This document shows positions 1 through 64,000 of a stretch of DNA of 64,000 nucleotides, piece by piece. This DNA comes from Acidobacteriota bacterium (lineage in GTDB: Bacteria > Acidobacteriota > CAIWXX01), in the NCBI GenBank assembly GCA_040755995.1, contig JBFMAF010000010.1, positions 128,001 to 192,000 on the forward strand. The letters run 5' to 3'. A program made the position numbers and the translations under genes. The notes below the pieces were generated by a model. That model was not told the DNA's origin and did not search any database. It worked only from the letters and a program-made list of their open reading frames with translations. Within the stretch, counting starts at the first letter, position 1, and each line of letters starts with the position of its first letter.

Positions 1-855
1 CACTTCTGCCGCGAAGTGGACTTCTTCAGCATCGGGTCCAACGATCTGCTGCAGTATTTCCTGGCCGCCGATCGCGCCAACCCCGGCGTGTCTGGGATCT
101 CGGATCCGTTGAGCCCCGGCTTTTTGCGCCTGCTCAAGAAGGCGGTCGACGACGTTCACACGCATGGGAAGCGGATTGGATTGTGCGGCGAAATGGCGAT
201 CTCAGTCCGCTATCTGCCTCTGCTGGTCGGGCTCGGCCTTGACGAGATCAGTGTGGCCGTCCCGGCCGTGGCCGAAATCAAAGCAGCGCTCGCTCGCCTG
301 TCGTCCAGCGACTGCTCGGAACTTCTCACCGCGGTTCTGCGCTCTCCGACGGCGCGTGAGGCCGCTGAATGTCTCGATCGGTTTCACCAGCAGTCGTGCG
401 ACCCGATCGTGGACGAGAATCTGATTCTGATGAGCTCCGGCAGCCGCACGAAGGCCGAGGCGATCAAAGAGATCGTGGACAACTTCTTTGTGCAAGGACG
501 AACCGATCGCCCGCGAGACGTCGAGGTCGCAATCTGGCAGCGCGAGTCAGTCTACTCGACCGGTCTGGGATATGGGATAGCGATTCCACACTGCAAGTCC
601 GATTCGCTGCGGGCGGACACGATGGGGCTGCTCAGGCTCGATCAGCCCGTAGATTGGGGCTCCGTGGATGGCCAGCCGGTGAAGCTTGTGATCCTTCTCG
701 GGCTTCGCGAATCCAGTCCCAAGGAGACTCACATGCGCATCTTCAGTCGCCTGGCCCGGCGCCTGATGCACGAAGATTTCAGGGCCCGCCTTATCGAGCC
801 GTGCGATCCGGCATCGACTCTGAATGCGCTTCAGGAAGAACTGGAACTGGCGTGA
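1..855 (+). CDS. PTS multiphosphoryl transfer protein, 5'-partial: enzyme I C-terminus fused to a fructose/mannitol-type EIIA domain
   Basis: Frame open from base 1. EI motifs DFFSIGSNDL.QY and GLCGEMA, then EIIA motif RESVYSTGLGYGIAIPH. Confidence 0.88.
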   Translation, partial: HFCREVDFFSIGSNDLLQYFLAADRANPGVSGISDPLSPGFLRLLKKAVDDVHTHGKRIGLCGEMAISVRYLPLLVGLGLDEISVAVPAVAEIKAALARLSSSDCSELLTAVLRSPTAREAAECLDRFHQQSCDPIVDENLILMSSGSRTKAEAIKEIVDNFFVQGRTDRPRDVEVAIWQRESVYSTGLGYGIAIPHCKSDSLRADTMGLLRLDQPVDWGSVDGQPVKLVILLGLRESSPKETHMRIFSRLARRLMHEDFRARLIEPCDPASTLNALQEELELA

Positions 856-878
856 ACCTATATCGAAGGGGAGCAACA

Positions 879-3800
879 ATGATGCAAACCAAAGCCCGCA
901 CGATTGGACTCGGGCTGACGCCCCTCATCTGCCTGCTCGCTTCGACGCTGGCTGCCCGCGCGGCGGTTGCGGAGGAGCGGCCCCTGCTGACGAAGGTCGA
1001 TCTTTCCAAAGACAAGGTGCTCTACGTTGTAGCCTATGCGCACCTCGACACGCAGTGGCGTTGGGACTACGCCACGACAATCGACGAGTTCATCCGGAAC
1101 ACCCTGGACGACAACTTCGGTCTCTTCGCGAAGCACCCGGACTACATCTTCAACTTCACCGGCGCAGCGCGCTACAACATGATGAAGGAGTACTATCCCG
1201 CAAGGTTCGAGAAGATGAAGGAGTACGTACGGCAGGGCCGCTGGCACGTGTCGGGATCTTCGGTTGACGAGGGCGACGTGAATGTTCCTTCACCCGAGAG
1301 TGTCATCCGGCAGATCCTCTACGGCAATATCTTCTTCCGCCGCGAGCTGGGTGTTGAAAGCACCGACTACATGCTGCCGGACTGCTTCGGCTTCCCCGCA
1401 TCTCTGCCGTCGATCTTCGCGCATTGCGGCCTGACAGGTTTCTCAACGCAGAAGCTCTCGTGGGGCTCGGCCGCCGGCGTCCCGTTCTCGATCGGCGTGT
1501 GGGAAGGGCCGGACGGCCGCGGTGTTGTTTGTGCTATGAACCCGGGGGACTACGCGGCCGGCATCAGCAGCCGTCTCGACACCGACCGGAGCTGGGTCAG
1601 ACGCGTGGACGAAAACGGCGAGAGATACGGCGTGTTCGCCGACTATCATTATTACGGCGTCGGTGACGAGGGTGGAGCCCCGGAGGAGAAGGACGTCGAA
1701 ATGCTCGAAGCCAGCCTCCGCAACCCCGACGCACAGGTCCGTGTGCTGCCGGCGGCCTCCGACCAACTCTACAAGGATCTCGCACCGGAACAGGTCCAGC
1801 GGTTGCCTCGGTACAAGGGCGACCTGTTGCTCACCGAGCACTCTGCCGGCAGCATCAGCTCCCAGGCCTACATGAAGCGATGGAACCGGAAGAACGAACA
1901 GCTCGCCGATGCGGCCGAACGGGCCGCGGTGCTCGCCGACTGGCTCGGCGCTCAGCCCTACCCGGTCGAGAAGCTTCAGCGCGCGTGGGCAAGGGTCCTC
2001 GGGAGCCAGTTCCACGACATCCTCCCCGGCACCAGCCTCCCGCGATGCTACAACTTCGCGTGGAACGACGAGGTTCTCGCCCTGAACCACTTCGCGGCCG
2101 TGCTGCAGGCATCGGCGGGTGTAACCTCACGCGCGATGGACACGCGTGCCGAGGGACAACCGCTTGTGGTTTACAATCCACTTTCAATTGAGCGAGAGGA
2201 CGTGGTGGAAGCGGTGGTGACGTTCGCCGGCGGGGCGCCGCAGGCGGTGCGCGTGTACGATCCGCAGGGCCGCGAGATCCCGTCGCAGATTCAGTCGAAG
2301 GCGGGGGACATGGTGACTGTGCTGTTCCTGGCTCACGTCCCGCCCACCGGCTTCGCCGTGTACGACGTACGCCCATCCAATCGCGCGAGTGCGCTCCGCA
2401 CCGGGTTGAGCGCATCAGGGCGCATACTCGAGAACGCGGCCTACCGGGTGACCGTCAACGAAGCCGGCGACATCAGCAGCGTAGTGGACAGGCAGAATCG
2501 CAACCGCGAGCTCCTGGCCCGTCCCGCGCAGCTCCAATTCCTGCACGAGCAGCCGAAGCGGTGGCCCGCATGGAACATGGACTGGACCGATCGACAGAAG
2601 TCTCCGGCCGGTGTAGTTGGCGCCCCCGCGCAGATCCGGCTTGTCGAGAACGGCCCGGTGCGCGTCGCGCTGGAAGTCGTCCGATCCGGTCGCGGATCGA
2701 TCTTTACCCAACATATCCGTCTGGCCGCCGGCGATGCGGGCCGGCGCTTGGAGATCAAGACGAGCATCGACTGGCAGTCCCAATCGTGCTCGTTGAAGGC
2801 GGCCTTCCCGCTGACCGTCCGAAATCCGCAGGCAACCTACAACTGGGGCCTCGGCACCATCGCGCGCGGCAACAACGACCCGAAGAAATACGAAGTCCCC
2901 TCGCACGAGTGGTTCGATCTCACGGACATCAGGGGTGACTACGGAGTTACTGTTCTCGAGGACTGCAAGTTCGGTTCCGACAAGCCCGATGACCAGACGG
3001 TTCGACTCACGCTGCTGTACACACCAGGAGTCCGCGAGTACTATCAGGACCAGGGAACGCAGGACTGGGGCCGCCACGACGTGCTCTATGCCCTCTACGG
3101 GCACAGCGGCGATTGGCGGACGGGTAACAGTGAATGGCAGGGCAGGCGCCTGAACCAGCCGCTCGTCGCTTTCCAGGTGCCTCCGCACGCGGGGCCACTG
3201 GGCCGAAAGTTCTCGTTGATGCAGGTCAGCACGCCGGAAGTGGACGTGCGTGCCTTCAAGAAAGCCGAAGCAGGCGGCGCTTTCGTCGTGCGCTTGCAGG
3301 AGCTGTACGGCCGGGCCGCCAGGAACGTCGGCGTCTCGTTCGCTGCACCGGTCGTCTCGGCCGAGGAAGTGGACGGCCAGGAGCGACGCATCGGCTCGGC
3401 ATCGGTGCGCGACGGCAAGCTGATACTGGATATGACCGCGTTCAGCCTTCGCAGTTTCGCCGTGGTTCTGGCCAGCCCGCTGGCGAGCCTGGCAGCGCCG
3501 GCGTTCCAGCCGGTAAGCATCCCGCTCGACACAGACGTGGTGAGCGCCGACAGCAATCGCAACGACGGCGACTTCGCATGCGGCATGACGATCCCGGCCG
3601 AAGAGCTTACTGCGACGATCGAGACGGAGGCCGCAACATTTGCGCTCGGCAGCACCACACCAGGCGCGTCGAACGCCCTTGTGTGCCGCGGCCAGCGGAT
3701 CGCGCTGCCTTCCGGCGGCTTCAACCGCATCTATATCCTCGCTGCCGCCGCCGAGGACGCCGACGGCGAGTTCGCGGTTGGTGCGCAGAAGACGCTGGTG

Positions 3801-4187
3801 CGCGTGCCCGCCTGGACAGGCTTCATCGGACAATTCGACAACCGCGTTTGGGCCGAGTCATTCCCCAGGATCGACTACAGAGGCGCGAATACCCTGGTGG
3901 GGCTGGCGCCGGGCTACATCAAGAGGACGCCCGTGGCCTGGTTCGCGACTCATCGTCACCATCCTGAGCGCGGCAACGAAGCCTATCGCTTCAGCTATCT
4001 GTTCCAGATCGAGCTGCCGCTGCCTGATGGTTCTACCGAGCTTGTGTTGCCGCAGGACGAGAGAATCAAGATCTTCGCGGTGACAGTCGCGCGGTCCGAG
4101 CGTGACCGGGTCGTGCCGGCGCAGCCGCTCTACGACGATTTCTCCAACCGCGGGCCGATCACGCTGCGGAGTGCCGGGGCACACTAG
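879..4187 (+). CDS. GH38 alpha-mannosidase with predicted signal peptide
   Basis: GH38 motifs AHLDTQWRW, MLPDCFGFPASLP, QFHDILPGTS. ATG 879 follows GGGGAG and opens a hydrophobic N-terminus. Confidence 0.92.
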   Translation: MMQTKARTIGLGLTPLICLLASTLAARAAVAEERPLLTKVDLSKDKVLYVVAYAHLDTQWRWDYATTIDEFIRNTLDDNFGLFAKHPDYIFNFTGAARYNMMKEYYPARFEKMKEYVRQGRWHVSGSSVDEGDVNVPSPESVIRQILYGNIFFRRELGVESTDYMLPDCFGFPASLPSIFAHCGLTGFSTQKLSWGSAAGVPFSIGVWEGPDGRGVVCAMNPGDYAAGISSRLDTDRSWVRRVDENGERYGVFADYHYYGVGDEGGAPEEKDVEMLEASLRNPDAQVRVLPAASDQLYKDLAPEQVQRLPRYKGDLLLTEHSAGSISSQAYMKRWNRKNEQLADAAERAAVLADWLGAQPYPVEKLQRAWARVLGSQFHDILPGTSLPRCYNFAWNDEVLALNHFAAVLQASAGVTSRAMDTRAEGQPLVVYNPLSIEREDVVEAVVTFAGGAPQAVRVYDPQGREIPSQIQSKAGDMVTVLFLAHVPPTGFAVYDVRPSNRASALRTGLSASGRILENAAYRVTVNEAGDISSVVDRQNRNRELLARPAQLQFLHEQPKRWPAWNMDWTDRQKSPAGVVGAPAQIRLVENGPVRVALEVVRSGRGSIFTQHIRLAAGDAGRRLEIKTSIDWQSQSCSLKAAFPLTVRNPQATYNWGLGTIARGNNDPKKYEVPSHEWFDLTDIRGDYGVTVLEDCKFGSDKPDDQTVRLTLLYTPGVREYYQDQGTQDWGRHDVLYALYGHSGDWRTGNSEWQGRRLNQPLVAFQVPPHAGPLGRKFSLMQVSTPEVDVRAFKKAEAGGAFVVRLQELYGRAARNVGVSFAAPVVSAEEVDGQERRIGSASVRDGKLILDMTAFSLRSFAVVLASPLASLAAPAFQPVSIPLDTDVVSADSNRNDGDFACGMTIPAEELTATIETEAATFALGSTTPGASNALVCRGQRIALPSGGFNRIYILAAAAEDADGEFAVGAQKTLVRVPAWTGFIGQFDNRVWAESFPRIDYRGANTLVGLAPGYIKRTPVAWFATHRHHPERGNEAYRFSYLFQIELPLPDGSTELVLPQDERIKIFAVTVARSERDRVVPAQPLYDDFSNRGPITLRSAGAH

Positions 4188-4223
4188 ACGGATGCCGCGG
4201 TGAACGTCTTGCGTCCTGAATAG

Positions 4224-6158
4224 CTACTGAACCTTCACGACCGAACGGACTGCATAGTGACCGAGCGTTTCTTTGATGGTCGTTTCCAGGGCCGTCTTGT
4301 CCGTGCCACTGGCGGCGGTCACGTTGACATGGGCGATCATACCCAGCCGTTTGTCGCTATCCACGTTGATCTCGAAGCTTGCCGCACCTGCGATCTGTTT
4401 CAACTCTTGGCCAAGGACTTGCTTCACCTGATCGAAGATCAGCGCTGGTTTGAATAGCTTGCCGACGGCGGTGAGCGGCAGCTTGTCGAGGATCACGATA
4501 TCTCTCGGGATCGCCGCGCGTTCGCCGATGCGTTCCTGGGCAAAGTGTTGCAGTTCTTCCTTGGTGACGGTGCTGCCCGGTTTCAGCTCGACATAGACTA
4601 CCGGCGTCTCGCCCACGCGCGGGTCGGGGCGGCCGACCGCGGCTGCCAGCGCCACCGACGGGTGCTGGTGCATGATTTCTTCGATCAAGCGCGGGTCGAT
4701 ATTGTGCCCGCCACGGATGATCAACTCCTTCTTGCGGCCGGTGAGCCAGAAGTAGCCATCTTCGTCCTGCCGCCCCAAGTCGCCCGTGTTGAGCCAGAGC
4801 GCGCCACCATCACCCGCATCCACAAAGGTGCCAATGTCATGGAATTCCTCGCGATAGCCGGAGAAAACATTCGGTCCGCGCAACAACACGAGACCGATTT
4901 CATTCGGCTCGCAGAAGCGCTGGAACTTGTCGCCGTCGACCAGCGCCGTGCGCATCTCCTCATAGGGGAGACGGAAGCCGATCGAGCCAATCCGGGCTTC
5001 GCCTGCTGCCGGGTTGACCGAGGCAACCGAGGTGCCTTCGGTCAGCCCATAGCCTTCGAGAATCTTGATGCCCGTCCTGGCAGTGAATTGACCGGCAACC
5101 TCTATCGGCAGGGCGGCGGCACCGCATGTTGCCAGGTTGACGCGACGGACGTTGCTATCGCCAATCGGAACGTTGAGCAGCGCCGAGAAGAGTGTCGGCA
5201 CGCCGTTGAAGAGGGTGCACTGGTAGTGGTCGAGGATTCTCCAGAGATTGGGAATCACCCCTTCGCCGCGAAATCCCTGTGGTGTGCCCATCACCACCGT
5301 GGCGCCCGCGCTCCAGCTGGCGAGACCAACGGCGATCGCACCGTAGTTGTGAAAGAGCGGCAGACCGAGGAAGTTGATGTCGTCGGCCCCGGCGTTCACG
5401 CTTTCGCCAACCGCCCAGCCATCGAAGACTTGGTTATGATGGGTCTGCTTGGCAAGCTTGGGGGTTCCCGTGGTGCCACCGGTGTGAAAATAGGCGGCGA
5501 TCTCGTTTGCCGCGATCCTGCGGCCGCTGGCCAACTTGTCCGACGGAAAGCGTGCCAGGGTCTTGTCGAAGTCGAGCACTCTGGCGCGCACGGGTTCTTT
5601 GCCTTTGCGCATTTGGATCAGCCTGACCAACAGTCTCTTCACCCCGTGCAGATAGTTCGCGACGTCAACTTGCAGAATGGTCTGGAGTGTCGGCACAGTG
5701 TTGACGACTGACGCCATCTTTTCCCACAGGTCAGTCTTGGGGAAGGGCGACAGCGTGACGAGCACCTTCGTCTGCGCCGCGTTCATGATTTCGGCGATCA
5801 CGGGGGCCTCGAGCAGCGGGTTTATCGGATTGGCGATGCCTGCGATCTCGCCACCATAGAGCGTGAAGTAGGTCTGCGGCAGGTTGGGCAAGACGTAGCT
5901 GACGGTGTCATTGGGCCCCACACCCAGGCTGTGCAGCATGTTGGCGGTCTGCGTCATCTTCGCCAACACGTCGTGATAGGAAAAGCGCACAAATCGCTCA
6001 TAAGCTGTGCCTTGCAGGAAGAAGATCAGTGCAGCCTTGTCGCCATACCGCTGGGCACAACGGGCAAAGAAGTCATATAGATTGGCCGGAAGATCGCGTT
6101 CAGCAAGCGGTTTCGCCTCGAACGCACGGACATCGTTGATCGTTCTGAATTGTGCCAT
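4224..6158 (-). CDS. AMP-dependent acyl-CoA synthetase
   Basis: ANL motifs YFHTGGTTGTPKLA, EGYGLTE, TGDLG, GRKKELIIRGGHNIDP, LPLTAVGKL. Confidence 0.92.
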   Translation of the reverse strand: MAQFRTINDVRAFEAKPLAERDLPANLYDFFARCAQRYGDKAALIFFLQGTAYERFVRFSYHDVLAKMTQTANMLHSLGVGPNDTVSYVLPNLPQTYFTLYGGEIAGIANPINPLLEAPVIAEIMNAAQTKVLVTLSPFPKTDLWEKMASVVNTVPTLQTILQVDVANYLHGVKRLLVRLIQMRKGKEPVRARVLDFDKTLARFPSDKLASGRRIAANEIAAYFHTGGTTGTPKLAKQTHHNQVFDGWAVGESVNAGADDINFLGLPLFHNYGAIAVGLASWSAGATVVMGTPQGFRGEGVIPNLWRILDHYQCTLFNGVPTLFSALLNVPIGDSNVRRVNLATCGAAALPIEVAGQFTARTGIKILEGYGLTEGTSVASVNPAAGEARIGSIGFRLPYEEMRTALVDGDKFQRFCEPNEIGLVLLRGPNVFSGYREEFHDIGTFVDAGDGGALWLNTGDLGRQDEDGYFWLTGRKKELIIRGGHNIDPRLIEEIMHQHPSVALAAAVGRPDPRVGETPVVYVELKPGSTVTKEELQHFAQERIGERAAIPRDIVILDKLPLTAVGKLFKPALIFDQVKQVLGQELKQIAGAASFEINVDSDKRLGMIAHVNVTAASGTDKTALETTIKETLGHYAVRSVVKVQ

Positions 6159-6349
6159 TGAGGCGCCTCCAGCTGTGTGGGATGACTGCTAGATCATAGC
6201 ACACTTGCCGCTGATACTGTCTGCTCGGGCTTCCAGAACAGTCGCCCCTCAGAAGGGGGCGCACTGCCTCCATCTCGGAACCTCCCCTGGTGCGTCGGCG
6301 TGAACTTCATGATGGGCGAAACGTATTCCTATTGCATGAGGAGGCAATC

Positions 6350-7495
6350 ATGGAGAAGAAGTGCCGGCTGTTTCTATCGACGTTCGCTGTCCTGGTGACG
6401 TCAGTAGCCCAGGTCAGCTCGCAGATCGTGACACTCCCGCCCGACGGTGACAACCAGAGGGCTTCCGTCAGCCAGTGGATCGGACTTGTCGAGGTCAACC
6501 TCACGTATCACAGCCCTGACGTGACGGCCCCGGACGGGACCGATCGCCGGGGCAAGATCTGGGGGCAACTCGTCCCCTACGGAATGACAGATCTCGGCTT
6601 CGGCACCTGCGGCGACCAGTGTCCCTGGAGGGGCGGCGCGAACGAGAACACGGTTTTCAGGGTTTCGCACGATGTCAAAGTCGAGGGACAGGCGCTGCCG
6701 GCGGGTTCATACGGCCTCCACTTCATTCCCGGTGAGAATGAATGGACCGTTGTTTTCTCGAAGAACTACACCTCGTGGGGCAGCTTCTTCTATGACGCCC
6801 GAGAGGATGCACTGAGAGTCGCCGCCAAACCTGAGAAGAGCGACTACCATCACTACTTAACCTACGAGTTCACGGATCGTCAGCCGAACCGCGCCACGGT
6901 TGCCCTGATGTGGGAGGATCTCAAGGTGCCCATCTCGATCACAGTGGACAACGTCAATGACCTGTATGTCGAGAACCTGCGCCGGGAGCTGCGTTCGGTA
7001 CCAGGTTTCAATTGGCAGGGCTGGCTGGCGGCGGCCCGGTTCTGCCTGCGAAACAAAGTCAACCTGACCGAGGCGCTGACCTGGGCCCAGAATGCGGTCT
7101 CGTTGCCCTTCGTCGGGCAGGAGAACTTCCAGACACTCTCGGTCCTCTCCCAGGTCCGGGAGGCCAACGGGAAGAACGCGGAGGCCAAGGCGACGATGGA
7201 CAGGGCACTGGCGCACCCTACCGCCGGGGCGATTGATATCCACCAGTACGGTCGTTCGCTGCTCGCCCAGGGCAAGAAACAGGAAGCACTCCGCGTCTTC
7301 GAGCTCAACGCGAAAAAGCATGCGGGCGCGTGGCCCACCGACGTGGGTCTGGCTCGCGGCTACGCGGCCGTCGGCGACTTCAAGCGTGCACTGAAACACG
7401 CGCGGCTGGCGCTCGTGAAGGCGCCCGACGAGGACAACCGAAACAACCTGCGACGGATGATCGAGAACCTCGAGAAGGGGGAGAGTATCGACTGA
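6350..7495 (+). CDS. Secreted DUF2911 domain protein with C-terminal TPR-like helices
   Basis: GAGGAGG RBS, signal peptide, RGKIWGQLVPYG...PWRGGANENT. Confidence 0.8.
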   Translation: MEKKCRLFLSTFAVLVTSVAQVSSQIVTLPPDGDNQRASVSQWIGLVEVNLTYHSPDVTAPDGTDRRGKIWGQLVPYGMTDLGFGTCGDQCPWRGGANENTVFRVSHDVKVEGQALPAGSYGLHFIPGENEWTVVFSKNYTSWGSFFYDAREDALRVAAKPEKSDYHHYLTYEFTDRQPNRATVALMWEDLKVPISITVDNVNDLYVENLRRELRSVPGFNWQGWLAAARFCLRNKVNLTEALTWAQNAVSLPFVGQENFQTLSVLSQVREANGKNAEAKATMDRALAHPTAGAIDIHQYGRSLLAQGKKQEALRVFELNAKKHAGAWPTDVGLARGYAAVGDFKRALKHARLALVKAPDEDNRNNLRRMIENLEKGESID

Positions 7496-7916
7496 CCTGA
7501 GAGAGCGGTGATCACAGACACGACCGGCGTGCTGGCCAGGACGAAGCTCCGGGCTGCCGCTCGGAAACCCCGTCAGATCCGTCAGCATCGCACCCGCACG
7601 GGCGACTTATTCGGTATCTCCCGGCTATTGTGCGAGTCGACCGACGGCGCTTTCGATTGGTAACGGAGGCTGCGCATCAGCATCGCGCTGTTGACTTGCC
7701 CGTGGGAGGCGTCGTTGTTGTCAAGCTGATTCCATACGACAAGGACGTTGCCTGTGTTGGGGTTGACCACACACCTGTGGTTCGCTACACGTAGTCCAGT
7801 TCTTTCGCCAGCAGGACGCCTTCGGCGTGCTTGTTCTCGGTGCGTGATGAACGTCATCTGTGCATTCTGCAGGTGGTTCTTGCACTGGATACAGCGTTCA
7901 TGGGATAAGGAGATCC

Positions 7917-9007
7917 ATGAAGTTACCCCGCACTGCCGCTGTTGTTGTCGGTACAACCGGCGTGGTGTGCGCGGCAATCTCACGATCCAGCACGCACCCG
8001 GCCTTCCGCGAGCTTGTGACCGGCGGTTTCTCCGCGCAGAACCTGACCGCCGACATGCCGCGTGCTGCCACGGTGCTCCTGGATGCGTTCAAATCTCTCG
8101 GCTCGATCTATCTGAGCGAACATGTCATGCCGGTCTACGGCCTGCTCCTGCCGTCAGCACTGCTACTCGCGTGGGGGCTCGGCGACACCCGCCTTGCGGA
8201 CTGGCTGCGGGCTCGGCACCATCGCGGCAACCGTGGGGCCGTACTGCTCAGCATAGTGGCCTTTGCCCTGGCCTTGAGTGCGCACTATCTCGTCATCGGA
8301 CGTCGGCAGCCCGTGGGCGACGAATTCTGCTACATGTTTCAGGCGGACGTTCTGGCGGCCGGAAAACTCGTCGTGCCTTCACCGCCGGCTGCCGAATCGT
8401 TTCATTGCTGGAGCCTCATAAACAACGGCGGGTGGTATGCGAAAGTCACGGTCGGGTGGCCTGCGCTTCTGGCTCTGGGGAAGCTCGTGCGCACGCAAGC
8501 TCTGATAGGCCCTCTTTGCTGCGCGCTCACCATTCCGGTTATTTTCAGCATTGGCAAGATAGTCGCGAACAGGTGTAGCGGGTTACTGGCTGCGCTCTTC
8601 CTCCCGCTTTCCCCGATGTTCGTTCTGCACGGTGCAACCGATTTCCCGCATTCAGCCGCGGTGCTGTTCGGCTGCCTGTTCATCTATGCGCTCATTGTGA
8701 CTGTCGTGCGCAATGCGTGGCTGGCCGCCATCGGCGCCGGGATCTGCTCGGCATTCCTCCTCCATGTCCGGCCCGGTGACGGCACGGCCACCTTCATAGG
8801 CTCTCTGCCACTGATGGTACATGGATTTGTCGTATCGAGGGAAAGAAGGTCCCTTCTCAAGAAACTAGGCGTGCTCGCTGCTATCTTCGGAATGGGCATC
8901 GGCGCGCTCCTGTGCGTCAACTGGATACAGAACGGCGATCCGTTTCTGAGCGGATATCGTCTTTATGATCCTGAAGATGTTTGGGGCTTCGGGGTGAATG
9001 ACCACAC
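7917..9007 (+). pseudogene. ArnT/PMT-like (GT-C fold) membrane glycosyltransferase, apparently 3'-truncated
   Basis: Multiple TM segments and GDEFCYMFQA. Similarity breaks after YDPEDVWGFGVNDH, where the frame runs into unrelated DNA (stop at 9089). Confidence 0.55.
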
Positions 9008-9814
9008 GCGGTCGACAACAAGGGGAAGGTATACATCGGAGGGACTGTCAACCGCACAAGCGAGAGTGATGCCACGATCGACACTGTGAAGGTGTACGAT
9101 ACCGATTGGACGATCCAGAAGTATGATTCGAGCGGTAAGCTTGCCTGGAACAAGACCTATAACGGGTCAAGTCCAGGGTATGATTCGCTGAACCAAGTAT
9201 GCCTTGATAGCAGCGGCAACATCTATGCCGCGGGCAAGATGTACAGCTCCGTTACCAACTCGGACATTGCTGCAATGAAACTCAGCAGCGCTGGACAGGT
9301 CTCCTGGAAGAGGGTGTACGATGGCGGGGCTAAGCAGTATGACTCCGTGAACGCAGCAGCCATCGATGACAAGGCCAACTTCGTGATTACAGGGCAATCC
9401 GCTTACTCCTCCAGGCAGCCCAGCTGCCTCACGACCCTGAAATACAGCTCCTCTGGCGACCTGCTGTGGGTGCGCCCATATCCTCAGAATGATGCTCAGA
9501 GCTGGGGGCGGGCCGTTGTCTTCGACAAGCAGGGGAACACCTACGTATCAGGCGTCGCTGCCAATAAGAGCGGTGGCGGTGCGGTTCATACTCTGAAGTA
9601 CGCGAAGAACGGCGCACAGAAGTGGGCCCGGATGTATCCCAGCGCCCCCGGAAGTGGATGGAACAGCCCTTCTTCGATCGCGCTCGACAGCAGCGGGAAC
9701 CTGTATGTGGTTGGTTACGGGCAGAAGAGTTCCAAGGATCCGGGATCTATCTTGACGATTAAGTACGACTCAGCCGGAACCCAAGCCTGGGTGAAGGAAT
9801 ACAAAGGGAAGTAG
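9008..9814 (+). pseudogene. SBBP-type beta-propeller repeat protein fragment lacking its N-terminus
   Basis: Repeats such as AVDNKGKVYIGG, LDSSGNIYAAG, FDKQGNTYVSG, LDSSGNLYVVG. Frame begins after TGA 8999-9001 with no signal peptide. Confidence 0.6.
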
Positions 9815-10036
9815 CCAGACCCGGGCCTGCTAGGCCCCTTGCTGTGTCTTCGGCGATCGGGCCGCGTGCGCCAGCACAGGGTCGGCCGTGACAGACGCCG
9901 GCTCTGGCCAATTCTGAGCTCGGGATTTGGTTTGCCGCGGTGCGCGCACGATGGAGAGTGGAAATCTCGGTGCGCCGGGGCAATGCGGAAAGCCCGCCCT
10001 CCCCGCCGCCGTGCCGGGGAGGGCGAGGATTCGTGA

Positions 10037-11521
10037 CTAGCGGCCGAAGAATACGATGCGCACGCCGCCCCAGATCATGTAGTTGTTGCTCAGGTCGTCG
10101 AACTCGTCGAACGGCAGGCGTCCTTCTCCCACGAATGAGAAGCGCCCATCCTCGTCGAAGTTGACACCGAACTGGAGGAGCAGCGCCGCGGTGCGCAGGT
10201 CTTCCTCTGTCAGGTTCCAGAAGCTCACCCCGCCGCCGAAAAACGCCCTCGATAAGCGCCGTTGGATCGCGACGTCGGCGAAGATGCTGGAGTAGTCGTT
10301 GCCGTCAAGGTCGATCTTGCCGCCGAGGGAGAGCTCCAGGTCCGTCTTCTCCGCGATCTCCGGGAGGATACCGAACTTGGCGCCGAGGATCGGGAGGCAG
10401 TGGCCTCCGGGGTACACAGCGTCCACCAGCCTCTCCTTGCCGACGAACCCGGCTCCGAAGAGTCCGATTGGGGGCTTTGTAACCACCATGGAAGCCTCAC
10501 ACTGGTTACTCGACTTCTGCCCTGCGGCGTCTTCTGCGACCGCACGGATCGTGTAGACACCGGCCTTCTTGATCACCACGTCTTCGCGGCGGAACGCAGG
10601 CGGCGTCAGGTCGAACTTGTCGACTACGGCGTCGCCCAGGACGATCTCCACAGTGACCACCTTGAGTCCGCCTTGAATGGCGGGATCGGCGTGCGAAGCC
10701 GAACAGTCGACGATGAACGGCTTGCCGCGGCGGATCTCCTGCGGGATCACGGTCAGCCCGCAGACGGGCGGGCAGGCCTTGATCGTCAGCATTCCGCTGG
10801 CCGCGGCATCGGTGCCCTGGAGCGTTGCCGTAACCTGATGCTGTCCGGGCTCCATGTAGGCGGGAATCTGGGTCTTGAAGACTCCACCTGTCACCGGACC
10901 CGCACCCACCTGCTGGCCGTCCACCGCGACGACAACCTGAGCGCCCTCTGAGGCGTTCGTCGCCGTCACGTTGACGTCGACCGGAACGGTCACGCAGGCA
11001 TCGGTCACCATCTGGATCTCAACCTTCGGCAACAGCGCCTCGATCGGGATCACGGTGCCCAGCGGCTCCAACCACGCATTGCCGCAAGCCTTCGGCGCAT
11101 AGAGACGGTACTTCCGACCGTGGGCCTGGAAGTCGAGCACGAAGACCTCCAACGGCTTCTTGCCCGCCCATACGACATCCCGCAGAAGCGCCGGCTTTCC
11201 GTGCTTCCGATAGGCCATGTACGGGATATGGGCACCCGCATCAACCGTGGATTCGGAGATCTGGCCCGTCTGAGCTCCCTGTTCCAGATCTTCGGCGGTC
11301 CCGACCCACCCCGCCGCGGTGAACACCTCCTGAAGATCGGCCTTCATGTCGCGAATCATCTTGGCGAAATCATCCGCGTTCTTCAAGAGTGGGCAGTGGA
11401 AAGCTGTCCGGGGGTTGCCCAGCCGGGTGACCCGGTGTTCGGCGGCCGAGGCCGAGAGGACGCAGACGATGGCAAACCCAGACAAGAGAACGAACGCGGG
11501 GACTCTCCCCCAGGTCTTCAT
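10037..11521 (-). CDS. Secreted hypothetical protein with Ig/PKD-like segments and a beta-barrel-like C-terminus
   Basis: AGGAGA RBS before ATG 11521, signal peptide ending ASAAE, amphipathic strands ending YMIWGGVRIVFFGR. Confidence 0.6.
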   Translation of the reverse strand: MKTWGRVPAFVLLSGFAIVCVLSASAAEHRVTRLGNPRTAFHCPLLKNADDFAKMIRDMKADLQEVFTAAGWVGTAEDLEQGAQTGQISESTVDAGAHIPYMAYRKHGKPALLRDVVWAGKKPLEVFVLDFQAHGRKYRLYAPKACGNAWLEPLGTVIPIEALLPKVEIQMVTDACVTVPVDVNVTATNASEGAQVVVAVDGQQVGAGPVTGGVFKTQIPAYMEPGQHQVTATLQGTDAAASGMLTIKACPPVCGLTVIPQEIRRGKPFIVDCSASHADPAIQGGLKVVTVEIVLGDAVVDKFDLTPPAFRREDVVIKKAGVYTIRAVAEDAAGQKSSNQCEASMVVTKPPIGLFGAGFVGKERLVDAVYPGGHCLPILGAKFGILPEIAEKTDLELSLGGKIDLDGNDYSSIFADVAIQRRLSRAFFGGGVSFWNLTEEDLRTAALLLQFGVNFDEDGRFSFVGEGRLPFDEFDDLSNNYMIWGGVRIVFFGR

Positions 11522-11922
11522 AGTGAATCTCCTTACTGGAGCCGCATCATCTCCCATGTCCGGAGACCAGCGCGCTGACATGAGCAAGGGCAGAAGCCCC
11601 AGTGGCATGGCGCAATCTCCGAATCATGGTGACGAGCGACCCCACAGCCGGCATCGGGAACGTCCCGTGCCAAATCATTTTAATGGAATATCGTGCCTTC
11701 CCCATGTGATGCGGTGAGAAGGCGCGAGGGACTGTCCAGTGTGTCCATATCCCGGGACCATGGAGCCAATCTAAGCCGCAACCGGCGCCGTGTCAAGCTG
11801 CGGCTGCGGTGTGAGCGAGCCAGGGAGTGCTTGAGCCGGCGTTATCGCCTTCGCTTTCGTGGAAGGCGGCTCGTCGTGAGCGTCGAGTCTGGGCGCCGGA
11901 CGTGCCCGATTTCTGCCACTCT

Positions 11923-13830
11923 CTACTCTCTACGCGGCGCGGTCACCCACCCGTCATGCCACAGCTCGAAGGCCATCAGTGTCCACAGCAACTTTCGATG
12001 ATCCGAACGTCCGGCCATGTGGTCACTGATGAGGGTCTGGACGTAGGACGGGGAGAAGTATCCTTCCCGCTTCAGCCGGTCTTCTGCGAGCAGATCTTCG
12101 AGCATGGGACGAAGGGGCCCCGTGAGCCATTTCGCAGTGGGCATATTGAAGCCCTTCTTGCCGCGCTGCACGATCTCCTTCGGCAAGAGTCCATCCACCG
12201 CGCGGCGCAAGAGGTACTTGGTCGTGAGCCTGTGAAGTTTCAGTTCGTGCGGAACCCTGGCCGCATACCGGACCAGGCCCTGATTCAGCAACGGCACCCT
12301 GACCTCCAGCGAATTGGCCATGCTGGCCCGGTCGACCTTGGGCAACATGCCGCCTTCAAGGTACAGCTTCATGTCGCAATAAAGGAGCTGGTTGATCGGC
12401 TCGCGCGCGTTGCACTGGCTCAGATGGTGGAATGCGACGTCGTACGTGTCCTTCTCGCTCAAATGCGCCCATGGCTGGAGCAGCTGATGCTTCTGATCGG
12501 GCCTGAAAGAGCCCAGCCAGTAGTGATGGCGCACCGCGGGCGGCACGCCGCGGCCGGACAGGAAACGGCGGATCTTGAAATCCATGCTGATGTTGTCGAA
12601 GGAGGTCGGGAGCCGTTCCGCCACCCACGGCGCGACGCTTTGACGGACCGCTGCGGGCAGCCAGCGCTCGTAGTACTCGACCAGCCGGTGCGCCTGGAGA
12701 GTCGAGTAGCCGGCGAAAAGCTCGTCTCCGCCGTCGCCGCCCAATACGACCTTTACGTGACGGCGTGCAAGCTCCATCAGGCAGAACGTCGGCACGAGCG
12801 ATGAATCGCCGAGCGGCTCGTCGATGATGCCGGCGATTCTCGGCAGCACGTCTATGGCCCGCTCAGGCGTGAGCTGGAGCTCGATGTGCTCGGAGCCGAT
12901 CCGCTGCGCCACCAGGCGAGCGTGCCGGCTCTCGTCGAAGGTAGGGTCCTCGAAGGAGATTGAAAACGTCTTGAGCCGCGCCGGAGAAGCTTCCGCCACC
13001 AGTGCTGCAATCGCACTCGAGTCCACCCCGCCGCTCAGCAGCACCCCGATCGGGACATCGCTGACCATCTCCATGCGCACAGTTTCCCTCAGGCTCTGCA
13101 GCAGCTCCTTCTGATACTCGGAGCGAGGCCTGCGCTGCACCCTCTCGCTCCCCGCCAGATTGATGTCCCAGTACTTCCAGACCGCATGGCGATGGTCAGC
13201 AAAGGACATGGCGTGGCCGGGCGGAAGCCTGAGGATTCGCTGAAAGATGGTGCGAGGCGTCGGCACGTACTCGAAGCTAAGATACTCGTTGAGCGCCACG
13301 AGGTCGAGGGAGCGTGGAACAGACGGAACCGCAAGAATCGCCTTGAGCTCCGAGCCGAAGATAAGCGCCCCGTCGTGCAGAGTGTAGTAGAGCGGCTTGA
13401 TCCCCATGCGGTCGCGCGCAAGCAGGAGCCGCCGCGAGCGCGAGTCCCAGAGCGCGAAGGCAAACATGCCGTTCAGGTGCTCGAGGCACTCGTCGCCGAA
13501 TTCCTCGTAGGCGTGCACAATCGTCTCGGTATCACTCCGCGTGTAGAAGCGATGGCCGCGCCGGTCGAGCACCAGGCGCAGATCGAGGTAGTTGTAGATC
13601 TCCCCGTTGAGGACCACCCAGACCGTCCCATCCTCGTTGTGGATCGGCTGGTGGCCCCCTTCCAGGTCGATGATCGACAGCCGGCGGTTGCCGAGTCCCA
13701 CGGCGCCCTCGATGTAGGTGCCCGCGTCATCGGGCCCGCGATGCGCCAGGCTCCGGCACATCGGCTCCAGCAGCTCCGGCGTCACGCGGCGAGCCGCGTC
13801 TCCGTAGACGATTCCGCAGATGCCGCACAT
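11923..13830 (-). CDS. asnB: Asparagine synthase (glutamine-hydrolysing) family amidotransferase
   Basis: MCGICG N-terminus, HRGPDD, RRLSIIDL, NGEIYN, LLSGGVDSS, GDGGDELFAGY, KVDRASMANSLEVRVP. Confidence 0.95.
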   Translation of the reverse strand: MCGICGIVYGDAARRVTPELLEPMCRSLAHRGPDDAGTYIEGAVGLGNRRLSIIDLEGGHQPIHNEDGTVWVVLNGEIYNYLDLRLVLDRRGHRFYTRSDTETIVHAYEEFGDECLEHLNGMFAFALWDSRSRRLLLARDRMGIKPLYYTLHDGALIFGSELKAILAVPSVPRSLDLVALNEYLSFEYVPTPRTIFQRILRLPPGHAMSFADHRHAVWKYWDINLAGSERVQRRPRSEYQKELLQSLRETVRMEMVSDVPIGVLLSGGVDSSAIAALVAEASPARLKTFSISFEDPTFDESRHARLVAQRIGSEHIELQLTPERAIDVLPRIAGIIDEPLGDSSLVPTFCLMELARRHVKVVLGGDGGDELFAGYSTLQAHRLVEYYERWLPAAVRQSVAPWVAERLPTSFDNISMDFKIRRFLSGRGVPPAVRHHYWLGSFRPDQKHQLLQPWAHLSEKDTYDVAFHHLSQCNAREPINQLLYCDMKLYLEGGMLPKVDRASMANSLEVRVPLLNQGLVRYAARVPHELKLHRLTTKYLLRRAVDGLLPKEIVQRGKKGFNMPTAKWLTGPLRPMLEDLLAEDRLKREGYFSPSYVQTLISDHMAGRSDHRKLLWTLMAFELWHDGWVTAPRRE

Positions 13831-13839
13831 GCGATCACG

Positions 13840-14805
13840 TCAACGTGGAGCGCCGGATTGGAACGCGAGCCTGAGGAGTTCCTCAGCCATCCCGATGATA
13901 GTCGAATGGACCCGAACCCTCTCCTTCAGCGGCATCTTCATCGCGCTGGTCTCGACGACGATGACCGATTTGCCCGACGGCCCTTGCTGGACGGCTCCGT
14001 CAACAAAGACCCTCTCCGAGGCTATGAGCTCGTCGATAGAGCCGTCGTTCACGCCGGAGACTACGCCCCCGACGATCGCCTCGCCGAACCTCGTCTTCCC
14101 CGAGAGCATGATCGGATAGGTGAGCTCCGTCATCTTCCTGATGATGCTCCTTGCCGCCTCGTCCTCAGCCCCCCTCGGGCCCTGTGAATAAAGGTAGCCC
14201 TTCTCGAGGAGCGAGTCTTCATGAAGGTCCAGGCAGAGCACCGGCGGGTAGTCCCGGGCCAGTTCGAGCACCTTGCGCGTCAGCGCGCCGGCCTGGGCCG
14301 AGGACGGCCCTGTCGTTCTAGGCTTCCCGTCCTTGTCGAGCAACAAGTGGTCGCTGTCTCCGACGCTGTGCCCGGGGTTGCTTTCGCTGTATTCCTCGAC
14401 ATCCGGATAGCGCCAGTTCCTCACGTATCCGATCGGGTTGCACAGTGGGAAAACCACAAGGGGGAGATTCCTGGCCGCCAGGTCGTTCAGCCGGCCAGTG
14501 TTCTCGTAGACGGCGTTCGCCGGGGCCGGTTCCTCGCCGTGAATGCCCGCGAGTATCCAGATGGCGGGGCCTTTCTGCTTCGTACTGAGGACCTGAATCG
14601 GAAGAGTGCGGTCAACATACACGGTCTCGACGTTCCAAAACCCTCCCTTTGCAAGATCCGCCGTAGCTCTGTAGATCTCTCCTATCGGCACTCTCCCATC
14701 CGCCTGATAGGTTGTCAACTCCATGCCCCCGTCTGATTGACTGTTCCCGATAGCGCAGACCGGAACGACCGCGACGAGTAGCGACGCCAAACGCACCCGT
14801 ATCAT
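13840..14805 (-). CDS. M14-family zinc carboxypeptidase / succinylglutamate desuccinylase-like protein, probably exported
   Basis: AGIHGEE (HxxE), PLCNPIG, LDLHED, C-terminal VVET. Start uncertain. Confidence 0.7.
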   Translation of the reverse strand: MIRVRLASLLVAVVPVCAIGNSQSDGGMELTTYQADGRVPIGEIYRATADLAKGGFWNVETVYVDRTLPIQVLSTKQKGPAIWILAGIHGEEPAPANAVYENTGRLNDLAARNLPLVVFPLCNPIGYVRNWRYPDVEEYSESNPGHSVGDSDHLLLDKDGKPRTTGPSSAQAGALTRKVLELARDYPPVLCLDLHEDSLLEKGYLYSQGPRGAEDEAARSIIRKMTELTYPIMLSGKTRFGEAIVGGVVSGVNDGSIDELIASERVFVDGAVQQGPSGKSVIVVETSAMKMPLKERVRVHSTIIGMAEELLRLAFQSGAPR

Positions 14806-14938
14806 CAGCGCATCGTACTCCAATCCCGCCGCCGGCTCAATCGCAGTGGCCGACATCCCTATCCGGCGCTGTTGCGCCTGATGTGGAATTCCGGGTATCC
14901 TGGCGTCACGCGGCGGGAATGCCGCGTGGAGGTGCCTG

Positions 14939-17455
14939 ATGAGCAACGCGGAGGGGAGACGGACGATCGGGACGCGAGCACATGGATATCGAGATGATCC
15001 GAAAGCACACGGCGCGGCGGCGATAGCGCACTCGGTGCGGCATCATCTGGTCTACGTGCAGGGAAGCCTTCCTGAGATCGCCACACGGAACGATTGGTAC
15101 ATGGCCCTATCGTACACAGTGCGGGATCGGCTCATCCATCGCTGGATCAGGACCCTGGAGATGCTGCACAAGCGGGACGTCAAGGTCGTGAGCTACATGT
15201 CTGCTGAGTTCCTGATGGGACCCCACCTGGCGAACTGCCTCATCAACCTCGGCATCTACGATGAGGTGAAGGAGGCGATCGAGGAAATGGGATTGAGCCT
15301 GGACGAGCTCATCCGGCAGGAAGAGGAGCCGGGATTGGGCAACGGCGGTCTCGGAAGACTCGCTGCATGCTTCCTGGACTCGCTTGCGACTCTCGAGGTC
15401 CCCGCGATCGGCTACGGAATCCGGTACGAGTTCGGCATCTTCGACCAGGTCATCCGCGACGGCTGGCAGGTCGAGGTGACAGACAAGTGGCTGCGATTCG
15501 GCAACCCTTGGGAGATCCAACGGCCCGAGGTCAGCTACAACGTGAACTTCGGCGGGCACACCGAACCCTACACCGACCAGGAGGGACGGTACCGCGTGCG
15601 GTGGATTCCTGACCACGTTGTGAAAGGCATTGCCTACGATACCCCCGTGCCGGGCTACCGCGTCGCCACGGCGAATCTGCTGCGGTTGTGGAGAGCCGAG
15701 GCCGTAGAGTCATTCGACTTCCAGGCGTTCAACGTCGGTGACTATTACAAGGCCGTGGAGGACAAGGTGGACTCCGAGAACATCACCAAGGTTCTCTATC
15801 CCAACGACGAGCCCCTGCAGGGAAGACGGCTCCGCCTCAAACAGCAGTACTTCTTCGTCTCCTGCTCGCTCCAGGATATGCTCCGCATCCACCTCAGAGC
15901 AGGAAATTCCCTGCGCACATTCAACACCTGGTGGGCCGTCCAGCTCAACGACACCCATCCGTCGATCGCAATCGCAGAGCTGATGCGATTGCTCGTGGAC
16001 GAGCATCTGATGGCCTGGGAGGAGGCCTGGGATATAACTCAGAAGACTTTCGCCTACACCAACCATACGCTGCTCCCGGAGGCGCTGGAGAAATGGCCAC
16101 TGCCGCTTTTCCAGGACCTTCTTCCGCGGCACATCGAGATCATCTACGAGATCAACCGGCGATTCCTCGACGAGGTGCGCTTGCGTTACCAGGGAGACGA
16201 TGCACGCCTGTCTCGCCTCTCGCTCATCGATGAGTCGCACCAGAAATACGTGCGGATGGCCCACCTGGCGTGCGTGGGCAGCCACGCGGTGAACGGCGTC
16301 GCCAGGCTTCACTCACAGCTTCTGCAGCGGGACGTCATGCGCGACTTCTACGAGCTGCGTCCTGAGTCCTTCCATAACGTGACGAACGGAGTGACGCCGA
16401 GGCGCTGGTTGCTGCTCAGCAATCCGGCGCTTGCGCGGCTCATCACACGCAAGATCGGAGACCGGTGGATCGACCATCTCGAGACGGAGCTCGTGGCGCT
16501 GGAGGAGCTCGCCGAGGAGCCCGAGTTTCAGGACGAGTGGCGACGAATCAAGCGAGACAACAAGCTCCGCCTCGCAACCCTGATCAAGGAACGCACGGGC
16601 ATCGTGATCGACCCTGACTCGATGTACGACATTCAGGTGAAGCGGATTCACGAATACAAGAGGCAGCATTTGAATGTGCTGCACGTGATCACGCTGTATA
16701 ACCGGCTCAAGAAAAATCCGGCGGCCGATGCGGCTCCACGCACCGTCATCTTCGGCGGCAAGGCCGCCCCCGGCTACGTCGTGGCAAAGCGAATCATCAA
16801 GTTGATCCACTCCGTGGCGGAGGTGGTGAACAACGATCCGGAGATCGCCGGACGGCTCCGTGTCGTCTTCTTCCCGGACTTCAACGTGAAGAACGCCGAG
16901 CACATCTATCCCGCCGCCGACCTGTCGGAGCAGATCTCGACGGCCGGCTACGAGGCGTCGGGGACGGGTAACATGAAATTCTCGATGAACGGAGCCCTGA
17001 CGATCGGAACTCTGGACGGAGCCAACGTCGAGATTCGCGAAGCCGTGGGAGACGAGAACTTCTTCCTGTTCGGCCTCACGGCCGACGGTGTCGCAGGCCT
17101 CAAGGCCTCAGGCTACAGCCCCGCCGCCTACTATGAGAACAATGAATTGCTCAGGGAGGTGATCGAACAGATCCGCTCGGGCGTCTTCTCCAGCGGGGAC
17201 CGCGATCTCTTCGGGCCCCTGGTCGATTCGTTGCTGTACCGCGATCAATACGTGCTGTTCGCCGACTACCAGTCGTACGTGGATTGCCAGGAGACGGTCA
17301 GCCGGGCGTACGGCGATCAACAGCTCTGGACGCGAATAGCGATTCTGAACGTGGCACGGATCGGCCGCTTCTCGTCGGATCGGTCCATCCGAGACTACTG
17401 TCAGCAGATCTGGGATGTGAACCCGGTCCGGGTGAGAATGGACGATTCTCTATAG
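14939..17455 (+). CDS. glgP: Glycogen/starch phosphorylase
   Basis: GLGNGGLGRLAACFLDS, QLNDTHP, KRIHEYKRQ, EASGTGNMKF. Confidence 0.97.
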   Translation: MSNAEGRRTIGTRAHGYRDDPKAHGAAAIAHSVRHHLVYVQGSLPEIATRNDWYMALSYTVRDRLIHRWIRTLEMLHKRDVKVVSYMSAEFLMGPHLANCLINLGIYDEVKEAIEEMGLSLDELIRQEEEPGLGNGGLGRLAACFLDSLATLEVPAIGYGIRYEFGIFDQVIRDGWQVEVTDKWLRFGNPWEIQRPEVSYNVNFGGHTEPYTDQEGRYRVRWIPDHVVKGIAYDTPVPGYRVATANLLRLWRAEAVESFDFQAFNVGDYYKAVEDKVDSENITKVLYPNDEPLQGRRLRLKQQYFFVSCSLQDMLRIHLRAGNSLRTFNTWWAVQLNDTHPSIAIAELMRLLVDEHLMAWEEAWDITQKTFAYTNHTLLPEALEKWPLPLFQDLLPRHIEIIYEINRRFLDEVRLRYQGDDARLSRLSLIDESHQKYVRMAHLACVGSHAVNGVARLHSQLLQRDVMRDFYELRPESFHNVTNGVTPRRWLLLSNPALARLITRKIGDRWIDHLETELVALEELAEEPEFQDEWRRIKRDNKLRLATLIKERTGIVIDPDSMYDIQVKRIHEYKRQHLNVLHVITLYNRLKKNPAADAAPRTVIFGGKAAPGYVVAKRIIKLIHSVAEVVNNDPEIAGRLRVVFFPDFNVKNAEHIYPAADLSEQISTAGYEASGTGNMKFSMNGALTIGTLDGANVEIREAVGDENFFLFGLTADGVAGLKASGYSPAAYYENNELLREVIEQIRSGVFSSGDRDLFGPLVDSLLYRDQYVLFADYQSYVDCQETVSRAYGDQQLWTRIAILNVARIGRFSSDRSIRDYCQQIWDVNPVRVRMDDSL

Positions 17456-17604
17456 GCGATGCCCCTACCGGGGTCGAGGGCTATGCCTCGTGCGACCGAC
17501 GCGGGGACGCGGTGAGGGGGGGACGCGGTGCAGAGTAGCATCCGGCCGTGAACTGCCGTATCTTGTTGCCCCCCTGAAGCCGGAACGAGCTGGATCGTAC
17601 TCGA

Positions 17605-19079
17605 CTACCGACGTGTCGATCCGATGCTGCTCGGGCGTGCTGAAGGGAGCACGATGCTGGCGGCGAAGCCCGCTGGTTCCAGGTTCGCAGCCGTTACGGT
17701 GCCCCGGCAGGTTGTAATGCAGGTCTTGACGATCGCGAGGCCAAGCCCGGTCCCGCCTGTGCAACGCCTTCTGGCGGGCTCGGGCCTGTAGAACGGCTCG
17801 AAAAGCTTCTCGAGTGAATCGGCCGGCACACCGGGACCGTGATCCCGTATGGTAATGATCACGTTGGATCCCTCGCGCTTGGCGGAGATCTCGACCGGCC
17901 CAGAGCGGCCTGCGTAGCGAATCGAATTGCGGACGAGGTTGGCCAAGGCACGGTCTAGCAGCTCGCGATCCGCGACGACCCGAACGCCGGGCTCCAGGTT
18001 CATCCGGATGTCAACGCCAGACTCGCCTTCGCGCCCGACGACCGCCGTCGCCACCTCCTCCAAACTCAGGGGCTCAAGGTGCACGCGGTCCGCACTTGCG
18101 ACTTCGGCACGCGAGAACGCGAGCAGCTCCTGAACGAGCTCTGACATGTGTTCGACATCGTCGATCACGTCCTGAACCTTGGACTGATGCGCGCCGTCAA
18201 GGGTGTTCTGCAGAATTCCGAGACCGATCTGGATGCGGGCGATGGGAGACCCCAGTTCGTGCGCCACATCACTCAGGAGACGTTTCTGGCTCCGGATGAG
18301 ACGATCCAGCCGAGTCGACATGTCGGTGATGGCCCGCCCCAGGCGGCCGATTTCGTCAGAGCGGTTCACATCCAGCCTGATGTCAAACTTGCCGCGTGCG
18401 ATCTCTTCGGTAGCCACGGTCATCTGCGTCAGCGGATGGGTCACGCTGCGAACCAGAGGAATCCAGAGAGCAGGGCGAACACAATGGCGATGACCACCCA
18501 GGGCATGGGATCCATGAAAAGCCCGTTGCCCGTCACTGAGTCGGACCGGGCAATGAGGACCACGGGAATGGCCGGGCGGCCGGGTTGCATCACCACGGAG
18601 CACGGCACGCCGGCCCAGTATAGGGTCGGATGCTTGGTACGAACTGTGAATACATCCTCCGGTCTGGGAGGAGGCGAGGCCGCCGGCGGAGGGAGATCAC
18701 GGTCGAGAGGATTTCTCCCCTGCCCGGGCGGCAGACGAGGCGCGGTCCTCCCCGCATCCAATTCGATTCTCACCTCTGGCGGCAGTTCCACGTTGGGCCC
18801 CGCGAGTCTCGTTCCGTCCCGGCTGACCATGAGGAAGTCCACCTTGTAGTACCCAGAGTAGCGCTTCATGACTGCGTCCCAGGTGCTGCTCGGCGCATGG
18901 GATAGTTCGCGGGTCAGCGATTCGCCGACGTTCAAGAGACGATTGCCGGCTTCCTTGAGCAGGGGTGAACGGGGTCCCAGCCGGAACTGCAGGTTGAAGG
19001 CGACGATGAGCAGCCCCAGAATGATGCTCAAGCTAACGAAGAACCATACCAGTATCCTGGCGAACACAGGCAGCCTCAT
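17605..19079 (-). pseudogene. HAMP sensor histidine kinase (CpxA/BaeS-like) split by a frameshift near 18465
   Basis: Sensor and TM part in ORF 18441..19079. HAMP, H-box (SDVAHELGSP) and HATPase (NLVRNS, DHGPG, GGTGLGLAI) in another frame. Confidence 0.85.
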
Positions 19080-19810
19080 GGCCTCTTCTGGCTGGGGTCG
19101 AGAAACACGTAGCCGGCAGACCGGATCGTCTTGATGAAGCGCGGGGTGCGCGAGTCATCGCCGAGCTTCCGCCGGATCGACGATACGTGGACATCGATGG
19201 CGCGGTCGAAGACCTCGTAGTCGCGGCCAGCGACGCGGTCCAGGAGCTCGTTGCGGGTGAAGACGCGGCCGGGCCGGCGCGCGAGCATGGTCAGCAGGTC
19301 GAATTCGATCGGAGTGAGATCGATCTCCCGGTTCTCGACGAAGACGGAATGCGCCGCAGGGTCGATGCGGATCTCGCCAGCGAGGAAGGGCAGTTCTTCC
19401 ATGTGCAGGCCCTTCCTGGCGGACGGTTGAGAACGGCGCGTTACGGCACGCAGGCGGGCCAGGAGTTCCCGCGTCGAGAAGGTCTTCGGCAGGTAGTCGT
19501 CGGCACCGATCTCGAGGCCGACGATGCGATCAGTCTCGTCGCCGCGCGCGGTCAGCATGAGCACCGGCACGTCCGACTCCCTCCTGATGGCCCGAAGCAC
19601 GTCGAAGCCGTCCATCCCGGGCAACATGACGTCGAGGATGACTACGTGGTAGTCGCCCGAAAGAGCTTTCAGCAGCCCTTCGGCCCCCTCATAACAGAAG
19701 CTCACGTTGTAGCCGAGCGGGTCGAGGTAGTCCTTCACGAGGCGACAGAGCTTCTCGTCGTCATCGATGAGCAGAACCTGGATCTTCGTCCCCTTGCTCC
19801 CGGATGTCAT
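19076..19810 (-). CDS. OmpR/CpxR-family response regulator
   Basis: LLIDDD, ILDVMLPGMDG, GADDYLPKTF, DRAIDVHVSSIRRKL. Confidence 0.93.
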   Translation of the reverse strand: MTSGSKGTKIQVLLIDDDEKLCRLVKDYLDPLGYNVSFCYEGAEGLLKALSGDYHVVILDVMLPGMDGFDVLRAIRRESDVPVLMLTARGDETDRIVGLEIGADDYLPKTFSTRELLARLRAVTRRSQPSARKGLHMEELPFLAGEIRIDPAAHSVFVENREIDLTPIEFDLLTMLARRPGRVFTRNELLDRVAGRDYEVFDRAIDVHVSSIRRKLGDDSRTPRFIKTIRSAGYVFLDPSQKRP

Positions 19811-19951
19811 CCCTTCACCGCCTCGCGCGCCGCCCGCACGGGCCGGGCCTGGCGGCACAACTCGACTCGATCCGCGGCGCGCCCGTGCCGCTCTCCCCCG
19901 GAGCTCATCATACCAGAAGTCCCCGGGGCTGGCCGGCGTGCGGCGCCGTCG

Positions 19952-20542
19952 CTAGTCCCGGCCTGAACCCGGATCACTTCGGGCAGGGTCCTGCTGGGAC
20001 GGCAGGCCCATGAACTCATCGGGCGTCAGTGCGCCGTCACCGTTGCTGTCCAACTTTCGCAGGCTCGCGGGAGCGGCCGCGATCTCGGTGCCGCCGATGT
20101 TCCCGTCGCCGTCTGAATCCAGTGCACAGTCGATGGGCGGCTTGCGCGGGCGATATGGGTTGTCATCGCTCTCGCCATCGCGTCTGTGCTGCGGCAGCCA
20201 GTTGTCATCGTTCTCACCCCGGGGCGCTGGCGGTCGATTCAAGGCTTCGTCGCTCTCGCCTCGGCGCATGAGCGGCCGAGGCGGAGCATACTCATCCCGT
20301 GTCAACTCCCCGTCTTTGTTACGATCCAGTTTCAGGAGAGCCGTGGAAGCCTCTGCGATTTCGGCAGCTTCGATTAGGGCGTCGCGATTCACGTCGAGCA
20401 CGGAGACGATCGGCGGAGGAGGTGGGCGGTGATCGTCACCTCCCACAGGCCTCTGTTGATCGCGCTGCGCACCTGACGCGACGATCGGCGCCAGGGTCAC
20501 GGCCAGACAGAGTATGACAGACGGTTTCGTCATGGTTTCCAC
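19952..20542 (-). CDS. Secreted EF-hand protein
   Basis: Signal peptide and four EF-hand-like loops: DVNRDALIEAAE, DRNKDGELTRDE, DSDGDGNIGGTE, DSNGDGALTPDE. Confidence 0.8.
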   Translation of the reverse strand: METMTKPSVILCLAVTLAPIVASGAQRDQQRPVGGDDHRPPPPPIVSVLDVNRDALIEAAEIAEASTALLKLDRNKDGELTRDEYAPPRPLMRRGESDEALNRPPAPRGENDDNWLPQHRRDGESDDNPYRPRKPPIDCALDSDGDGNIGGTEIAAAPASLRKLDSNGDGALTPDEFMGLPSQQDPARSDPGSGRD

Positions 20543-20580
20543 CTTTCTTCAACGTGGTCCTTCAGCCGTGAATGCCGATC

Positions 20581-22140
20581 TCACAGAGAGGATTCCTCTG
20601 CGGAGCGCGGGCCGACCCTGATGGTCTTGGTGACCCTGCTCGATCCCGATGAGTTGCGGACGGTCAGCCTTGCCGTGTAGGAACGGGCTTTGGAATAGCG
20701 ATGCGTGGGCGACTTCGCGGTGGATGCGCGGCCGTCCCCGAATTTCCAACTGTACGCCGTCGGATTGCCGCTGGACAGATTGTTGAACTTCACGCGCTGC
20801 CCCGCTGTCGGGTTGGCAGGCGACCAGGTGAACTCCGCGCGAAGTCCCGTCGGCCCGTCCGCGTCTCGCACCAACCGGACGAAGTTGAGAATGCCTATCG
20901 CATCGCCCTGCGGGCCGCGGCCATAAGGGTAGTCGCCTGGATCCCCTGACTTGGGATCGCTCCGCTGCGCTCCGGCGCCGTGCACATCCCGCCAGGCGTT
21001 GTTCATGAAGCCGAGGGCCCGGCCGAATGCGACGTAGTTCGCGTCATTGCCGTCGAGGGTTCCCTCGGGGGATTCACCGACGTGCGTGGTCGAGGACCAG
21101 TAGAAACCGTAGTCGGCCTGGCCGTTGGGGTTGGTGATCTGCGTGCAGGTGAACAGCGGGTCGATGGCGGCGGAAGCAGTCGTGTCGGGCGACCGGGCGT
21201 AGTCCACGATGCTCTGAAGCTCCTTGGCGTCCGGCAGGCGCCAGTCATCGTGGCCGAGGTAGTTTTCGGCGTTCTTCTCCTGGACCCAGGCCAAGGCCTC
21301 TTTCCAGTTCAAGCCCTCGCCGCTGTCGCCCTGCGACCACATCAGCCCTGTGACGTCGTCGGTGATCGTGCCGTCGCCGTTGTCGACGAACTGGTTGATG
21401 CCATAGCTGGTATTGCCGCGGACGCACAGGACGTGATACGGCTTGGCAGTGGCTGCCGAGACGGGATAGCCCTTGATCCGTCCGTCGGCGAAGTTCACGC
21501 CGAACATCTGGTCGGTCTTGGCGACGTACAGCGTGCTGGTGGCCCACTGCGAGTCGATGATCCGCTCTGTCATGGGGGTTCCGCCAGGGCCGTTTCCGGC
21601 GGACTCGCCGATGAAGCCGTAAGCGAATCCGAAGACGCTCGTGTCGATGAACGGCGTCGTGCCGGTGGACGCGGAGGGATTGAGGTCAACGCCGCTGTGG
21701 TTGATCAGCGAGTAGAGTTCCTTGACCGTGGGCAGGCGCCAATCGGTGTAGCCGCCGTAGCCGTTGCCGTCGTGGTAGGTGTTGAGGGTGGCCGGAAACG
21801 CCACGGCGTTCTGATACGTCAGTTTGTCGTCGTGCGTGAGCGAGCCGTCGAAATTCGTGTCCGGACTTTGCATCCAGGTCAGACCGGTGACGTTGTCGTG
21901 GACGGTCAGGCCGTCGCCGCTCGTGGTGTAGCTCGGCTGGTTGCCGGAATGCTGGGCATCTTGGCCGTAGAAGGCCGACCCGGCCGAGGGGGGGGCGATG
22001 GCGGTCGAGTTGTTGTAGCAGTCGGTCTGCCCGGTGTCCACGACGTTGTAGGTCGCGGCCAACGCAGTCAGGCTCCAGGTGACGACCACCGCCCCGATCA
22101 AGGGAGCTTTTCCCAGTGCCCTTCTTGAGATGATTCCCAT
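20581..22140 (-). CDS. Secreted DUF1566 (Lcl C-terminal) protein with a C-terminal PKD domain
   Basis: DNVTGLTW...DWRLPTVKEL and DDVTGLMW...DWRLPDAKEL. PKD signature YSWKFGDG...SPTHRY. Confidence 0.85.
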   Translation of the reverse strand: MGIISRRALGKAPLIGAVVVTWSLTALAATYNVVDTGQTDCYNNSTAIAPPSAGSAFYGQDAQHSGNQPSYTTSGDGLTVHDNVTGLTWMQSPDTNFDGSLTHDDKLTYQNAVAFPATLNTYHDGNGYGGYTDWRLPTVKELYSLINHSGVDLNPSASTGTTPFIDTSVFGFAYGFIGESAGNGPGGTPMTERIIDSQWATSTLYVAKTDQMFGVNFADGRIKGYPVSAATAKPYHVLCVRGNTSYGINQFVDNGDGTITDDVTGLMWSQGDSGEGLNWKEALAWVQEKNAENYLGHDDWRLPDAKELQSIVDYARSPDTTASAAIDPLFTCTQITNPNGQADYGFYWSSTTHVGESPEGTLDGNDANYVAFGRALGFMNNAWRDVHGAGAQRSDPKSGDPGDYPYGRGPQGDAIGILNFVRLVRDADGPTGLRAEFTWSPANPTAGQRVKFNNLSSGNPTAYSWKFGDGRASTAKSPTHRYSKARSYTARLTVRNSSGSSRVTKTIRVGPRSAEESSL

Positions 22141-22237
22141 TCTCGCCTCCTATCTGTCACGCCGAGTGCCTCTCGTTGCGACACACGTAAGATAGGGGGG
22201 GAATGTAAATTCTATTTGAGGAATCGAGCCGTCAATT

Positions 22238-22253
22238 GTAAAGGTTCAGTAAA
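22238..22253. promoter_or_regulatory. Candidate CpxR/OmpR-type direct-repeat box
   Basis: GTAAA-ggttca-GTAAA in an AT-rich stretch upstream of the DUF1566/EF-hand/two-component operon; another GTAAA at 22205. Confidence 0.4.
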
Positions 22254-22339
22254 TCACGGGCACACGTCTCCCGCGGGCAGGCTCTTGTGAGCCCCATCGG
22301 CCTGCGCGGCCCCCTTCACGGTAGTTGTGCTCCACCCTA

Positions 22340-23761
22340 CTACGATCCGCCTGCGTACCGCTGCAGATCCAACCAGAGCGATTCCACGTGCCTTCGTTCC
22401 GTGGTCTCGGCTCCGATGCTCACGCGAAGCATCTGCCGGCCCTTTAACACCGAAGGGGTCAGGTAAGCCTTCCCTTCTTCGTTGACGCGGCGCGCAATCT
22501 CAACGTTGTGCCGCGTGAGCGCGGCCTCGTCGCCTCGGAATCGATCGGGCACGTGGCGGATGCAGACGGTTTGCAGGTGCACCGGCGCCATCAGCTCCCA
22601 GTCCTTCGCCTTCTCCACCCGGTCCTTCAACCATTGTGCGTTCGATAGGTCGCGACGGATCCTTGCCTGCAGGCCCTCGACACCAACATCCATGAGGAAG
22701 AAGAGCAGCTTGAGCGAACGGAAACGCCTCCCGAGCTGGATATGCCAGTCGCGGAAGTTCTTCACTTCGCCGTCCTGATCCGTCCGCAGGTAGCTCGGGT
22801 TGGTGCTCATCACGCGTATCAGGTGTTGCGGGTCGCGGACGAAGTAGGCGCTGAAATCGAACCCGACTCCCATCCACTTGTGCGGATTGAACACGAGGCT
22901 GTCCGCAGACTCCACACCCTCCCACATCCAGCGGCACTCCTCGAGCACCATCGCCGTCCCCGCCAGGGCCGCGTCGACATGGAGCCACATCCCGTGTTTC
23001 CTCGCGACCTCGGCGATCGCAGTCAGCGGGTCCAGCGCCGTGGTCGCCGTCGTACCCACTGTTGCCACGATCGCGCAAGGCCGCAGCCCCGCCCTGAGGT
23101 CGGCATCGACGGCAGACTCGAGCAGGTCCACGCGCAGCGCGTGGGCATCGTCCGTGCCGACCAGCCGCAGGTAGTCGCGGCCGAAGCCGGCAAGAAGAGC
23201 TGCCTTCTCGATCGAGCTGTGGGCTTGATCGGAGCCATGAACCACCAGGGGTGCCTCACCGGCCTGCATGCCCCTGCCGTTCTGGCTGAATCCTGACGCG
23301 CGCTCGCGCGCACACAGCAATGCGCACAGCGTCGCGGTGCTGGCCGTGTCGTGTACGACACCGGTCCAGGCGGGCGAGAGCCCGACCATCTGTCGCAGCC
23401 AGTCCATCACCACTTCTTCCACCTCGGTGGCGGCGGGGCTGGTCTGCCAGCTCATTCCCTGGACGCCGAGTCCCGAGGCCACGATGTCGGCGAGGATCGA
23501 CGCGTAGCTCGTGTTGCTGGGGAAATAGGCGAAGAACGACGGATGGTTCCAGTGCGTGATGCCGGGCAGCAGGTCCGTATCCAAGGCTGCCAGGGCCTCT
23601 GCAAGCCGTCCGCCGGAGGCCGGCGGGACTCGAGGAAACCGTGCGCGGATCTCTCCCGGCCTGGCCCGGCTCATCACCGGGAGCGTCTCCAGCCGCTCGC
23701 GGTAGTCCGCGACCCAATCCACGAGCCTGTGCCCGAGAAGTCTGAACGTAGCTGCATCCAT
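22340..23761 (-). CDS. PLP-dependent aromatic L-amino acid decarboxylase (group II)
   Basis: THWNHPSFFAYFP, SPAATEVE, AHSSIEKA, WLHVDAA, NPHKW (PLP lysine), LGRRFRSLK. Confidence 0.92.
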   Translation of the reverse strand: MDAATFRLLGHRLVDWVADYRERLETLPVMSRARPGEIRARFPRVPPASGGRLAEALAALDTDLLPGITHWNHPSFFAYFPSNTSYASILADIVASGLGVQGMSWQTSPAATEVEEVVMDWLRQMVGLSPAWTGVVHDTASTATLCALLCARERASGFSQNGRGMQAGEAPLVVHGSDQAHSSIEKAALLAGFGRDYLRLVGTDDAHALRVDLLESAVDADLRAGLRPCAIVATVGTTATTALDPLTAIAEVARKHGMWLHVDAALAGTAMVLEECRWMWEGVESADSLVFNPHKWMGVGFDFSAYFVRDPQHLIRVMSTNPSYLRTDQDGEVKNFRDWHIQLGRRFRSLKLLFFLMDVGVEGLQARIRRDLSNAQWLKDRVEKAKDWELMAPVHLQTVCIRHVPDRFRGDEAALTRHNVEIARRVNEEGKAYLTPSVLKGRQMLRVSIGAETTERRHVESLWLDLQRYAGGS

Positions 23762-23975
23762 GCCTGCACCTCTCTTGCCTTGTTCATCGTAGCATAGACC
23801 CCTTGCCCAGGTACTTGCCAGCGAGGCGCGGCCTCAGACCGATGAACCATGCGAGGCTGCGTCGGCCGCACCTCGCGTGGAGAGTAGAGAGTGGCAGTGA
23901 CGCCCCGGTCCAAAGACTTGACTCAATCGCAACATCAAGGGCGGTGCCGCTGACTTAGGGATTGTCCGTGCACGT

Positions 23976-24004
23976 TTGACAAGTGTATCTCCATGGGATA
24001 CACT
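23976..24004 (+). promoter_or_regulatory. Sigma70 promoter overlapped by an inverted-repeat operator
   Basis: TTGACA(23976)-17 bp-TACACT(23999). Inverted repeat AAGTGTATC-N7-GATACACTT at 23981-24005. Confidence 0.75.
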
Positions 24005-24044
24005 TCACAACAGTATCTCCGCAAGACACACTTGGAGGTGCCGG

Positions 24045-25436
24045 ATGTTTCTCAATCGCGAGCGCGAGATTGGGTTCCTGGAGAGCCGGTATCGCCGGCC
24101 GGGTGCGGAGTTCGCGGTGCTCTATGGGCGCCGCCGCGTGGGCAAGACGAGTCTCGTATATGAGTGGTGCCGGCAGAGGCCGCATGTGTATTTCTTCGGA
24201 GCGCGTCTGAGCGGTGCGGCGCTCCTGCACGAGTTCTCGCAGGCCCTGGCGGGTTCGCTCGAAGGTGCACCGAGTGTGTTCGCGGACTGGACCGGAGCCC
24301 TGGGGGCGCTGGGGGAATTGGCCCGCCAGCGGCGATTCGTCGTCGTTCTCGACGAGTACCCGTACTTGGCGGACTCTGTGCCCGGGGTTTCCACCGTGCT
24401 ACAACGCGCGTGGGACACAACGCTGCAGCGCACTCATCTGTTTCTGTGCCTGACCGGTTCAACGCACAGCGTGATGCGGAGGGAGATATTTGAGGCCGCA
24501 GCCCCTCTCTATCGCAGGCACACCTGGGCGTACGAGCTCCTCCCCATGCAGCCTTCAGACCTGCGGGCCTTCTTTCCTGGGTACACCCCGGAGCAATTGA
24601 TCGAGGCCTACTCCATCCTCGGGGGAATGCCGCGCAACCTGGTCGTCGTCGACCCGCAAGCCGGACTGATGCGCAACGTCGCGAAGGAGCTCTTGAGCCC
24701 GGCGGGCAGCCTGTTCAACGAGGTGCGGCTGCTGCTGCACGAGGACCTGAAGGGGGAGGTCGACATCTACAGCCGGGTTCTCTCGGCCATAGCCGGTGGC
24801 CAGCATCACCGAAGGGACATCGCGGCCGCCACGCAGCTGAGCCTGGCAGCTGCTCAGCACTATATCGGGGCGCTGCAGACCAGCGGGCTTGTCGAGCATC
24901 GCCGCCCGCTGACACGGCTGCGCGACGAGGATCGCCAGGGCACCTATCACATACTCGATCCGTTTCTGCGGTTCTGGCATCGATGGGTGGCACAGTATCA
25001 AGCCATGCTGGAGATCAACCGGCACCAGGCCGAGACGCTCAGCGAGATCCGCAACGAGTTGTCGTTCATCGTGGCCCCCGTCTGGGAGTCTATCGCGCGC
25101 CAGCACCTGCTGGTTGCATCGGCACGCGGTCAAATCCCATTCGCTGTACAGGAGGTGGGCGCGTGGTGGTCGCGAGACGCTCAGGTGGATGTGATCGGCG
25201 TGAACCGAAGCGAACGGCGCGTAGTATTCGGAGAGGCTCGCTGGCGTTCCACCGCCGTCACCGCCAAGGCGCTGGGCGACCTGGTCGAGAAGGGCCTCCT
25301 ATGGCTTCGAGGTGACACCTCGCGCTGGGACGTGCACTATGCATTCTTCGGCCGATCCTTCGGTCGCGTGCAAATCGACCGCGTTGACCGGGACAAAGTA
25401 CATCTGTTCACCCCTGAAGATGTGACGATGCCGTGA
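24045..25436 (+). CDS. Archaeal-type ATPase with wHTH and DUF234 (PD-(D/E)xK-like) domains
   Basis: FLNREREI, Walker A YGRRRVGKT, Walker B VVLDEYP, DPFLRFW, WW...QVDVIG...FGEARW. GGAGGTG RBS. Confidence 0.88.
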   Translation: MFLNREREIGFLESRYRRPGAEFAVLYGRRRVGKTSLVYEWCRQRPHVYFFGARLSGAALLHEFSQALAGSLEGAPSVFADWTGALGALGELARQRRFVVVLDEYPYLADSVPGVSTVLQRAWDTTLQRTHLFLCLTGSTHSVMRREIFEAAAPLYRRHTWAYELLPMQPSDLRAFFPGYTPEQLIEAYSILGGMPRNLVVVDPQAGLMRNVAKELLSPAGSLFNEVRLLLHEDLKGEVDIYSRVLSAIAGGQHHRRDIAAATQLSLAAAQHYIGALQTSGLVEHRRPLTRLRDEDRQGTYHILDPFLRFWHRWVAQYQAMLEINRHQAETLSEIRNELSFIVAPVWESIARQHLLVASARGQIPFAVQEVGAWWSRDAQVDVIGVNRSERRVVFGEARWRSTAVTAKALGDLVEKGLLWLRGDTSRWDVHYAFFGRSFGRVQIDRVDRDKVHLFTPEDVTMP

Positions 25437-25546
25437 TCAGGAGTCTGGGCGCTCTGGCCTCCCTTGCAGGAGGCTGGACACGAGTCCGGGCGGTATCATA
25501 GGGCACCGACGCCCGAGGACGCGCGCGCACTGAGCCAGCGCAAGTG

Positions 25547-27703
25547 TTACTGAGGGGAAGCGCGGCCTTCCTCGCCGGGGCCCCGTTCACCACCGGCCCC
25601 GCCCGGCCGAACCAGCAGCCGCACCAGCAGCAGCAAGAGCACCACGGCGACGGCGACCAGCGCGCCCCAGAAGAGCTTCTTCTGCATCGGGGCGGTCGAC
25701 GGAGGCTTGGGCACAACGGTCTCGGGGGAGAGCGCCAGCTCGTGCGCCTGGGCTCCCATCAGGCGAGGCGCGAGCAGCGCGAGATCGTAGCGCGGCGGGC
25801 GGAGACCCGGCTGGCCGTAGTAGAGCGACAGCCGCGCGCCGGCCCCGTAAAAGAACCTCAGCCGGTATGCCGGGAGCAGGATCTCTGCACTCTTGATCGG
25901 AAGCGGGCTGTTGTCTCCCTCGTCGACGAGCACGATCAGCCTGGCAGTTCGCGGAGCCTTGAGTGCCAGCGCCATGGCGGGCGCCGCCCGCTCCTCGGCC
26001 GCATGAATCCACTGCCCCTGCGCCAGCGTCTCGACCCATGGCTCCTCGCGCGTGTCCACCGGATGCCGCTCGGCTTGCACCGAGACCCAACGATCGAAGA
26101 CCCTCGCCGTGGTCTTGAGCACGAGCGTGCACTCGGGCAGCGTCTCGTATGGAAAATCGAGGAGGTACCGCGACATCGTGCCCGCGCCGCCTTCTTTCTT
26201 GTCGACGGTTCGTTGCGGTACATGCAGTGGCAGCGTCAGCGGCTCGCCGCGCCTTTCCAGAAGGTACGGCACCTGCCGCCCGCCTGAGTCTACGATTCGG
26301 ATGTCCCCAAGCTCGCTCTGGACCGTGTCCCCATGCGCCAGCACGGCGGCGTCCAGCTGCAGCGACGTGAGCCCCGGGCGTCCCTCGGGTATCGTTCTGG
26401 AGTATTCGAATTTCTGTACTTCCAACTCAGCGCCGACGAGCGGGATAGGGCTGGTTTGCGGCACAGGAGGCCCCGCGGCCACCAGATCGCGCGCCTCTCC
26501 CCAGTGCGCGTCCACCATCGTCGCGCTTTCGATCATCTTCCGCTTGGCTTCCAGGTCGTATCTGGGCGGCGCCATGCCTCGCACACCGTACCGTGCCATC
26601 AGCGGCGCGCCATCCGAGCTCTCGAAGTAGATCCAGGGCAAAGGCGCCAGCTCGACCGACACCTCCTTCAGGTCCAGCGGCGGGTTGTCGCGATCCTCCA
26701 CGACGAGCTGCAGCTCCGGTTCCTCAGGGCGTGCGATTGGGATCCGCAGGTCAGATGCAGTGAGGTCGCCGTGGCGTACCATTCGGAGAGGCGCGCTGCC
26801 CAGAGCGTGCGCCACTACCTGGCTCCCTTGGAGTCTCGCTTCTGTCACGTTCGCTACCCGGTCCAGGGTGCTCTCGCCCACCATGATATCCACCGCGACG
26901 ATGGGCAGATGCGCTCCGGCCAGGCGGATCATGAATCGGCTCTTTCCCGGCTCGCTCGCCAACCGCGCGAACTCGACAACCAGACGCACGGGCGCAGGGG
27001 ACACGATAGTACCCGGCACGCGCACGCGAACTCGGGATGGAGACGGCAGGCGGTGGCTGGATCGATCGTCCCAGATGAGTCGCAAATACCGGTACTCGCC
27101 GGGTGCGAAATCGACGTGGGTCCGCCGGAGTGACTCTTCGGGCAGGTCGAACAGAGTGCCCTCGGCCGTCAGCACGGTCCAGTGGCTTCGATCGCCGCTG
27201 CCTTCAAGCCTGAATTTTTTTACAAAAGGGGCCGGCAGCCCGAACAGCTCCATGCGGTCAACGACGCGCAGCGCACCGATGTCAGCCTCGAAGCCGCTCT
27301 TCTGCCGCGTCGCGGCCACCGGCAAGCGGGTCGCGTCAGTCCATCGCGCAGTCACATCGGGCGGCGACACGAGCAGATATGGCACTTCCCGGTCCGCAGC
27401 ATCGAAGAGCCGCAAATCACCGAGACCGCCCGCAAAGACCGGCTGCGGCTTCCCATCCGCGTCCAGCGCGTCGAGGTACCGCAGTCTCTCCGAGGAGACC
27501 AGCAGCGCCTGGTCGACAAGCAGGCGATTCGGCCTTGCGCCGCCAGGCTTCACCTCCCGCTCGAAACGGAACGCGGCCCTCGACGCGGGCGCCGGCTCCT
27601 GAGCAGCGGGCAATCGGCCTGCCAGCGCCCAACAGACCAGGAACAGCAGACCGGCCCGGCCGCCGACCGGCGGCACCGGGATCCGCGCGAGCGGCCGATC
27701 CAT
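25547..27703 (-). CDS. DUF3999-like exported protein with C-terminal membrane anchor
   Basis: Two repeats of DLRL.D...REVPYLL...DNPPL...PRYDL and a C-terminal TM helix. GGAGG before ATG 27703. Confidence 0.72.
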   Translation of the reverse strand: MDRPLARIPVPPVGGRAGLLFLVCWALAGRLPAAQEPAPASRAAFRFEREVKPGGARPNRLLVDQALLVSSERLRYLDALDADGKPQPVFAGGLGDLRLFDAADREVPYLLVSPPDVTARWTDATRLPVAATRQKSGFEADIGALRVVDRMELFGLPAPFVKKFRLEGSGDRSHWTVLTAEGTLFDLPEESLRRTHVDFAPGEYRYLRLIWDDRSSHRLPSPSRVRVRVPGTIVSPAPVRLVVEFARLASEPGKSRFMIRLAGAHLPIVAVDIMVGESTLDRVANVTEARLQGSQVVAHALGSAPLRMVRHGDLTASDLRIPIARPEEPELQLVVEDRDNPPLDLKEVSVELAPLPWIYFESSDGAPLMARYGVRGMAPPRYDLEAKRKMIESATMVDAHWGEARDLVAAGPPVPQTSPIPLVGAELEVQKFEYSRTIPEGRPGLTSLQLDAAVLAHGDTVQSELGDIRIVDSGGRQVPYLLERRGEPLTLPLHVPQRTVDKKEGGAGTMSRYLLDFPYETLPECTLVLKTTARVFDRWVSVQAERHPVDTREEPWVETLAQGQWIHAAEERAAPAMALALKAPRTARLIVLVDEGDNSPLPIKSAEILLPAYRLRFFYGAGARLSLYYGQPGLRPPRYDLALLAPRLMGAQAHELALSPETVVPKPPSTAPMQKKLFWGALVAVAVVLLLLLVRLLVRPGGAGGERGPGEEGRASPQ

Positions 27704-27723
27704 CGGATATCCTCCCCTTGAGA

Positions 27724-30700
27724 TCATTTCGGCAATTCCTCGCGAAGCACGAATCGTTGGATGAGAATGGCCACGAGCGCGAGGCACACCGCCAGTGCAA
27801 CTACTGATCCGACCCTGAACAGCCCACCCAGGCGCCAGAGATCGCTCAGGAAACACTTCGCCAGCGTCGCGACCAGAAGCACGATCGACGCGATGCGGGT
27901 CGGACGGCTCCTTGCAGCGATCCCCGCGATCAGTAGTCCTATCGCGAACAGTCCCCAGCCGATCGTGTACGTCAAATTCTGCGAGAGCCCTGCAGAGAAG
28001 TTGAATGTAAGCGCCGTCCCCTTCGAGTAAAAGTCCGCAATCTCGATGTTGAGCAGCAGGAAGAGCAGCACGGTCGCACACGCAGGCAGCCCTGACGACA
28101 GTCTGAAGAATCCAATTCGATCCTCAGTAGCGCGAAGAAACCTGGCACCGAGAAACATCGATATTGCAGACACAAGGTACGTGTAAAGATACCAGTTGAG
28201 AATCGGGTGCACCCCTCGGGGATGGTATTGGAACACGGCGGGATTGAACACCAGGCGGACGAACACTGCGGCGAAGAGCGCGGCCGACCACCAGAGAAGT
28301 CCACGATGCGGGATCTTGCGGTAGAGCCATCCGAGGGCAGCTGCTTGGAGCACCCAGCCGATCGTGATCCATTGCTTCTCCAATTGCAGCGGAATCGCGA
28401 CTGTGATGAACGCGAGCCCCGCCCCTGCCATCAGCGCCAATCTCCCGATGTCCCGTTCGCCGGACGGTTCGAGCCGCGTGAGCCGCCAGAGCAGCAGTGC
28501 CATCAATGCGGCCTGTGCGACGGGCAGGATCCCGATTCGATCACCGTAGTCGCCGGCCAGTATTGCGTGCCGCGCGAGGAAGAAGAACGGCACGCTCGCG
28601 AGCACCGCCGCCACGTGCGGCTCGCGAACGGGCCTGGCGCGATCACCCAACAGCAACGGATACACAACGAAGAGCGCGTAGAGCGCGAGGGCGAAGAGCA
28701 ACTCTTCCTTCCACATCTCCAGGTGAGCCTCTCGCCAGACATAGACGGCTACCGCAGGAAGCACGACCGCGATGACGGAGATGACGTATCGATCCGTCAG
28801 CCATGCGATCCACAGCAGAGCCACGATCAGAGCCGCGTGGGCAGGGATCAGGTAAGATATGCCTATCCGCGGGGCCACCGCGGCGGCAACTATCGCCACG
28901 GCCTGACCCAACAGGATGGCGCTCGTCGCCCCCTGGTCGAAGCGGCGGGCGAAGGATGCCCCCGGTGCTCTCGATTCCAGACGGCGCGCCAGCAGGAGCC
29001 AAGCGATCCCGAACGCCGCGACCGCGAGGGCGGCTCCGATGCCGATCTCGGGCCACGGGGCCAGTCGGGAGAAACACACCCACGTGAACAGAATCACCTG
29101 CGATGCGCCGAGCGAGACGAGGTGGATCTCGCCGCCGCGCACGTAGAGCGCCGCGATGCCGATCGCGAGGTCGAGCACAAATAGTATCGCCAGGAACGGC
29201 CACGGCGGCTCGGAGAGCGTCGGCTGCGCCGCCACGAAGAGCAAGAACAGATGGCCCGCCAGACCCAGGTACATCCCCTGCATCGACAGGGCTGCTTCGC
29301 CCGTGCGGCTCCGCAACCAGGCGTTCCCCGCGAGAACGAGCACAGCAAAACCCGCGACCACCATCAGAGCAGGGATCAGGATCGAGATAACCGTCGCAGT
29401 CGCCCACCAGACGGCGATGACGATCCACGACAAGACCACGCCCGCAATCGTCCAGAGCGAACGCGGAGCGGCCGCCCCTTCGATGAAGAGACCGACATTG
29501 AGGATCATGAGAAGCAGCGCCATGCCCCAGAGCGAGACCGCTGCGACGGGACCGGCGGCCAGGAAAAGGAGAAGAGCCAGACTCAAGAAGAGCACGAGCG
29601 CTCCCGCGCCCTGCGGTTGCAGCTTCTTACCCAACCGCCGCGCAACCAGGGGGACGCCGAGGTAGAACAGCGCGAAGAAGCCGTAGATGGTCAGTCCCGG
29701 GATGAGCCGGTCGGGCGTGAGATGTCTGGCCGACCAGACCGCCTCGGCGGCGACCGCGAAGAATGCGCCGAGGAAGTACGGTGCGCCAGACTCGCGCGCG
29801 ACGGCCAGGATCGCCAGCAGCGCGAGCAGAGCGAAGAGCACGCCGAAGAGCAGCCACGGCGAGGCGGTCTGCGGTTCGAGCGCTGAGAGCCCTGAGAAGA
29901 CGAAGAGCAGCAACGGCGCTATGATCGTGGCCCGCTTTCCATGACCCGCGAACGGCCGCCCGAGCCGCTCGGCGACGGTCTCTGCAAGGGCATACGTGCA
30001 CACCAGCGCGCAGACGAAAAGCAGAATGCCGGGCCATGCCGCTTTGGTGTAGCTCGCCGTGAGCCAGATCGCGAAGACGAGAATCGTGGATGCGCCGCCG
30101 ACGAAGTGCAGCAACTCGGGCCCGCGCAAGATGGCAACCGCAGCAAGTCCAAGGTCCACGCAGAGGAGGAACCCGAAGAGCAGCACGTAGCGCGCCCCGT
30201 ATGCCGGCACGGCGGCCATGTAAAGACCGAAGAGCAGCGGCAGCGCCGCGCTGATCGCAGTCGAGCGGCCGAAGATCGGACTCAGCTCCTCCGGCGCCTT
30301 CACCCGCGTCACCGCCAACATGGCCACGACACTGACAACAGCGAAGACGATGAAGATGCCCGCTGCCAACGGCAGCTGGCCCGAGTCGAGGAATTTCATC
30401 GCCCATCCCCACTGATACAGCGTGGTGAGAGCTACGGAGAAGGCGGTGAGGTGCGGCCAGTTCTTCCAGTAGGCAACCAGGGCCAGGCCGATGTTGAGAA
30501 GAAGGAGGTAGCTGAAGAGGCCGATCGGTTGGTTCTGTCCGGTCGAGAGCAGCGCAGGGGTGGCGAAGCCGCCGAGAAGACCGAGGACCGCTATGAACAG
30601 CGAGTCGTGACGGATCGACAACACAACCGCCACCACAGTGACGAGAATCATGAATGCGAACGTCCAGCCTGTGCTGAGCAGATGCCAGAGGGCGGCCGAC

Positions 30701-31530
30701 GCGAAGAAGGTCGAGAACAATATACCGATGCCCGCCGCGTCGAGCGCATTGGCGGTGACAGCGTAGCGCCTGGCGGCCTTCCATTCGCAGATGACCAGAA
30801 GCCCCGCACCCACAAGGAGACCGATGAGCATGCGGATCGGGGGCGTGAGCCAGCCCCTGTCGATCGAGACCTTGAGAAAGAGTACGACGCCCACGAGCGC
30901 CAGGATCCCGGCGCCCCATGAGAAGAGCTTCACGCCGATGAACTTCTCCCAATCGACGTTCGAGAGGGCGGAGAGCCCGGAGGGTGGTGGCGGGGGAGCC
31001 ACAGGAGGCCTGGGTGGCGGCGGGGGCGGTGGTGGAGGCGGCAGAGGCGGCCGGGCGGCTTCAGCCCGCGGTGGCGGTGCCGATTCCGCCGGCGCTGCGG
31101 GCGGCACTGCTTCTGCCGCGGGCGGGGGCGTCGGCGGTGGCTCTGCCGCCGTTGGCGCAGGACGTGGCACGGCTTCCACGGGAGGAGGCGCAGCAGCGGG
31201 CTCGGGCTGCGCGGGGCCGACTCCGGGTACCGGCACAACGGGTGCGGGTTGCGGCGTCGCGATCGCCGGCCCTGTGACAGGCACGGCAGCCGTGCGCACG
31301 GGCTCCGGCTCAGGCTCGCGTTCCAGCGGCCACCCCTTCAGCCCGGCGATGTCGCGCCGCAGCTCGCCGACCAGCTTGTGCAGCCGATCCAGCTCGTTCT
31401 TGTGGGCCCGCACAACACCTTCGACCTCCTCTTGCCCGCGCCTCGCCTTTCGCGCGACGACGAGCGCGGCGATCGGGAGCCCGAAGAGGAGTGCGAGCAG
31501 GACAATAACTACGAAGAGGGCCGCCTCCAC
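27724..31530 (-). CDS. DUF2339 polytopic membrane protein
   Basis: Pro-rich linker, WEKFIGVKLFSWGAG, LLGGFATPALLSTG, many TM helices, C-terminal KCFLSDLWRLGGLFRVGS. Confidence 0.82.
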   Translation of the reverse strand: MEAALFVVIVLLALLFGLPIAALVVARKARRGQEEVEGVVRAHKNELDRLHKLVGELRRDIAGLKGWPLEREPEPEPVRTAAVPVTGPAIATPQPAPVVPVPGVGPAQPEPAAAPPPVEAVPRPAPTAAEPPPTPPPAAEAVPPAAPAESAPPPRAEAARPPLPPPPPPPPPPRPPVAPPPPPSGLSALSNVDWEKFIGVKLFSWGAGILALVGVVLFLKVSIDRGWLTPPIRMLIGLLVGAGLLVICEWKAARRYAVTANALDAAGIGILFSTFFASAALWHLLSTGWTFAFMILVTVVAVVLSIRHDSLFIAVLGLLGGFATPALLSTGQNQPIGLFSYLLLLNIGLALVAYWKNWPHLTAFSVALTTLYQWGWAMKFLDSGQLPLAAGIFIVFAVVSVVAMLAVTRVKAPEELSPIFGRSTAISAALPLLFGLYMAAVPAYGARYVLLFGFLLCVDLGLAAVAILRGPELLHFVGGASTILVFAIWLTASYTKAAWPGILLFVCALVCTYALAETVAERLGRPFAGHGKRATIIAPLLLFVFSGLSALEPQTASPWLLFGVLFALLALLAILAVARESGAPYFLGAFFAVAAEAVWSARHLTPDRLIPGLTIYGFFALFYLGVPLVARRLGKKLQPQGAGALVLFLSLALLLFLAAGPVAAVSLWGMALLLMILNVGLFIEGAAAPRSLWTIAGVVLSWIVIAVWWATATVISILIPALMVVAGFAVLVLAGNAWLRSRTGEAALSMQGMYLGLAGHLFLLFVAAQPTLSEPPWPFLAILFVLDLAIGIAALYVRGGEIHLVSLGASQVILFTWVCFSRLAPWPEIGIGAALAVAAFGIAWLLLARRLESRAPGASFARRFDQGATSAILLGQAVAIVAAAVAPRIGISYLIPAHAALIVALLWIAWLTDRYVISVIAVVLPAVAVYVWREAHLEMWKEELLFALALYALFVVYPLLLGDRARPVREPHVAAVLASVPFFFLARHAILAGDYGDRIGILPVAQAALMALLLWRLTRLEPSGERDIGRLALMAGAGLAFITVAIPLQLEKQWITIGWVLQAAALGWLYRKIPHRGLLWWSAALFAAVFVRLVFNPAVFQYHPRGVHPILNWYLYTYLVSAISMFLGARFLRATEDRIGFFRLSSGLPACATVLLFLLLNIEIADFYSKGTALTFNFSAGLSQNLTYTIGWGLFAIGLLIAGIAARSRPTRIASIVLLVATLAKCFLSDLWRLGGLFRVGSVVALAVCLALVAILIQRFVLREELPK

Positions 31531-31933
31531 TGTTGAACTCCCCTTGCTGGCGGGAGTCTAACGCGGGGTCTCCGGTGGAGTCAAACCAATCTCATCTCGT
31601 ATTCTCGCCTGCCTGATGGTGAGCGATCGTTCCCCACCTCGGCGACCAGTGAGCGGGCGCCCCGCCCGGCCACGACCATCAATCTCCGAGCGATTTGTCG
31701 ATCGCACAGGCTTCGATAGTGCGGGCGGACTGCGCAATTGCGAATTCCTCTATCCACAATGCCTCCATGAGCGCGTATGGAAGCGTCAAGAGGGGAGCCT
31801 GATTTGGGTGGCTGGTGTGAAGGTCATCCAAGAGCCGCGCTCATACCACCTCCTGGCCGCGAGAGTCCGACAGCCTCTGGACTCCTGGACAGCCGCCGGA
31901 GGGCAAGTCGCTTGGCGGCGAACGGTGGCGTGG

Positions 31934-32803
31934 TCACAGGGCGCAGCCGGCAATGAGCACGAGGAGGACGCCCGTGTACTGCAGGATCGCAAGGCGGATC
32001 GCCGGCAGCAGCTGGCGAGGGGTGCCAGACGCCCTCATGGCAACGGCCGTCGAGCGCCACGTGAGTGGAAGACAAACGAAGGCCGCCCAGGCCAGCGGCG
32101 GGAGAGTTCCCGAGAGTAGGGCCGCCAAGAGGATGACATGGGCGACTGTCACGACGCAGGCGTACAGCCTGACCGTACTTGCCTGCCCTACCCTCACGCA
32201 GATGTTCCGTTTGCCCACCAGGCGGTCCTGGAAGTAGTCGGGGATTTCGTTGAGTACCGCAATGCCGAACAGGAGGAGACCCGGTATCAGCGAGACCAGC
32301 AACGGGAGCACGTCGATTCGTCTAGTCTGAACGTAGTAGCTCCCCAGTGTCATGAGAGGGCCGTAACAGCAGGCTATGGTGATCTCGCCGTATCCCCGGT
32401 ACGCGAGCCTGAGCGGAGGTCCGAGGTAGAGGAACGCGCCGACGAATCCGGCAAGAGAGAACGCGATGATGGGCATTCCACACCTCAGGGCGAGCAGAGT
32501 GGCAACCAGAAGCGCGCCCGAGAAGGCAATGACGCCAACCTGAAACGTGCGCACCGTCACAGGGACCGGTTCCAACTGGAACACCCTGTCTGTGCCAGCG
32601 CGCCAGTCGAAGTACTCGTTGAAGGCCTCGACCCCGACCAGCACGAGCAGAATTCCGCCCAGACCCACAAGAAACAGGCCGGCATCGAATCGCCTCTCCG
32701 CGTGGAAGGCGGCGGAGCTGCCCAGTGCGTAAGGCAACAGCCCGGCGAAGAGGAGGAACCGGTAGCGGAGGAGCCTCAGCAGCCCGGATAAAGCTCCACC
32801 CAC
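31934..32803 (-). CDS. UbiA-superfamily (MenA-like) membrane prenyltransferase
   Basis: Asp-rich motifs NEYFDWRAGTD and NEIPDYFQD..VGKRN, YLGPPLRLAYRGYGE. Probable GTG start 32803 with GGGAGAGG upstream, overlapping the radical SAM gene. Confidence 0.88.
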   Translation of the reverse strand: MGGALSGLLRLLRYRFLLFAGLLPYALGSSAAFHAERRFDAGLFLVGLGGILLVLVGVEAFNEYFDWRAGTDRVFQLEPVPVTVRTFQVGVIAFSGALLVATLLALRCGMPIIAFSLAGFVGAFLYLGPPLRLAYRGYGEITIACCYGPLMTLGSYYVQTRRIDVLPLLVSLIPGLLLFGIAVLNEIPDYFQDRLVGKRNICVRVGQASTVRLYACVVTVAHVILLAALLSGTLPPLAWAAFVCLPLTWRSTAVAMRASGTPRQLLPAIRLAILQYTGVLLVLIAGCAL

Positions 32804-33771
32804 TTGTTGGCCTCTCCCAGCAGCCTTGGATCTTCCACCACACGTTTGGCGAACGTCACGACCTCCGGCTCTCGCCACGCTCTCTTGTAACGCTGCCAGG
32901 CCTCCGAGAGGGAGTGTCTTCTGAGGTCCGCGCAGACGAAGGGCAATGGACCGATGAGCTTGACCTTGCCATTCGGGATGACCAGCAGGCTCGCAGCGGG
33001 ACAGTCCAGCCGGTATCTGAGCTCCTCGACCACGTCATACGGGTAGTAGTAGATCTTCATCTTGCCGTCGTACTTCGTCTGCTTCTCCTTCAACACATCG
33101 AAGAACTTCTCGTACTCCGTCTCCGTTGGGCACAGCAGATCCCAGTTACGCGCGGCACGCCCTATGCGCATTATCTTGCCCGTGTAGAAACCGTATGTCC
33201 CCATTCTGTAAGCCATCTCGATGACATCACCCGTCTCATGGATGTTGAATTTGGAGGGAACGAAGACGATCTCTGTGGTCACACCAGCCGCCACGAGGTG
33301 GTCGCAGGCCTCAACGACCTTCTCCCAATCCCCATTCGGTCGCATCATTCGGAAGGTCTGCGGGGTTGAACCATCTACGCTCACCTGAACAGACCTGAAT
33401 CCCAGCGCTCCAATCCGGTTCGCCACCTGACGGTCGATCAGGAGGCCGTTGGTTTCCACCTTCAGGCTAGTCCCATGGGCTCGCAGGAACGAGCTGATCT
33501 CGAAGAAGCGCGGGTGGAGAAGCGGCTCCCCACCGGAGATGGCCACGTAAGGGATTCGCAGATCGACGATCTGCTTGAGAAAGAACGTAACCTCTTCGGG
33601 CGTGAGCTCGTCCGAGAACAGGTGGTCTCCCACTTCCTCGCAGCAGTGCAGGCAGGACAAGTTGCACGCGGAGTTCAACTGCCATGCTACGAACAGTGGG
33701 GCATCGAAGTCGCTGTAGCTGGTCCCTGCAATCGCCGCCGCGGGCGCAGCCTGGGTCGGATCGTGTGTCAT
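32776..33771 (-). CDS. Radical SAM peptide maturase, MftC/PqqE-like, with degenerate SPASM/twitch tail
   Basis: CNLSCLHC (CX3CX2C), ISGGEPLL, ETNG, VQVSVDG. FDAPLFVAWQLNSAC resembles the MftC N-terminus. Confidence 0.9.
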   Translation of the reverse strand: MTHDPTQAAPAAAIAGTSYSDFDAPLFVAWQLNSACNLSCLHCCEEVGDHLFSDELTPEEVTFFLKQIVDLRIPYVAISGGEPLLHPRFFEISSFLRAHGTSLKVETNGLLIDRQVANRIGALGFRSVQVSVDGSTPQTFRMMRPNGDWEKVVEACDHLVAAGVTTEIVFVPSKFNIHETGDVIEMAYRMGTYGFYTGKIMRIGRAARNWDLLCPTETEYEKFFDVLKEKQTKYDGKMKIYYYPYDVVEELRYRLDCPAASLLVIPNGKVKLIGPLPFVCADLRRHSLSEAWQRYKRAWREPEVVTFAKRVVEDPRLLGEANKWVELYPGC

Positions 33772-34031
33772 TCCTGTGGCTCCTTCATCATGATGCCGTT
33801 GGTCTGCAGCTTCTGAACAAACTCCTGCACTTCTTCGCGAATTCCCACCGGTTCCTTCCGGTAGACCCGCGAGAGATCCGCAGCTACGGCGTCGACGCTT
33901 TTCCTTTCCTCGAGCAGTCGCAAGATGCGGGCGCCGGTCTCATTGGTCACGAACAACTTCTCGCTGAGCGTCTCGAACACAACAGCACCGAATTTCTCCT
34001 GGCGCACTCTCACGTGCTTTTCGAACTGCAT
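33768..34031 (-). CDS. PqqD/MftB-like RiPP recognition element (RRE) protein, 87 aa
   Basis: VRVRQEKFGAVVFE...LFVTNETGARILRLL...IREEVQEFVQKLQTNGI. GGAGGAGA RBS; ATGA overlap with the radical SAM gene. Confidence 0.85.
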   Translation of the reverse strand: MQFEKHVRVRQEKFGAVVFETLSEKLFVTNETGARILRLLEERKSVDAVAADLSRVYRKEPVGIREEVQEFVQKLQTNGIMMKEPQE

Positions 34032-34063
34032 GTCTCCTCCTCTTCGTATCGAGCCGTTTAGGC

Positions 34064-34128
34064 CAAGCCCGGGCTCCCGCTCGCATGTGAGAGGAAGGGG
34101 TTGATCACAGCCGGGGAGCCCGAGCTTG
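34064..34128 (-). other. Intergenic RNA hairpin between the peptide and RRE genes
   Basis: Minus-strand arms CAAGCUCGGGCUCCC and GGGAGCCCGGGCUUG form 15 bp with one G-U pair. Confidence 0.65.
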
Positions 34129-34141
34129 CACTCGGCGCGTA

Positions 34142-34288
34142 TCACGTGAACCTGATGTAGGGCTGGGCCATCACACGCCCGGACACGTCCTCAAGGGTCG
34201 GTTTCGTCCATTCCAACCCGTTGTCGCCTTCGGGCTCGGATCGCGTCTCTCTCGCCATCGCAACGCTCTCGCATGCTGCATTCTCCAA
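34142..34288 (-). CDS. Putative RiPP precursor peptide, 48 aa: MENAACESVAMARETRSEPEGDNGLEWTKPTLEDVSGRVMAQPYIRFT
   Basis: AAAGGAGGTGA Shine-Dalgarno 5 nt before TTG 34288 (alternative ATG 34258). WxxPxL motif. Lies directly upstream of RRE and radical SAM genes. Confidence 0.8.
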   Translation of the reverse strand: MENAACESVAMARETRSEPEGDNGLEWTKPTLEDVSGRVMAQPYIRFT

Positions 34289-34317
34289 TTCGCTCACCTC
34301 CTTTCCGGCAATGGGAT

Positions 34318-34333
34318 GTGACCACCTGGTCAC
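34318..34333. promoter_or_regulatory. Putative TetR operator 1, upstream of the peptide gene
   Basis: Perfect inverted repeat GTGACCA-CC-TGGTCAC. Confidence 0.75.
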
Positions 34334-34350
34334 TTCGACGACAAAAAAAA

Positions 34351-34992
34351 TCACGCGGAAAGACCCTTCCTCAACACCTCCACGATGTCATCCACAAACT
34401 GCTCCAGTTCCGGCCTCTCCCTGTCCCAGATGCGGCCTGCCGAATCTAGAAAGGCAAGGGCATGTGCCTGCAGAAACCGGTCCATCACTGCATCCAACAG
34501 GAAGACTGCAGCCTTCATGTCGATGTCCTTGCGGATCTCGCCTCTCGCCCTCCCCTGCAGAAGTAAGGAGTGGAGGTACTCCGCCGAGAAGAGACGGATC
34601 TTCTGGAGCAGCTCTTCCCGAAACGGGGCTTCCCTCCCGTATACCATTCTGAGATAGATCCCGTAAATCAAGGGATGACGATCTATGAAGTCAACCCCTG
34701 CCAGAAGAGACTTCCGTATCCTCTCGAAGACCGGATCATCCTTGGTCTCGGCCTTGACCTGCTTGAGCGTCTTGCGCACGAGGTCGACCGCATGGTCGAA
34801 GGTATGGAGAAAGAGACTCCGCTTGTTGTTGAAATACTGGTAGATCGATCCCTTGGCTATCCCCAGGCGGGCTACGATCTCGTTGATGCTGGCGCGCTCA
34901 TAGCCCTTCTCGGAGAATTCCCGGATGGCGGTCTCCAGCACCCTGTTCCGCTTATCCTCGGGGAGATTGAAGAAGGTCTTCCTCGCTTCCAC
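34351..34992 (-). CDS. TetR/AcrR family transcriptional regulator
   Basis: TFFNLPEDKRNRVLETAIREFSEKGYERASINEIVARLGIAKGSIYQYFNNK. Confidence 0.95.
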   Translation of the reverse strand: MEARKTFFNLPEDKRNRVLETAIREFSEKGYERASINEIVARLGIAKGSIYQYFNNKRSLFLHTFDHAVDLVRKTLKQVKAETKDDPVFERIRKSLLAGVDFIDRHPLIYGIYLRMVYGREAPFREELLQKIRLFSAEYLHSLLLQGRARGEIRKDIDMKAAVFLLDAVMDRFLQAHALAFLDSAGRIWDRERPELEQFVDDIVEVLRKGLSA

Positions 34993-35029
34993 GTGTCCTG
35001 CTCAGCGCATGCTCGAAGGGTCAGTCTTT

Positions 35030-35072
35030 GTGACCATGCGGTCATAATACAGCGCGATGAGACACACGTCAA
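35030..35072 (-). promoter_or_regulatory. Sigma70 promoter of tetR with overlapping operator 2
   Basis: Minus strand TTGACG(35072-35067)-17 bp-TATTAT(35049-35044). GTGACC-ATGC-GGTCAT at 35030-35045. Confidence 0.75.
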
Positions 35073-35089
35073 CCCGAACTCTCGCGTTT

Positions 35090-35671
35090 CCATGCCCCGA
35101 CGTGTTCGTTGTCCTCGGTGTTCCAAAGGTGCTGCGCCGCAACTACCTCATATGGGAAGAAGGCCAGGTACCCACGGTGGTTATCGAGGTGACTTCGGCA
35201 TCCTCGCGCGTGGAGGATCTCGGATCGAAGAAGGGCCTCTATGAACAGCTCGGCGTGCGCGAGTATTTCCTCTTCGACCCGCTCGGCGACTACCTCAAGC
35301 CGCAGCTACAGGGTTTCCGACTGACTCCGGATGGTTACATGCGTGTGCTTGGGACGGAGCTTGCTAGTGAAGTGCTGGGGCTGCGCTTGGTCACCGAGTC
35401 GGATGGGCTGAGGCTCTACGACATCCGGACCGGAGCGAAGCTGGAGAAGTACGAGGAGACGATGGAGCGCCTCAGGAGAGAGCGCGAGCGCGCGCAGCTG
35501 GAACAGGCGAGGGCCGACGAGGAGTCGCGGCGAGCCGAGGTGGAGAGAATGCGGGCTGACGAAGAGGCGCGGCGGGCTGAGGAGCAGAGGCTTCGGGCCG
35601 ATCATGCAGAAGCCGAGATCGTCAGGCTGCGAGCGGAGCTGGCCAGGTTGAGATCTGAACTGGGCCGCTGA
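35090..35671 (+). pseudogene. Uma2 (PD-(D/E)xK) family endonuclease lacking its N-terminus
   Basis: PDVFVV...PTVVIEVTS.S...D...KK.LYEQLGVREYFLFDP plus coiled-coil tail. Similarity starts abruptly at the PD motif. Confidence 0.7.
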
Positions 35672-35845
35672 GGCCCGCTCCCCACGCAGATCAAGGGAAC
35701 ATGCGCTAGCACGCTCTGTAATCAGCGACCTGGATGTGCGGAGGCGCGATCCAACGGGCAGGGTCCTCGGCGAGCCGAGCGACCAGCCACCTTGTCGTCA
35801 AATCGACAGATCCGCGGGGGTTCGCACCGGCGCATCAAGAGCCTA

Positions 35846-36808
35846 TCAGCGGATGTCGGCGAGGACATACTTGACAAACTCGCCCTCTCCTGCCTCAGCG
35901 AACCCCATGAAGGCCACCCTATTGCCACGCGCCGCCAGAGGCCAGAATCCATCGGCGGACATGCTCTTGCACTCTCCGCAATTCTCCCTCAACTTGCTCA
36001 AGATCTCGTCGATCAGGCCGTTCTTCCGGACGGAGCCCTCAGGCCCGTAGATGACCACGTCCCCATTCGGGCCCGGGTAGTGTCTCTCGGCGCAAAGGAA
36101 AGATCCGTCACTCATGAAGCCTAGTGATCGGCTGCCCTGCCCGTGAAACTGAAGCGTGGCTGCCCTGCGCACCCCGCCCGCGGGATCCAAATCCACAATC
36201 CGATCGCCGATTCTGTGGCGACCTCTAGGCGGAGGTAGCCCGGGAGAAAGCTCGGGCTCTAGCCAGTTCTCGATTCGACGGTACTCGATCCCTTCTTGAC
36301 CTCCGAGGAAATGCCCTTTACCCTCTGAGTCGACCCAGAAGTCCGTCACTTTGAACGCAGCGGTTTCCGTCCTGCTGATCAAGGTCCCGTCCTTTCTTCG
36401 GGCCTTGTAAACGACATTGTGGTCATCGAAGCAGGCCACAAGGTACCTGTTTCCATCTGCGCCGAAGGCCGGAAATAGGTCAAATGTGCCGTAGTCCTCT
36501 ATCCCCTTAATGCAGTCCGGGGCCGATCCTGTGGTCAGGTCCAGCAACTTCAGTCCGTGCGCAGAAGAACGGGCCGCGGACTCGAGTGCTATGCTTCGAA
36601 CGCTGTTCCCGGGACCTAAAACTCTGGCCACCGGGAAGCGTCCACTTATGGCCAACTCTGTTGGGGAAAGGAAGACGGCGTCCATAACCCCCCGCAAGAT
36701 CTCCCGCTCGTCGGCCACGCTGATGATGGTGACCTGCTGCGCCTGACTCGTCTGCGAGACAACACATGCAAGTGAAGCAATGAACACGCAGATAACGTAC
36801 TCCCTCAT
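35846..36808 (-). CDS. Secreted hypothetical protein, beta-rich
   Basis: GGGAGGAG RBS before ATG 36808, signal peptide ending SQA-QQ; no family recognised. Confidence 0.55.
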   Translation of the reverse strand: MREYVICVFIASLACVVSQTSQAQQVTIISVADEREILRGVMDAVFLSPTELAISGRFPVARVLGPGNSVRSIALESAARSSAHGLKLLDLTTGSAPDCIKGIEDYGTFDLFPAFGADGNRYLVACFDDHNVVYKARRKDGTLISRTETAAFKVTDFWVDSEGKGHFLGGQEGIEYRRIENWLEPELSPGLPPPRGRHRIGDRIVDLDPAGGVRRAATLQFHGQGSRSLGFMSDGSFLCAERHYPGPNGDVVIYGPEGSVRKNGLIDEILSKLRENCGECKSMSADGFWPLAARGNRVAFMGFAEAGEGEFVKYVLADIR

Positions 36809-36915
36809 CGAGGACTCCTCCCTGCCTACCTTGCTATACTGGGATACAATTCGCTTCATGATCCACGACCAGGCTGCAGAAACAAGTCATCTCGATCCAA
36901 ACCCATTCATAGCTG

Positions 36916-37167
36916 TCATTCGGCATCTTTCGGCGCACCCTCTTGATACATCGCCAATGAACATCGGGGGGGCCGGCAGAAACTCATTATGAGAGGACTG
37001 TGGCACGAGGTCGAGCAACAGTCATCACAGTTCCAGGATGTGTCACAACACCTCACTTGATAATACCTCAAGCCCTCTCCGCAGGGCGGCGGTTGATCCC
37101 CGGATAGGGAAGGCAGCGCCATGCCGACTAGCAAAACTGCAGCCGTAATAAGCGATTTCACAGTCAC
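36916..37167 (-). CDS. Small secreted Cys-rich protein, about 83 aa
   Basis: AAGGAGA RBS, GTG start, signal-like KSLITAAVLLVGMALPSLSG, mature part with 9 Cys. Confidence 0.55.
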   Translation of the reverse strand: MTVKSLITAAVLLVGMALPSLSGDQPPPCGEGLRYYQVRCCDTSWNCDDCCSTSCHSPLIMSFCRPPRCSLAMYQEGAPKDAE

Positions 37168-37427
37168 GTGTAGTCTTCTCCTTGCGATACAGTCTGGCCA
37201 GAGATACTCGACAAGTGGGGGGGCGTCAAGGGTGCACCCGTTCGTCATGCCGTTACGCCATTACGTTGCACCCTGTACGCGTCGTTGCCCTCGCGCGCCC
37301 CCCTCTGCGTGCCTATGTGCCTACCAATCTGTCCCTGTGCCTGCTGCCTCTCTTCGTCCCTGCGTCCCCGGGGAACCGGGCTGAGTTGCGAGGCGTTGAG
37401 CTCGCCCTGAAGCTGGGGCAGCCTCGC

Positions 37428-38900
37428 TCAGAGCGCGGCGAGGCGGTAGAGCGAATCCAGCGTGAGGGTGACACGTTCGTACAGCCAGGTCGGGTAGATC
37501 CCGAACCAGATGATGAAGAACGTGCCGGCGGCGAGTACGAGCGTCAGAGAAAAGAACGCAGGGGCCGGCTTGATCTCGGCGGTCTCCGGCTTCATGTAGG
37601 CGAAGATCACCGGCCGTATGTAGTAGTAGAGCGACAGGGCCGAGTTCAGAACCGCGAAGACGACCAGATATGTATGCCCTGCCTGGAGCGCCGCCTTGAA
37701 TACGAAGAACTTCCCAAAAAAGCCGGCCGTCGGCGGAATCCCCGCGAGCGACAGCAGGCTCAGGGCCAGCACCGCGCCTATCACAGGGTTCTTGAAGCCC
37801 AACCCGCCGTACCGGTCTATGTCCACCAGCTCCTCGTCCTCCCGCACCAGCGCGATCACTGCCCCAAAGGCGGCGAAGTTCATCGCGGCGTACGCGACCA
37901 GATAAAACATCATCGCGGCCACACCGCCGGGGCTTCCCGCCACGAACGCCATGAGGACGTAGCCTACGTGCGCGATCGAAGAGTATGCGAGCATTCGCTT
38001 GATGTTGTTCTGCCGCAACGCGGCAAAGTTGCCTATCAGCATCGTGCACGCCGAGATGACGACAGCCATGTGGCGCCACTCGACCTCCAGCGACGGGAAC
38101 GCCGTGAGGAGTACGCGGGCCAGGGCGGCGAAGCCCGCCATCTTGGGCCCGACCGCCATGAACGCCGTGACCGGCGTCGGCGCTCCCTGGTAGACGTCGG
38201 GGGTCCACATGTGGAACGGGAAAGCCGAGATCTTGAACAGGAACCCCACAAGGAGCAGCGCAAGGCCGGGGCCTATGTACTGCGGGTGGTGCATCGTACC
38301 CCTGGCGATGCTGTCCGCCACCGCGGGGAGGAAGGTCGTGCCGGTCGCCCCGTATACCATAGCGATGCCAAACAGGAAGAACGACGTCGAGAACGCGCCC
38401 AGCAGGAAATACTTGACGGCGGCTTCGACCGAGTACACATTCTCGCGCTGGAAGCCCGCCATCGCGTAGAGGCCGACCGACAGGATTTCGATCCCGATGA
38501 AAATCACGAGCAGCTCCTTGCTCGTGACGATGCTCATCATGCCGACCACGGAGAACAGCAAGAGGGCAAAGAACTCCCCGTGCAATATCTTCTGTGCCGT
38601 GAGAAACGAAATCGACAACAACACGGCGGCGGCGGCCACGAGCAGGAACACGAACCGGAAGAAGAACCCGTATGAGTCCAACGTGAGCATGCTGTCGTAC
38701 GCCGTGCCCACGGTGCCGGTCAAGCGTAACAGGGCGTACAGCGCAACCAGGATGCCGGCCAGGGAGATGTACGGCGCGTAGCGCCGCGAGAACGCGGGGG
38801 CCATGGCCGCCAGCAGCATCACGGCGACGCCGGTCAGCAGAAGCGTCATCTCCGGACCGAGCGCCGCGAGGCTCACCAGCGGGGGCGAGATTGCGTTCAT
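37428..38900 (-). CDS. nuoN: NADH-quinone oxidoreductase subunit N
   Basis: EAAVKYFLLG, FKISAFPFHMWTPDVYQGAPTP, KRMLAYSSIAH. Confidence 0.95.
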   Translation of the reverse strand: MNAISPPLVSLAALGPEMTLLLTGVAVMLLAAMAPAFSRRYAPYISLAGILVALYALLRLTGTVGTAYDSMLTLDSYGFFFRFVFLLVAAAAVLLSISFLTAQKILHGEFFALLLFSVVGMMSIVTSKELLVIFIGIEILSVGLYAMAGFQRENVYSVEAAVKYFLLGAFSTSFFLFGIAMVYGATGTTFLPAVADSIARGTMHHPQYIGPGLALLLVGFLFKISAFPFHMWTPDVYQGAPTPVTAFMAVGPKMAGFAALARVLLTAFPSLEVEWRHMAVVISACTMLIGNFAALRQNNIKRMLAYSSIAHVGYVLMAFVAGSPGGVAAMMFYLVAYAAMNFAAFGAVIALVREDEELVDIDRYGGLGFKNPVIGAVLALSLLSLAGIPPTAGFFGKFFVFKAALQAGHTYLVVFAVLNSALSLYYYIRPVIFAYMKPETAEIKPAPAFFSLTLVLAAGTFFIIWFGIYPTWLYERVTLTLDSLYRLAAL

Positions 38901-40459
38901 TCTCGATCTCCGACGGCTGCCGTGGTGTGCGGGCCTGTCTCGATGCCGCGCTGTTCGACCTGGACGGGCCTGGACACGGTCGCGCCGTAAAGCAACTGCC
39001 TGGTCGATGCGTGCATGCACCTGGTGAACATCGGTGAGTAGATGCCCATGAGGAAAATGCAGATGATCAGTGGCACGAGTGTGAGCGTCTCGCGGGGGTT
39101 CAGGTCGGGGTGTTTCGAATGCTTTTCCGGTGCTACTCCATAGAGCATGCGCTGGAGGGCCCAGAGCATGTAGACGGCGCTCAGGATGACCCCGGTCGAC
39201 GCGATCACCGCAAACACCGCGCGGCTCTTGAAGGTTCCCATCAGAATCAGGAACTCGCCGACGAACCCATTGGTACCCGGGAGTCCGATGGAGGAGAGCG
39301 CGACGATCAGGAAGAAGGCGGAGTACACGGGCATGACCTTCCAGAGTCCGCCAAGGGCCGCGATCTCGCGCGTGTGCGCGCGCTCGTAGATCACGCCGAC
39401 GATTATGAACAGCGCTCCGGTGGAGACGCCGTGGTTCAGCATCTGATAGATGGCCCCCTCGACCGCCTCCTGATTGAGAGCGAAGATGCCCAGAACGACG
39501 AAGCCGAGGTGTGCGACGGAGCTGTACGCAACCAGCTTCTTGATGTCCTTTTGAATCATGGCCATGAGCGATCCATAGATGATCCCGACAAGCGCCATGA
39601 TCATGATGAAACCTGCGTACTCGTGCGTCGCGTGCGGGAAGAGCGGAAGATTGAAGCGCAGCATGCCGTAGGTGCCCATCTTCAGCAGGATCCCTGCCAG
39701 CAGCACGCTGCCTGCGGTGGGAGCCTCGACGTGCGCATCGGGAAGCCACGTGTGGAACGGGAAGAGCGGCACTTTGATTGCAAACGCGAGGAAGAAGGCC
39801 CAGAAGAGCCAGATCTGCTCGGTCGAGCTAATGTCCAGCGCGTAGAGCCGCAGGATGGAGAACGTCCCATGCCCCTCTTGGGCGGCATACAACTGGTACA
39901 AGTAGATGATGCCCACGAGCATGAGCACGCTGCCGACGAGCGTGTAGATGAAGAACTTGATCGACGCGTAAATCCGTCTCGGCCCGCCCCAGATCCCGAT
40001 CAAGAAGTACATCGGGATCAGCATGCCCTCCCAGAACAGGTAGAACAGAAGCAGGTCCAGGGACACGAAGACGCCGATCATGCCCGTCTCGAGCAGCAGC
40101 ATCATGAAGAAATATTCCCTGACCCGTTCGGTGATCGCAGAGAAAGACGCGAGCACTGAGAGGACCATGAGGAAGGTCGTCAGCAGCACCAGGAACAGCG
40201 AGATGCCGTCGATTCCGAGATCGTAGCTCGTGTTCAGCTGCGGGATCCAGGTGCGGGACTCGCAGAACTGGAAGCCCGGGCGCGTCGGATCGAACCCGAA
40301 GTACAGTTTGAGCGACAGCAGGAAGTCCAGCAAGGTGACGGCGAATGCAAACAGGCGGATCTGTCGAAGGCTCTGGCGTGGGATCAGGATCAGAAGAAAG
40401 GCGCCGAGCAGGGGTACGAACGTGACGGCGGAGAGGAGCGATCCTTGCAGCATGCCCAT
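38897..40459 (-). CDS. nuoM: NADH-quinone oxidoreductase subunit M
   Basis: LGIDGISL, FWEGMLIPMY, KVPLFPFHTWLPDAHVEAPT. Confidence 0.96.
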   Translation of the reverse strand: MGMLQGSLLSAVTFVPLLGAFLLILIPRQSLRQIRLFAFAVTLLDFLLSLKLYFGFDPTRPGFQFCESRTWIPQLNTSYDLGIDGISLFLVLLTTFLMVLSVLASFSAITERVREYFFMMLLLETGMIGVFVSLDLLLFYLFWEGMLIPMYFLIGIWGGPRRIYASIKFFIYTLVGSVLMLVGIIYLYQLYAAQEGHGTFSILRLYALDISSTEQIWLFWAFFLAFAIKVPLFPFHTWLPDAHVEAPTAGSVLLAGILLKMGTYGMLRFNLPLFPHATHEYAGFIMIMALVGIIYGSLMAMIQKDIKKLVAYSSVAHLGFVVLGIFALNQEAVEGAIYQMLNHGVSTGALFIIVGVIYERAHTREIAALGGLWKVMPVYSAFFLIVALSSIGLPGTNGFVGEFLILMGTFKSRAVFAVIASTGVILSAVYMLWALQRMLYGVAPEKHSKHPDLNPRETLTLVPLIICIFLMGIYSPMFTRCMHASTRQLLYGATVSRPVQVEQRGIETGPHTTAAVGDRE

Positions 40460-42345
40460 CAGAACACCCAGATCGACAGCAGCAACACGGCGCCAACGAG
40501 CATTGCGGCGGCGTATGCCTTGAGGTTGCCGGTCTGTATCCTGGCGAGAACCCGGCCGGTCTCCATCGCGCCTGCGGCAATGGAGTCGAGCGTGTGATCG
40601 ATGACGCCCAGGTCGAAGGCCGTGTAGACGCGATCGGAGCCGTTCTTGAGCGGGTCGACGATCGCGGCGTCATACCCCTCGTCCACGAAGTACTTGTTGA
40701 GCAGCACCTTGTAGAGCCGCCGGAATCTCTCGGCAAGGCGCTTCGGCGTATCCGGCTCCTTGATGTAATAGTGGTACGCGAGAAGCCAGCCGATAGCCAT
40801 CACCGCCACAGCCGCGGCGGCCAGCACCTTCGGCAAGGCCCCGTGCACCGCGGCGTGCTCGACCTCGCGATGAGCCCAGATCGAACCGCTGATGAAATGC
40901 GGCAGCGAACTGTACACCCAACCCGCCGCGATACTTCCCAGCGCCAGCAGCATCAGCGGCGTCGTCATGCTCCGCGGCGACTCGTGCGGATGCACAGCAG
41001 GATCGACGCGGCTGACTCCGAAGAAAGTCATGTTCAGCAGCCTGAACATGTAGAAAGACGTCATGGCCGCCGTGCTAATCCCTATCGCCCAGAGCCAGAC
41101 GTTCGTCTCGAACGCCTTCTCGAGTATCAAGTCCTTGCTGTAGAAGCCCGAAAGCCAGGGAAAGCCGGTGATCGCCAGCGTTGCCACTGCGAAGGTCCAC
41201 GTGGTGATCTTGAGCTTCTTGCCCAGACCTCCCATCCTGCGTATGTCCTGCTCGCCGGACATCGCGTGAATCACGCTGCCGGCGCCCAGGAAAAGCAGCG
41301 CCTTGAAGAATGCATGGGTGTACAGATGGAATATCGCCGCGTCGAACGCAGCGACGCCGCAGGCAAGGAACATGTAGCCCAGCTGGCTCACCGTGGAATA
41401 GGCGAGCACGCGCTTGATATCGTTCTGGACCAGCCCGATCGACGCGGCGAAGAAGGCCGTCATCGCACCCACCCAGGCCACCACGAGCAGCACCCAGGTA
41501 GTCCTCGCGTACAGGTCACCCATTCGCGCGATCATGTAGACGCCCGAGGTCACCATCGTCGCGGCATGGATCAGGGCCGAGACGGGCGTCGGGCCTTCCA
41601 TCGCGTCGGGCAGCCAGACGTAAAGCGGAATCTGCGCGGACTTGCCGGTGGCACCTATGAACAGGCACAGTGCGATGAGGTTCAGCAGCAGGCTCCCTTG
41701 CGGCACCTCCTGCACCTGCGCCAGGATGGGCTGTATGTTCAATGTGCCGAAGTTCGCATAGAGCAGCATCATGCCGGCCAGGAAGCCTGCGTCTCCCACC
41801 CGGTTGACTACGAACGCTTTCTTGCCCGCGTCCGATGCCGACTTACGCTCGTACCAGAACCCGATCAGGAGGTACGAACACAGCCCGACGCCCTCCCAGC
41901 CGATGAACAGGACCACGAGGTTCGAACCAAGCACGAGCATCAGCATGGCGAACGTGAAGAGGTTCAAGTACGTGAAGTACCGGGAGTAGTCCCGGTCGTG
42001 ATGCATGTACCCGACCGAGTACACGTGGATCAAGAAGCCCACGCCGGTGACGACCAGGCACATGATCAGGGAGAGCGAATCGAGGCGGAAGGCGAGGTCG
42101 ATCTGCATGCCGCCTGAGTCGATGAATCTGAACAGCGGCGGTCCATCCAGCGGAAGCGCGTGGAACCCGGGCAGCTGCACACCCAGCGTCATCAGCAGGT
42201 ACCCGACCGTGATCAGGAACGAGCCGAACACCGAGAGACACGCCAGCAGCGAGATCGCGGGCCGCGGCATCCTGAGGCCGAGCAGCGCGAGGATCAGTGC
42301 CGAGGCCGCGGGAAATAGCGGGATCAGCGCAACGTATTCGCTCAT
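40459..42345 (-). CDS. nuoL: NADH-quinone oxidoreductase subunit L
   Basis: GWEGVGLCSYLLIGFW, GKSAQIPLYVWLPDAMEGPTPVSALIHAATMV. Confidence 0.96.
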   Translation of the reverse strand: MSEYVALIPLFPAASALILALLGLRMPRPAISLLACLSVFGSFLITVGYLLMTLGVQLPGFHALPLDGPPLFRFIDSGGMQIDLAFRLDSLSLIMCLVVTGVGFLIHVYSVGYMHHDRDYSRYFTYLNLFTFAMLMLVLGSNLVVLFIGWEGVGLCSYLLIGFWYERKSASDAGKKAFVVNRVGDAGFLAGMMLLYANFGTLNIQPILAQVQEVPQGSLLLNLIALCLFIGATGKSAQIPLYVWLPDAMEGPTPVSALIHAATMVTSGVYMIARMGDLYARTTWVLLVVAWVGAMTAFFAASIGLVQNDIKRVLAYSTVSQLGYMFLACGVAAFDAAIFHLYTHAFFKALLFLGAGSVIHAMSGEQDIRRMGGLGKKLKITTWTFAVATLAITGFPWLSGFYSKDLILEKAFETNVWLWAIGISTAAMTSFYMFRLLNMTFFGVSRVDPAVHPHESPRSMTTPLMLLALGSIAAGWVYSSLPHFISGSIWAHREVEHAAVHGALPKVLAAAAVAVMAIGWLLAYHYYIKEPDTPKRLAERFRRLYKVLLNKYFVDEGYDAAIVDPLKNGSDRVYTAFDLGVIDHTLDSIAAGAMETGRVLARIQTGNLKAYAAAMLVGAVLLLSIWVF

Positions 42346-42367
42346 GAGTATCTCAATTGACCGGCCA

Positions 42368-42670
42368 CTAGCCTTTCATCAGGTCCACCCGCTCGCTGTC
42401 CAGGTTCTCCTTGTGGTGGAAAAGGGCGATCATGATGGCGAGCCCAACGGCGGCTTCGGCCGCCGCCACGGTGATGACGAAGAACACGATGATCTGTCCC
42501 GCCACGTCGCCGAGCGATCGCGAGAATGCGATGAGGGCCAGGTTTGCGCCGTTGAGCTGCAGCTCGACGCACATGAAGAGCGTGATGAGATCCCGCCTGA
42601 AGAACACTCCGACGACACCGATCGTGAACAGAACGGCGCTCAGAATCAGGTACCAGTTCAGCGGGATCAT
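42368..42670 (-). CDS. nuoK: NADH-quinone oxidoreductase subunit K
   Basis: MCVELQLNG, VAAAEAAVGLAI. Confidence 0.95.
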   Translation of the reverse strand: MIPLNWYLILSAVLFTIGVVGVFFRRDLITLFMCVELQLNGANLALIAFSRSLGDVAGQIIVFFVITVAAAEAAVGLAIMIALFHHKENLDSERVDLMKG

Positions 42671-43158
42671 AGCTTCTTCTTCGCGAGCATCACCGCGCCC
42701 ACGATCGCGGCCAGTATCAGCACGGAGCTCAGCTCGAACGGGTAGATGTAGTGTGTGAAGAGCTGCGTCCCGATCTCCTCCACCGTCGTCTCCGGCGCCC
42801 GCGAAGCGGCCACCTGTCCCGCCGGGCTCCTTAGCGCCACTACCAGCTCGATGAATAGCATCAGTCCGAAAGCCACTGCGAACGGCAGGACTCGGGGCCT
42901 CTTCTGCGGTTGCTCTCGGGCCGTGAGGTTCAGCAGCATGATGACGAACAGGAAGAGGACCATGATCGCCCCGGCGTATACGATGACCTGGATCGCCGCT
43001 ATGAACGGCGATCCCAGGAGAACGTAGAGTCCCGCAAGAGCGAAGAAGGCCAGCACCAGGCAGAGGCAGCTGTTCACCGCGTTGCGCTGGAATAGCATGG
43101 CCACGGCCGAGGCGACGGCGATGGCGGCCAACAGAAAGAAGGCGGCTATCGCGATCAC
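42667..43158 (-). CDS. nuoJ: NADH-quinone oxidoreductase subunit J
   Basis: QVIVYAGAIMVLFLFVIMLL, YPFELSSVLIL. GTG start overlaps the nuoH stop. Confidence 0.93.
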   Translation of the reverse strand: MIAIAAFFLLAAIAVASAVAMLFQRNAVNSCLCLVLAFFALAGLYVLLGSPFIAAIQVIVYAGAIMVLFLFVIMLLNLTAREQPQKRPRVLPFAVAFGLMLFIELVVALRSPAGQVAASRAPETTVEEIGTQLFTHYIYPFELSSVLILAAIVGAVMLAKKKL

Positions 43159-44213
43159 GCGGCCCTCAGCGAGATCCAGACGGCGGTGGCGAGGATATTG
43201 GCCATGGAGAGCGGGAACAAGAACTTCCATCCAAAGGCCATGAGCTGGTCATATCGAAGACGAGGCAGAGTAGCACGGAGCCACACGTACACGAAGAGCA
43301 GAAAGAGCACCTTCACAACGAACCATCCGAGGCCCACGATCCAGCCGTAGGATGTGCCTGGCGATGCACCCCAGCCGTTCCAGCCGCCGAGGAACAGCGT
43401 CGTGGCCAGGCATGATACACCGATCATATTGATGTATTCGCTCATGAAGAACATCGCGAACTTCATGGAGCTGTACTCGGTGTGGAAGCCGGCCACCAGC
43501 TCCTGCTCGGCCTCGGGGAAATCGAAAGGAGCGCGATTGGTTTCCGCCACGCCGCAGATGAAGTAGAGCAGGAATGCCAGAAACCCCATCGGAGCCTGAA
43601 AGATGAACCACCGCGGGACGAATCCCGCAAAATACCCGGACTGGGCGCTGACGATCGAGTTGAGGCTGAGCGACCCAGCCAGCATCAACACCGCCACAGT
43701 CGATAGGCCGAGGCTGAGCTCGTAACTCGCCATCTGCGCCGTAGACCGCAGCGCTCCGAGCAGCGCGTACTTGCTGTTGCTGCTCCACCCCGCCAGCACA
43801 ATGCCGTACACACCCATGGCCGTAGCCGAGAAGACGATCAGCAGGCCGATGTTCAAGTCGGTGAGCTGCAACGAAAGCGGGGTCTTCACCAAACCGAAGA
43901 GGGTGGTGTCGGGCCCGAACGGGATGACCGAGAACCCAAGGAATGCCGTCGTGATTCCAATGAGCGGCGCGATATAGTAGATGACCTTGTCGGCCTGCGG
44001 CGGCACGAAGTCCTCTTTGAACATCAGCTTGATGGCATCGGCAAAGGGCTGCAGTATTCCGTGCGGCCCCACGTACATCGGCCCGAGCCTGCTCTGGAAG
44101 TGCGCCACCGCCTTGCGCTCGAACCACACCATGAACGGAACACCAGTCATGACCACTGCGAAGACTGCCACGCACTTGACCGCGATGAGGAGAAACTCAA
44201 GAAAGCCCGTCAC
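43155..44213 (-). CDS. nuoH: NADH-quinone oxidoreductase subunit H
   Basis: ERK...QSRLGP, LQPFADAIKL, AETNRAPFDFPEAEQELVAGFHTEYS. Confidence 0.96.
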   Translation of the reverse strand: MTGFLEFLLIAVKCVAVFAVVMTGVPFMVWFERKAVAHFQSRLGPMYVGPHGILQPFADAIKLMFKEDFVPPQADKVIYYIAPLIGITTAFLGFSVIPFGPDTTLFGLVKTPLSLQLTDLNIGLLIVFSATAMGVYGIVLAGWSSNSKYALLGALRSTAQMASYELSLGLSTVAVLMLAGSLSLNSIVSAQSGYFAGFVPRWFIFQAPMGFLAFLLYFICGVAETNRAPFDFPEAEQELVAGFHTEYSSMKFAMFFMSEYINMIGVSCLATTLFLGGWNGWGASPGTSYGWIVGLGWFVVKVLFLLFVYVWLRATLPRLRYDQLMAFGWKFLFPLSMANILATAVWISLRAA

Positions 44214-44713
44214 GCCTTCGCCTCGCCTTGACTCTCAGCCTGCGCCCTCAATTCCTCGATCAGCCGATCGAGCTTCTCGATGTCCAGTCCCTCGTTGTAC
44301 GCTTCCTGATTGACCTGGATGACAGGTGCGGTCCCGCAGGAACCGAGGCATTCTACGGTGGAGAGGGTGAAATGTCCATCAGGCGTCGTCTCGCCTGGCT
44401 TGATACCCAGCCTGTTCTTGAGATGCTCCAGAAGCCGCTCGCCTCCCAGCAGCATACAGCTCACATTCGTGCACAACTGAAGGTGAAAGCGCCCGGCGGG
44501 CTTGAGCCTGAACATCGTGTAAAACGTGATGACCGCGTAAACCTCCACCGGCTCTACGCCCAGCAGGGCCGCGATCCACCGAATCGCCTCCTTGGTGATG
44601 TGCCCCTCCTGCTTCTGCACCAGATACAGCGTCGGGAGAAGCGCCGCGCGCTTCTGCGGATAGCGGCCGAGAATTCTGTCGAATTCCCTCTGGTTCTCAG
44701 CAGTGAATTGCAT
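44210..44713 (-). CDS. nuoE: NADH-quinone oxidoreductase subunit E
   Basis: ITFYTMF and 2Fe-2S ligands CTNVSC and ECLGSC. Confidence 0.93.
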   Translation of the reverse strand: MQFTAENQREFDRILGRYPQKRAALLPTLYLVQKQEGHITKEAIRWIAALLGVEPVEVYAVITFYTMFRLKPAGRFHLQLCTNVSCMLLGGERLLEHLKNRLGIKPGETTPDGHFTLSTVECLGSCGTAPVIQVNQEAYNEGLDIEKLDRLIEELRAQAESQGEAKA

Positions 44714-44746
44714 CTAGTAGTGCAGGGGTCCTTTCTCCCGAAAAAA

Positions 44747-45928
44747 TCAGCGGTCGATTTCACCCAGAACGATATCGAGGCTGCCGATGACGGCGACGAG
44801 GTCGGCCAGCATCGCCCCCTCGGCCATCTTCGACAGAGCCTGGAGGTTCACGAAGCTCGGGGGCCGGATGCGGCATCGGAACGGCTTCGCCGTTCCGTCG
44901 GATACGAGGTAGAACCCGATCTCTCCCTTGGGCGCCTCGACGGGCACGTACGCCTCGCCGGCAGGCGGCCTGACCCCGTTGCAGACGATGAGGAAGTGGT
45001 GGATCAGCGCCTCCATGCTGGTGTGCAGTGTGTTCCTGGGCGGCAGGACGACCTTCGGAGCGTCGGCGATGTATGCGCCGGAAGGGAGCTTCGCGAGCGT
45101 CTGCTCGACGATTCGCACGCTCTGCCGGATTTCGGCGATGCGCACCCGATACCGATCGTACACGTCGCCGTTGGCGCCTACCGGCACTTCGAAGTCGTAC
45201 TGCTCGTACCCGCTATACGGATTGGTCTTTCGGATATCCCACCCGACACCGCTCGCGCGCAGCGCCGGCCCGGAGAGGCCCAGGTTCATCGCGTCGGCCG
45301 CGGAGATCCGGCCGACGCCCACGGTGCGATTCAACCAGATCTTGTTGCGGGTCAGCAGGGTCTCGTACTCGTCCACTCTGGGCTTGAAATAGTCTATGAA
45401 GTCCTTCACGCGTTTGGTGAAGTCTGCTGGTATGTCGGCGGCAAGTCCTCCGATTCTGAAGTACGACACCGTCAGGCGCGCGCCGCAGACCTGTTCGAAG
45501 AGGTCCATGATCACCTCGCGCTCGCGGAAGCAGTACAGCAGCATGGACATCGCGCCGATGTCGATCGCGTGTGTGCCGAGCCAGACCAGGTGGGACGCGA
45601 TGCGCTGGAGCTCGGTCAACATCACGCGGACTGTTTGCGCCCGCGGCGGCACGTCGACACCAACCAGCTTTTCGGTCGACAGCATGAAGGCCAGGTTGTT
45701 GCTCATGGGCGCCAGGTAGTCGAGCCTGTCGGTCATGGTCATGGCCTGGATGTAGGTCTTGTTCTCCGCGGTCTTCTCTATGCCCGTATGGAGGTATCCG
45801 ATGTGCGGTGTCGCTCTCACGATCCGCTCGCCGTCAAGCTCCAGCACGATCCTCAACACGCCGTGGGTGGACGGGTGCTGCGGGCCCATGTTGACGGTCA
45901 TGGTTTCGGTGCGAATCAGGTCAGGCAT
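44747..45928 (-). CDS. nuoD: NADH-quinone oxidoreductase subunit D
   Basis: NMGPQHPSTHGVLR, C-terminal SLDIVLGEIDR. Confidence 0.97.
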   Translation of the reverse strand: MPDLIRTETMTVNMGPQHPSTHGVLRIVLELDGERIVRATPHIGYLHTGIEKTAENKTYIQAMTMTDRLDYLAPMSNNLAFMLSTEKLVGVDVPPRAQTVRVMLTELQRIASHLVWLGTHAIDIGAMSMLLYCFREREVIMDLFEQVCGARLTVSYFRIGGLAADIPADFTKRVKDFIDYFKPRVDEYETLLTRNKIWLNRTVGVGRISAADAMNLGLSGPALRASGVGWDIRKTNPYSGYEQYDFEVPVGANGDVYDRYRVRIAEIRQSVRIVEQTLAKLPSGAYIADAPKVVLPPRNTLHTSMEALIHHFLIVCNGVRPPAGEAYVPVEAPKGEIGFYLVSDGTAKPFRCRIRPPSFVNLQALSKMAEGAMLADLVAVIGSLDIVLGEIDR

Positions 45929-45935
45929 GGGCGCA

Positions 45936-46460
45936 TCAGAAAGGCGGGCCGCCTTCTTCCTTCGGCGTTTGATGGACGTCTTCGAAGAACCCCCGTTCAG
46001 GTTGGTACCCGAGCGGGAAGTCCTTCCGCAGCGGGTGCCCCTCGAAGCCGTCGTACATGAGTATCCTGCGCAAGTCCGGATGGCCGTCCGCCTTGAGGCC
46101 GAACATGTCGAACACCTCGCGCTCGTGCCAGTTGGCGGTCGCGAAGACGCCGGTTGCGGTCGGGTACGACTCGCCGTCCGCCAGCCTCAGGACCAGCAGC
46201 ACGCGCTCGCCGGACTGCACGCACGTGAGGTTGTATACGATCTCGAAGCGCGGCTCTCGCGGGTGGAAGTCGATCGCGAAGAGGTCCGACAGGAATTCGA
46301 ATCCGCACTCACGGGCTGCGCCAAGGAGCTCCACCAGCTTTTCCTTCCTCACTGCATACGCTTCGAAGGCCTTTCCTGCGACGGGCTGCAGTTCGGCGGC
46401 GAGCTCCGCTCCAACGCGTGCTGCGAGCCGGTCTCGGAAGGAGGTGGTCTTCTCGCTCAT
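45936..46460 (-). CDS. nuoC: NADH-quinone oxidoreductase subunit C
   Basis: [13 protein letters not shown]...HPDLRRILM...[10 protein letters not shown]. Confidence 0.95.
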
Positions 46461-46954
46461 GCGACGAGTTTGCCCTTCGACTTGAGGATCTTCTCCTGGA
46501 GTCTGAATATGCCGTCCAGCAGCTGTTCCGGGCGCGGGGGGCAGCCCGGCACGTACACATCCACCGGAACGACGCGGTCGACGCCCTGGACTATGGCGTA
46601 GTTGTTGAATATTCCCCCGCACGAGGCGCACGCGCCCATCGAGATCACCCATTTCGGCTCGGACATCTGGTCATAGATCTGTCGCAGCACCGGAGCCATC
46701 TTCTGCGAGACGCGCCCCGCGACGATCATGAGATCCGCCTGGCGGGGCGAGGCCCGGAACACCTCCGAGCCGAAGCGTGCGATATCGAACCGGCCTGCGC
46801 CAGTGGCCATCATTTCGATCGCGCAGCAGGCCAATCCGAAAGTGACGGGCCATATCGAGCTCTTTCGGGCCCAGTTGATCACCTTGTCGGCTGATGTAAG
46901 CAGAACCTGGTCCTTGACCTCCTCAGCCAACTTATTCAAATCTCGTTCTTTCAT
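46457..46954 (-). CDS. nuoB: NADH-quinone oxidoreductase subunit B
   Basis: [28 protein letters not shown]. Confidence 0.97.
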
Positions 46955-47022
46955 TTCAACACTCTCCCGGGCGCAGCCCGGGACCGACTTTGTACTTCAT
47001 ATTTCAGACTTCACGCTTCTCG

Positions 47023-47394
47023 TCAGTCCCAGTTGAGTGCACCCTTCTTCCACACATAGAGGAAGCCGGTGAACACGATTCCCAGGTAGATAGCCATCTC
47101 CACGAAGACGAACAGGCCCAATGATGGCAGCCTGGCCATATCGGAGTAGATGACCGCCCAGGGATAGATGAAGACGGCCTCCATGTCGAAGAGTATGAAA
47201 AGCATTGTGATCAGGTAGAACTTCACCGAGAAGCGCAGCCGGGCGTCCCCCACCGGTTCCATGCCGCACTCGTATGGCATGTCCTTGCGGGAGGATCGCA
47301 CGCGCGGGCCGAAGAAGTTCGAAATCAGGATCGTGACCGTCCCGAAACCCAGCGCGATCGCGAACAGGACAACGAATGGTACCCAGGGACTCAT
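47023..47394 (-). CDS. nuoA: NADH-quinone oxidoreductase subunit A
   Basis: PYECG, FILFDMEAVFIYPWA, KKGALNWD. Confidence 0.96.
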   Translation of the reverse strand: MSPWVPFVVLFAIALGFGTVTILISNFFGPRVRSSRKDMPYECGMEPVGDARLRFSVKFYLITMLFILFDMEAVFIYPWAVIYSDMARLPSLGLFVFVEMAIYLGIVFTGFLYVWKKGALNWD

Positions 47395-47583
47395 GACCTC
47401 TCCCGAATCAAGGACTTCTCCGGCGCATGCGTTTCGTCACAAAGACGCGCATTATACAACGGCTGTCCAGTCGTGAGATACACACCCGATTCCGCGGCAA
47501 ACCGGACGGCACTTTCCTTGCAGCGATGAACGTGGTTAGCTCTGCGCTGACAGTCCTGTTCACGTTCAGACGCCCTCCGGTCT

Positions 47584-48117
47584 TCAGAAGTCGATGCCGA
47601 TCTCGGCTGTGCGCCCCTGTCTGAAGGGGTGCTTGATCTCTCGCATTTCGGTGACGAGATCGGCGCGTTCCGTCACCGACTGGGGGCAGCCGCGGCCGGT
47701 GAGGACCAGATGGAGCGCCTCGGGGCGCTTGTCGAGCAGCCTCAGGATCTGCTCCTCCGTGATCAGCCCAAGCGTGCGTGCCACGAAGACCTCGTCGAGG
47801 ATCAGCACATCCTGCTGGCCCTTGGTCATGATCTGTTCGATGTCTTCCAGCGCCTTGGCGGCGGCCTTGCGGTGCTCCTCCATCGGCAGCTTGTCGTCGA
47901 TGATGCCTACGAACCCCCGGCCAGCCGGCCGCAGCTCGAACTCCGGCTTCAGCCTCTCGGCGCTCGTCAGCTCTCCGTACCGCCAGCTCCCTTTGACGAA
48001 TTGGATCATCGTCACCTTGAAGCCGTAGCCCACGGCGCGGAGCGACATGCCGAGGGCGGCGGTGGTCTTTCCTTTGCCGTCGCCGGTGAAGACGACGACC
48101 ATTCCCTTGCGGCTCAA
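47584..48117 (-). CDS. cobO: Cob(I)yrinic acid a,c-diamide adenosyltransferase (CobO/BtuR)
   Basis: FTGDGKGKTTAALG, QFVKG, ILDE, LVLTGR, ADLVTEM..IKHPF..G...GIDF. TTG start overlaps the upstream stop. Confidence 0.92.
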   Translation of the reverse strand: MSRKGMVVVFTGDGKGKTTAALGMSLRAVGYGFKVTMIQFVKGSWRYGELTSAERLKPEFELRPAGRGFVGIIDDKLPMEEHRKAAAKALEDIEQIMTKGQQDVLILDEVFVARTLGLITEEQILRLLDKRPEALHLVLTGRGCPQSVTERADLVTEMREIKHPFRQGRTAEIGIDF

Positions 48118-48650
48118 CAGGGCTCCTTCAACAGCGGCAGTACGGCCTCTTCGAACTCTGCTCTCGATCTCATCCCAAAGAGCTTGCCGACGACCTGGCC
48201 CTTGCGGTTCAAGACGATTGTCATGGGGATGCCCGGTTCGGTGTAGAACTGATCGCGAACGCTGTCGGCCAGAAAGACCGGGTAGTTGATGCCGAAGGAG
48301 TGTACGTAGGGTGTGACTTGACCTGCGGTGCCGGAGTCGACTGTGAAGCCGAGCACCTCGAGCCCCTGCCCCCTGTACTCTGTGTAGAGCGACGCGAGAT
48401 CGGGGATCTCGGCCTTGCACGGCCCGCACCAGGTCGCCCAGAAATTGATCAGCACCACCTTGCATCGCGTGGTAGAAAGGTCGAACTCATTGCCGCGAAG
48501 ATCCTTGAGCTTGACCGCCGGCGCCTGTGATGCGGCCGTCGCGGTCACCTGGTCAGTCCTGTCGGAACTGCAGGACATCGCGCCCAGCGAAAAAGCGATC
48601 AGTGCCACCAGGCAGGCGGCGGTCACGCGGCGCCCGGCGCTTGTCGCCAT
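48114..48650 (-). CDS. TlpA-family thiol-disulfide oxidoreductase, probable lipoprotein
   Basis: INFWATWCGPCKAEIP and lipobox-like GAMSC. Confidence 0.9.
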   Translation of the reverse strand: MATSAGRRVTAACLVALIAFSLGAMSCSSDRTDQVTATAASQAPAVKLKDLRGNEFDLSTTRCKVVLINFWATWCGPCKAEIPDLASLYTEYRGQGLEVLGFTVDSGTAGQVTPYVHSFGINYPVFLADSVRDQFYTEPGIPMTIVLNRKGQVVGKLFGMRSRAEFEEAVLPLLKEPC

Positions 48651-48684
48651 TGGGCCGCCGCCTACGGATCGCACTCGAGTCTCG

Positions 48685-49167
48685 TCAATGAACAGACTCG
48701 GGACGCTCCGGCGGGTCGACGGGCACCTCTGGTTTCTTCGGAAACATCTCTCCATGTCTGAGTATCTTCTCCTTGTCCCAGACCATCTCAATGCGATCCG
48801 TGACGACTCCCTGGGTATCCTTGGTCAGGTAGATGGCATCTTCCGGGCAGGCCTCTTCACAAAACCCGCAGAAGATGCAGCGGTACATGTGTATCTTGTA
48901 CACCTTTGCGTAGCGCTCGCCGTGCGAATAGCGAGCGGCATCGGTGTTCTCTGCCGCCTCCATATAGATCGCGTCGGCCGGGCACGCGATTGCGCAAAGC
49001 CCGCAGCAGACGCATCGTTCGAGCCCGTCCTCGTATCGTCGCAATCCATGCAGGGCGCGATACCGGTCGGAGTACGCCAGCTTCTCGATCGGATACTCGA
49101 CCGTGGTCGGCTTCTTGAAGAACTGCTTGAGGGTCACCCCCAAGCCCTTGAGCATCTCAGTAATCAT
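48685..49167 (-). CDS. nuoI: NADH-quinone oxidoreductase subunit I
   Basis: GLGVTLKQFF.K..TVEYP, CVCCGLCAIACP, CIFCGFCEEACP. Confidence 0.93.
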   Translation of the reverse strand: MITEMLKGLGVTLKQFFKKPTTVEYPIEKLAYSDRYRALHGLRRYEDGLERCVCCGLCAIACPADAIYMEAAENTDAARYSHGERYAKVYKIHMYRCIFCGFCEEACPEDAIYLTKDTQGVVTDRIEMVWDKEKILRHGEMFPKKPEVPVDPPERPESVH

Positions 49168-49327
49168 CGGTCTCCCTTTCAGCCCGTCGCGTCCGGCCAG
49201 CCCTCGCGTCCGTCTTCCGGGCTGTAAGATGTGAAGGATAACCGATCCTGCGGCGGACATTCAAGCACACCCGACGCTTGCCCTCCAGGGCAAGAAGTTG
49301 TATGTGTATTGCCGCTAGGAGGTAAGC

Positions 49328-51274
49328 ATGTCGAGGAAGGCATACACTCTGGTTCTTCTGTTCGTCGTGGCAGGGCTTGTGTCTGCACAGGAGATCGAGG
49401 TGCGGAGCCAAGTCAAGCAGGATCTGCAGCGCTTCAGCATGGAGCAACTGTTCAACACGCGCATTATTGGATCGGCCTGCTGGTCGTCCGACGGAGCGAC
49501 CGTCGCCTTCATCTCCAACATCTCAGGCCGCATGAACATATGGACAGTGCCCGCAGCGGGCGGGTGGCCTACCCAGCTTACGCTCTGCGATGAGAGGCAG
49601 AGCGAGCTGGCGTGGTCGCCGGACGGCAAGTTGATCGCGTATGTGCAGGACTACGGAGGCGACGAGCAGTGGGATGTCTATGTCGTCTCCACGGAGAACG
49701 GCGGGATCGTCAATGTGACCAATACGCGTGCGGTTTCGGAGATCAAGCCGATCTGGACGCCCGACGGAAGATCGATCGCGTTCGCGAGGAAGCCGAAAGA
49801 GAGCAGCTCGTATGAGATCTGCTATCGTGAGCTCGCCCAGCCCAAGCTCCTCGCGTTGACCTCCGGCACACCTCCCAACTTCACCAACGAGCCCGTGGCA
49901 TTCTCAGCGGACGGCAAGTTTCTCGTCTACAATCAGGTTCGAAACGACTGGAAGGACTCCAACGTTTATATCGTCGACATGGCGACGGCCAAGTCGAGGA
50001 ACCTCACGACACACAAGATCGAAGGAGTCAAGGGCGAAGCCCTGTATCTCGCCACGGGCATCTCGCCGGACGGAACGAAGGTCCTGATGACGTCCAACGC
50101 TGCCAGCGGTTACGCAAACGCCGCGCTGTTGGACGTGAACACCGGCAAGATCGACTGGCTGACGAAGGATCAGTGGGAGATCGAGAGCGGGAACTTCTCT
50201 CCGGATGGCCGCTACGTCACCTGGGTCGCGAATGTCAACGCGAACCTCGACGTGCACATCCGCGAGCTGGCCAGCGGGAACACGCAGGTGGTGCCGATGA
50301 AGAAAGGCATCAACAAACTGGCCGGCGCCCCCACGGCATTCTCCCGAGACGGGCGGAAGCTGCTCGTGTACCACGAGGGAGCCGATTCGCCCCGGGACGT
50401 CTGGGTCTACGATCTCGGCTCGGCGAAGGCGACACAGATCACTCGCTCGCTCATTGGCGGCCTGCGCGGATCGGATTTCGTGGAGCCCTACATCATCCGC
50501 TATCCTTCCTACGGCACTCTGACCGTCCCGGCACTGGTCTACGTTCCTTACAACCTCAGGAAGACGGCGAGCAGCCCGGCGGTGATCTTCCCGCACGGAG
50601 GTCCGGCCGATCAGGCGCTCAACGGCTTCAGTCGCATGATCCAGTTCCTGGTGAACAACGGCTACATCGTCATCGCGCCGAACTATCGCGGGAGCACCGG
50701 GTATGGCAAGGTGTTCGAGGACGAGAACAGGCTTGACCTGGGCGGCGGTGACATGACGGATGTGCACTATGCAGCGCAGTACGCCGTGAACACCGGGTAC
50801 GTCGATCCCAAGAAGCTGGTGGTTCTCGGCGCGAGCTACGGTGGGTACCTTGCGCTCATGTGCGCTGCGAAGGTGCCGCAGGACAACTGGGCCGCCTGCG
50901 TCGCCTACAGCCCTGTGGTGAACTGGTTCACCCAACTCCAGACCACCGACCCGGTACTGCGCCAGCACCTGCTGATGACGATGGGAGATCCGGCGAAGGA
51001 TCCGGAGGCCAAGAAGCGCTTCGAGGAACGCTCGCCCATAAACAGCACGCAGGCAATCAAGGCACCTCTGCTGATCGCGGTCGGGAGCAACGATGCGAGG
51101 TGCCCAAAGAGCGAGGCCGATCAGATCGTGAACGCCGTGAAGAGCCACGGAGGTACCGTCGAGTACAAGATCTACGACAACGAAGGGCACAAGATCTCCA
51201 AGCGCGAAAACCAGATCGACCTGATCAAACGCACCCTCGAATTTCTAGAGAAACACGCCAAAAACCGCACGTAG
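49328..51274 (+). CDS. Secreted S9 family peptidase with PD40 propeller
   Basis: WSPDG repeats, HGGP, PNYRGSTGYG, catalytic GASYGG, NDARCP, NEGH. Confidence 0.92.
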   Translation: MSRKAYTLVLLFVVAGLVSAQEIEVRSQVKQDLQRFSMEQLFNTRIIGSACWSSDGATVAFISNISGRMNIWTVPAAGGWPTQLTLCDERQSELAWSPDGKLIAYVQDYGGDEQWDVYVVSTENGGIVNVTNTRAVSEIKPIWTPDGRSIAFARKPKESSSYEICYRELAQPKLLALTSGTPPNFTNEPVAFSADGKFLVYNQVRNDWKDSNVYIVDMATAKSRNLTTHKIEGVKGEALYLATGISPDGTKVLMTSNAASGYANAALLDVNTGKIDWLTKDQWEIESGNFSPDGRYVTWVANVNANLDVHIRELASGNTQVVPMKKGINKLAGAPTAFSRDGRKLLVYHEGADSPRDVWVYDLGSAKATQITRSLIGGLRGSDFVEPYIIRYPSYGTLTVPALVYVPYNLRKTASSPAVIFPHGGPADQALNGFSRMIQFLVNNGYIVIAPNYRGSTGYGKVFEDENRLDLGGGDMTDVHYAAQYAVNTGYVDPKKLVVLGASYGGYLALMCAAKVPQDNWAACVAYSPVVNWFTQLQTTDPVLRQHLLMTMGDPAKDPEAKKRFEERSPINSTQAIKAPLLIAVGSNDARCPKSEADQIVNAVKSHGGTVEYKIYDNEGHKISKRENQIDLIKRTLEFLEKHAKNRT

Positions 51275-51296
51275 GGGCGGCCCCTCGTGGCCGCCC
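51271..51296 (+). repeat. GTAG-type REP-like palindrome
   Basis: GTAG-GGGCGGCC-cctcgt-GGCCGCCC between convergent genes. Confidence 0.55.
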
Positions 51297-51450
51297 TCTG
51301 GCGCGGCCGACATCGCGCGCGGGCGGCGCTAGATTGCTGCCCTCCTGCGATCGCAACCGGCGCGGACGGGGCGGCACCGGGGCCACCGGCCGCCGCTGGC
51401 CGGCCGCCATCGAGATCACCACGCAGGACGGCGGAAGAGTTGACGTGTAT

Positions 51451-52533
51451 CTATTCCGCCTTCATCCTCAGCGTCAGCAGGTTCCTGCCATCCTCGTACC
51501 GGTACTCTGTGGCGGAGCACCGGGCTCTGATGATCCGGGCGGCGATTTCGTTCCCCTCGGTTTGGTCGTCGAGCGGGTCATGCGGCGCCCCGGTGCTTTC
51601 GCAGCCGATCACGAGGCTGCCGTCCTTCTCGGAGTACGACAGGCTCAGCCGAATGTCCGTGAAATCGCGCTGGAGCAGTAGCAGCTCCTCCGTCATGTGC
51701 ACCACGTAGCCGGCGGTCTTCTTCGGAATTACGTGCTTGAGGCAGAAGGCCTCCATTTCGGATTGCACCGCGTAGAGATCATAGTCTGAGCCGGTTATGC
51801 GCTGGTCCAGACTGCGGACGCGGTTGATGAACGCGCGCGTCTTCTCCTTCTCCGGTGTATCGAAGACCTGTGCGGCAGTGCCTTCCTCGTAGATGATTCC
51901 CTCGTCCATGTAGAACACACGGCTCGAAATGTTGCGGGCGAACTCCATTTCGTGCGTGACGATAATCATGGTCATTCCTTCGCGGGCCAGCCGTCGTATC
52001 ACCGCCAGCACCTCGCTCACCATGGTGGGATCGAGCGCGGAGGTGGGTTCGTCGAACAGGAGGATCTCCGGGTCCATGGCCATGCAGCGGGCCATGGCCA
52101 CGCGTTGCTGCTGTCCGCCTGAAAGCTCGTCCGGGAAGCTGTCGGCCTTCTGGCCGAGCCCCACCAGCTTGAGCAGCTCCATCCCCTTCCTTTGCGCATC
52201 TGCCTTCGTCCGGCCTTGCAGCCTGATGGGGCCGAGTGTGAGGTTTTCGAGTGCCGTGAGGTGATGGTAGAGGTTGAACGACTGGAACACCATGCCCATC
52301 CTCTGGCGCATCTTGGGCACGTTGGTCCCTTTGGCCAGCAGCGGGATCCCGTCGATCTCGATCGAGCCGCCGGTGGGCGTCTCGAGCAGGTTAAGGCAAC
52401 GCAAGAAGGTGCTCTTGCCGGTCCCCGAGGGGCCGATGACAGCTATGATCTCGCCCTTTTCGATATCGGTGCTGATGTCCTTCAGGACAACCATGTCTCC
52501 GAAATGTTTCGAGAGGTTTCTCACCTTTATCAT
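51451..52533 (-). CDS. Polar amino-acid ABC transporter ATPase (GlnQ-like) with about 120-aa C-terminal extension
   Basis: GPSGTGKST, LSGGQQQRVAMAR, LLFDEPTSALDP, VTHEM. Confidence 0.92.
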   Translation of the reverse strand: MIKVRNLSKHFGDMVVLKDISTDIEKGEIIAVIGPSGTGKSTFLRCLNLLETPTGGSIEIDGIPLLAKGTNVPKMRQRMGMVFQSFNLYHHLTALENLTLGPIRLQGRTKADAQRKGMELLKLVGLGQKADSFPDELSGGQQQRVAMARCMAMDPEILLFDEPTSALDPTMVSEVLAVIRRLAREGMTMIIVTHEMEFARNISSRVFYMDEGIIYEEGTAAQVFDTPEKEKTRAFINRVRSLDQRITGSDYDLYAVQSEMEAFCLKHVIPKKTAGYVVHMTEELLLLQRDFTDIRLSLSYSEKDGSLVIGCESTGAPHDPLDDQTEGNEIAARIIRARCSATEYRYEDGRNLLTLRMKAE

Positions 52534-54845
52534 CGGCTGGCTTCCGGTAGTGGATTCCTTTTTCTTTGTCTGGGGTCGACTGATATCTCGATCTTGCTGA
52601 GACCCCATGTGAGGAGCCAGGCGATCGAAAGGTAGATCATCGTGGCCGTGATCAGCGGGAAGAAGGCGTCGAACGTGCGGCTCCGTATGATGTCGCTCAC
52701 CTTCGTGATGTCCTGAACGGCGATGTAGCCGACGATGGAGGTCATCTTCACCATCGAGATGAACTCGCCCTTGTACACCGGCAGCAGGTGGCGCAGCGCC
52801 TGGGGGAGTACGATGTAGACGAAAGCCTGGAACTTCGTGAACCCCCCTGCTGTGCCGGCTTCCTTTTGGCCCCTGTCGATGCTCTGGATCGAGGTGCGGA
52901 ACATCTCTGAGACGTAGGCTCCGAAGTTCATCCCGAACGCGAAAACGGCCGCGATCGCGGGATTGATGTTCACTGATGCGAAGACGACGTAGTAGATAAT
53001 CATCAGGAGCACCAGCACCGGCGTGCCGCGCAGCAGCCAGATGTAGGTCGCGGCGAAGTCAGAGATGAAGAGGTTCCTGGACATGCGCATGTAGCAGATC
53101 AACGCACCCAGGATTGTCCCAAGGAGGGCTGAGAAGATGGATATGAGGATGGTGAGCTTGATACCGCCGATGATCAGGCGGTAGCGATGTTCGAGGACGA
53201 TGTTGCTGTAGAAGCGGTCGGCCACTCGCTTCAAGAAGGTCTCGGACGCCGGCACTGTTTCGACGGGTGCTGCATAGCTCGCGATACGGTCTTTCCGGGC
53301 GAGGAGGCTTGCCCCGGATTCGTAGTAGGGATCACTGAAATCGATCATCTTCTCGCGTTCCGCGGTTATGTACATCGAAGCCGTGATGATGTCGATCTTG
53401 CCGGTTGAGATCGAGGCAATGAGACTCCCGAACTGCAGGGGCACCGGTTCATAGGTGCGGCCAATGTAAGCGGCGAAGCGCCCGGAGAGCTCGATGTCGA
53501 ACCCTATCAGCTTGCCGTCATGGATCAGCCCGAACGGCATCCCCAGGTCGTTCACGACCCCCGCGCGCAAGACGCCGTTCGGATTGGCAGCCACTATGTC
53601 AGGCATCTCCAGGATGCCTTTGTTCATCCACCGGTTCACCATGTCGTCATAAACGCCGTTGGCGCGGATTAGCTTCAGAAAGGCGTTGAACTGCTCGCGG
53701 AGGGCATCGTTCTCGCTGTTGAAGCCCGCGCCGATCGGGATGGAAGAGAAATCCTTGGCCAGCACCCAGATGTTGGGATTCGTTCTCAACACGTCGGGGA
53801 CCGATGCCTGATCGTAGAACAGGACGTCGACCTTGTCGGTATTGAGGGCGACCACTTTGTCCGATACGTTCGCATACTGGAGTATCTGAGCATTCGGGTA
53901 CTTCTTTGTTGCGTAGGTATCATACACAGAGCCCACGAGCACGCCGATACGCTTGTCGCTGATATCTTCGATCCCCCGCATCTTCAGGGGGCCGTTGACT
54001 GCGGTGGCGCTCACACCGGCATTGACCACCACTGCGAGACCGCTGGGAAAATAGCTTTCGGAATAGAGGACCTGTTTGGCCCGTTCGGCCGTGATCGAAA
54101 GACCCGCGCCGATCATGTCGACCTTGCCCGCAATCAGCGCAGGCAGCATCCCGCCGAACTCCATGTCGGTGACCTCGAGCTTCTTGCCCAGCTTCCGGGC
54201 CACATAGGTGGCAAACTCGACGTCGAAGCCCACCACTTTCCGGCGAGCATCCACAAAAGCCATGGGCGCTGTGACAGCCGCGGTTCCGAATCTCAACACG
54301 CCGTTGCTGCCGGCGAGCGGGATATCGGGCATGGGTGCCGGCGCACCGCGGTCAGGAAGCCAGCGACGCAACATGTCGTCGTAGGTGCCGTCGGCCTTGA
54401 TCTCGGCGAGCACGCTGTCGATCGTTTGCTTCAGCGCCGTGTTGGACAGCTGCACGGCGAACCCGTAGCGGTCCTCTGCGACCAGCTCCTTGAGGATGAC
54501 CAGCCCTTCGTTCTGCGCTGCTATGTTTTTCAGGACCGGCAGGTCGTACACGGCAGCATCGGCCTTGCCCCCGCTCACAGCCAGCGCGCAATCGAGGGCG
54601 CTGTTGTAGTACTCCATCTTCGCGTCCGGAAAGCGCTTGAGCACAAACTGGTCGGCGGCGGTCCCTGTGGGCACTGCAAAGGTCGTGCCGCCGGAGAGCT
54701 CGCTGAAGCTGGCGATGCTTGATTCTTTCTTGCCGCAACCGATGAGTGGAGCAAGGACGACAACCAGCACCAGGAGTCGGCTTCTCTTCTTTCTGTCTAT
54801 TGAGACAACATCAGCAGCCATTCTCAAGACCCCGGGTACATTCAT
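52530..54845 (-). CDS. Amino-acid ABC transporter: tandem family-3 substrate-binding domains fused to a permease
   Basis: Lipobox-like LIGC, two copies of GFD.E...GK.D...ITAER...S..Y, permease motifs LRGTPVLV and AYVSEMFR..IQSIDRGQKEA. Confidence 0.9.
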   Translation of the reverse strand: MNVPGVLRMAADVVSIDRKKRSRLLVLVVVLAPLIGCGKKESSIASFSELSGGTTFAVPTGTAADQFVLKRFPDAKMEYYNSALDCALAVSGGKADAAVYDLPVLKNIAAQNEGLVILKELVAEDRYGFAVQLSNTALKQTIDSVLAEIKADGTYDDMLRRWLPDRGAPAPMPDIPLAGSNGVLRFGTAAVTAPMAFVDARRKVVGFDVEFATYVARKLGKKLEVTDMEFGGMLPALIAGKVDMIGAGLSITAERAKQVLYSESYFPSGLAVVVNAGVSATAVNGPLKMRGIEDISDKRIGVLVGSVYDTYATKKYPNAQILQYANVSDKVVALNTDKVDVLFYDQASVPDVLRTNPNIWVLAKDFSSIPIGAGFNSENDALREQFNAFLKLIRANGVYDDMVNRWMNKGILEMPDIVAANPNGVLRAGVVNDLGMPFGLIHDGKLIGFDIELSGRFAAYIGRTYEPVPLQFGSLIASISTGKIDIITASMYITAEREKMIDFSDPYYESGASLLARKDRIASYAAPVETVPASETFLKRVADRFYSNIVLEHRYRLIIGGIKLTILISIFSALLGTILGALICYMRMSRNLFISDFAATYIWLLRGTPVLVLLMIIYYVVFASVNINPAIAAVFAFGMNFGAYVSEMFRTSIQSIDRGQKEAGTAGGFTKFQAFVYIVLPQALRHLLPVYKGEFISMVKMTSIVGYIAVQDITKVSDIIRSRTFDAFFPLITATMIYLSIAWLLTWGLSKIEISVDPRQRKRNPLPEASR

Positions 54846-55148
54846 GCCTGCACCCTCCTGGATGTGACCGGATACAGATGATCTTTTCCACAACACACAG
54901 CCAAGAGGGCGCCGACATCGTAAGGACATGCGACCTGGTTAGTCAAGCCGTCTGCTAAACAGCGCGACGCAAATCGCGCTGTATGCGGGTGGGGGTCTCG
55001 GGGGAAGCCTCGCACGACGGTGCGGCCGCAGATGCAAGGCCTGAGGCCATGCCCGCGAAAGCGGGCGCCCCCCGTGGCCGTCGGCCCGTTCCGTCACCGT
55101 TCGTCTGCTATCATGGTATGATCGAGGTGCATACGGCCGGAGGTGACT

Positions 55149-56426
55149 ATGAGCATGGTCAAGAGACTCGCCATTCTTGTGGGTGGGGGACCGGCGCCGG
55201 GGATTAACAGCGTGATCGGGAGCGCGACGATTCGGGGCGCGCTCTCGGGTGCCGAGGTGATCGGTATCCATGACGGCTTCAAGTACATCATGGAAGGCAA
55301 TATCGATCATGTGGAGACGCTGACGATCGACGACGTGAGCCGGATCCATTTCCGCGGCGGCTCGCACATCGGGATCAGCCGTGCCAATCCGACGAAGAAC
55401 GAGCGGCACCTTGAGAACTCGGTCATCTCGCTGCTCCGGCTTAACGTCGACAAGCTCATCACGATCGGCGGCGATGACACGGCGTTCTCCGCGTGCAAGC
55501 TGGAGGAGCGGAGCAAGGGGCGGATTCGGGTGGTACACGTCCCGAAGACGATCGATAACGACCTGGACCTTCCGCGCGACATCAACACATTCGGCTACGA
55601 AACGGCGCGGCACATCGGTGTTGAGATCGTCAAGAACCTGATGGTGGACGCGCGGACGACGTCGCGCTGGTACTTCGTCGTCACGATGGGCCGGAAGGCC
55701 GGCCATCTGGCGCTCGGTATCGGAAAGGCCGCCGGCGCGACGTTGTCGCTGATCCCGGAGGAGTTCGCCGGGAGAGTGCGGATGAAGAAGGTGGTGGATA
55801 CGCTGGTCGGAGCGATCATCAAGCGGCTGAGCTACGGCCGGCAGGATGGAGTGGCGGTGCTGGCGGAGGGGCTGGTGGAGGCGATGGATGCAGAGGACCT
55901 CCGCGAGCTCGAAGGTGTCGAACGCGACACACACGGCAACATCCGGATCGCAGAGATCAACTTCGGCGAGATTCTCAAAGCGAAGGTGCTGGAAGGGCTG
56001 AAGCGCTTCAACCTGAAGACGACTATCATCACGAAAAACATCGGCTACGAGCTCCGCTGCGCCGATCCGATTCCTTACGACATGGAGTACGCCCGCGACC
56101 TCGGGTACTGCGCGGCGAAGTACTTGGACGAGGGCGGTAACGCCGTGATGATCACGATTCAAGAGGGGCTCTTCAAGCCGCTGCTCTTCTCGGAGATGCT
56201 CGATCCGAAGACCGGCAAGACGCGTGTGCGCATGGTGGACACCGATTCGGAGCGCTACAAGATCTCGCGCCGGTACATGATCCGGCTGCGGCGGGACGAT
56301 TTCGAGGACCCGCATGAGCTGGCGAAATTCGCGGCGACAGCAGGGATCTCGATCGACGAGTTCCGCGCCGAGTTCGAGCACCTGGTGGAGGACGAGCCGC
56401 CGCCCATCCACCTGGCCTTAAGATGA
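55149..56426 (+). CDS. pfp: Pyrophosphate-dependent 6-phosphofructokinase
   Basis: GGGPAPGIN, IGGDDT with PKTIDND (PPi-type signature), MGR. Confidence 0.9.
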   Translation: MSMVKRLAILVGGGPAPGINSVIGSATIRGALSGAEVIGIHDGFKYIMEGNIDHVETLTIDDVSRIHFRGGSHIGISRANPTKNERHLENSVISLLRLNVDKLITIGGDDTAFSACKLEERSKGRIRVVHVPKTIDNDLDLPRDINTFGYETARHIGVEIVKNLMVDARTTSRWYFVVTMGRKAGHLALGIGKAAGATLSLIPEEFAGRVRMKKVVDTLVGAIIKRLSYGRQDGVAVLAEGLVEAMDAEDLRELEGVERDTHGNIRIAEINFGEILKAKVLEGLKRFNLKTTIITKNIGYELRCADPIPYDMEYARDLGYCAAKYLDEGGNAVMITIQEGLFKPLLFSEMLDPKTGKTRVRMVDTDSERYKISRRYMIRLRRDDFEDPHELAKFAATAGISIDEFRAEFEHLVEDEPPPIHLALR

Positions 56427-56435
56427 TTGGTCCAC

Positions 56436-56517
56436 GGTTCAAAGTTCAAGGTTCCCGGTTCCCGGAGCTCTAGCGTGATCGCTTCTCCGTTTCCCCGATT
56501 CTCCGTTTCCCCGATTC
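56436..56517. repeat. Short intergenic tandem repeats
   Basis: GGTTCAA-AGTTCAA-GGTTCCC-GGTTCCC, then TTCTCCGTTTCCCCGA twice. Confidence 0.7.
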
Positions 56518-56551
56518 GATCGCGCCCTGATGCAGCCCCCCGGATGCAACT

Positions 56552-57064
56552 ATGCTTGAGCGAATAGTCTCGGGCGGCCAGACCGGTGTCGACCGGGCCG
56601 CGCTGGACGCGGCGATGGAGGCCGGGTTTCAGCATGGCGGATGGGTTCCACTAGGGCGGCTGGCGGAGGACGGTAGAGTGCCAGACCGGTACAAGATGCG
56701 CGAAGTAGCGGTTTCGGCTTATCCAGTGCGCACCGAACGAAACGTTATGGACTCCGACGGCACGCTGCTCATCACACTCGATGAGCTCGACGGCGGCACT
56801 GCGCTTACTGCGCAGCTCGCCGAGAAGCACGGGAAGCCTCTCTACATCGTGCGCCGCGGTTGGACTCAGGAGACGATCGATCGTGTCCGCGAATGGATCG
56901 TCGAGAAACAGATTCGAACGCTCAATGTCGCCGGCCCGCGCGAGTCGCGGTCGCCAGGCGTGCACGCCTTTGCGCTTTCTTTTCTCCGGCCGCTGTTGAT
57001 CGCGCTTCGGCCCCGCGCGTCTGGTGCGGCCCCGAGGGACCCAAAGGAGGTAGCCTCGTTTTGA
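56552..57064 (+). CDS. Putative molybdenum carrier / SLOG family protein
   Basis: IVSGGQTGVDRAALD, GGWVP.GR.AEDG, RTERNV.DSDGT, LNVAGPRES. Confidence 0.88.
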   Translation: MLERIVSGGQTGVDRAALDAAMEAGFQHGGWVPLGRLAEDGRVPDRYKMREVAVSAYPVRTERNVMDSDGTLLITLDELDGGTALTAQLAEKHGKPLYIVRRGWTQETIDRVREWIVEKQIRTLNVAGPRESRSPGVHAFALSFLRPLLIALRPRASGAAPRDPKEVASF

Positions 57065-57089
57065 AAAGCGCGCGGCAGTGTCGCATAAT
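57061..57089 (+). promoter_or_regulatory. Sigma70 promoter for tRNA-Ser
   Basis: TTGAAA-17 bp-CATAAT, ending 12 bp before the tRNA. Confidence 0.6.
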
Positions 57090-57101
57090 AGTGGGCGAAC
57101 C

Positions 57102-57190
57102 GGAGGGATGGCCGAGCGGTCTAAGGCGGTGGTCTTGAAAACCACTGTGCGCTAGTCGCACCGCGGGTTCGAATCCTGCTCCCTCCGCCA
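57102..57190 (+). tRNA. tRNA-Ser (anticodon UGA)
   Basis: Acceptor GGAGGGA/TCCCTCC plus GCCA, anticodon arm GTGGT-CTTGAAA-ACCAC, long variable arm, GGTTCGAATCC T-arm. Confidence 0.96.
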
Positions 57191-57688
57191 ACCTTTCAAT
57201 CACTTCTGACCACTTCGCGATCGGCACCTCGCCCACAGAGACGATGATCATGCATGGTCTTTGAAACAGGACCGAGAGACCTTTCCTGACCACGGACAGA
57301 AGATCAACCCGAGTGCGAGGGACTGCTACGGTAAGCCGTCATGCATGCCGCCGTCCTACTCGACGGCTCGGCCCCTGCCTTCCTTCTGATTCTCCAGGCG
57401 CGGTCTCCACCTTCGCGGCGTACGTTCGCCCTCCTCCGACTCTCCTCAAGATCCGTCTCGCGGGTAGAAGCCTGCACCCATCTCGTCCGGGCGTATTGGT
57501 GGGCCGTGGCGGTTGCGCCTTGTAGAGGAAGACAGCTTGCCTTCCGTTGCCTGAGGCCAAGAAGCAGAGTCCCATGTCCACTACTTGCTGGGTTTCGTGT
57601 TGACGGTGCCGCATCGCTTGGCTAGACTTGTGCCATCGAAGCGGGCTGGGAGAGCGTTGTTCCTCCCTGCCCTCAGTTCTGGAGAACG

Positions 57689-60339
57689 ATGATCGGCACC
57701 AGTCTTGGCCCGTATGAGATCGTGAGCCGGCTCGGTGCCGGTGGCATGGGTGAGGTATGGCGCCCCCGCGACACGCGACTCGGCCGGGATGTCGCGATCA
57801 AGGTGCTGCCGGCGCACCTGTCGGCCAGCCCCGAGATCCGCGCGCGATTCGAACGCGAGGCACGCGCGATCTCAAAGCTCAATCACCCACACATTTGCAC
57901 TCTCCACGACATCGGCAGGCAGGAAGAAATCGACTACATCGTGATGGAGCTGCTGGAGGGAGAGACGCTCGCCCACCGCCTCGAGAAAGGACCGTTGCCG
58001 ATCGCAGAGGTGCTGAAGGTTGGGACTCAGATCGCCGACGCCGTGGGTGCCGCGCATCGCAGCGGCGTCGTGCACCGCGACTTGAAACCCGCGAACGTCA
58101 TGTTGACGAAGGGCGGGGTGAAGCTGATGGACTTCGGCCTGGCTCGCAGCACCGAGATTGCACCGGTGACCCGCGCCGTGGCCGAATCGCCGACTGTAAG
58201 CCGGCCGCTGACAGCGGAAGGCACAATCGTCGGCACGTTCCAGTACATGGCGCCGGAGCAGTTGGAGGGGAAGACGGCGGACGCACGGTGTGACCTGTGG
58301 GCGCTCGGGTGCGTGCTGTACGAAATGACGACAGGGAAGCGCGCGTTCGAGGGGAAGAGCCAGGCGAGCCTGATCGCGGCGATCCTCAAGGAGACGCCGC
58401 GTCCGGTATCGGAGCTGCAGCCTCTCGCGCCGCCGGCGCTCGAGAGGATCGTGAACCGCTGTATGGAGAAGGACCCGGACGAGCGCTTTCAGTCCGCGCG
58501 CGACCTCGCCTTCGATCTTCATGGTGTTGCGGAATCCTCGTCGAGCAGCATTGGCGAAGGGACTCGAGCCGTCGCGGCCCCGCCTGCCCGCCGACGCTGG
58601 ATCTGGATGGCGATCACCCTGGCCTCCGTGGGCGTAGCGGTTGTTGCCCTGATCTGGCGCGGCCCCGCGGATGGGGTCGGCCATCGACGGGCAACGTTCG
58701 CAGACCTCGCCCTCCCGGCCGGTGTCCGGACCGGCAGTCCGGCCCTCGTCTCGAGCGACGGCCGGCAGGTTCGTCTCTTGGGCGCCGATCGAACCGGTAC
58801 ACACTACTGGCTGAGGGACCTCGACTCGGGCGGCATCCATGAGCTGCCGCTCCTCGACCTCAGCGCTCCCCTGGCCTGGTCGGCGGACGGGCGCCGCATC
58901 GTGTCCTGGTTTCCCGACAACCTGCTGAAGGAGCTCGACGTGGAGAGCCAGGTGACGAGGACGCTGGGCCCGTTTCCCAATGTCCCCGGCCGTTTCAGCC
59001 CGATCGAAGGAACGCTGAACCGGGCGGGCGATATGCTCGTGGCCAGATGGGGCCTGGTCCATGTGCCCGCCTCGGGAGGTGCTCCGACGGTCGTGGCCTC
59101 GCCCGATGCCGCGCGCGGGGAGGTGTTCTACCATGCGCCTGGGTTCCTCCCCGACGGACGCCACTACCTGTTCAGCGTTCTCGGCCTGACCGGTGAACAG
59201 TCCGCAGTGTACGCGGGCACCCTCGGTTCGTCGGCCCGCAAACGCGTCCTCGGCTCGATCTCGTGGGCGGCCTTCGCACAAGGGTATCTGCTGTTCCGAC
59301 GAGACACGACGCTGTTTGCCCAGCCGTTCGATCCGGAAGGCCTGCAGCTTTCGGGAGAGCCCGCTCCTCTCGCAGACGACCTGTGGGTGAGCCCGTGGGG
59401 GTTCGCTACTGCGTGGGTCTCCGGCGAAACGTTGGTGTACCTGGCCGGGCCGCCATGGCGATCCCAGCTCACCTGGTTCGACCGCAGCGGACGAGAATCC
59501 GGCCGGCTGGGCGACCCCGCCGAGATCGTCACGTTCGACCTCTCCCCGGGGGGAACCGCGTGGTCGCGTCAATCGGCTTCCCCGGCAGCCTCTGGCTCGT
59601 CGATTCGTCGCACGGCTCCTGGATGCGCTTGACCGGCGGCGAGGAGGACACCGATCCGCGCTTCAGAGACGACGGCCAGGCCGTGCTGTACGGCGGCGGT
59701 CTGCCAGGCCGGCGCTGCCTTTTCCGTGTCAGCCTCGACGGCGGGGCGCGCGTTGCCGTCATGTGGGCGCCGCAGCCGGGGGCGGGAGAGTGGCCGCCGG
59801 GTATGTTCCTTGACGATTGGTCACGCGACGGCCGAGCGGCCCTGTACCACCCCGGATTGGGCGGCAGCCTGTGGAGTGCCCCGGTCACCAACGATGGCGA
59901 GCCGCGGCGGGTTGTGGAATGCACAGGATGCCGGACCGACCAGGCGCGCTTCTCCCCCGACGGGCGCTGGATCGCCTTCCACTCGGATGAGACCAATCGG
60001 GCGGAGGTGTACGTCGTCCCCTTCTCCCCGACAGGCGAGCGCTGGCAAATCTCGACAAGGGGCGGCGTCCAGCCACTCTGGCGCAGGGACGGCCGCGAGC
60101 TGTTCTACCTCGACCGAGATGGGAACCTCATGTCTGTGGAGGTACACACCGAGCGGACGTTCGCAGCAGGAACGCCGCGCCTTCTGTTTCGCACCGCCTT
60201 GGGTTTCCCGGACTTTAGTGTCGAGGATTACGGTGTGACCGCCGACGGGCAGCGATTCCTCTTCAAGATGCCGGTCGCAGCAGGCGTCGATTATACACTC
60301 AAGTTGGTACTCGACTGGCCGGCCCTTGTGAAGCAGTAG
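57689..60339 (+). pseudogene. Hanks-type Ser/Thr kinase with TM segment and PD40/TolB-like propeller, frameshifted at G6 (59548-59553)
   Basis: LGAGGMGEV, VAIKVL, HRDLKPAN, DFGLA, GTFQYMAPE. Propeller continues in another frame (DWSRDGR, FSPDGRW, WRRDGREL). Confidence 0.88.
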
Positions 60340-60557
60340 TCGCTGGAGCCGAAATTCTCAGGTGGACGCCGCACGTCCATGAACTCCGGCCATGTGAGCG
60401 ATTCCTGCCTGTCCCCCCAGACATAACGCGGATTGCAGCAGTCGTCCCCGGCCATCAAGGTCTTGGTGCGGATCAACTTGAGCGCGACTCGCTTGACCAC
60501 TTCCCGGCGTGAAGAGATCTGCCGAGGCGTAGAGCCTCCCCCTGTTGCTGGTGAGGT

Positions 60558-60884
60558 TCAGAACGCCACGACCAGCCCGGCGCTCGCGTCGAACTGCAGC
60601 ATCCCCCAGCCAGAGATGCGTATGGTGCTGCCCTGACCGCCGAAGCCACCCGCGGCGGCCGCGCCCGAGAAGATGCCCAGGGCCCGGGCTTCCAGCATGC
60701 AGTAGTTAAGCGCATGCAGAAACCTCGATTCCGAAATCCATTTCCGCCGGTCTACCAGTTCGTTGTGCATGATCGCGATCTGGCCTGTGGGCCCCCCGAA
60801 ACTGATGAAGCCGAGCTTCAGCCAGAAGCGAAGTGCCTGGCCCAGCGTGGGCCGGGGCGGTGACGTCGTTCCAGTTGTATTCAT
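60558..60884 (-). pseudogene. chrA: Chromate transporter N-terminal fragment
   Basis: [43 protein letters not shown], then homology is lost (expected LPGP missing). Confidence 0.85.
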
Positions 60885-61837
60885 TTCCTTCCCAATTTCC
60901 TCTGCGTGGTGGTTGTTTGTAGCGTGTCATAGAGCGCGTCGAACAGCGTGAAACCGCGCTCCAGGATATCCTGATCGTTCATCGGACTCGCTCCCCAGCC
61001 CTGCAGTACGCGTTGAAGTCCTATGCCTTCCAGCCGGCCGTATTTCTCATCCTCGAGGTCGGTGTCGTGAACGATCTCGGCCACTACCCGCAGCGCAGGG
61101 TCTTGAATCCCGAACCTCCTGACGAGCGTTTCGAAAGTGCAACCGCCGTTCTCGTGACTGAATTGGGCGTTCGGCATGTCAAACCCTATCGCATCCGGAT
61201 GCTCTGTCCGATTCGTGCTGAACACGAAGCGCGCATTGCGATCGATGAAGTTCCGGATGAGCCACGCGCTTGCAACTCGATCGATCTCCGGCCGCTCGCG
61301 TGTAACCCACGTCCGTCCGGCGTACCTGGCGGCCTGGCGCGCCTGCCTGGCGCGCTTCTCGGGATACAGCAGGCGGCGGGCACGCTCCAGCTGAGCCGAT
61401 GCCCGCCGGCCTTCCGGGCATCGGAAGTAGTCAATGGACCAGATGCCCTGTAGGCGCCTCTGGAACGCGGCCAGCTCCGCTACCAGAGTCTGCTGAGACT
61501 TCCCGGTCCGCCCCCGCGTCCATGCAGCCAGTTCCGCGGACAGCGCGCGATAGTCCGCGGAGCGCCCGCAGTTGAACATCGCCTCTGCATCGGCTCGGGC
61601 CAACCCCTCGATCTCCGCCGCGTGGACCATGTATGCCTCGCATCCCCGGTCCTCGAGCTCCTTGGACAGCCAGAGGAACCGTTCCCGGCAGTCCGGCCGG
61701 TCGGGCAGAATGTGGGCTGAGGTCTTGAGCTGAACCGCTCCGATCTTCTTGAGGCGGCGCCAGAGATGAACCCGCTCGGCGTTTTTCCGCGCCGGAAGAG
61801 TGTACAACAGCAACAGCCAGGTGCCCTTCTCTCCCAT
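60881..61837 (-). CDS. chrB: Chromate resistance regulator ChrB
   Basis: WLLLLYTLP...[36 protein letters not shown]. Overlaps the chrA start. Confidence 0.9.
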
Positions 61838-61847
61838 GTTGCCTATC

Positions 61848-61872
61848 TTACACTAATGTAACATATGTTTCA
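61848..61872. promoter_or_regulatory. Candidate ChrB operator
   Basis: Overlapping inverted repeats TTACA-CTAA-TGTAA and TGTAACAT-ATGTTTCA, 10 bp upstream of chrB. Confidence 0.5.
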
Positions 61873-62219
61873 ACCCGCCGCTTGCCACCCGCCTCCCGAT
61901 TGCCACCGCCGTGTTCGCCCGCCGCACCCCCTGTCGTGCAGAAAAACTGCAGGAGACCGCTCCCGGGATGGAGCGCTGAGCGTCCACCTTCACATGGGGC
62001 TGCGCCTCTGATAGACTTCCCGGCGTGGATGAATTTGACCTGCCAGGTATGCTCGCGTTTCGAGACGCCGCCAGACAGCGCTGCCTGACCCGTTTCCTCT
62101 CGACCGTCAAAGCGTAAGCAACAGGACGCATTCCACAGCGGTGAAGGCTCAGTTGCGGCGAGCCGCGATGGGCCGGAGTTCGTAAGATTTCGCGCTTGCG
62201 CGAGGAAGGATGGAAACGC

Positions 62220-62540
62220 GTGGGGAACAAACTGTACATCGGCAACTTGCCGTTCCAGGTGGGCGAGGAGGAATTGCGGCAACTCATGGAGCAGGCCGGT
62301 GCGGTCCAGTCGGTTCGCGTCGTGCGCGACGCCGCCACCGGCCGTGCGAGGGGCTTCGCGTTTGTAGAGATGGGCAGCGACGAGGAAGCCCAGAAGGCCA
62401 TCACGCAGCTGAACGGCCAGAGCCTTCAGGGACGTTCGCTGACCGTCAACGAAGCTCGCTCCTCCGGCGACAGGCCTCGAGACGGAGGCCGTGGGCCGCG
62501 CGAGTTCGGCGGTGGCAGCGGCGGGCGGCAGCGTTGGTAG
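62220..62540 (+). CDS. RRM RNA-binding protein with Gly/Arg-rich tail
   Basis: RNP2 KLYIGNL and RNP1 RGFAFVEM; GTG start. Confidence 0.93.
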   Translation: MGNKLYIGNLPFQVGEEELRQLMEQAGAVQSVRVVRDAATGRARGFAFVEMGSDEEAQKAITQLNGQSLQGRSLTVNEARSSGDRPRDGGRGPREFGGGSGGRQRW

Positions 62541-62592
62541 GGTACGGGTTCCAAGAACACCGAGAACTGTCATCGTCTCAAGAGGATCAACA

Positions 62593-63672
62593 ATGAAAAG
62601 AACTTTTGCAGTGTGTCTCATCGTGGCCTGGGCAGTTGGATTCGGATGCGGGAAGGGTGACTCACAGGCCGTCACACCGGCCGGCTCACCCGCGGCACAA
62701 AAGGATGCACAACAGGGCGCTCAGCCTGGTGCCGCTCCCGCCACCCCGCAGGCCATGCCGTCCGAGAAGCCGAAGCCCGTGCCTGCAGAGCTTCCTGCGG
62801 TTGTGGCCAAAGTCAACGGCGAGGACATCAAGAGAACCGATCTCGAGGAGGCCGTTCGCGACGCCGAACGGCGTGCGGGCTCCCCGGTGCCCGCCGAAAA
62901 CCGCGACCAGATCTACCGTGGAGTTCTGGACAGTCTCGTTGGTTACAGGTTGTTGCTGCAGGAGAGCCGGACGCGGAAGATCCCGGTGACCGATGCCGAC
63001 GTGAGCGCGAAGATCGCGGAGATCAAGGGACAGTTCCCGAACGAGCAGGCGTTCACGCAGGCGCTTGCGGGGGAGGGGATGACGCCGGAAGCGATGCAGA
63101 GCAGGATCCGCCAGGACCTCTCGGTCATGAAGCTGATCGATGCGGAGGTCACACCCAAGGTATCCGTTCAGGACGCCGATGTGACGGGGTTCTACGATCA
63201 GAACAGGGACCGCTTCAAGGAAGGCGAGGCGGTTCACGCGAGCCACATACTAATAAGGGTCCAGGAGAATGCGGATGCCGCCGCAAAGAAACAGGCGCGC
63301 GACAAGATCGACGCTATCCTGGTTCAGCTCAAAGGCGGAGCGGACTTCGCCGTCCTGGCGAAAAAGGACTCGCAAGACCCCGGCAGCGCTCCCAACGGCG
63401 GGGACCTCGGCTTCTTCGTGAGAGGCCAGATGGTGCCGGCGTTCGAGAATGTGGCGTTTTCGCTGAAGCCAGGCGAGCTCAGCAATGTCGTCGAGACGCC
63501 GTTCGGGTACCACATCATCAAGGTCGCCGAACACCGGCCGGAGCGGACTGTGCCCATGCTGGAGGTGTCTGATCGCATCCGCGAGTTCCTCGCCGGGCAA
63601 CAGCGGGAAGCCAAGACGAAGGAGCTGATCGACGGCCTGAAGACCAAGGCCACGGTCGAGATCCTGATCTAG
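62593..63672 (+). CDS. Parvulin-type peptidyl-prolyl isomerase (PrsA/SurA-like lipoprotein)
   Basis: Lipobox-like GFGC, VAKVNG, HASHILI, GGDLGFF.RGQMVPAFE, ETPFGYHIIKV. Confidence 0.92.
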   Translation: MKRTFAVCLIVAWAVGFGCGKGDSQAVTPAGSPAAQKDAQQGAQPGAAPATPQAMPSEKPKPVPAELPAVVAKVNGEDIKRTDLEEAVRDAERRAGSPVPAENRDQIYRGVLDSLVGYRLLLQESRTRKIPVTDADVSAKIAEIKGQFPNEQAFTQALAGEGMTPEAMQSRIRQDLSVMKLIDAEVTPKVSVQDADVTGFYDQNRDRFKEGEAVHASHILIRVQENADAAAKKQARDKIDAILVQLKGGADFAVLAKKDSQDPGSAPNGGDLGFFVRGQMVPAFENVAFSLKPGELSNVVETPFGYHIIKVAEHRPERTVPMLEVSDRIREFLAGQQREAKTKELIDGLKTKATVEILI

Positions 63673-63738
63673 CGAGGCTGCGCCTCGGGCCATACAGCGC
63701 GTCACGCATTGCGTCCACTCGTCCAATCCATCGTGGAC

Positions 63739-64000
63739 TTATGACGCGTTGTATAGCGCTGCAGGCAGGATTCCGTGCTGGCGGGCGAAGATGATCGCCC
63801 GGCAAAGGGCCGGTGTCAGCGGCGCCTCGAGGTTCAGGAAGCCTGACTTCACTGCAGCGTCCAAGTCATTCCGCATGAGGTTATAGGCCCAGAGATAGCG
63901 CCGCTGCACCGAGGCTTCGATCGACAGGTCGTCGTAGAAGGCCTCGGGGGAGATCGTACCGAGCAGCAATGACGCGACCCTGCCTGCCTCGCCGGGTGCC
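63739..64000 (-). CDS. C-terminal part of an unidentified protein running off the window
   Basis: Open frame from the window edge to the stop at 63739; no family recognised. Confidence 0.4.
   Translation of the reverse strand, partial: APGEAGRVASLLLGTISPEAFYDDLSIEASVQRRYLWAYNLMRNDLDAAVKSGFLNLEAPLTPALCRAIIFARQHGILPAALYNAS

Follow-up and report, generated by a model that had tools for sequence, protein, structure and literature searches.

A window of 64,000 nt from an Acidobacteriota genome (contig JBFMAF010000010.1, positions 128 001–192 000) carries a conserved unit of four genes encoding a precursor peptide, a PqqD-like RiPP recognition element (RRE), a radical SAM enzyme and a MenA-like prenyltransferase of the UbiA family. 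We lean towards the view that this unit is a stand-alone pathway and that its product is a peptide-derived, polyprenylated membrane electron carrier. At this locus the four genes follow a tetR gene, and all five are co-oriented on the minus strand. The features discussed below are as follows.

37428..42345, minus strand: nuoL-M-N-like genes, context outside the cassette (ORFs, ending about 2.4 kb upstream of tetR)
35044..35072, minus strand: sigma-70-like promoter of tetR, TTGACG-17-TATTAT, 10 of 12 (consensus match only)
35031..35044, no strand assigned: TetR operator-like palindrome 1, TGACCA-NN-(T/C)GGTCA, at the end of the −10 box
34351..34992, minus strand: TetR-family regulator, 213 aa (PF00440), accessory and outside the conserved core
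34319..34332, no strand assigned: TetR operator-like palindrome 2, TGACCA-NN-(T/C)GGTCA, upstream of the peptide ribosome-binding site
34142..34288, minus strand: precursor peptide, 48 aa, TTG start
34064..34128, minus strand: 15-bp hairpin in the peptide–RRE spacer (z −2.87)
33768..34031, minus strand: PqqD-like RRE, 87 aa (PF05402)
32776..33771, minus strand: radical SAM enzyme, 331 aa (PF04055)
31934..32803, minus strand: MenA/UBIAD1-like membrane prenyltransferase, about 289 aa (PF01040)

The first-pass annotation had described five co-oriented genes, the last three overlapping each other, and no peptidase within the cassette. We agree on each point: the domains are supported by PF00440, PF05402, PF04055 and PF01040, the RRE and radical SAM genes share an ATGA overlap, and the prenyltransferase frame, open to 32878, probably starts at GTG 32803, which is preceded by GGGAGAGG, agrees with the starts of homologues and gives a 28-nt overlap with the radical SAM gene. 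The ribosome-binding site AGGAGGTGA, 5 nt upstream of the TTG start, suggests that the peptide is strongly translated.

The four core genes stay together from archaea to proteobacteria. Peptide and RRE are present in 107/107 related loci with at least 900 nt of upstream sequence, and no radical SAM/prenyltransferase pair lacking the conserved peptide, a counter-example envisaged in the first-pass annotation, was found among these judgeable loci. The prenyltransferase is present in 138 of the 141 loci that extend 400 nt or more downstream. In one order, sampled with 261 genomes, its close orthologue occurs exactly in the 13 radical-SAM-bearing genomes and in one contig-edge fragment, the only place in this sample where a cassette-type UbiA was seen without the radical SAM gene. 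Identity-to-query correlations between cassette genes (rho 0.33–0.37) are too coarse to demonstrate co-evolution. Vertical inheritance within the host lineage finds no support, as the cassette was not found in 60 relatives, two of them of the same family; it is present in 3 of 201 members sampled from one planctomycete class. No match was obtained in plasmids at E 1e-40, and no cassette was found in viral contigs. Most hosts are incomplete MAGs, and some carry two or three diverged copies.

The tetR gene, which the first-pass annotation had counted as a cassette member, is present in only one of 154 related loci and is a local add-on with a matching operator. The two shared palindromes were located as reported; as many occurred in 0/100 shuffles, the sole other TetR-bearing locus (L009) has the identical palindrome at the two equivalent places, and the remaining 252 loci compared lack it. 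For the promoter, two matches were found versus 0.9 expected in shuffles. Because tetR is so rare in related loci, and because the protein scores 44.5 against the MftR model TIGR03968 (cut-off 224.9), the supposed mycofactocin layout (mftR-A-B-C) is coincidental. The spacer hairpin is possibly an mRNA stabilizer or attenuator; as a conserved element it was discarded, with z < −2 in just 28 of 116 related spacers and a median of −0.6 (mononucleotide shuffles).

The peptide has a variable N-terminus, a leader W27-x-x-P30-x-L-x-D-V-S and an invariant tail M40-A-Q-P-Y44-I-R-F-T48. These last nine residues are invariant in 113/113 distinct peptides, which encode them with 105 different codon strings, so that the codons vary freely; an invariant C-terminus with varying codons is the pattern used to predict mycofactocin (PMC3023750). 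The core had been given as AQPYIRFT; the invariant block in fact begins at Met (MAQPYIRFT), while a lasso-like reading of the leader would nonetheless place the cut before Ala. The W-to-Y spacing is 17 in 90/90 cassette peptides and in 21/21 PqqA sequences, and Met occupies the PqqA Glu column in 90/90 peptides, which weakly suggests that the tyrosine sits in the PqqA register with Met in place of Glu; hhalign against PqqA gives a probability of 0.9% (E 0.027), and the PqqA HMM matches 1/49 peptides (E 0.14). The HMM of the lasso precursor PadeA matches 26/49 (best E 0.00074).

Lasso peptides have Asp or Glu at core position 7–9, a lasso cyclase and a leader peptidase. The cassette resembles the paeninodin family in its PadeA-like leader and in an RRE close to lasso B1 proteins, but its core lacks Asp/Glu and neither a cyclase nor a B2 or other leader peptidase is among the annotated neighbours; a lasso identity was therefore rejected. 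A related reading, which we consider unlikely, is that the product is a prenylated peptide and no electron carrier, a lipid-anchored RiPP serving as a signal, membrane modifier or small membrane-complex accessory. In its favour are the invariance of all nine tail residues, beyond the need of a two-residue cofactor, the match of the lasso-precursor HMM to the leader in 26/49 peptides, the closing VM that this leader shares with lasso-type leaders, the retention of the whole AQPYIRFT, and the lack of a peptidase, hydroxylase or oxidase in the cassette; it also fits the 19 of 42 long loci in which respiratory neighbours are missing. However, it would be untypical of a signal or an antibiotic to keep one unchanging core in both bacteria and archaea. 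The annotated recurrent neighbours include neither an exporter nor an immunity gene, and the cassette is inserted inside nqr operons. Such cross-domain invariance is like that of mycofactocin, seven of eight residues of which are invariant (PMC3023750).

The RRE passes PF05402 (50.4 bits, cut-off 23.4) and falls below the curated cut-offs for MftB (30.4 versus 33) and PqqD (TIGR03859; 32.3 versus 46); its nearest solved chains are TfuB1, TbiB1 and PqqD. In the radical SAM enzyme the CX3CX2C motif is intact and the SPASM/twitch cysteine set is absent, no more than two Cys beyond residue 200 being conserved across 146 sequences. Its predicted structure (pLDDT 89) is closest to the folds of SkfB and PqqE. 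The best-scoring model is MftC (TIGR03962; 123.8 bits versus a cut-off of 265), the PqqE model TIGR02109 gives 73.9 (cut-off 381), and no curated NCBIfam cut-off is exceeded; GeoRSP, SynChlorMet, WGK, SkfB and nif11 HMMs, viewed as the best 25 of 66 families, are all far below theirs. Matches in the ESM Atlas are unnamed radical SAM clusters only, and none of 32 nearer representatives exceeds a curated cut-off among its five best families. The peptide and prenyltransferase likewise pass no NCBIfam cut-off, in keeping with the first-pass annotation, which did not recognize the cassette as a described class. No published description of such a pathway was found in the literature, judged from titles and abstract openings, and the text and two supplement files of PMC9062424, as far as available, hold nothing on prenyl, UbiA, PYIRF or MenA.

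One close parallel is PQQ biosynthesis, with which the cassette shares a short WxxP-leader peptide, a stand-alone PqqD-type RRE, a radical SAM enzyme of the same fold and a distance of 17 residues from the leader Trp to the Tyr. It differs in having Met for the Glu of PqqA, in lacking the SPASM AuxI/AuxII clusters of PqqE and in adding a membrane prenyltransferase; many hosts come from anoxic settings, according to record titles. PqqB, PqqC and a protease are absent from 73 neighbour proteins annotated by HMM, with rarer clusters viewed by eye. PqqE cross-links the Glu and Tyr of ExxxY and requires its auxiliary clusters to do so (PMC10906245). Mycofactocin is similar in its invariant C-terminus, its sparse cross-domain operon, its RRE and radical SAM pair and its lack of an exporter. 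Its precursor, however, ends in Cys-Gly-Val-Tyr (PMC3023750), whereas cassette peptides end in PYIRFT; the cassette has no SPASM domain, creatininase, glycosyltransferase or flavin dehydrogenase (neither a glycosyltransferase nor a creatininase occurs among the annotated recurrent neighbours), its rare TetR is not MftR, and the MftC cut-off is far from reached.

Both acidic motifs of the prenyltransferase, NEYFD and NEIPDYxQD, are conserved in 30 sequences; in MenA-type enzymes the two acidic motifs bind Mg/diphosphate. The nearest solved chain is UBIAD1. The enzyme thus resembles those of menaquinone synthesis and salvage (MenA/UBIAD1, HepT, MenG), and its genes often adjoin a long-chain polyprenyl synthase and quinone-using complexes. 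It differs in scoring 78 against the MenA model TIGR00751 (cut-off 102), in an invariant RYR motif particular to cassette enzymes, in being bound to a peptide module, and in forming a group separate from stand-alone MenA with branch support 99, in a quick version of the tree in which the mis-framed row L226 landed on a long branch. In 51 hosts no cassette UbiA exceeds the MenA cut-off, and 12 separate genes do.

These comparisons bear on the reading, in our judgement quite improbable, that the pathway yields a modified naphthoquinone: salvaged DHNA or a relative would be prenylated by the UbiA enzyme, while the peptide, as donor or scaffold, and the radical SAM enzyme would supply or install a substituent. 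The closeness to MenA/UBIAD1 speaks for it, as do DHNA-salvage-type MenA being the norm in relatives and the lack of a second MenA-like gene in 7/13 cassette genomes of the one-order sample. Against it stand the sub-threshold scores, the separate group and the RYR motif, the constant company of the radical SAM gene except at a contig edge, and the 12/51 hosts that keep both enzymes.

A complete menaquinone head-group route was found in none of 51 hosts, and MenB exceeds its cut-off in 0/51; PF02621 occurs in 4/50, with one match each. The genome studied here (99.84% complete) has no MqnA/D, MqnC, MenD, MenB or UbiD. It keeps a MenA above cut-off, being one of the 12/51 such hosts, and has MenG; ubiquinone-type UbiA exceeds its cut-off in 3/5 proteobacterial hosts. 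The cassette is thus not the sole possible quinone source of such hosts. A stand-alone MenA-like gene occurs in 188/229 genomes with neither route, in 6/13 cassette genomes and in 1/18 futalosine genomes. Strict replacement of menaquinone by the cassette is not supported, since many hosts keep MenA or UbiA and the exclusion between cassette and futalosine route is not significant (0/13 versus 18/261, p 0.61; Fisher tests ignore kinship).

The genomic neighbourhood lends support to a carrier. The cassette adjoins or interrupts Nqr, Hdr/Flx, Sdh, NapC/NrfH, ETF-FixC and Nuo operons and also adjoins polyprenyl synthases. Of 42 GTDB loci that span 9 kb or more, 17 hold a quinone-type module, versus 7/619 tiles of the host's own genome, and 22 hold such a module or a polyprenyl synthase, versus 8/619; the queries for these counts were drawn from the same 42 loci, and the control genome is without Nqr. 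A respiratory or prenyl-synthase neighbour is missing in 19/42. The cassette lies between nqrE and nqrF in six loci and after nqrF in 17; elsewhere it adjoins ETF-FixC (L020), NrfH/NrfA (L067), Sdh-Fdh and Hdr (L010) or, in an archaeon (L024), a prenyl synthase and geranylgeranyl reductase. In L112 it stands directly beside nuoN with nuo genes immediately upstream; the genes at 37428..42345, which we take to be nuoL-M-N-like from their sequence features, correspond to that cluster. An NqrB-like gene is found in 7/13 cassette genomes versus 39/248 others, and 35 of 46 genomes with NqrB lack both the cassette and futalosine markers. A polyprenyl synthase (best model HepT) lies directly downstream in 25/154 loci. 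As a fifth core gene it was dismissed: it is present in only 33/154 loci and is linked to nqrF in cassette-free genomes too, in 8/20 nqr loci picked from them. Neighbours often include cofactor biosynthesis genes (MoeA, MobB and AhbA by HMM; cobalamin- and biotin-like by eye).

The alternation of partners also bears on a further reading, in which one particular oxidoreductase binds the product as its prenylated cofactor (cf. heme O or prenylated flavin) and no diffusible pool carrier is made. We judge this very unlikely, as Nqr, Hdr/Flx, Sdh, NapC, FixC and Nuo alternate with no common partner and the genome studied here lacks Nqr, although adjoining cofactor genes would suit it, as would the genome with two copies beside different operons, one at nqr and one at hdr/flx (L016, L040).

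For the favoured membrane carrier, we propose the following route. By analogy with its family, the RRE would bind the WxxPxL leader and present the invariant tail to the radical SAM enzyme, which, with its SAM cluster only, would modify the tail, most likely at Tyr44; a Met40–Tyr44 coupling may occur in the register where PqqE couples Glu and Tyr. The enzyme may act more than once, because some hosts carry diverged copies. A housekeeping protease would release the modified unit. The MenA-like enzyme, so classed by sequence, would add a long polyprenyl chain supplied by a neighbouring or housekeeping polyprenyl synthase. The product would then shuttle membrane electrons for modules linked to Nqr, Nuo, Sdh/Frd, NapC/NrfH, ETF or Hdr, giving the host a carrier of its own making as an alternative to salvaged menaquinone. 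No cassette enzyme accounts for a redox-active ring, because auxiliary clusters are absent and no hydroxylase or oxidase travels along. The first-pass idea of a quinone-like carrier gains support from gene context, its chemistry and redox role being what we infer. More tentatively, and with some doubt, the four genes may form an oxygen-independent route to a new isoprenoid electron carrier class, in which a cluster-less PqqE-like enzyme joins the tail Met and Tyr into a ring containing sulfur, to which an offshoot of MenA adds the polyprenyl chain.

To our knowledge, all known membrane quinones take their ring from small-molecule pathways, and we know of two peptide-derived redox cofactors, PQQ and mycofactocin, neither with a polyprenyl tail. 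A survey from 2026, covering 26 264 genomes, describes many lineages in which no quinone pathway was found and suggests that further pathways await discovery (PMC13386864). The cassette is a concrete four-gene candidate for such a quinone-type pathway. If the proposal is correct, the cassette would also define a family of radical SAM enzymes that modify peptides with no need of auxiliary clusters, and a UbiA enzyme with a peptide-derived acceptor. On the more tentative reading, the four genes would be a third solution, next to the Men and futalosine routes, for filling the role of menaquinone; they would free their hosts from DHNA salvage and move between phyla together with respiratory operons.

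The minus-strand run of five genes proposed in the first-pass annotation is present in the window in its entirety, together with the two shared palindromes:

34351–34992, minus strand, TetR regulator (Pfam TetR_N)
34142–34288, minus strand, 48-residue peptide (no Pfam family match)
33768–34031, minus strand, RRE, a PqqD-like RiPP recognition element (Pfam PqqD)
32776–33771, minus strand, radical SAM enzyme (Pfam Radical_SAM)
31934 (end) to most likely 32803 (GTG start), minus strand, UbiA-family protein (Pfam UbiA)
35031, palindrome TGACCA-NN-(T/C)GGTCA at the end of the −10 box
34319, palindrome TGACCA-NN-(T/C)GGTCA ahead of the ribosome-binding site of the peptide gene

Shuffled sequences yielded no such palindrome. 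The TetR had been counted as part of the system; judging from sequence, it and the operator-like palindromes are instead a genuine but local regulatory add-on, since among 254 loci the palindrome occurs only in the window and in L009 (twice in each, at identical positions), the sole other locus bearing this TetR. A Uma2-family gene (35057–35671) diverges from tetR, a DUF3999 and DUF2339 pair (844 and 1268 residues, the latter with a proline-rich N-terminus) lies downstream at 25547–31530, and nuoL-M-N-like genes end 2.4 kb upstream; the same genes abut the cassette in another locus, L112.

The cassette (peptide, RRE, radical SAM enzyme and MenA-like UbiA prenyltransferase) resembles the PQQ and mycofactocin systems at its front end (peptide, RRE and radical SAM) and menaquinone biosynthesis at its back end (prenyltransferase). 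None of the five proteins exceeds the cut-off of any NCBIfam model, the best scores (bits/cut-off) being MftC 123.8/265, MenA 78/102, MftB 30.4/33 and MftR 44.5/224.9. Tested for membership, the cassette falls outside the PQQ, mycofactocin, menaquinone and lasso-peptide systems. No description of it was found in the searchable open-access literature, though genome-mining tables could list it unnamed. This agrees with the earlier view that it is not recognisable as a described class.

Radical SAM relatives number 1397 at E ≤ 1e-30, of which the best 120 are at least 60% identical. With an alignment of 36 of these relatives, 74 loci were collected from genomes; metagenomes gave 160, of which the best 80 were taken. 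Among these 154 loci, retrieved by the radical SAM enzyme alone, UbiA is found in 148, the RRE in 135 and the peptide in 124–125. Where the flank is sufficient, UbiA is present in 138 of 141 and the peptide with the RRE in all 107, so that the first-pass suggestion of looking for a conserved peptide beside the radical SAM/UbiA homologues returned one in every judgeable locus. Among the three loci without UbiA, L038 (423–2488) contains two radical SAM enzymes only and is the second locus of a genome that also has a full cassette. L051 (585–2624) holds a radical SAM enzyme and a polyprenyl synthase only, and L071 (6036–7936) retains an RRE fragment, the peptide and one radical SAM enzyme.

The bacterial labels of cassette-bearing genomes are Planctomycetota, Omnitrophota, Elusimicrobia, Lentisphaerae, WOR-3, Thermodesulfobacteriota, Nitrospirota, Nitrospinota, Aminicenantia, Armatimonadota, Bacillota, Hydrogenedentota and proteobacteria, and the archaeal labels are Hadarchaeota and Bathyarchaeota (all are MAG labels, some of which may be wrong). 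Distribution is sparse: 13 of 261 genomes sampled from the order of L023 (labelled Sedimentisphaerales), three of 191 sampled from an Omnitrophota class and none of 60 relatives of the host genome, GCA_040755995.1. One Omnitrophota genome carries two copies (L016 and L040; UbiA 62% identical), one after nqrF and the other after hdr/flx genes; a polyprenyl synthase gene comes next in both cases. In a Hadarchaeota locus (L024, 75–4908) the peptide follows UbiA on the opposite strand, and then come a prenyl diphosphate synthase and a geranylgeranyl-reductase-like gene.

In 113 distinct peptides (excluding L103, which lacks a stop codon, and those cut by contig ends), no variation occurs at W(−22), P(−19), V(−14) and S(−13) or in the final nine residues, MAQPYIRFT, after which the stop follows. 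The tails are encoded by 105 distinct DNA versions, with all synonymous codons in use, and 29 further database proteins share the ending. Because the search for peptides relied on similarity to the query, it could overlook a core of an entirely different kind, yet this core is present in every one of the 107 judgeable loci. The leader Trp-to-Tyr distance is 17 both here and in 21 PqqA peptides collected with the Pfam model, D/E aligns at +7 and the invariant Met occupies the Glu column of PqqA. This register may be taken as a lead only, because the Pfam model itself accounts in part for the uniform spacing in PqqA, the profile–profile probability is 0.9% and the leader fits the lasso-precursor model better (26 of 49 peptides match), a match that would make Met the last leader residue.

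The CX3CX2C motif is kept in all 146 radical SAM sequences, and the only recurrent cysteines past residue 200 are Cys280 (138 of 146) and Cys214 (106 of 146), which indicates that the SPASM/twitch ligand set is gone. The predicted structure (pLDDT 89) is closest to SkfB and PqqE. According to PMC10906245, cross-linking by PqqE requires its auxiliary clusters, and the plain PqqE reaction is therefore not to be assumed; the chemistry may be a redox-neutral step, or the SAM cluster may serve as the electron sink. Two copies in several loci and three diverged copies in the proteobacterial type suggest several radical steps. In the latter (L067, L070, L072–L075 and L079) the peptide gene has moved between the second and third paralogues. 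A wider PqqE-like group beyond the cassette family (P0181–P0200) has few or no C-terminal cysteines and no NCBIfam name for any member.

Both acidic motifs are retained in the cassette UbiA, along with an invariant RYR motif of its own. UBIAD1 is its nearest relative with a solved structure, and a quick tree places it apart from stand-alone MenA. Close orthologues (at least 65%) in the 261 genomes are confined to the 13 genomes that carry the radical SAM enzyme, apart from one fragment at a contig edge, nearly all other matches being at or below 36%. The host genome also encodes a chlorophyll-synthase/DGGGP-like UbiA behind an AraC-like gene (L164, 1378–2367).

The genes found repeatedly near the cassette are a HepT-like polyprenyl synthase (directly 3′ in 25 loci), a full NqrA–F-like operon (cassette after nqrF in 17 loci and between nqrE and nqrF in six), Hdr/Mvh/Flx, Sdh/Frd, formate dehydrogenase, NapC/NrfH, NrfD, ETF-FixC, multiheme cytochromes, and molybdopterin and heme biosynthesis genes. 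Among 42 genome loci of at least 9 kb, 17 have a quinone-type module, 22 have either such a module or the synthase, and 23 have a respiratory module of some kind; the other 19 have none. In 619 control tiles of the host genome the first three counts are 7, 8 and 23, an enrichment of the loci that is overstated because the queries derived from the same loci. In cassette-free genomes the synthase directly follows nqrF in eight of 20 nqr loci. The adjoining Nqr-like operon in L156 (158–1576) and L023 (816–6335) is a hybrid, with an NqrA-like subunit bearing an RnfC-type 4Fe–4S pair; the five other subunits scanned have Nqr as best models, all below cut-off.

We somewhat favor a reading in which the cassette makes a peptide-derived, polyprenylated membrane electron carrier. 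The RRE would bind the leader, the tail would undergo radical modification around Tyr44, a general protease would release the modified unit, and polyprenylation would yield a product working as a membrane electron carrier. Its chemical weak point is that none of the cassette genes accounts for the ring turning redox-active. Of the alternatives, a prenylated whole peptide with no redox role is unlikely, a modified naphthoquinone from salvaged DHNA somewhat less likely still, and an enzyme-bound prenylated cofactor improbable.

The host genome (99.84% complete) lacks MqnA/D, MqnC, MenD, MenB and UbiD, whereas MenA and MenG exceed their cut-offs; with the head-group route absent, its menaquinone genes point to salvage, not synthesis. 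Its MenA (L165, 1420–3040) precedes a membrane protein resembling, by eye, a CAAX-type protease. The loci come from 72 genomes, of which 50 were tested for quinone routes, together with the host genome where n = 51: MenB exceeds its cut-off in none of 51, MenA does so in 12 of 51, and the futalosine marker PF02621 has a single hit in each of four of 50. This absence is tempered by the 261-genome control, in which only 18 have two PF02621 hits and none of these 18 has the cassette (p = 0.61; kinship inflates p values). An NqrB-like gene occurs in 46 of the 261 (seven with the cassette, four with futalosine markers and 35 with neither).

Of the 229 genomes without either the cassette or futalosine markers, 188 carry a stand-alone MenA-like gene, versus one of 18 with futalosine markers, which suggests widespread salvage of menaquinone precursors in these anaerobic planctomycetes; the gene is also found in six of 13 cassette genomes. 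TIGR00751 (MenA) exceeds its cut-off, among the five best families, in three of six such proteins scanned. In the three of five proteobacterial hosts that have a ubiquinone-type UbiA, the cassette product would be an extra carrier. Because the stand-alone gene fills the gap where both routes are absent, synthesis, salvage and the cassette look like alternatives between which the organisms choose, a pattern that fits a carrier role.

What the first reader, a model, noticed from the sequence alone, without database searches (positions are those of the whole stretch)
34142..34288. Easily missed 48-aa precursor ending WTKPTLEDVSGRVMAQPYIRFT
Seen: perfect AAAGGAGGTGA SD with TTG start, acidic N-terminal part, WxxPxL motif, short aromatic C-terminus. 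Known: (Y/W)xxPxL is the RRE-binding motif of lasso leaders, and PqqA begins W-x-K-P. Inference: the RRE binds WTKPTL and the modified core lies within MAQPYIRFT (Tyr44 or Phe47).
Basis: partly seen in the sequence, partly recalled or inferred. Interest (0 to 1): 0.85.

Follow-up and report, generated by a model that had tools for sequence, protein, structure and literature searches.

The report
Peptide precursor for lipid-tailed electron carrier
This tiny gene is real: its last nine residues barely change across thousands of related sequences, and it sits in a four-gene set with a peptide-binding protein, a radical enzyme and a vitamin-K-type lipid-attaching enzyme, which likely turns the peptide into an undescribed membrane electron carrier for respiration.

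Summary
Confirmed. The 48-codon ORF (minus strand, TTG, strong ribosome site) is the precursor of a four-gene cassette: peptide, PqqD-type RRE, radical SAM enzyme without auxiliary-cluster cysteines, MenA-like prenyltransferase. 64 of 81 related loci carry the peptide (the rest are cut short); all read MAQPYIRFT while codons vary freely. From Trp27 to the stop it aligns gap-free with PqqA, Met40 on the PQQ glutamate and Tyr44 on the tyrosine. The acidic N-terminus is not a family trait. One enzyme clade pairs with Phe at position 44, so Tyr44's hydroxyl is not universally needed. 19 of 48 informative loci lie beside quinone-using complexes (Nqr, Nuo, ETF-QO, NapC, NrfD; about 1% expected), 13 beside a polyprenyl synthase; this genome has complex I but no futalosine or MenB/MenD route. 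Best reading (0.55): a peptide-derived, prenylated membrane redox carrier; chemistry untested. No paper found in ten searches. The scan noted this cassette before on other DNA (17 findings, at least 10 genomes). Added here: Phe variant with a matched enzyme change, TetR operator-like sites, and cultured carriers of the enzyme (Acidianus ambivalens, A. brierleyi).

The parts
34142..34288 (-). Precursor peptide gene, 48 aa; variable N-terminus, W27-x-K-P-x-L recognition stretch, invariant tail M40-A-Q-P-Y44-I-R-F47-T48
34294..34304 (-). Ribosome-binding site AAAGGAGGTGA
34318..34333 (.). Perfect 7-2-7 palindrome GTGACCA-N2-TGGTCAC, likely TetR operator, 13 nt upstream of the ribosome site; only exact copy in the genome
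   Evidence: 2 matches at <=2 mismatches in the window, 0.27 expected; 2 of 100 shuffles reach 2; binding inferred
34065..34126 (-). Long stem-loop between precursor and RRE genes, no U-tail; likely stabilises or attenuates precursor mRNA
   Evidence: -49.3 kcal/mol, z -4.5, 0 of 200 shuffles; z < -2 in only 17 of 56 foldable spacers of related loci
33768..34031 (-). Stand-alone PqqD-family RiPP recognition element, 87 aa; its stop overlaps the radical SAM start
32776..33771 (-). Radical SAM enzyme, 331 aa, SkfB/PqqE fold, CxxxCxxC intact, auxiliary SPASM/twitch cysteines absent
31934..32803 (-). MenA/UBIAD1-like membrane prenyltransferase, 289 aa from the GTG that matches homologue starts; both Asp-rich motifs kept
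34351..34992 (-). TetR-family regulator directly upstream; found at this locus only (no hit E<1e-3 in 81 related loci)
35030..35072 (-). Promoter-like TTGACG-17-TATTAT (35072-35044) with a second operator-like palindrome (35030-35045, 2 mismatches) overlapping it
   Evidence: consensus matches only
37428..47030 (-). nuo (complex I-like) operon on the same strand, ending 3.1 kb upstream of the precursor; context, not part of the cassette (upstream end approximate)
   Evidence: NuoN, M, L, K, D, E, C-family above cut-off

Best explanation
The ORF encodes a conserved precursor peptide of a four-gene cassette that likely makes a peptide-derived, polyprenylated membrane electron carrier, a predicted stand-in for or supplement to quinones. 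Shown: the gene, its invariant tail, the fixed order peptide-RRE-radical SAM-prenyltransferase, the gap-free register with PqqA, and frequent linkage to quinone-using complexes and polyprenyl synthases. Inferred steps: (1) the RRE holds W27-x-K-P-x-L; (2) the radical SAM enzyme takes a hydrogen from Met40, the PqqA-Glu position, and joins it to the ring of residue 44 as PqqE does (my odds within this model: Met40-to-44 link 45%, chemistry at Phe47/Thr48 30%, both 25%); (3) proteases outside the cassette trim the modified unit; (4) the MenA-like enzyme adds a long prenyl chain; (5) the product carries electrons in the membrane between Nqr-, Nuo- or ETF-QO-type donors and NapC-, NrfD- or Hdr-linked acceptors. 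In this genome a TetR protein likely represses the operon from two palindromes.
For: Invariance typical of a cofactor precursor, not of an arms-race peptide (argument of PMC3023750, passages read): MAQPYIRFT in 64 of 64 loci with the peptide, stop directly after it in 63, in 120 of the 120 listed of 2692 hits and 81 of 98 representative hits. Fixed partners: RRE in 72 of 81 and prenyltransferase in 78 of 81 loci, every miss at a contig end. PqqA register: 22 residues from Trp to stop, 7 identical with Paraburkholderia PqqA, Glu->Met40, Tyr->Tyr44; PqqE links that Glu and Tyr (PMC10114670, passages). Enzyme fold closest to SkfB (Z 26.7, rmsd 2.4, 272 aligned) and PqqE (Z 23.1, rmsd 3.1, 256). 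Prenyltransferase closest to MenA models and UBIAD1 with conserved N-E-x-x-D and N-E-x-P-D-x-x-x-D-x-x-x-G-K motifs. Neighbours within about 4.5 kb: 19 of 48 loci with >=1.5 kb flank have Nqr, Nuo, ETF-QO, NapC or NrfD genes, 13 a polyprenyl synthase, 27 any redox or polyprenyl gene, against about 1% and 0.3% of positions in G000; the links are to five different complexes spread over several well-supported branches of the enzyme tree. G000 (99.8% complete) has two nuo operons, NapC and NrfD homologues but no MqnA/D, MqnC, MqnE, MenB or MenD over cut-off, whereas 247 of 301 genomes of its phylum have MqnA/D (the count includes unpublished G024). G301 and G552 also have NuoH and lack MqnE and MenD. 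No transporter, immunity gene or receptor is part of the core. Enzyme and substrate co-vary: C-C/E after the CxxxCxxC motif goes with Tyr44 (61 CE, 2 CQ, 1 unread of 64 loci), C-L-W with Phe44.
Against: No product, activity or expression is shown. 21 of 48 informative loci have no redox or polyprenyl neighbour, and many positive loci are one Planctomycetota-like clade, so they are not independent; the 1% baseline is one genome and a lower bound. The Phe44 variant has no phenol, so a Tyr-derived quinone cannot be the universal product, and there is no PqqB/PqqC-like oxidase in the cassette. Oxidative coupling normally uses auxiliary clusters (PMC10114670), which this enzyme lacks. I45-R46-F47-T48 is invariant whereas the PqqA tail varies, which the Met40-44 model does not explain. 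G000 has a separate MenA just above cut-off (106.1 vs 102.15 bits), so it may salvage menaquinone precursors; sister genome G029 has NuoH, no tested mqn or menB gene and no cassette, so lacking those routes does not require the cassette. G301 and G552 have no completeness figure. The enzyme/substrate co-variation is one clade, with one pairing read from DNA and two inferred from equal contig lengths. Acidianus has its own thiophene quinones (PMC11750793, passages).
Confidence: 0.55

Rival explanations
1. Two products: the peptide gives a soluble PQQ- or mycofactocin-like cofactor, while the MenA-like enzyme separately prenylates a salvaged naphthoquinone or other small ring.
For: Register with PqqA; best NCBIfam score of the enzyme is MftC (123.8 bits); the prenyltransferase is MenA-like.
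Against: The prenyltransferase follows the radical SAM gene in 78 of 81 loci, often overlapping it, forms its own family only 20% identical to the genome's separate MenA, and no cofactor-dependent dehydrogenase family recurs nearby.
Confidence: 0.15
2. The whole tail is prenylated and stays a lipopeptide: a dedicated bound cofactor, anchor or assembly factor of one respiratory complex, not a freely diffusing carrier.
For: All nine residues are invariant, including the C-terminus; no protease is conserved in the cassette; the Phe44 variant is tolerated.
Against: Neighbours are five unrelated complexes whose common feature is the membrane quinone pool; MenA-type enzymes act on small rings (established knowledge).
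Confidence: 0.15
3. A prenylated signal (ComX-like pheromone) or antimicrobial RiPP.
For: A sensor kinase and response regulator follow the cassette in 15 and 13 loci; lasso-like leader; TetR control here.
Against: No variation of the tail across bacteria and archaea, no exporter or immunity gene; the kinase pair is confined to part of the tree and precedes cytochrome genes.
Confidence: 0.08
4. The cassette is, or descends from, the unknown route to the thiophene quinones of Sulfolobales (caldariella- and sulfolobusquinone), with Met40 giving sulfur and residue 44 the ring.
For: Clustered family enzymes in Acidianus ambivalens and A. brierleyi and one in a Sulfolobaceae genome; these archaea make CQ/SQ (PMC6770870, PMC11750793, passages); a tyrosine origin of the ring is recalled, not read; S. 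acidocaldarius has some PqqD-family gene.
Confidence: 0.05

Closest known systems
PQQ biosynthesis core (PqqA, PqqD, PqqE)
   Same: W-x-K-P start, same distance to the aromatic residue and, for one PqqA, to the stop; stand-alone PqqD; PqqE-like fold.
   Different: Met in place of the cross-linked Glu; Tyr can be Phe; no PqqB/PqqC in the cassette; no SPASM cysteines; a membrane prenyltransferase; enzyme far below the PqqE cut-off (73.9 vs 381 bits).
Mycofactocin (MftA, MftB, MftC, MftR)
   Same: Variable N-terminus with invariant C-terminal residues; RRE nearest MftB (30.1 bits, cut-off 33); enzyme nearest MftC; TetR gene with a palindrome before the precursor as for MftR (PMC8728441, passages); ends with a tailoring transferase.
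   Different: No C-G-V-Y end; C-terminal residue is Thr; MftC score 123.8 vs cut-off 265; prenyl rather than glycosyl tail; TetR 44.5 vs 224.9 bits for MftR and not conserved at other loci.
Menaquinone tailing (MenA/UBIAD1 with heptaprenyl/octaprenyl diphosphate synthase)
   Same: MenA-like enzyme with intact Asp-rich motifs, often followed by a long-chain polyprenyl synthase and next to quinone-using complexes.
   Different: Below all MenA cut-offs (78.4 vs 102.15 for TIGR00751); no naphthoquinone ring pathway; coupled to a peptide module.
Lasso peptides (paeninodin type)
   Same: W-x-x-P-x-L leader stretch and split RRE.
   Different: No leader protease or cyclase in the cassette, no ring-forming core.

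Membership tests
PQQ pathway | Precursor with E-x-x-x-Y | tested here: not met
   Met40 at the Glu position in all 64 loci
PQQ pathway | PqqD-type chaperone | tested here: met
   PF05402 above cut-off; below the PqqD equivalog cut-off, 32 vs 46 bits
PQQ pathway | PqqE with SPASM auxiliary clusters | tested here: not met
   Only one conserved Cys after residue 230; PqqE ligands replaced; TIGR02109 73.9 vs 381
PQQ pathway | pqqB and pqqC beside the core | tested here: not met
   No such recurring neighbour in 81 loci or the window; genome-wide search not run
Mycofactocin | Precursor ending C-G-V-Y (PMC3023750) | tested here: not met
   Ends I-R-F-T; no NCBIfam hit of the peptide to MftA
Mycofactocin | MftC above cut-off with SPASM domain | tested here: not met
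   123.8 vs 265 bits; cysteines absent
Lasso peptide | (Y/W)xxPxL leader stretch with RRE | tested here: met
   Motif conserved; weak match to NF033524 in 16 of 32 members; the motif's binding role is recalled
Lasso peptide | Cyclase and leader protease in the cluster | tested here: not met
   Absent from recurring neighbours; the asparagine-synthase-like gene 18 kb away scores 285 vs 525 for the cyclase model and passes the AsnB cut-off
MenA (DHNA polyprenyltransferase) | UbiA fold with two Asp-rich motifs | tested here: met
MenA (DHNA polyprenyltransferase) | Score above a MenA cut-off | tested here: not met
   All 16 listed models below cut-off
MenA (DHNA polyprenyltransferase) | Acts on 1,4-dihydroxy-2-naphthoate | not testable with these tools
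   needs an assay
RiPP-derived redox cofactor (works-like claim) | Invariant core, fixed enzyme set, no export or immunity genes | tested here: met
RiPP-derived redox cofactor (works-like claim) | Redox-active product used by partner enzymes | not testable with these tools
   only gene-neighbour support
Caldariellaquinone route | Present in all CQ-making Sulfolobales | tested here: inconclusive

The most novel reading that the evidence does not exclude
A fourth kind of route to a respiratory lipid carrier: bacteria and archaea without men/mqn/ubi ring pathways build the head group of a prenylated, possibly sulfur-containing electron carrier from a ribosomal peptide by joining Met40 to Tyr/Phe44 with a radical SAM enzyme that needs no auxiliary cluster; cultured Acidianus species carry the enzyme, so it can be tested now.
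Probability: 0.35. Interest if true: 0.95.

Novelty: new variant of a known kind. Interest (0 to 1): 0.8.

Why it matters
Only PQQ and mycofactocin are established peptide-derived redox cofactors and both are soluble. A prenylated one would be a new class of respiratory carrier and a new origin for a quinone-like head group, would explain complex I, Nqr and ETF-QO genes in sediment anaerobes that lack known quinone routes, and would give a lipid biomarker for them. Whatever the product, the cassette offers two untested chemistries: a PqqE-fold peptide maturase without auxiliary clusters and a UbiA-family enzyme coupled to a RiPP. It is small (three enzymes or helpers and a 27-48 aa peptide) and widespread (2692 precursor clusters), so it is easy to reconstitute.

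Tried and rejected
Complex prediction of radical SAM + RRE + SAM + peptide 19-48: no verdict (score 0.91, control 0.72); not used as evidence. RNA runs: none was listed, so translation and expression are untested. Pfam and NCBIfam gave no family for the peptide. Rfam: 0 matches in 31000-37500. No second precursor copy in G000. Cassette not found in the other 400 genomes of G000's phylum searched, including both other genomes of its class; 2 of 301 in G301's phylum, 1 of 151 in G552's order, so a statistical test of exclusion against quinone routes was not possible. No close relative in plasmids at E<1e-40 or viral contigs. The genome-collection scan was run with a single sequence and gave one locus. 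The palindrome does not mark a wider regulon: 1 exact, 2 one-mismatch sites in the genome. The hairpin is not universal (17 of 56). The careful tree did not finish; the quick tree was used. The binomial values printed treat loci as independent, and the second uses uncounted numbers; neither is used. The PqqD control for S. acidocaldarius could not exclude the caldariellaquinone idea. Ten literature searches: 0 papers for QPYIRFT, 0 for the two term sets joining radical SAM, RRE/PqqD and UbiA, 0 for six Acidianus accessions; the others returned only PQQ, mycofactocin, NQR or quinone reviews (listings and abstract starts seen). Subscription journals, bioRxiv supplements and unsearched supplements could hold a description. 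One paper looked up by a recalled id was unrelated and one was not held. Rejected: chance ORF, lasso peptide, acidic leader as a family feature.

Full report
Observation. The ORF is on the minus strand, 34288 to 34142, starts with TTG and gives 48 residues ending WTKPTLEDVSGRVMAQPYIRFT. AAAGGAGGTGA sits at 34294-34304. Only 2 of 469 short ORFs with a good ribosome site in this genome have the [WY]xxPxL stretch at a similar distance from the stop. The N-terminal 26 residues have net charge -5, but 55 of 59 homologues are net positive there, so acidity is local.

The gene is real. Using the neighbouring radical SAM enzyme as bait I fetched 81 loci (1 genome contig; the best 80 of 239 metagenome loci). 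64 carry the peptide 297-912 nt upstream of the enzyme match; the 17 without have at most 552 nt of upstream DNA. All 64 read MAQPYIRFT; 63 stop there and one at a contig start reads on. In 58 distinct DNA versions every degenerate codon of the nine residues varies silently and no residue changes. A profile found 2692 protein clusters (all 120 listed end in the same nine residues) and 98 representatives at 50% identity, of which 81 end MAQPYIRFT, 4 MAQPFIRFT, and the rest are single variants, fragments or chance hits. Source names on enzyme hits span Planctomycetota, Omnitrophota, Nitrospirota, Thermodesulfobacteriota, Aminicenantia, Lentisphaeria, Bacillota, Chloroflexota, a Nitrososphaerales archaeon and Sulfolobaceae. 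The distribution is patchy: 1 of 401 genomes searched in this phylum.

Anatomy. Downstream on the same strand come a PqqD-family RRE (33768-34031), a radical SAM enzyme (32776-33771) and a MenA/UBIAD1-like prenyltransferase (31934-32803), with overlapping or near-touching ends. The RRE is present in 72 and the prenyltransferase in 78 of 81 loci, every miss at a contig end. The enzyme folds like SkfB and PqqE (model pLDDT 90; Z 26.7 and 23.1) but has one conserved cysteine after residue 230, and the PqqE auxiliary ligands are replaced. Two loci carry a second paralogue with changed residues. The prenyltransferase keeps both Asp-rich motifs and is closest to UBIAD1 yet below every MenA cut-off. 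In this window only, a TetR gene precedes the peptide, with a perfect palindrome at 34318-34333 and a second copy over a promoter-like site at 35030-35072, recalling MftR and its operator before mftA (PMC8728441, passages). A strong hairpin follows the peptide gene (z -4.5) but only 17 of 56 related spacers do the same.

Where the chemistry is likely to happen. From Trp27 the peptide aligns without gaps: 22 residues to the stop and 7 identities with Paraburkholderia PqqA, Met40 on the glutamate and Tyr44 on the tyrosine that PqqE joins (PMC10114670, passages). This favours a Met40-to-44 link. Two facts complicate it. An intact cassette in G552 has a 27-aa precursor with Phe at 44; its enzyme belongs to a separate clade (100% support, quick tree) in which C-E after the cluster motif becomes L-W, whereas 61 of 64 Tyr-type loci have C-E. 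Two further Phe-type pairings rest on equal contig lengths only (P0370 with P0326, P0456 with P0313). This suggests residue 44 sits near the SAM site, from one clade-level change, and shows the phenol is not always needed.

What the product is likely for. Of 48 loci with at least 1.5 kb of flank (33 shorter ones left out), 19 have genes of quinone-using complexes within about 4.5 kb (Nqr-like operon, Nuo membrane arm, ETF-QO, NapC/NirT cytochrome, NrfD), 5 more have other redox genes (Hdr, Flx/NqrF-like, Fe-S), 13 have a long-chain polyprenyl synthase, 27 have at least one of these and 21 none. About 1% of positions in G000 lie that near such genes and 0.3% near a polyprenyl synthase (a lower bound from one genome). 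The loci are related, but the links involve five different complexes on several branches, and in the window a nuo operon ends 3.1 kb upstream. G000 is 99.8% complete and lacks MqnA/D, MqnC, MqnE, MenB and MenD over cut-off; its five UbiA-family genes are heme O synthase, a DPPR-synthase-like protein, an unassigned one, a borderline MenA and this one. 247 of 301 genomes of its phylum have MqnA/D (including unpublished G024). Against this, the separate MenA allows salvage, and sister genome G029 has NuoH with neither a tested route nor the cassette.

Mechanism, best reading (0.55). RRE binds the W-x-K-P-x-L stretch; the radical SAM enzyme modifies the invariant tail, most likely linking Met40 to residue 44; outside proteases trim it; the MenA-like enzyme adds a polyprenyl chain; the product serves as a membrane electron carrier. 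Only the genes, conservation, register and neighbourhood are shown. Open problems are the missing electron sink for an oxidative coupling, the source of redox activity in the Phe type, and the missing protease. Rivals: independent soluble cofactor plus quinone salvage (0.15), bound lipopeptide (0.15), signal or antibiotic (0.08), thiophene-quinone route of Sulfolobales (0.05).

A handle for experiments. Family enzymes occur as clustered paralogues in cultured Acidianus ambivalens (QGR21945.1, QGR21947.1) and A. brierleyi (AWR93811.1, AWR93813.1); A. infernus shows 47-aa fragments. I could not read their DNA context, so precursor and prenyltransferase there are unconfirmed.

Comparison and novelty. 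It works like PQQ and mycofactocin in design but fails their defining features, and is not a lasso system or a MenA by score (membership table). No curated family covers the peptide. Ten literature searches found no description; I read passages, not whole texts, of PMC10114670, PMC3023750, PMC8728441, PMC8120280, PMC10821996, PMC6770870 and PMC11750793. The scan itself has noted the cassette in 17 findings on at least 10 other genomes with a similar reading; my reading was written before that look-up and those notes are not independent support. The Phe variant word met no earlier finding. Verdict: real, undescribed RiPP cassette; new variant of the peptide-derived cofactor kind, categorically new if the product proves to be a membrane carrier; interest 0.8.

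Noticed in passing
L070:8962-9975 and L071:8951-9967: Second radical SAM paralogue between the first enzyme and the prenyltransferase, with changes at otherwise fixed residues (A29P, E46Q, S261D, G274N, P275S); suggests a second modification step in some lineages.
   Followed up: partly
P0385, P0418, P0396, P0453: Acidianus ambivalens and A. brierleyi have two, possibly three, clustered paralogues; A. infernus only a 47-aa fragment.
   Followed up: partly
P0337, P0333/P0351: Divergent precursors ending MAKPYFYLRG and VLRPYIRFT; the second lacks Met40 and is on record on 97 contigs, which would count against Met40 as the universal radical site if its cassette is intact.
   Followed up: no
L099:7808-8935 and L013:5852-7210: M48 (CAAX prenyl protease-like) peptidase genes near the cassette in two loci; candidate trimming enzymes or coincidence.
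   Followed up: no
L044:1963-7432 and about ten similar loci: Nqr-like six-gene operon whose first subunit carries a 4Fe-4S dicluster domain and scores below NqrA and RnfC cut-offs; an Nqr/Rnf intermediate directly upstream of the peptide gene.
   Followed up: partly
L020:11563, L076:7916, G000:C47 (L085): A separate, more canonical MenA-like gene near or in addition to the cassette (the L076 frame looks broken).
   Followed up: partly
G000: C12, C33, C44, C50: Six further PqqD-family genes in this genome, several near radical SAM genes; other peptide systems likely.
   Followed up: no
window 37428-47030: nuo operon with NuoE but no NuoF/G seen between NuoE and NuoH, and no nuoI between nuoH and nuoJ; a second nuo operon lies on contig C17.
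   Followed up: no
window 25547-31530: DUF2339 membrane protein (1268 aa) and DUF3999 protein pair downstream of the cassette; not seen at related loci.
   Followed up: no
G029: Sister genome with NuoH but no MqnA/D, MqnE, MenB or cassette match: its membrane carrier is unexplained.
   Followed up: no
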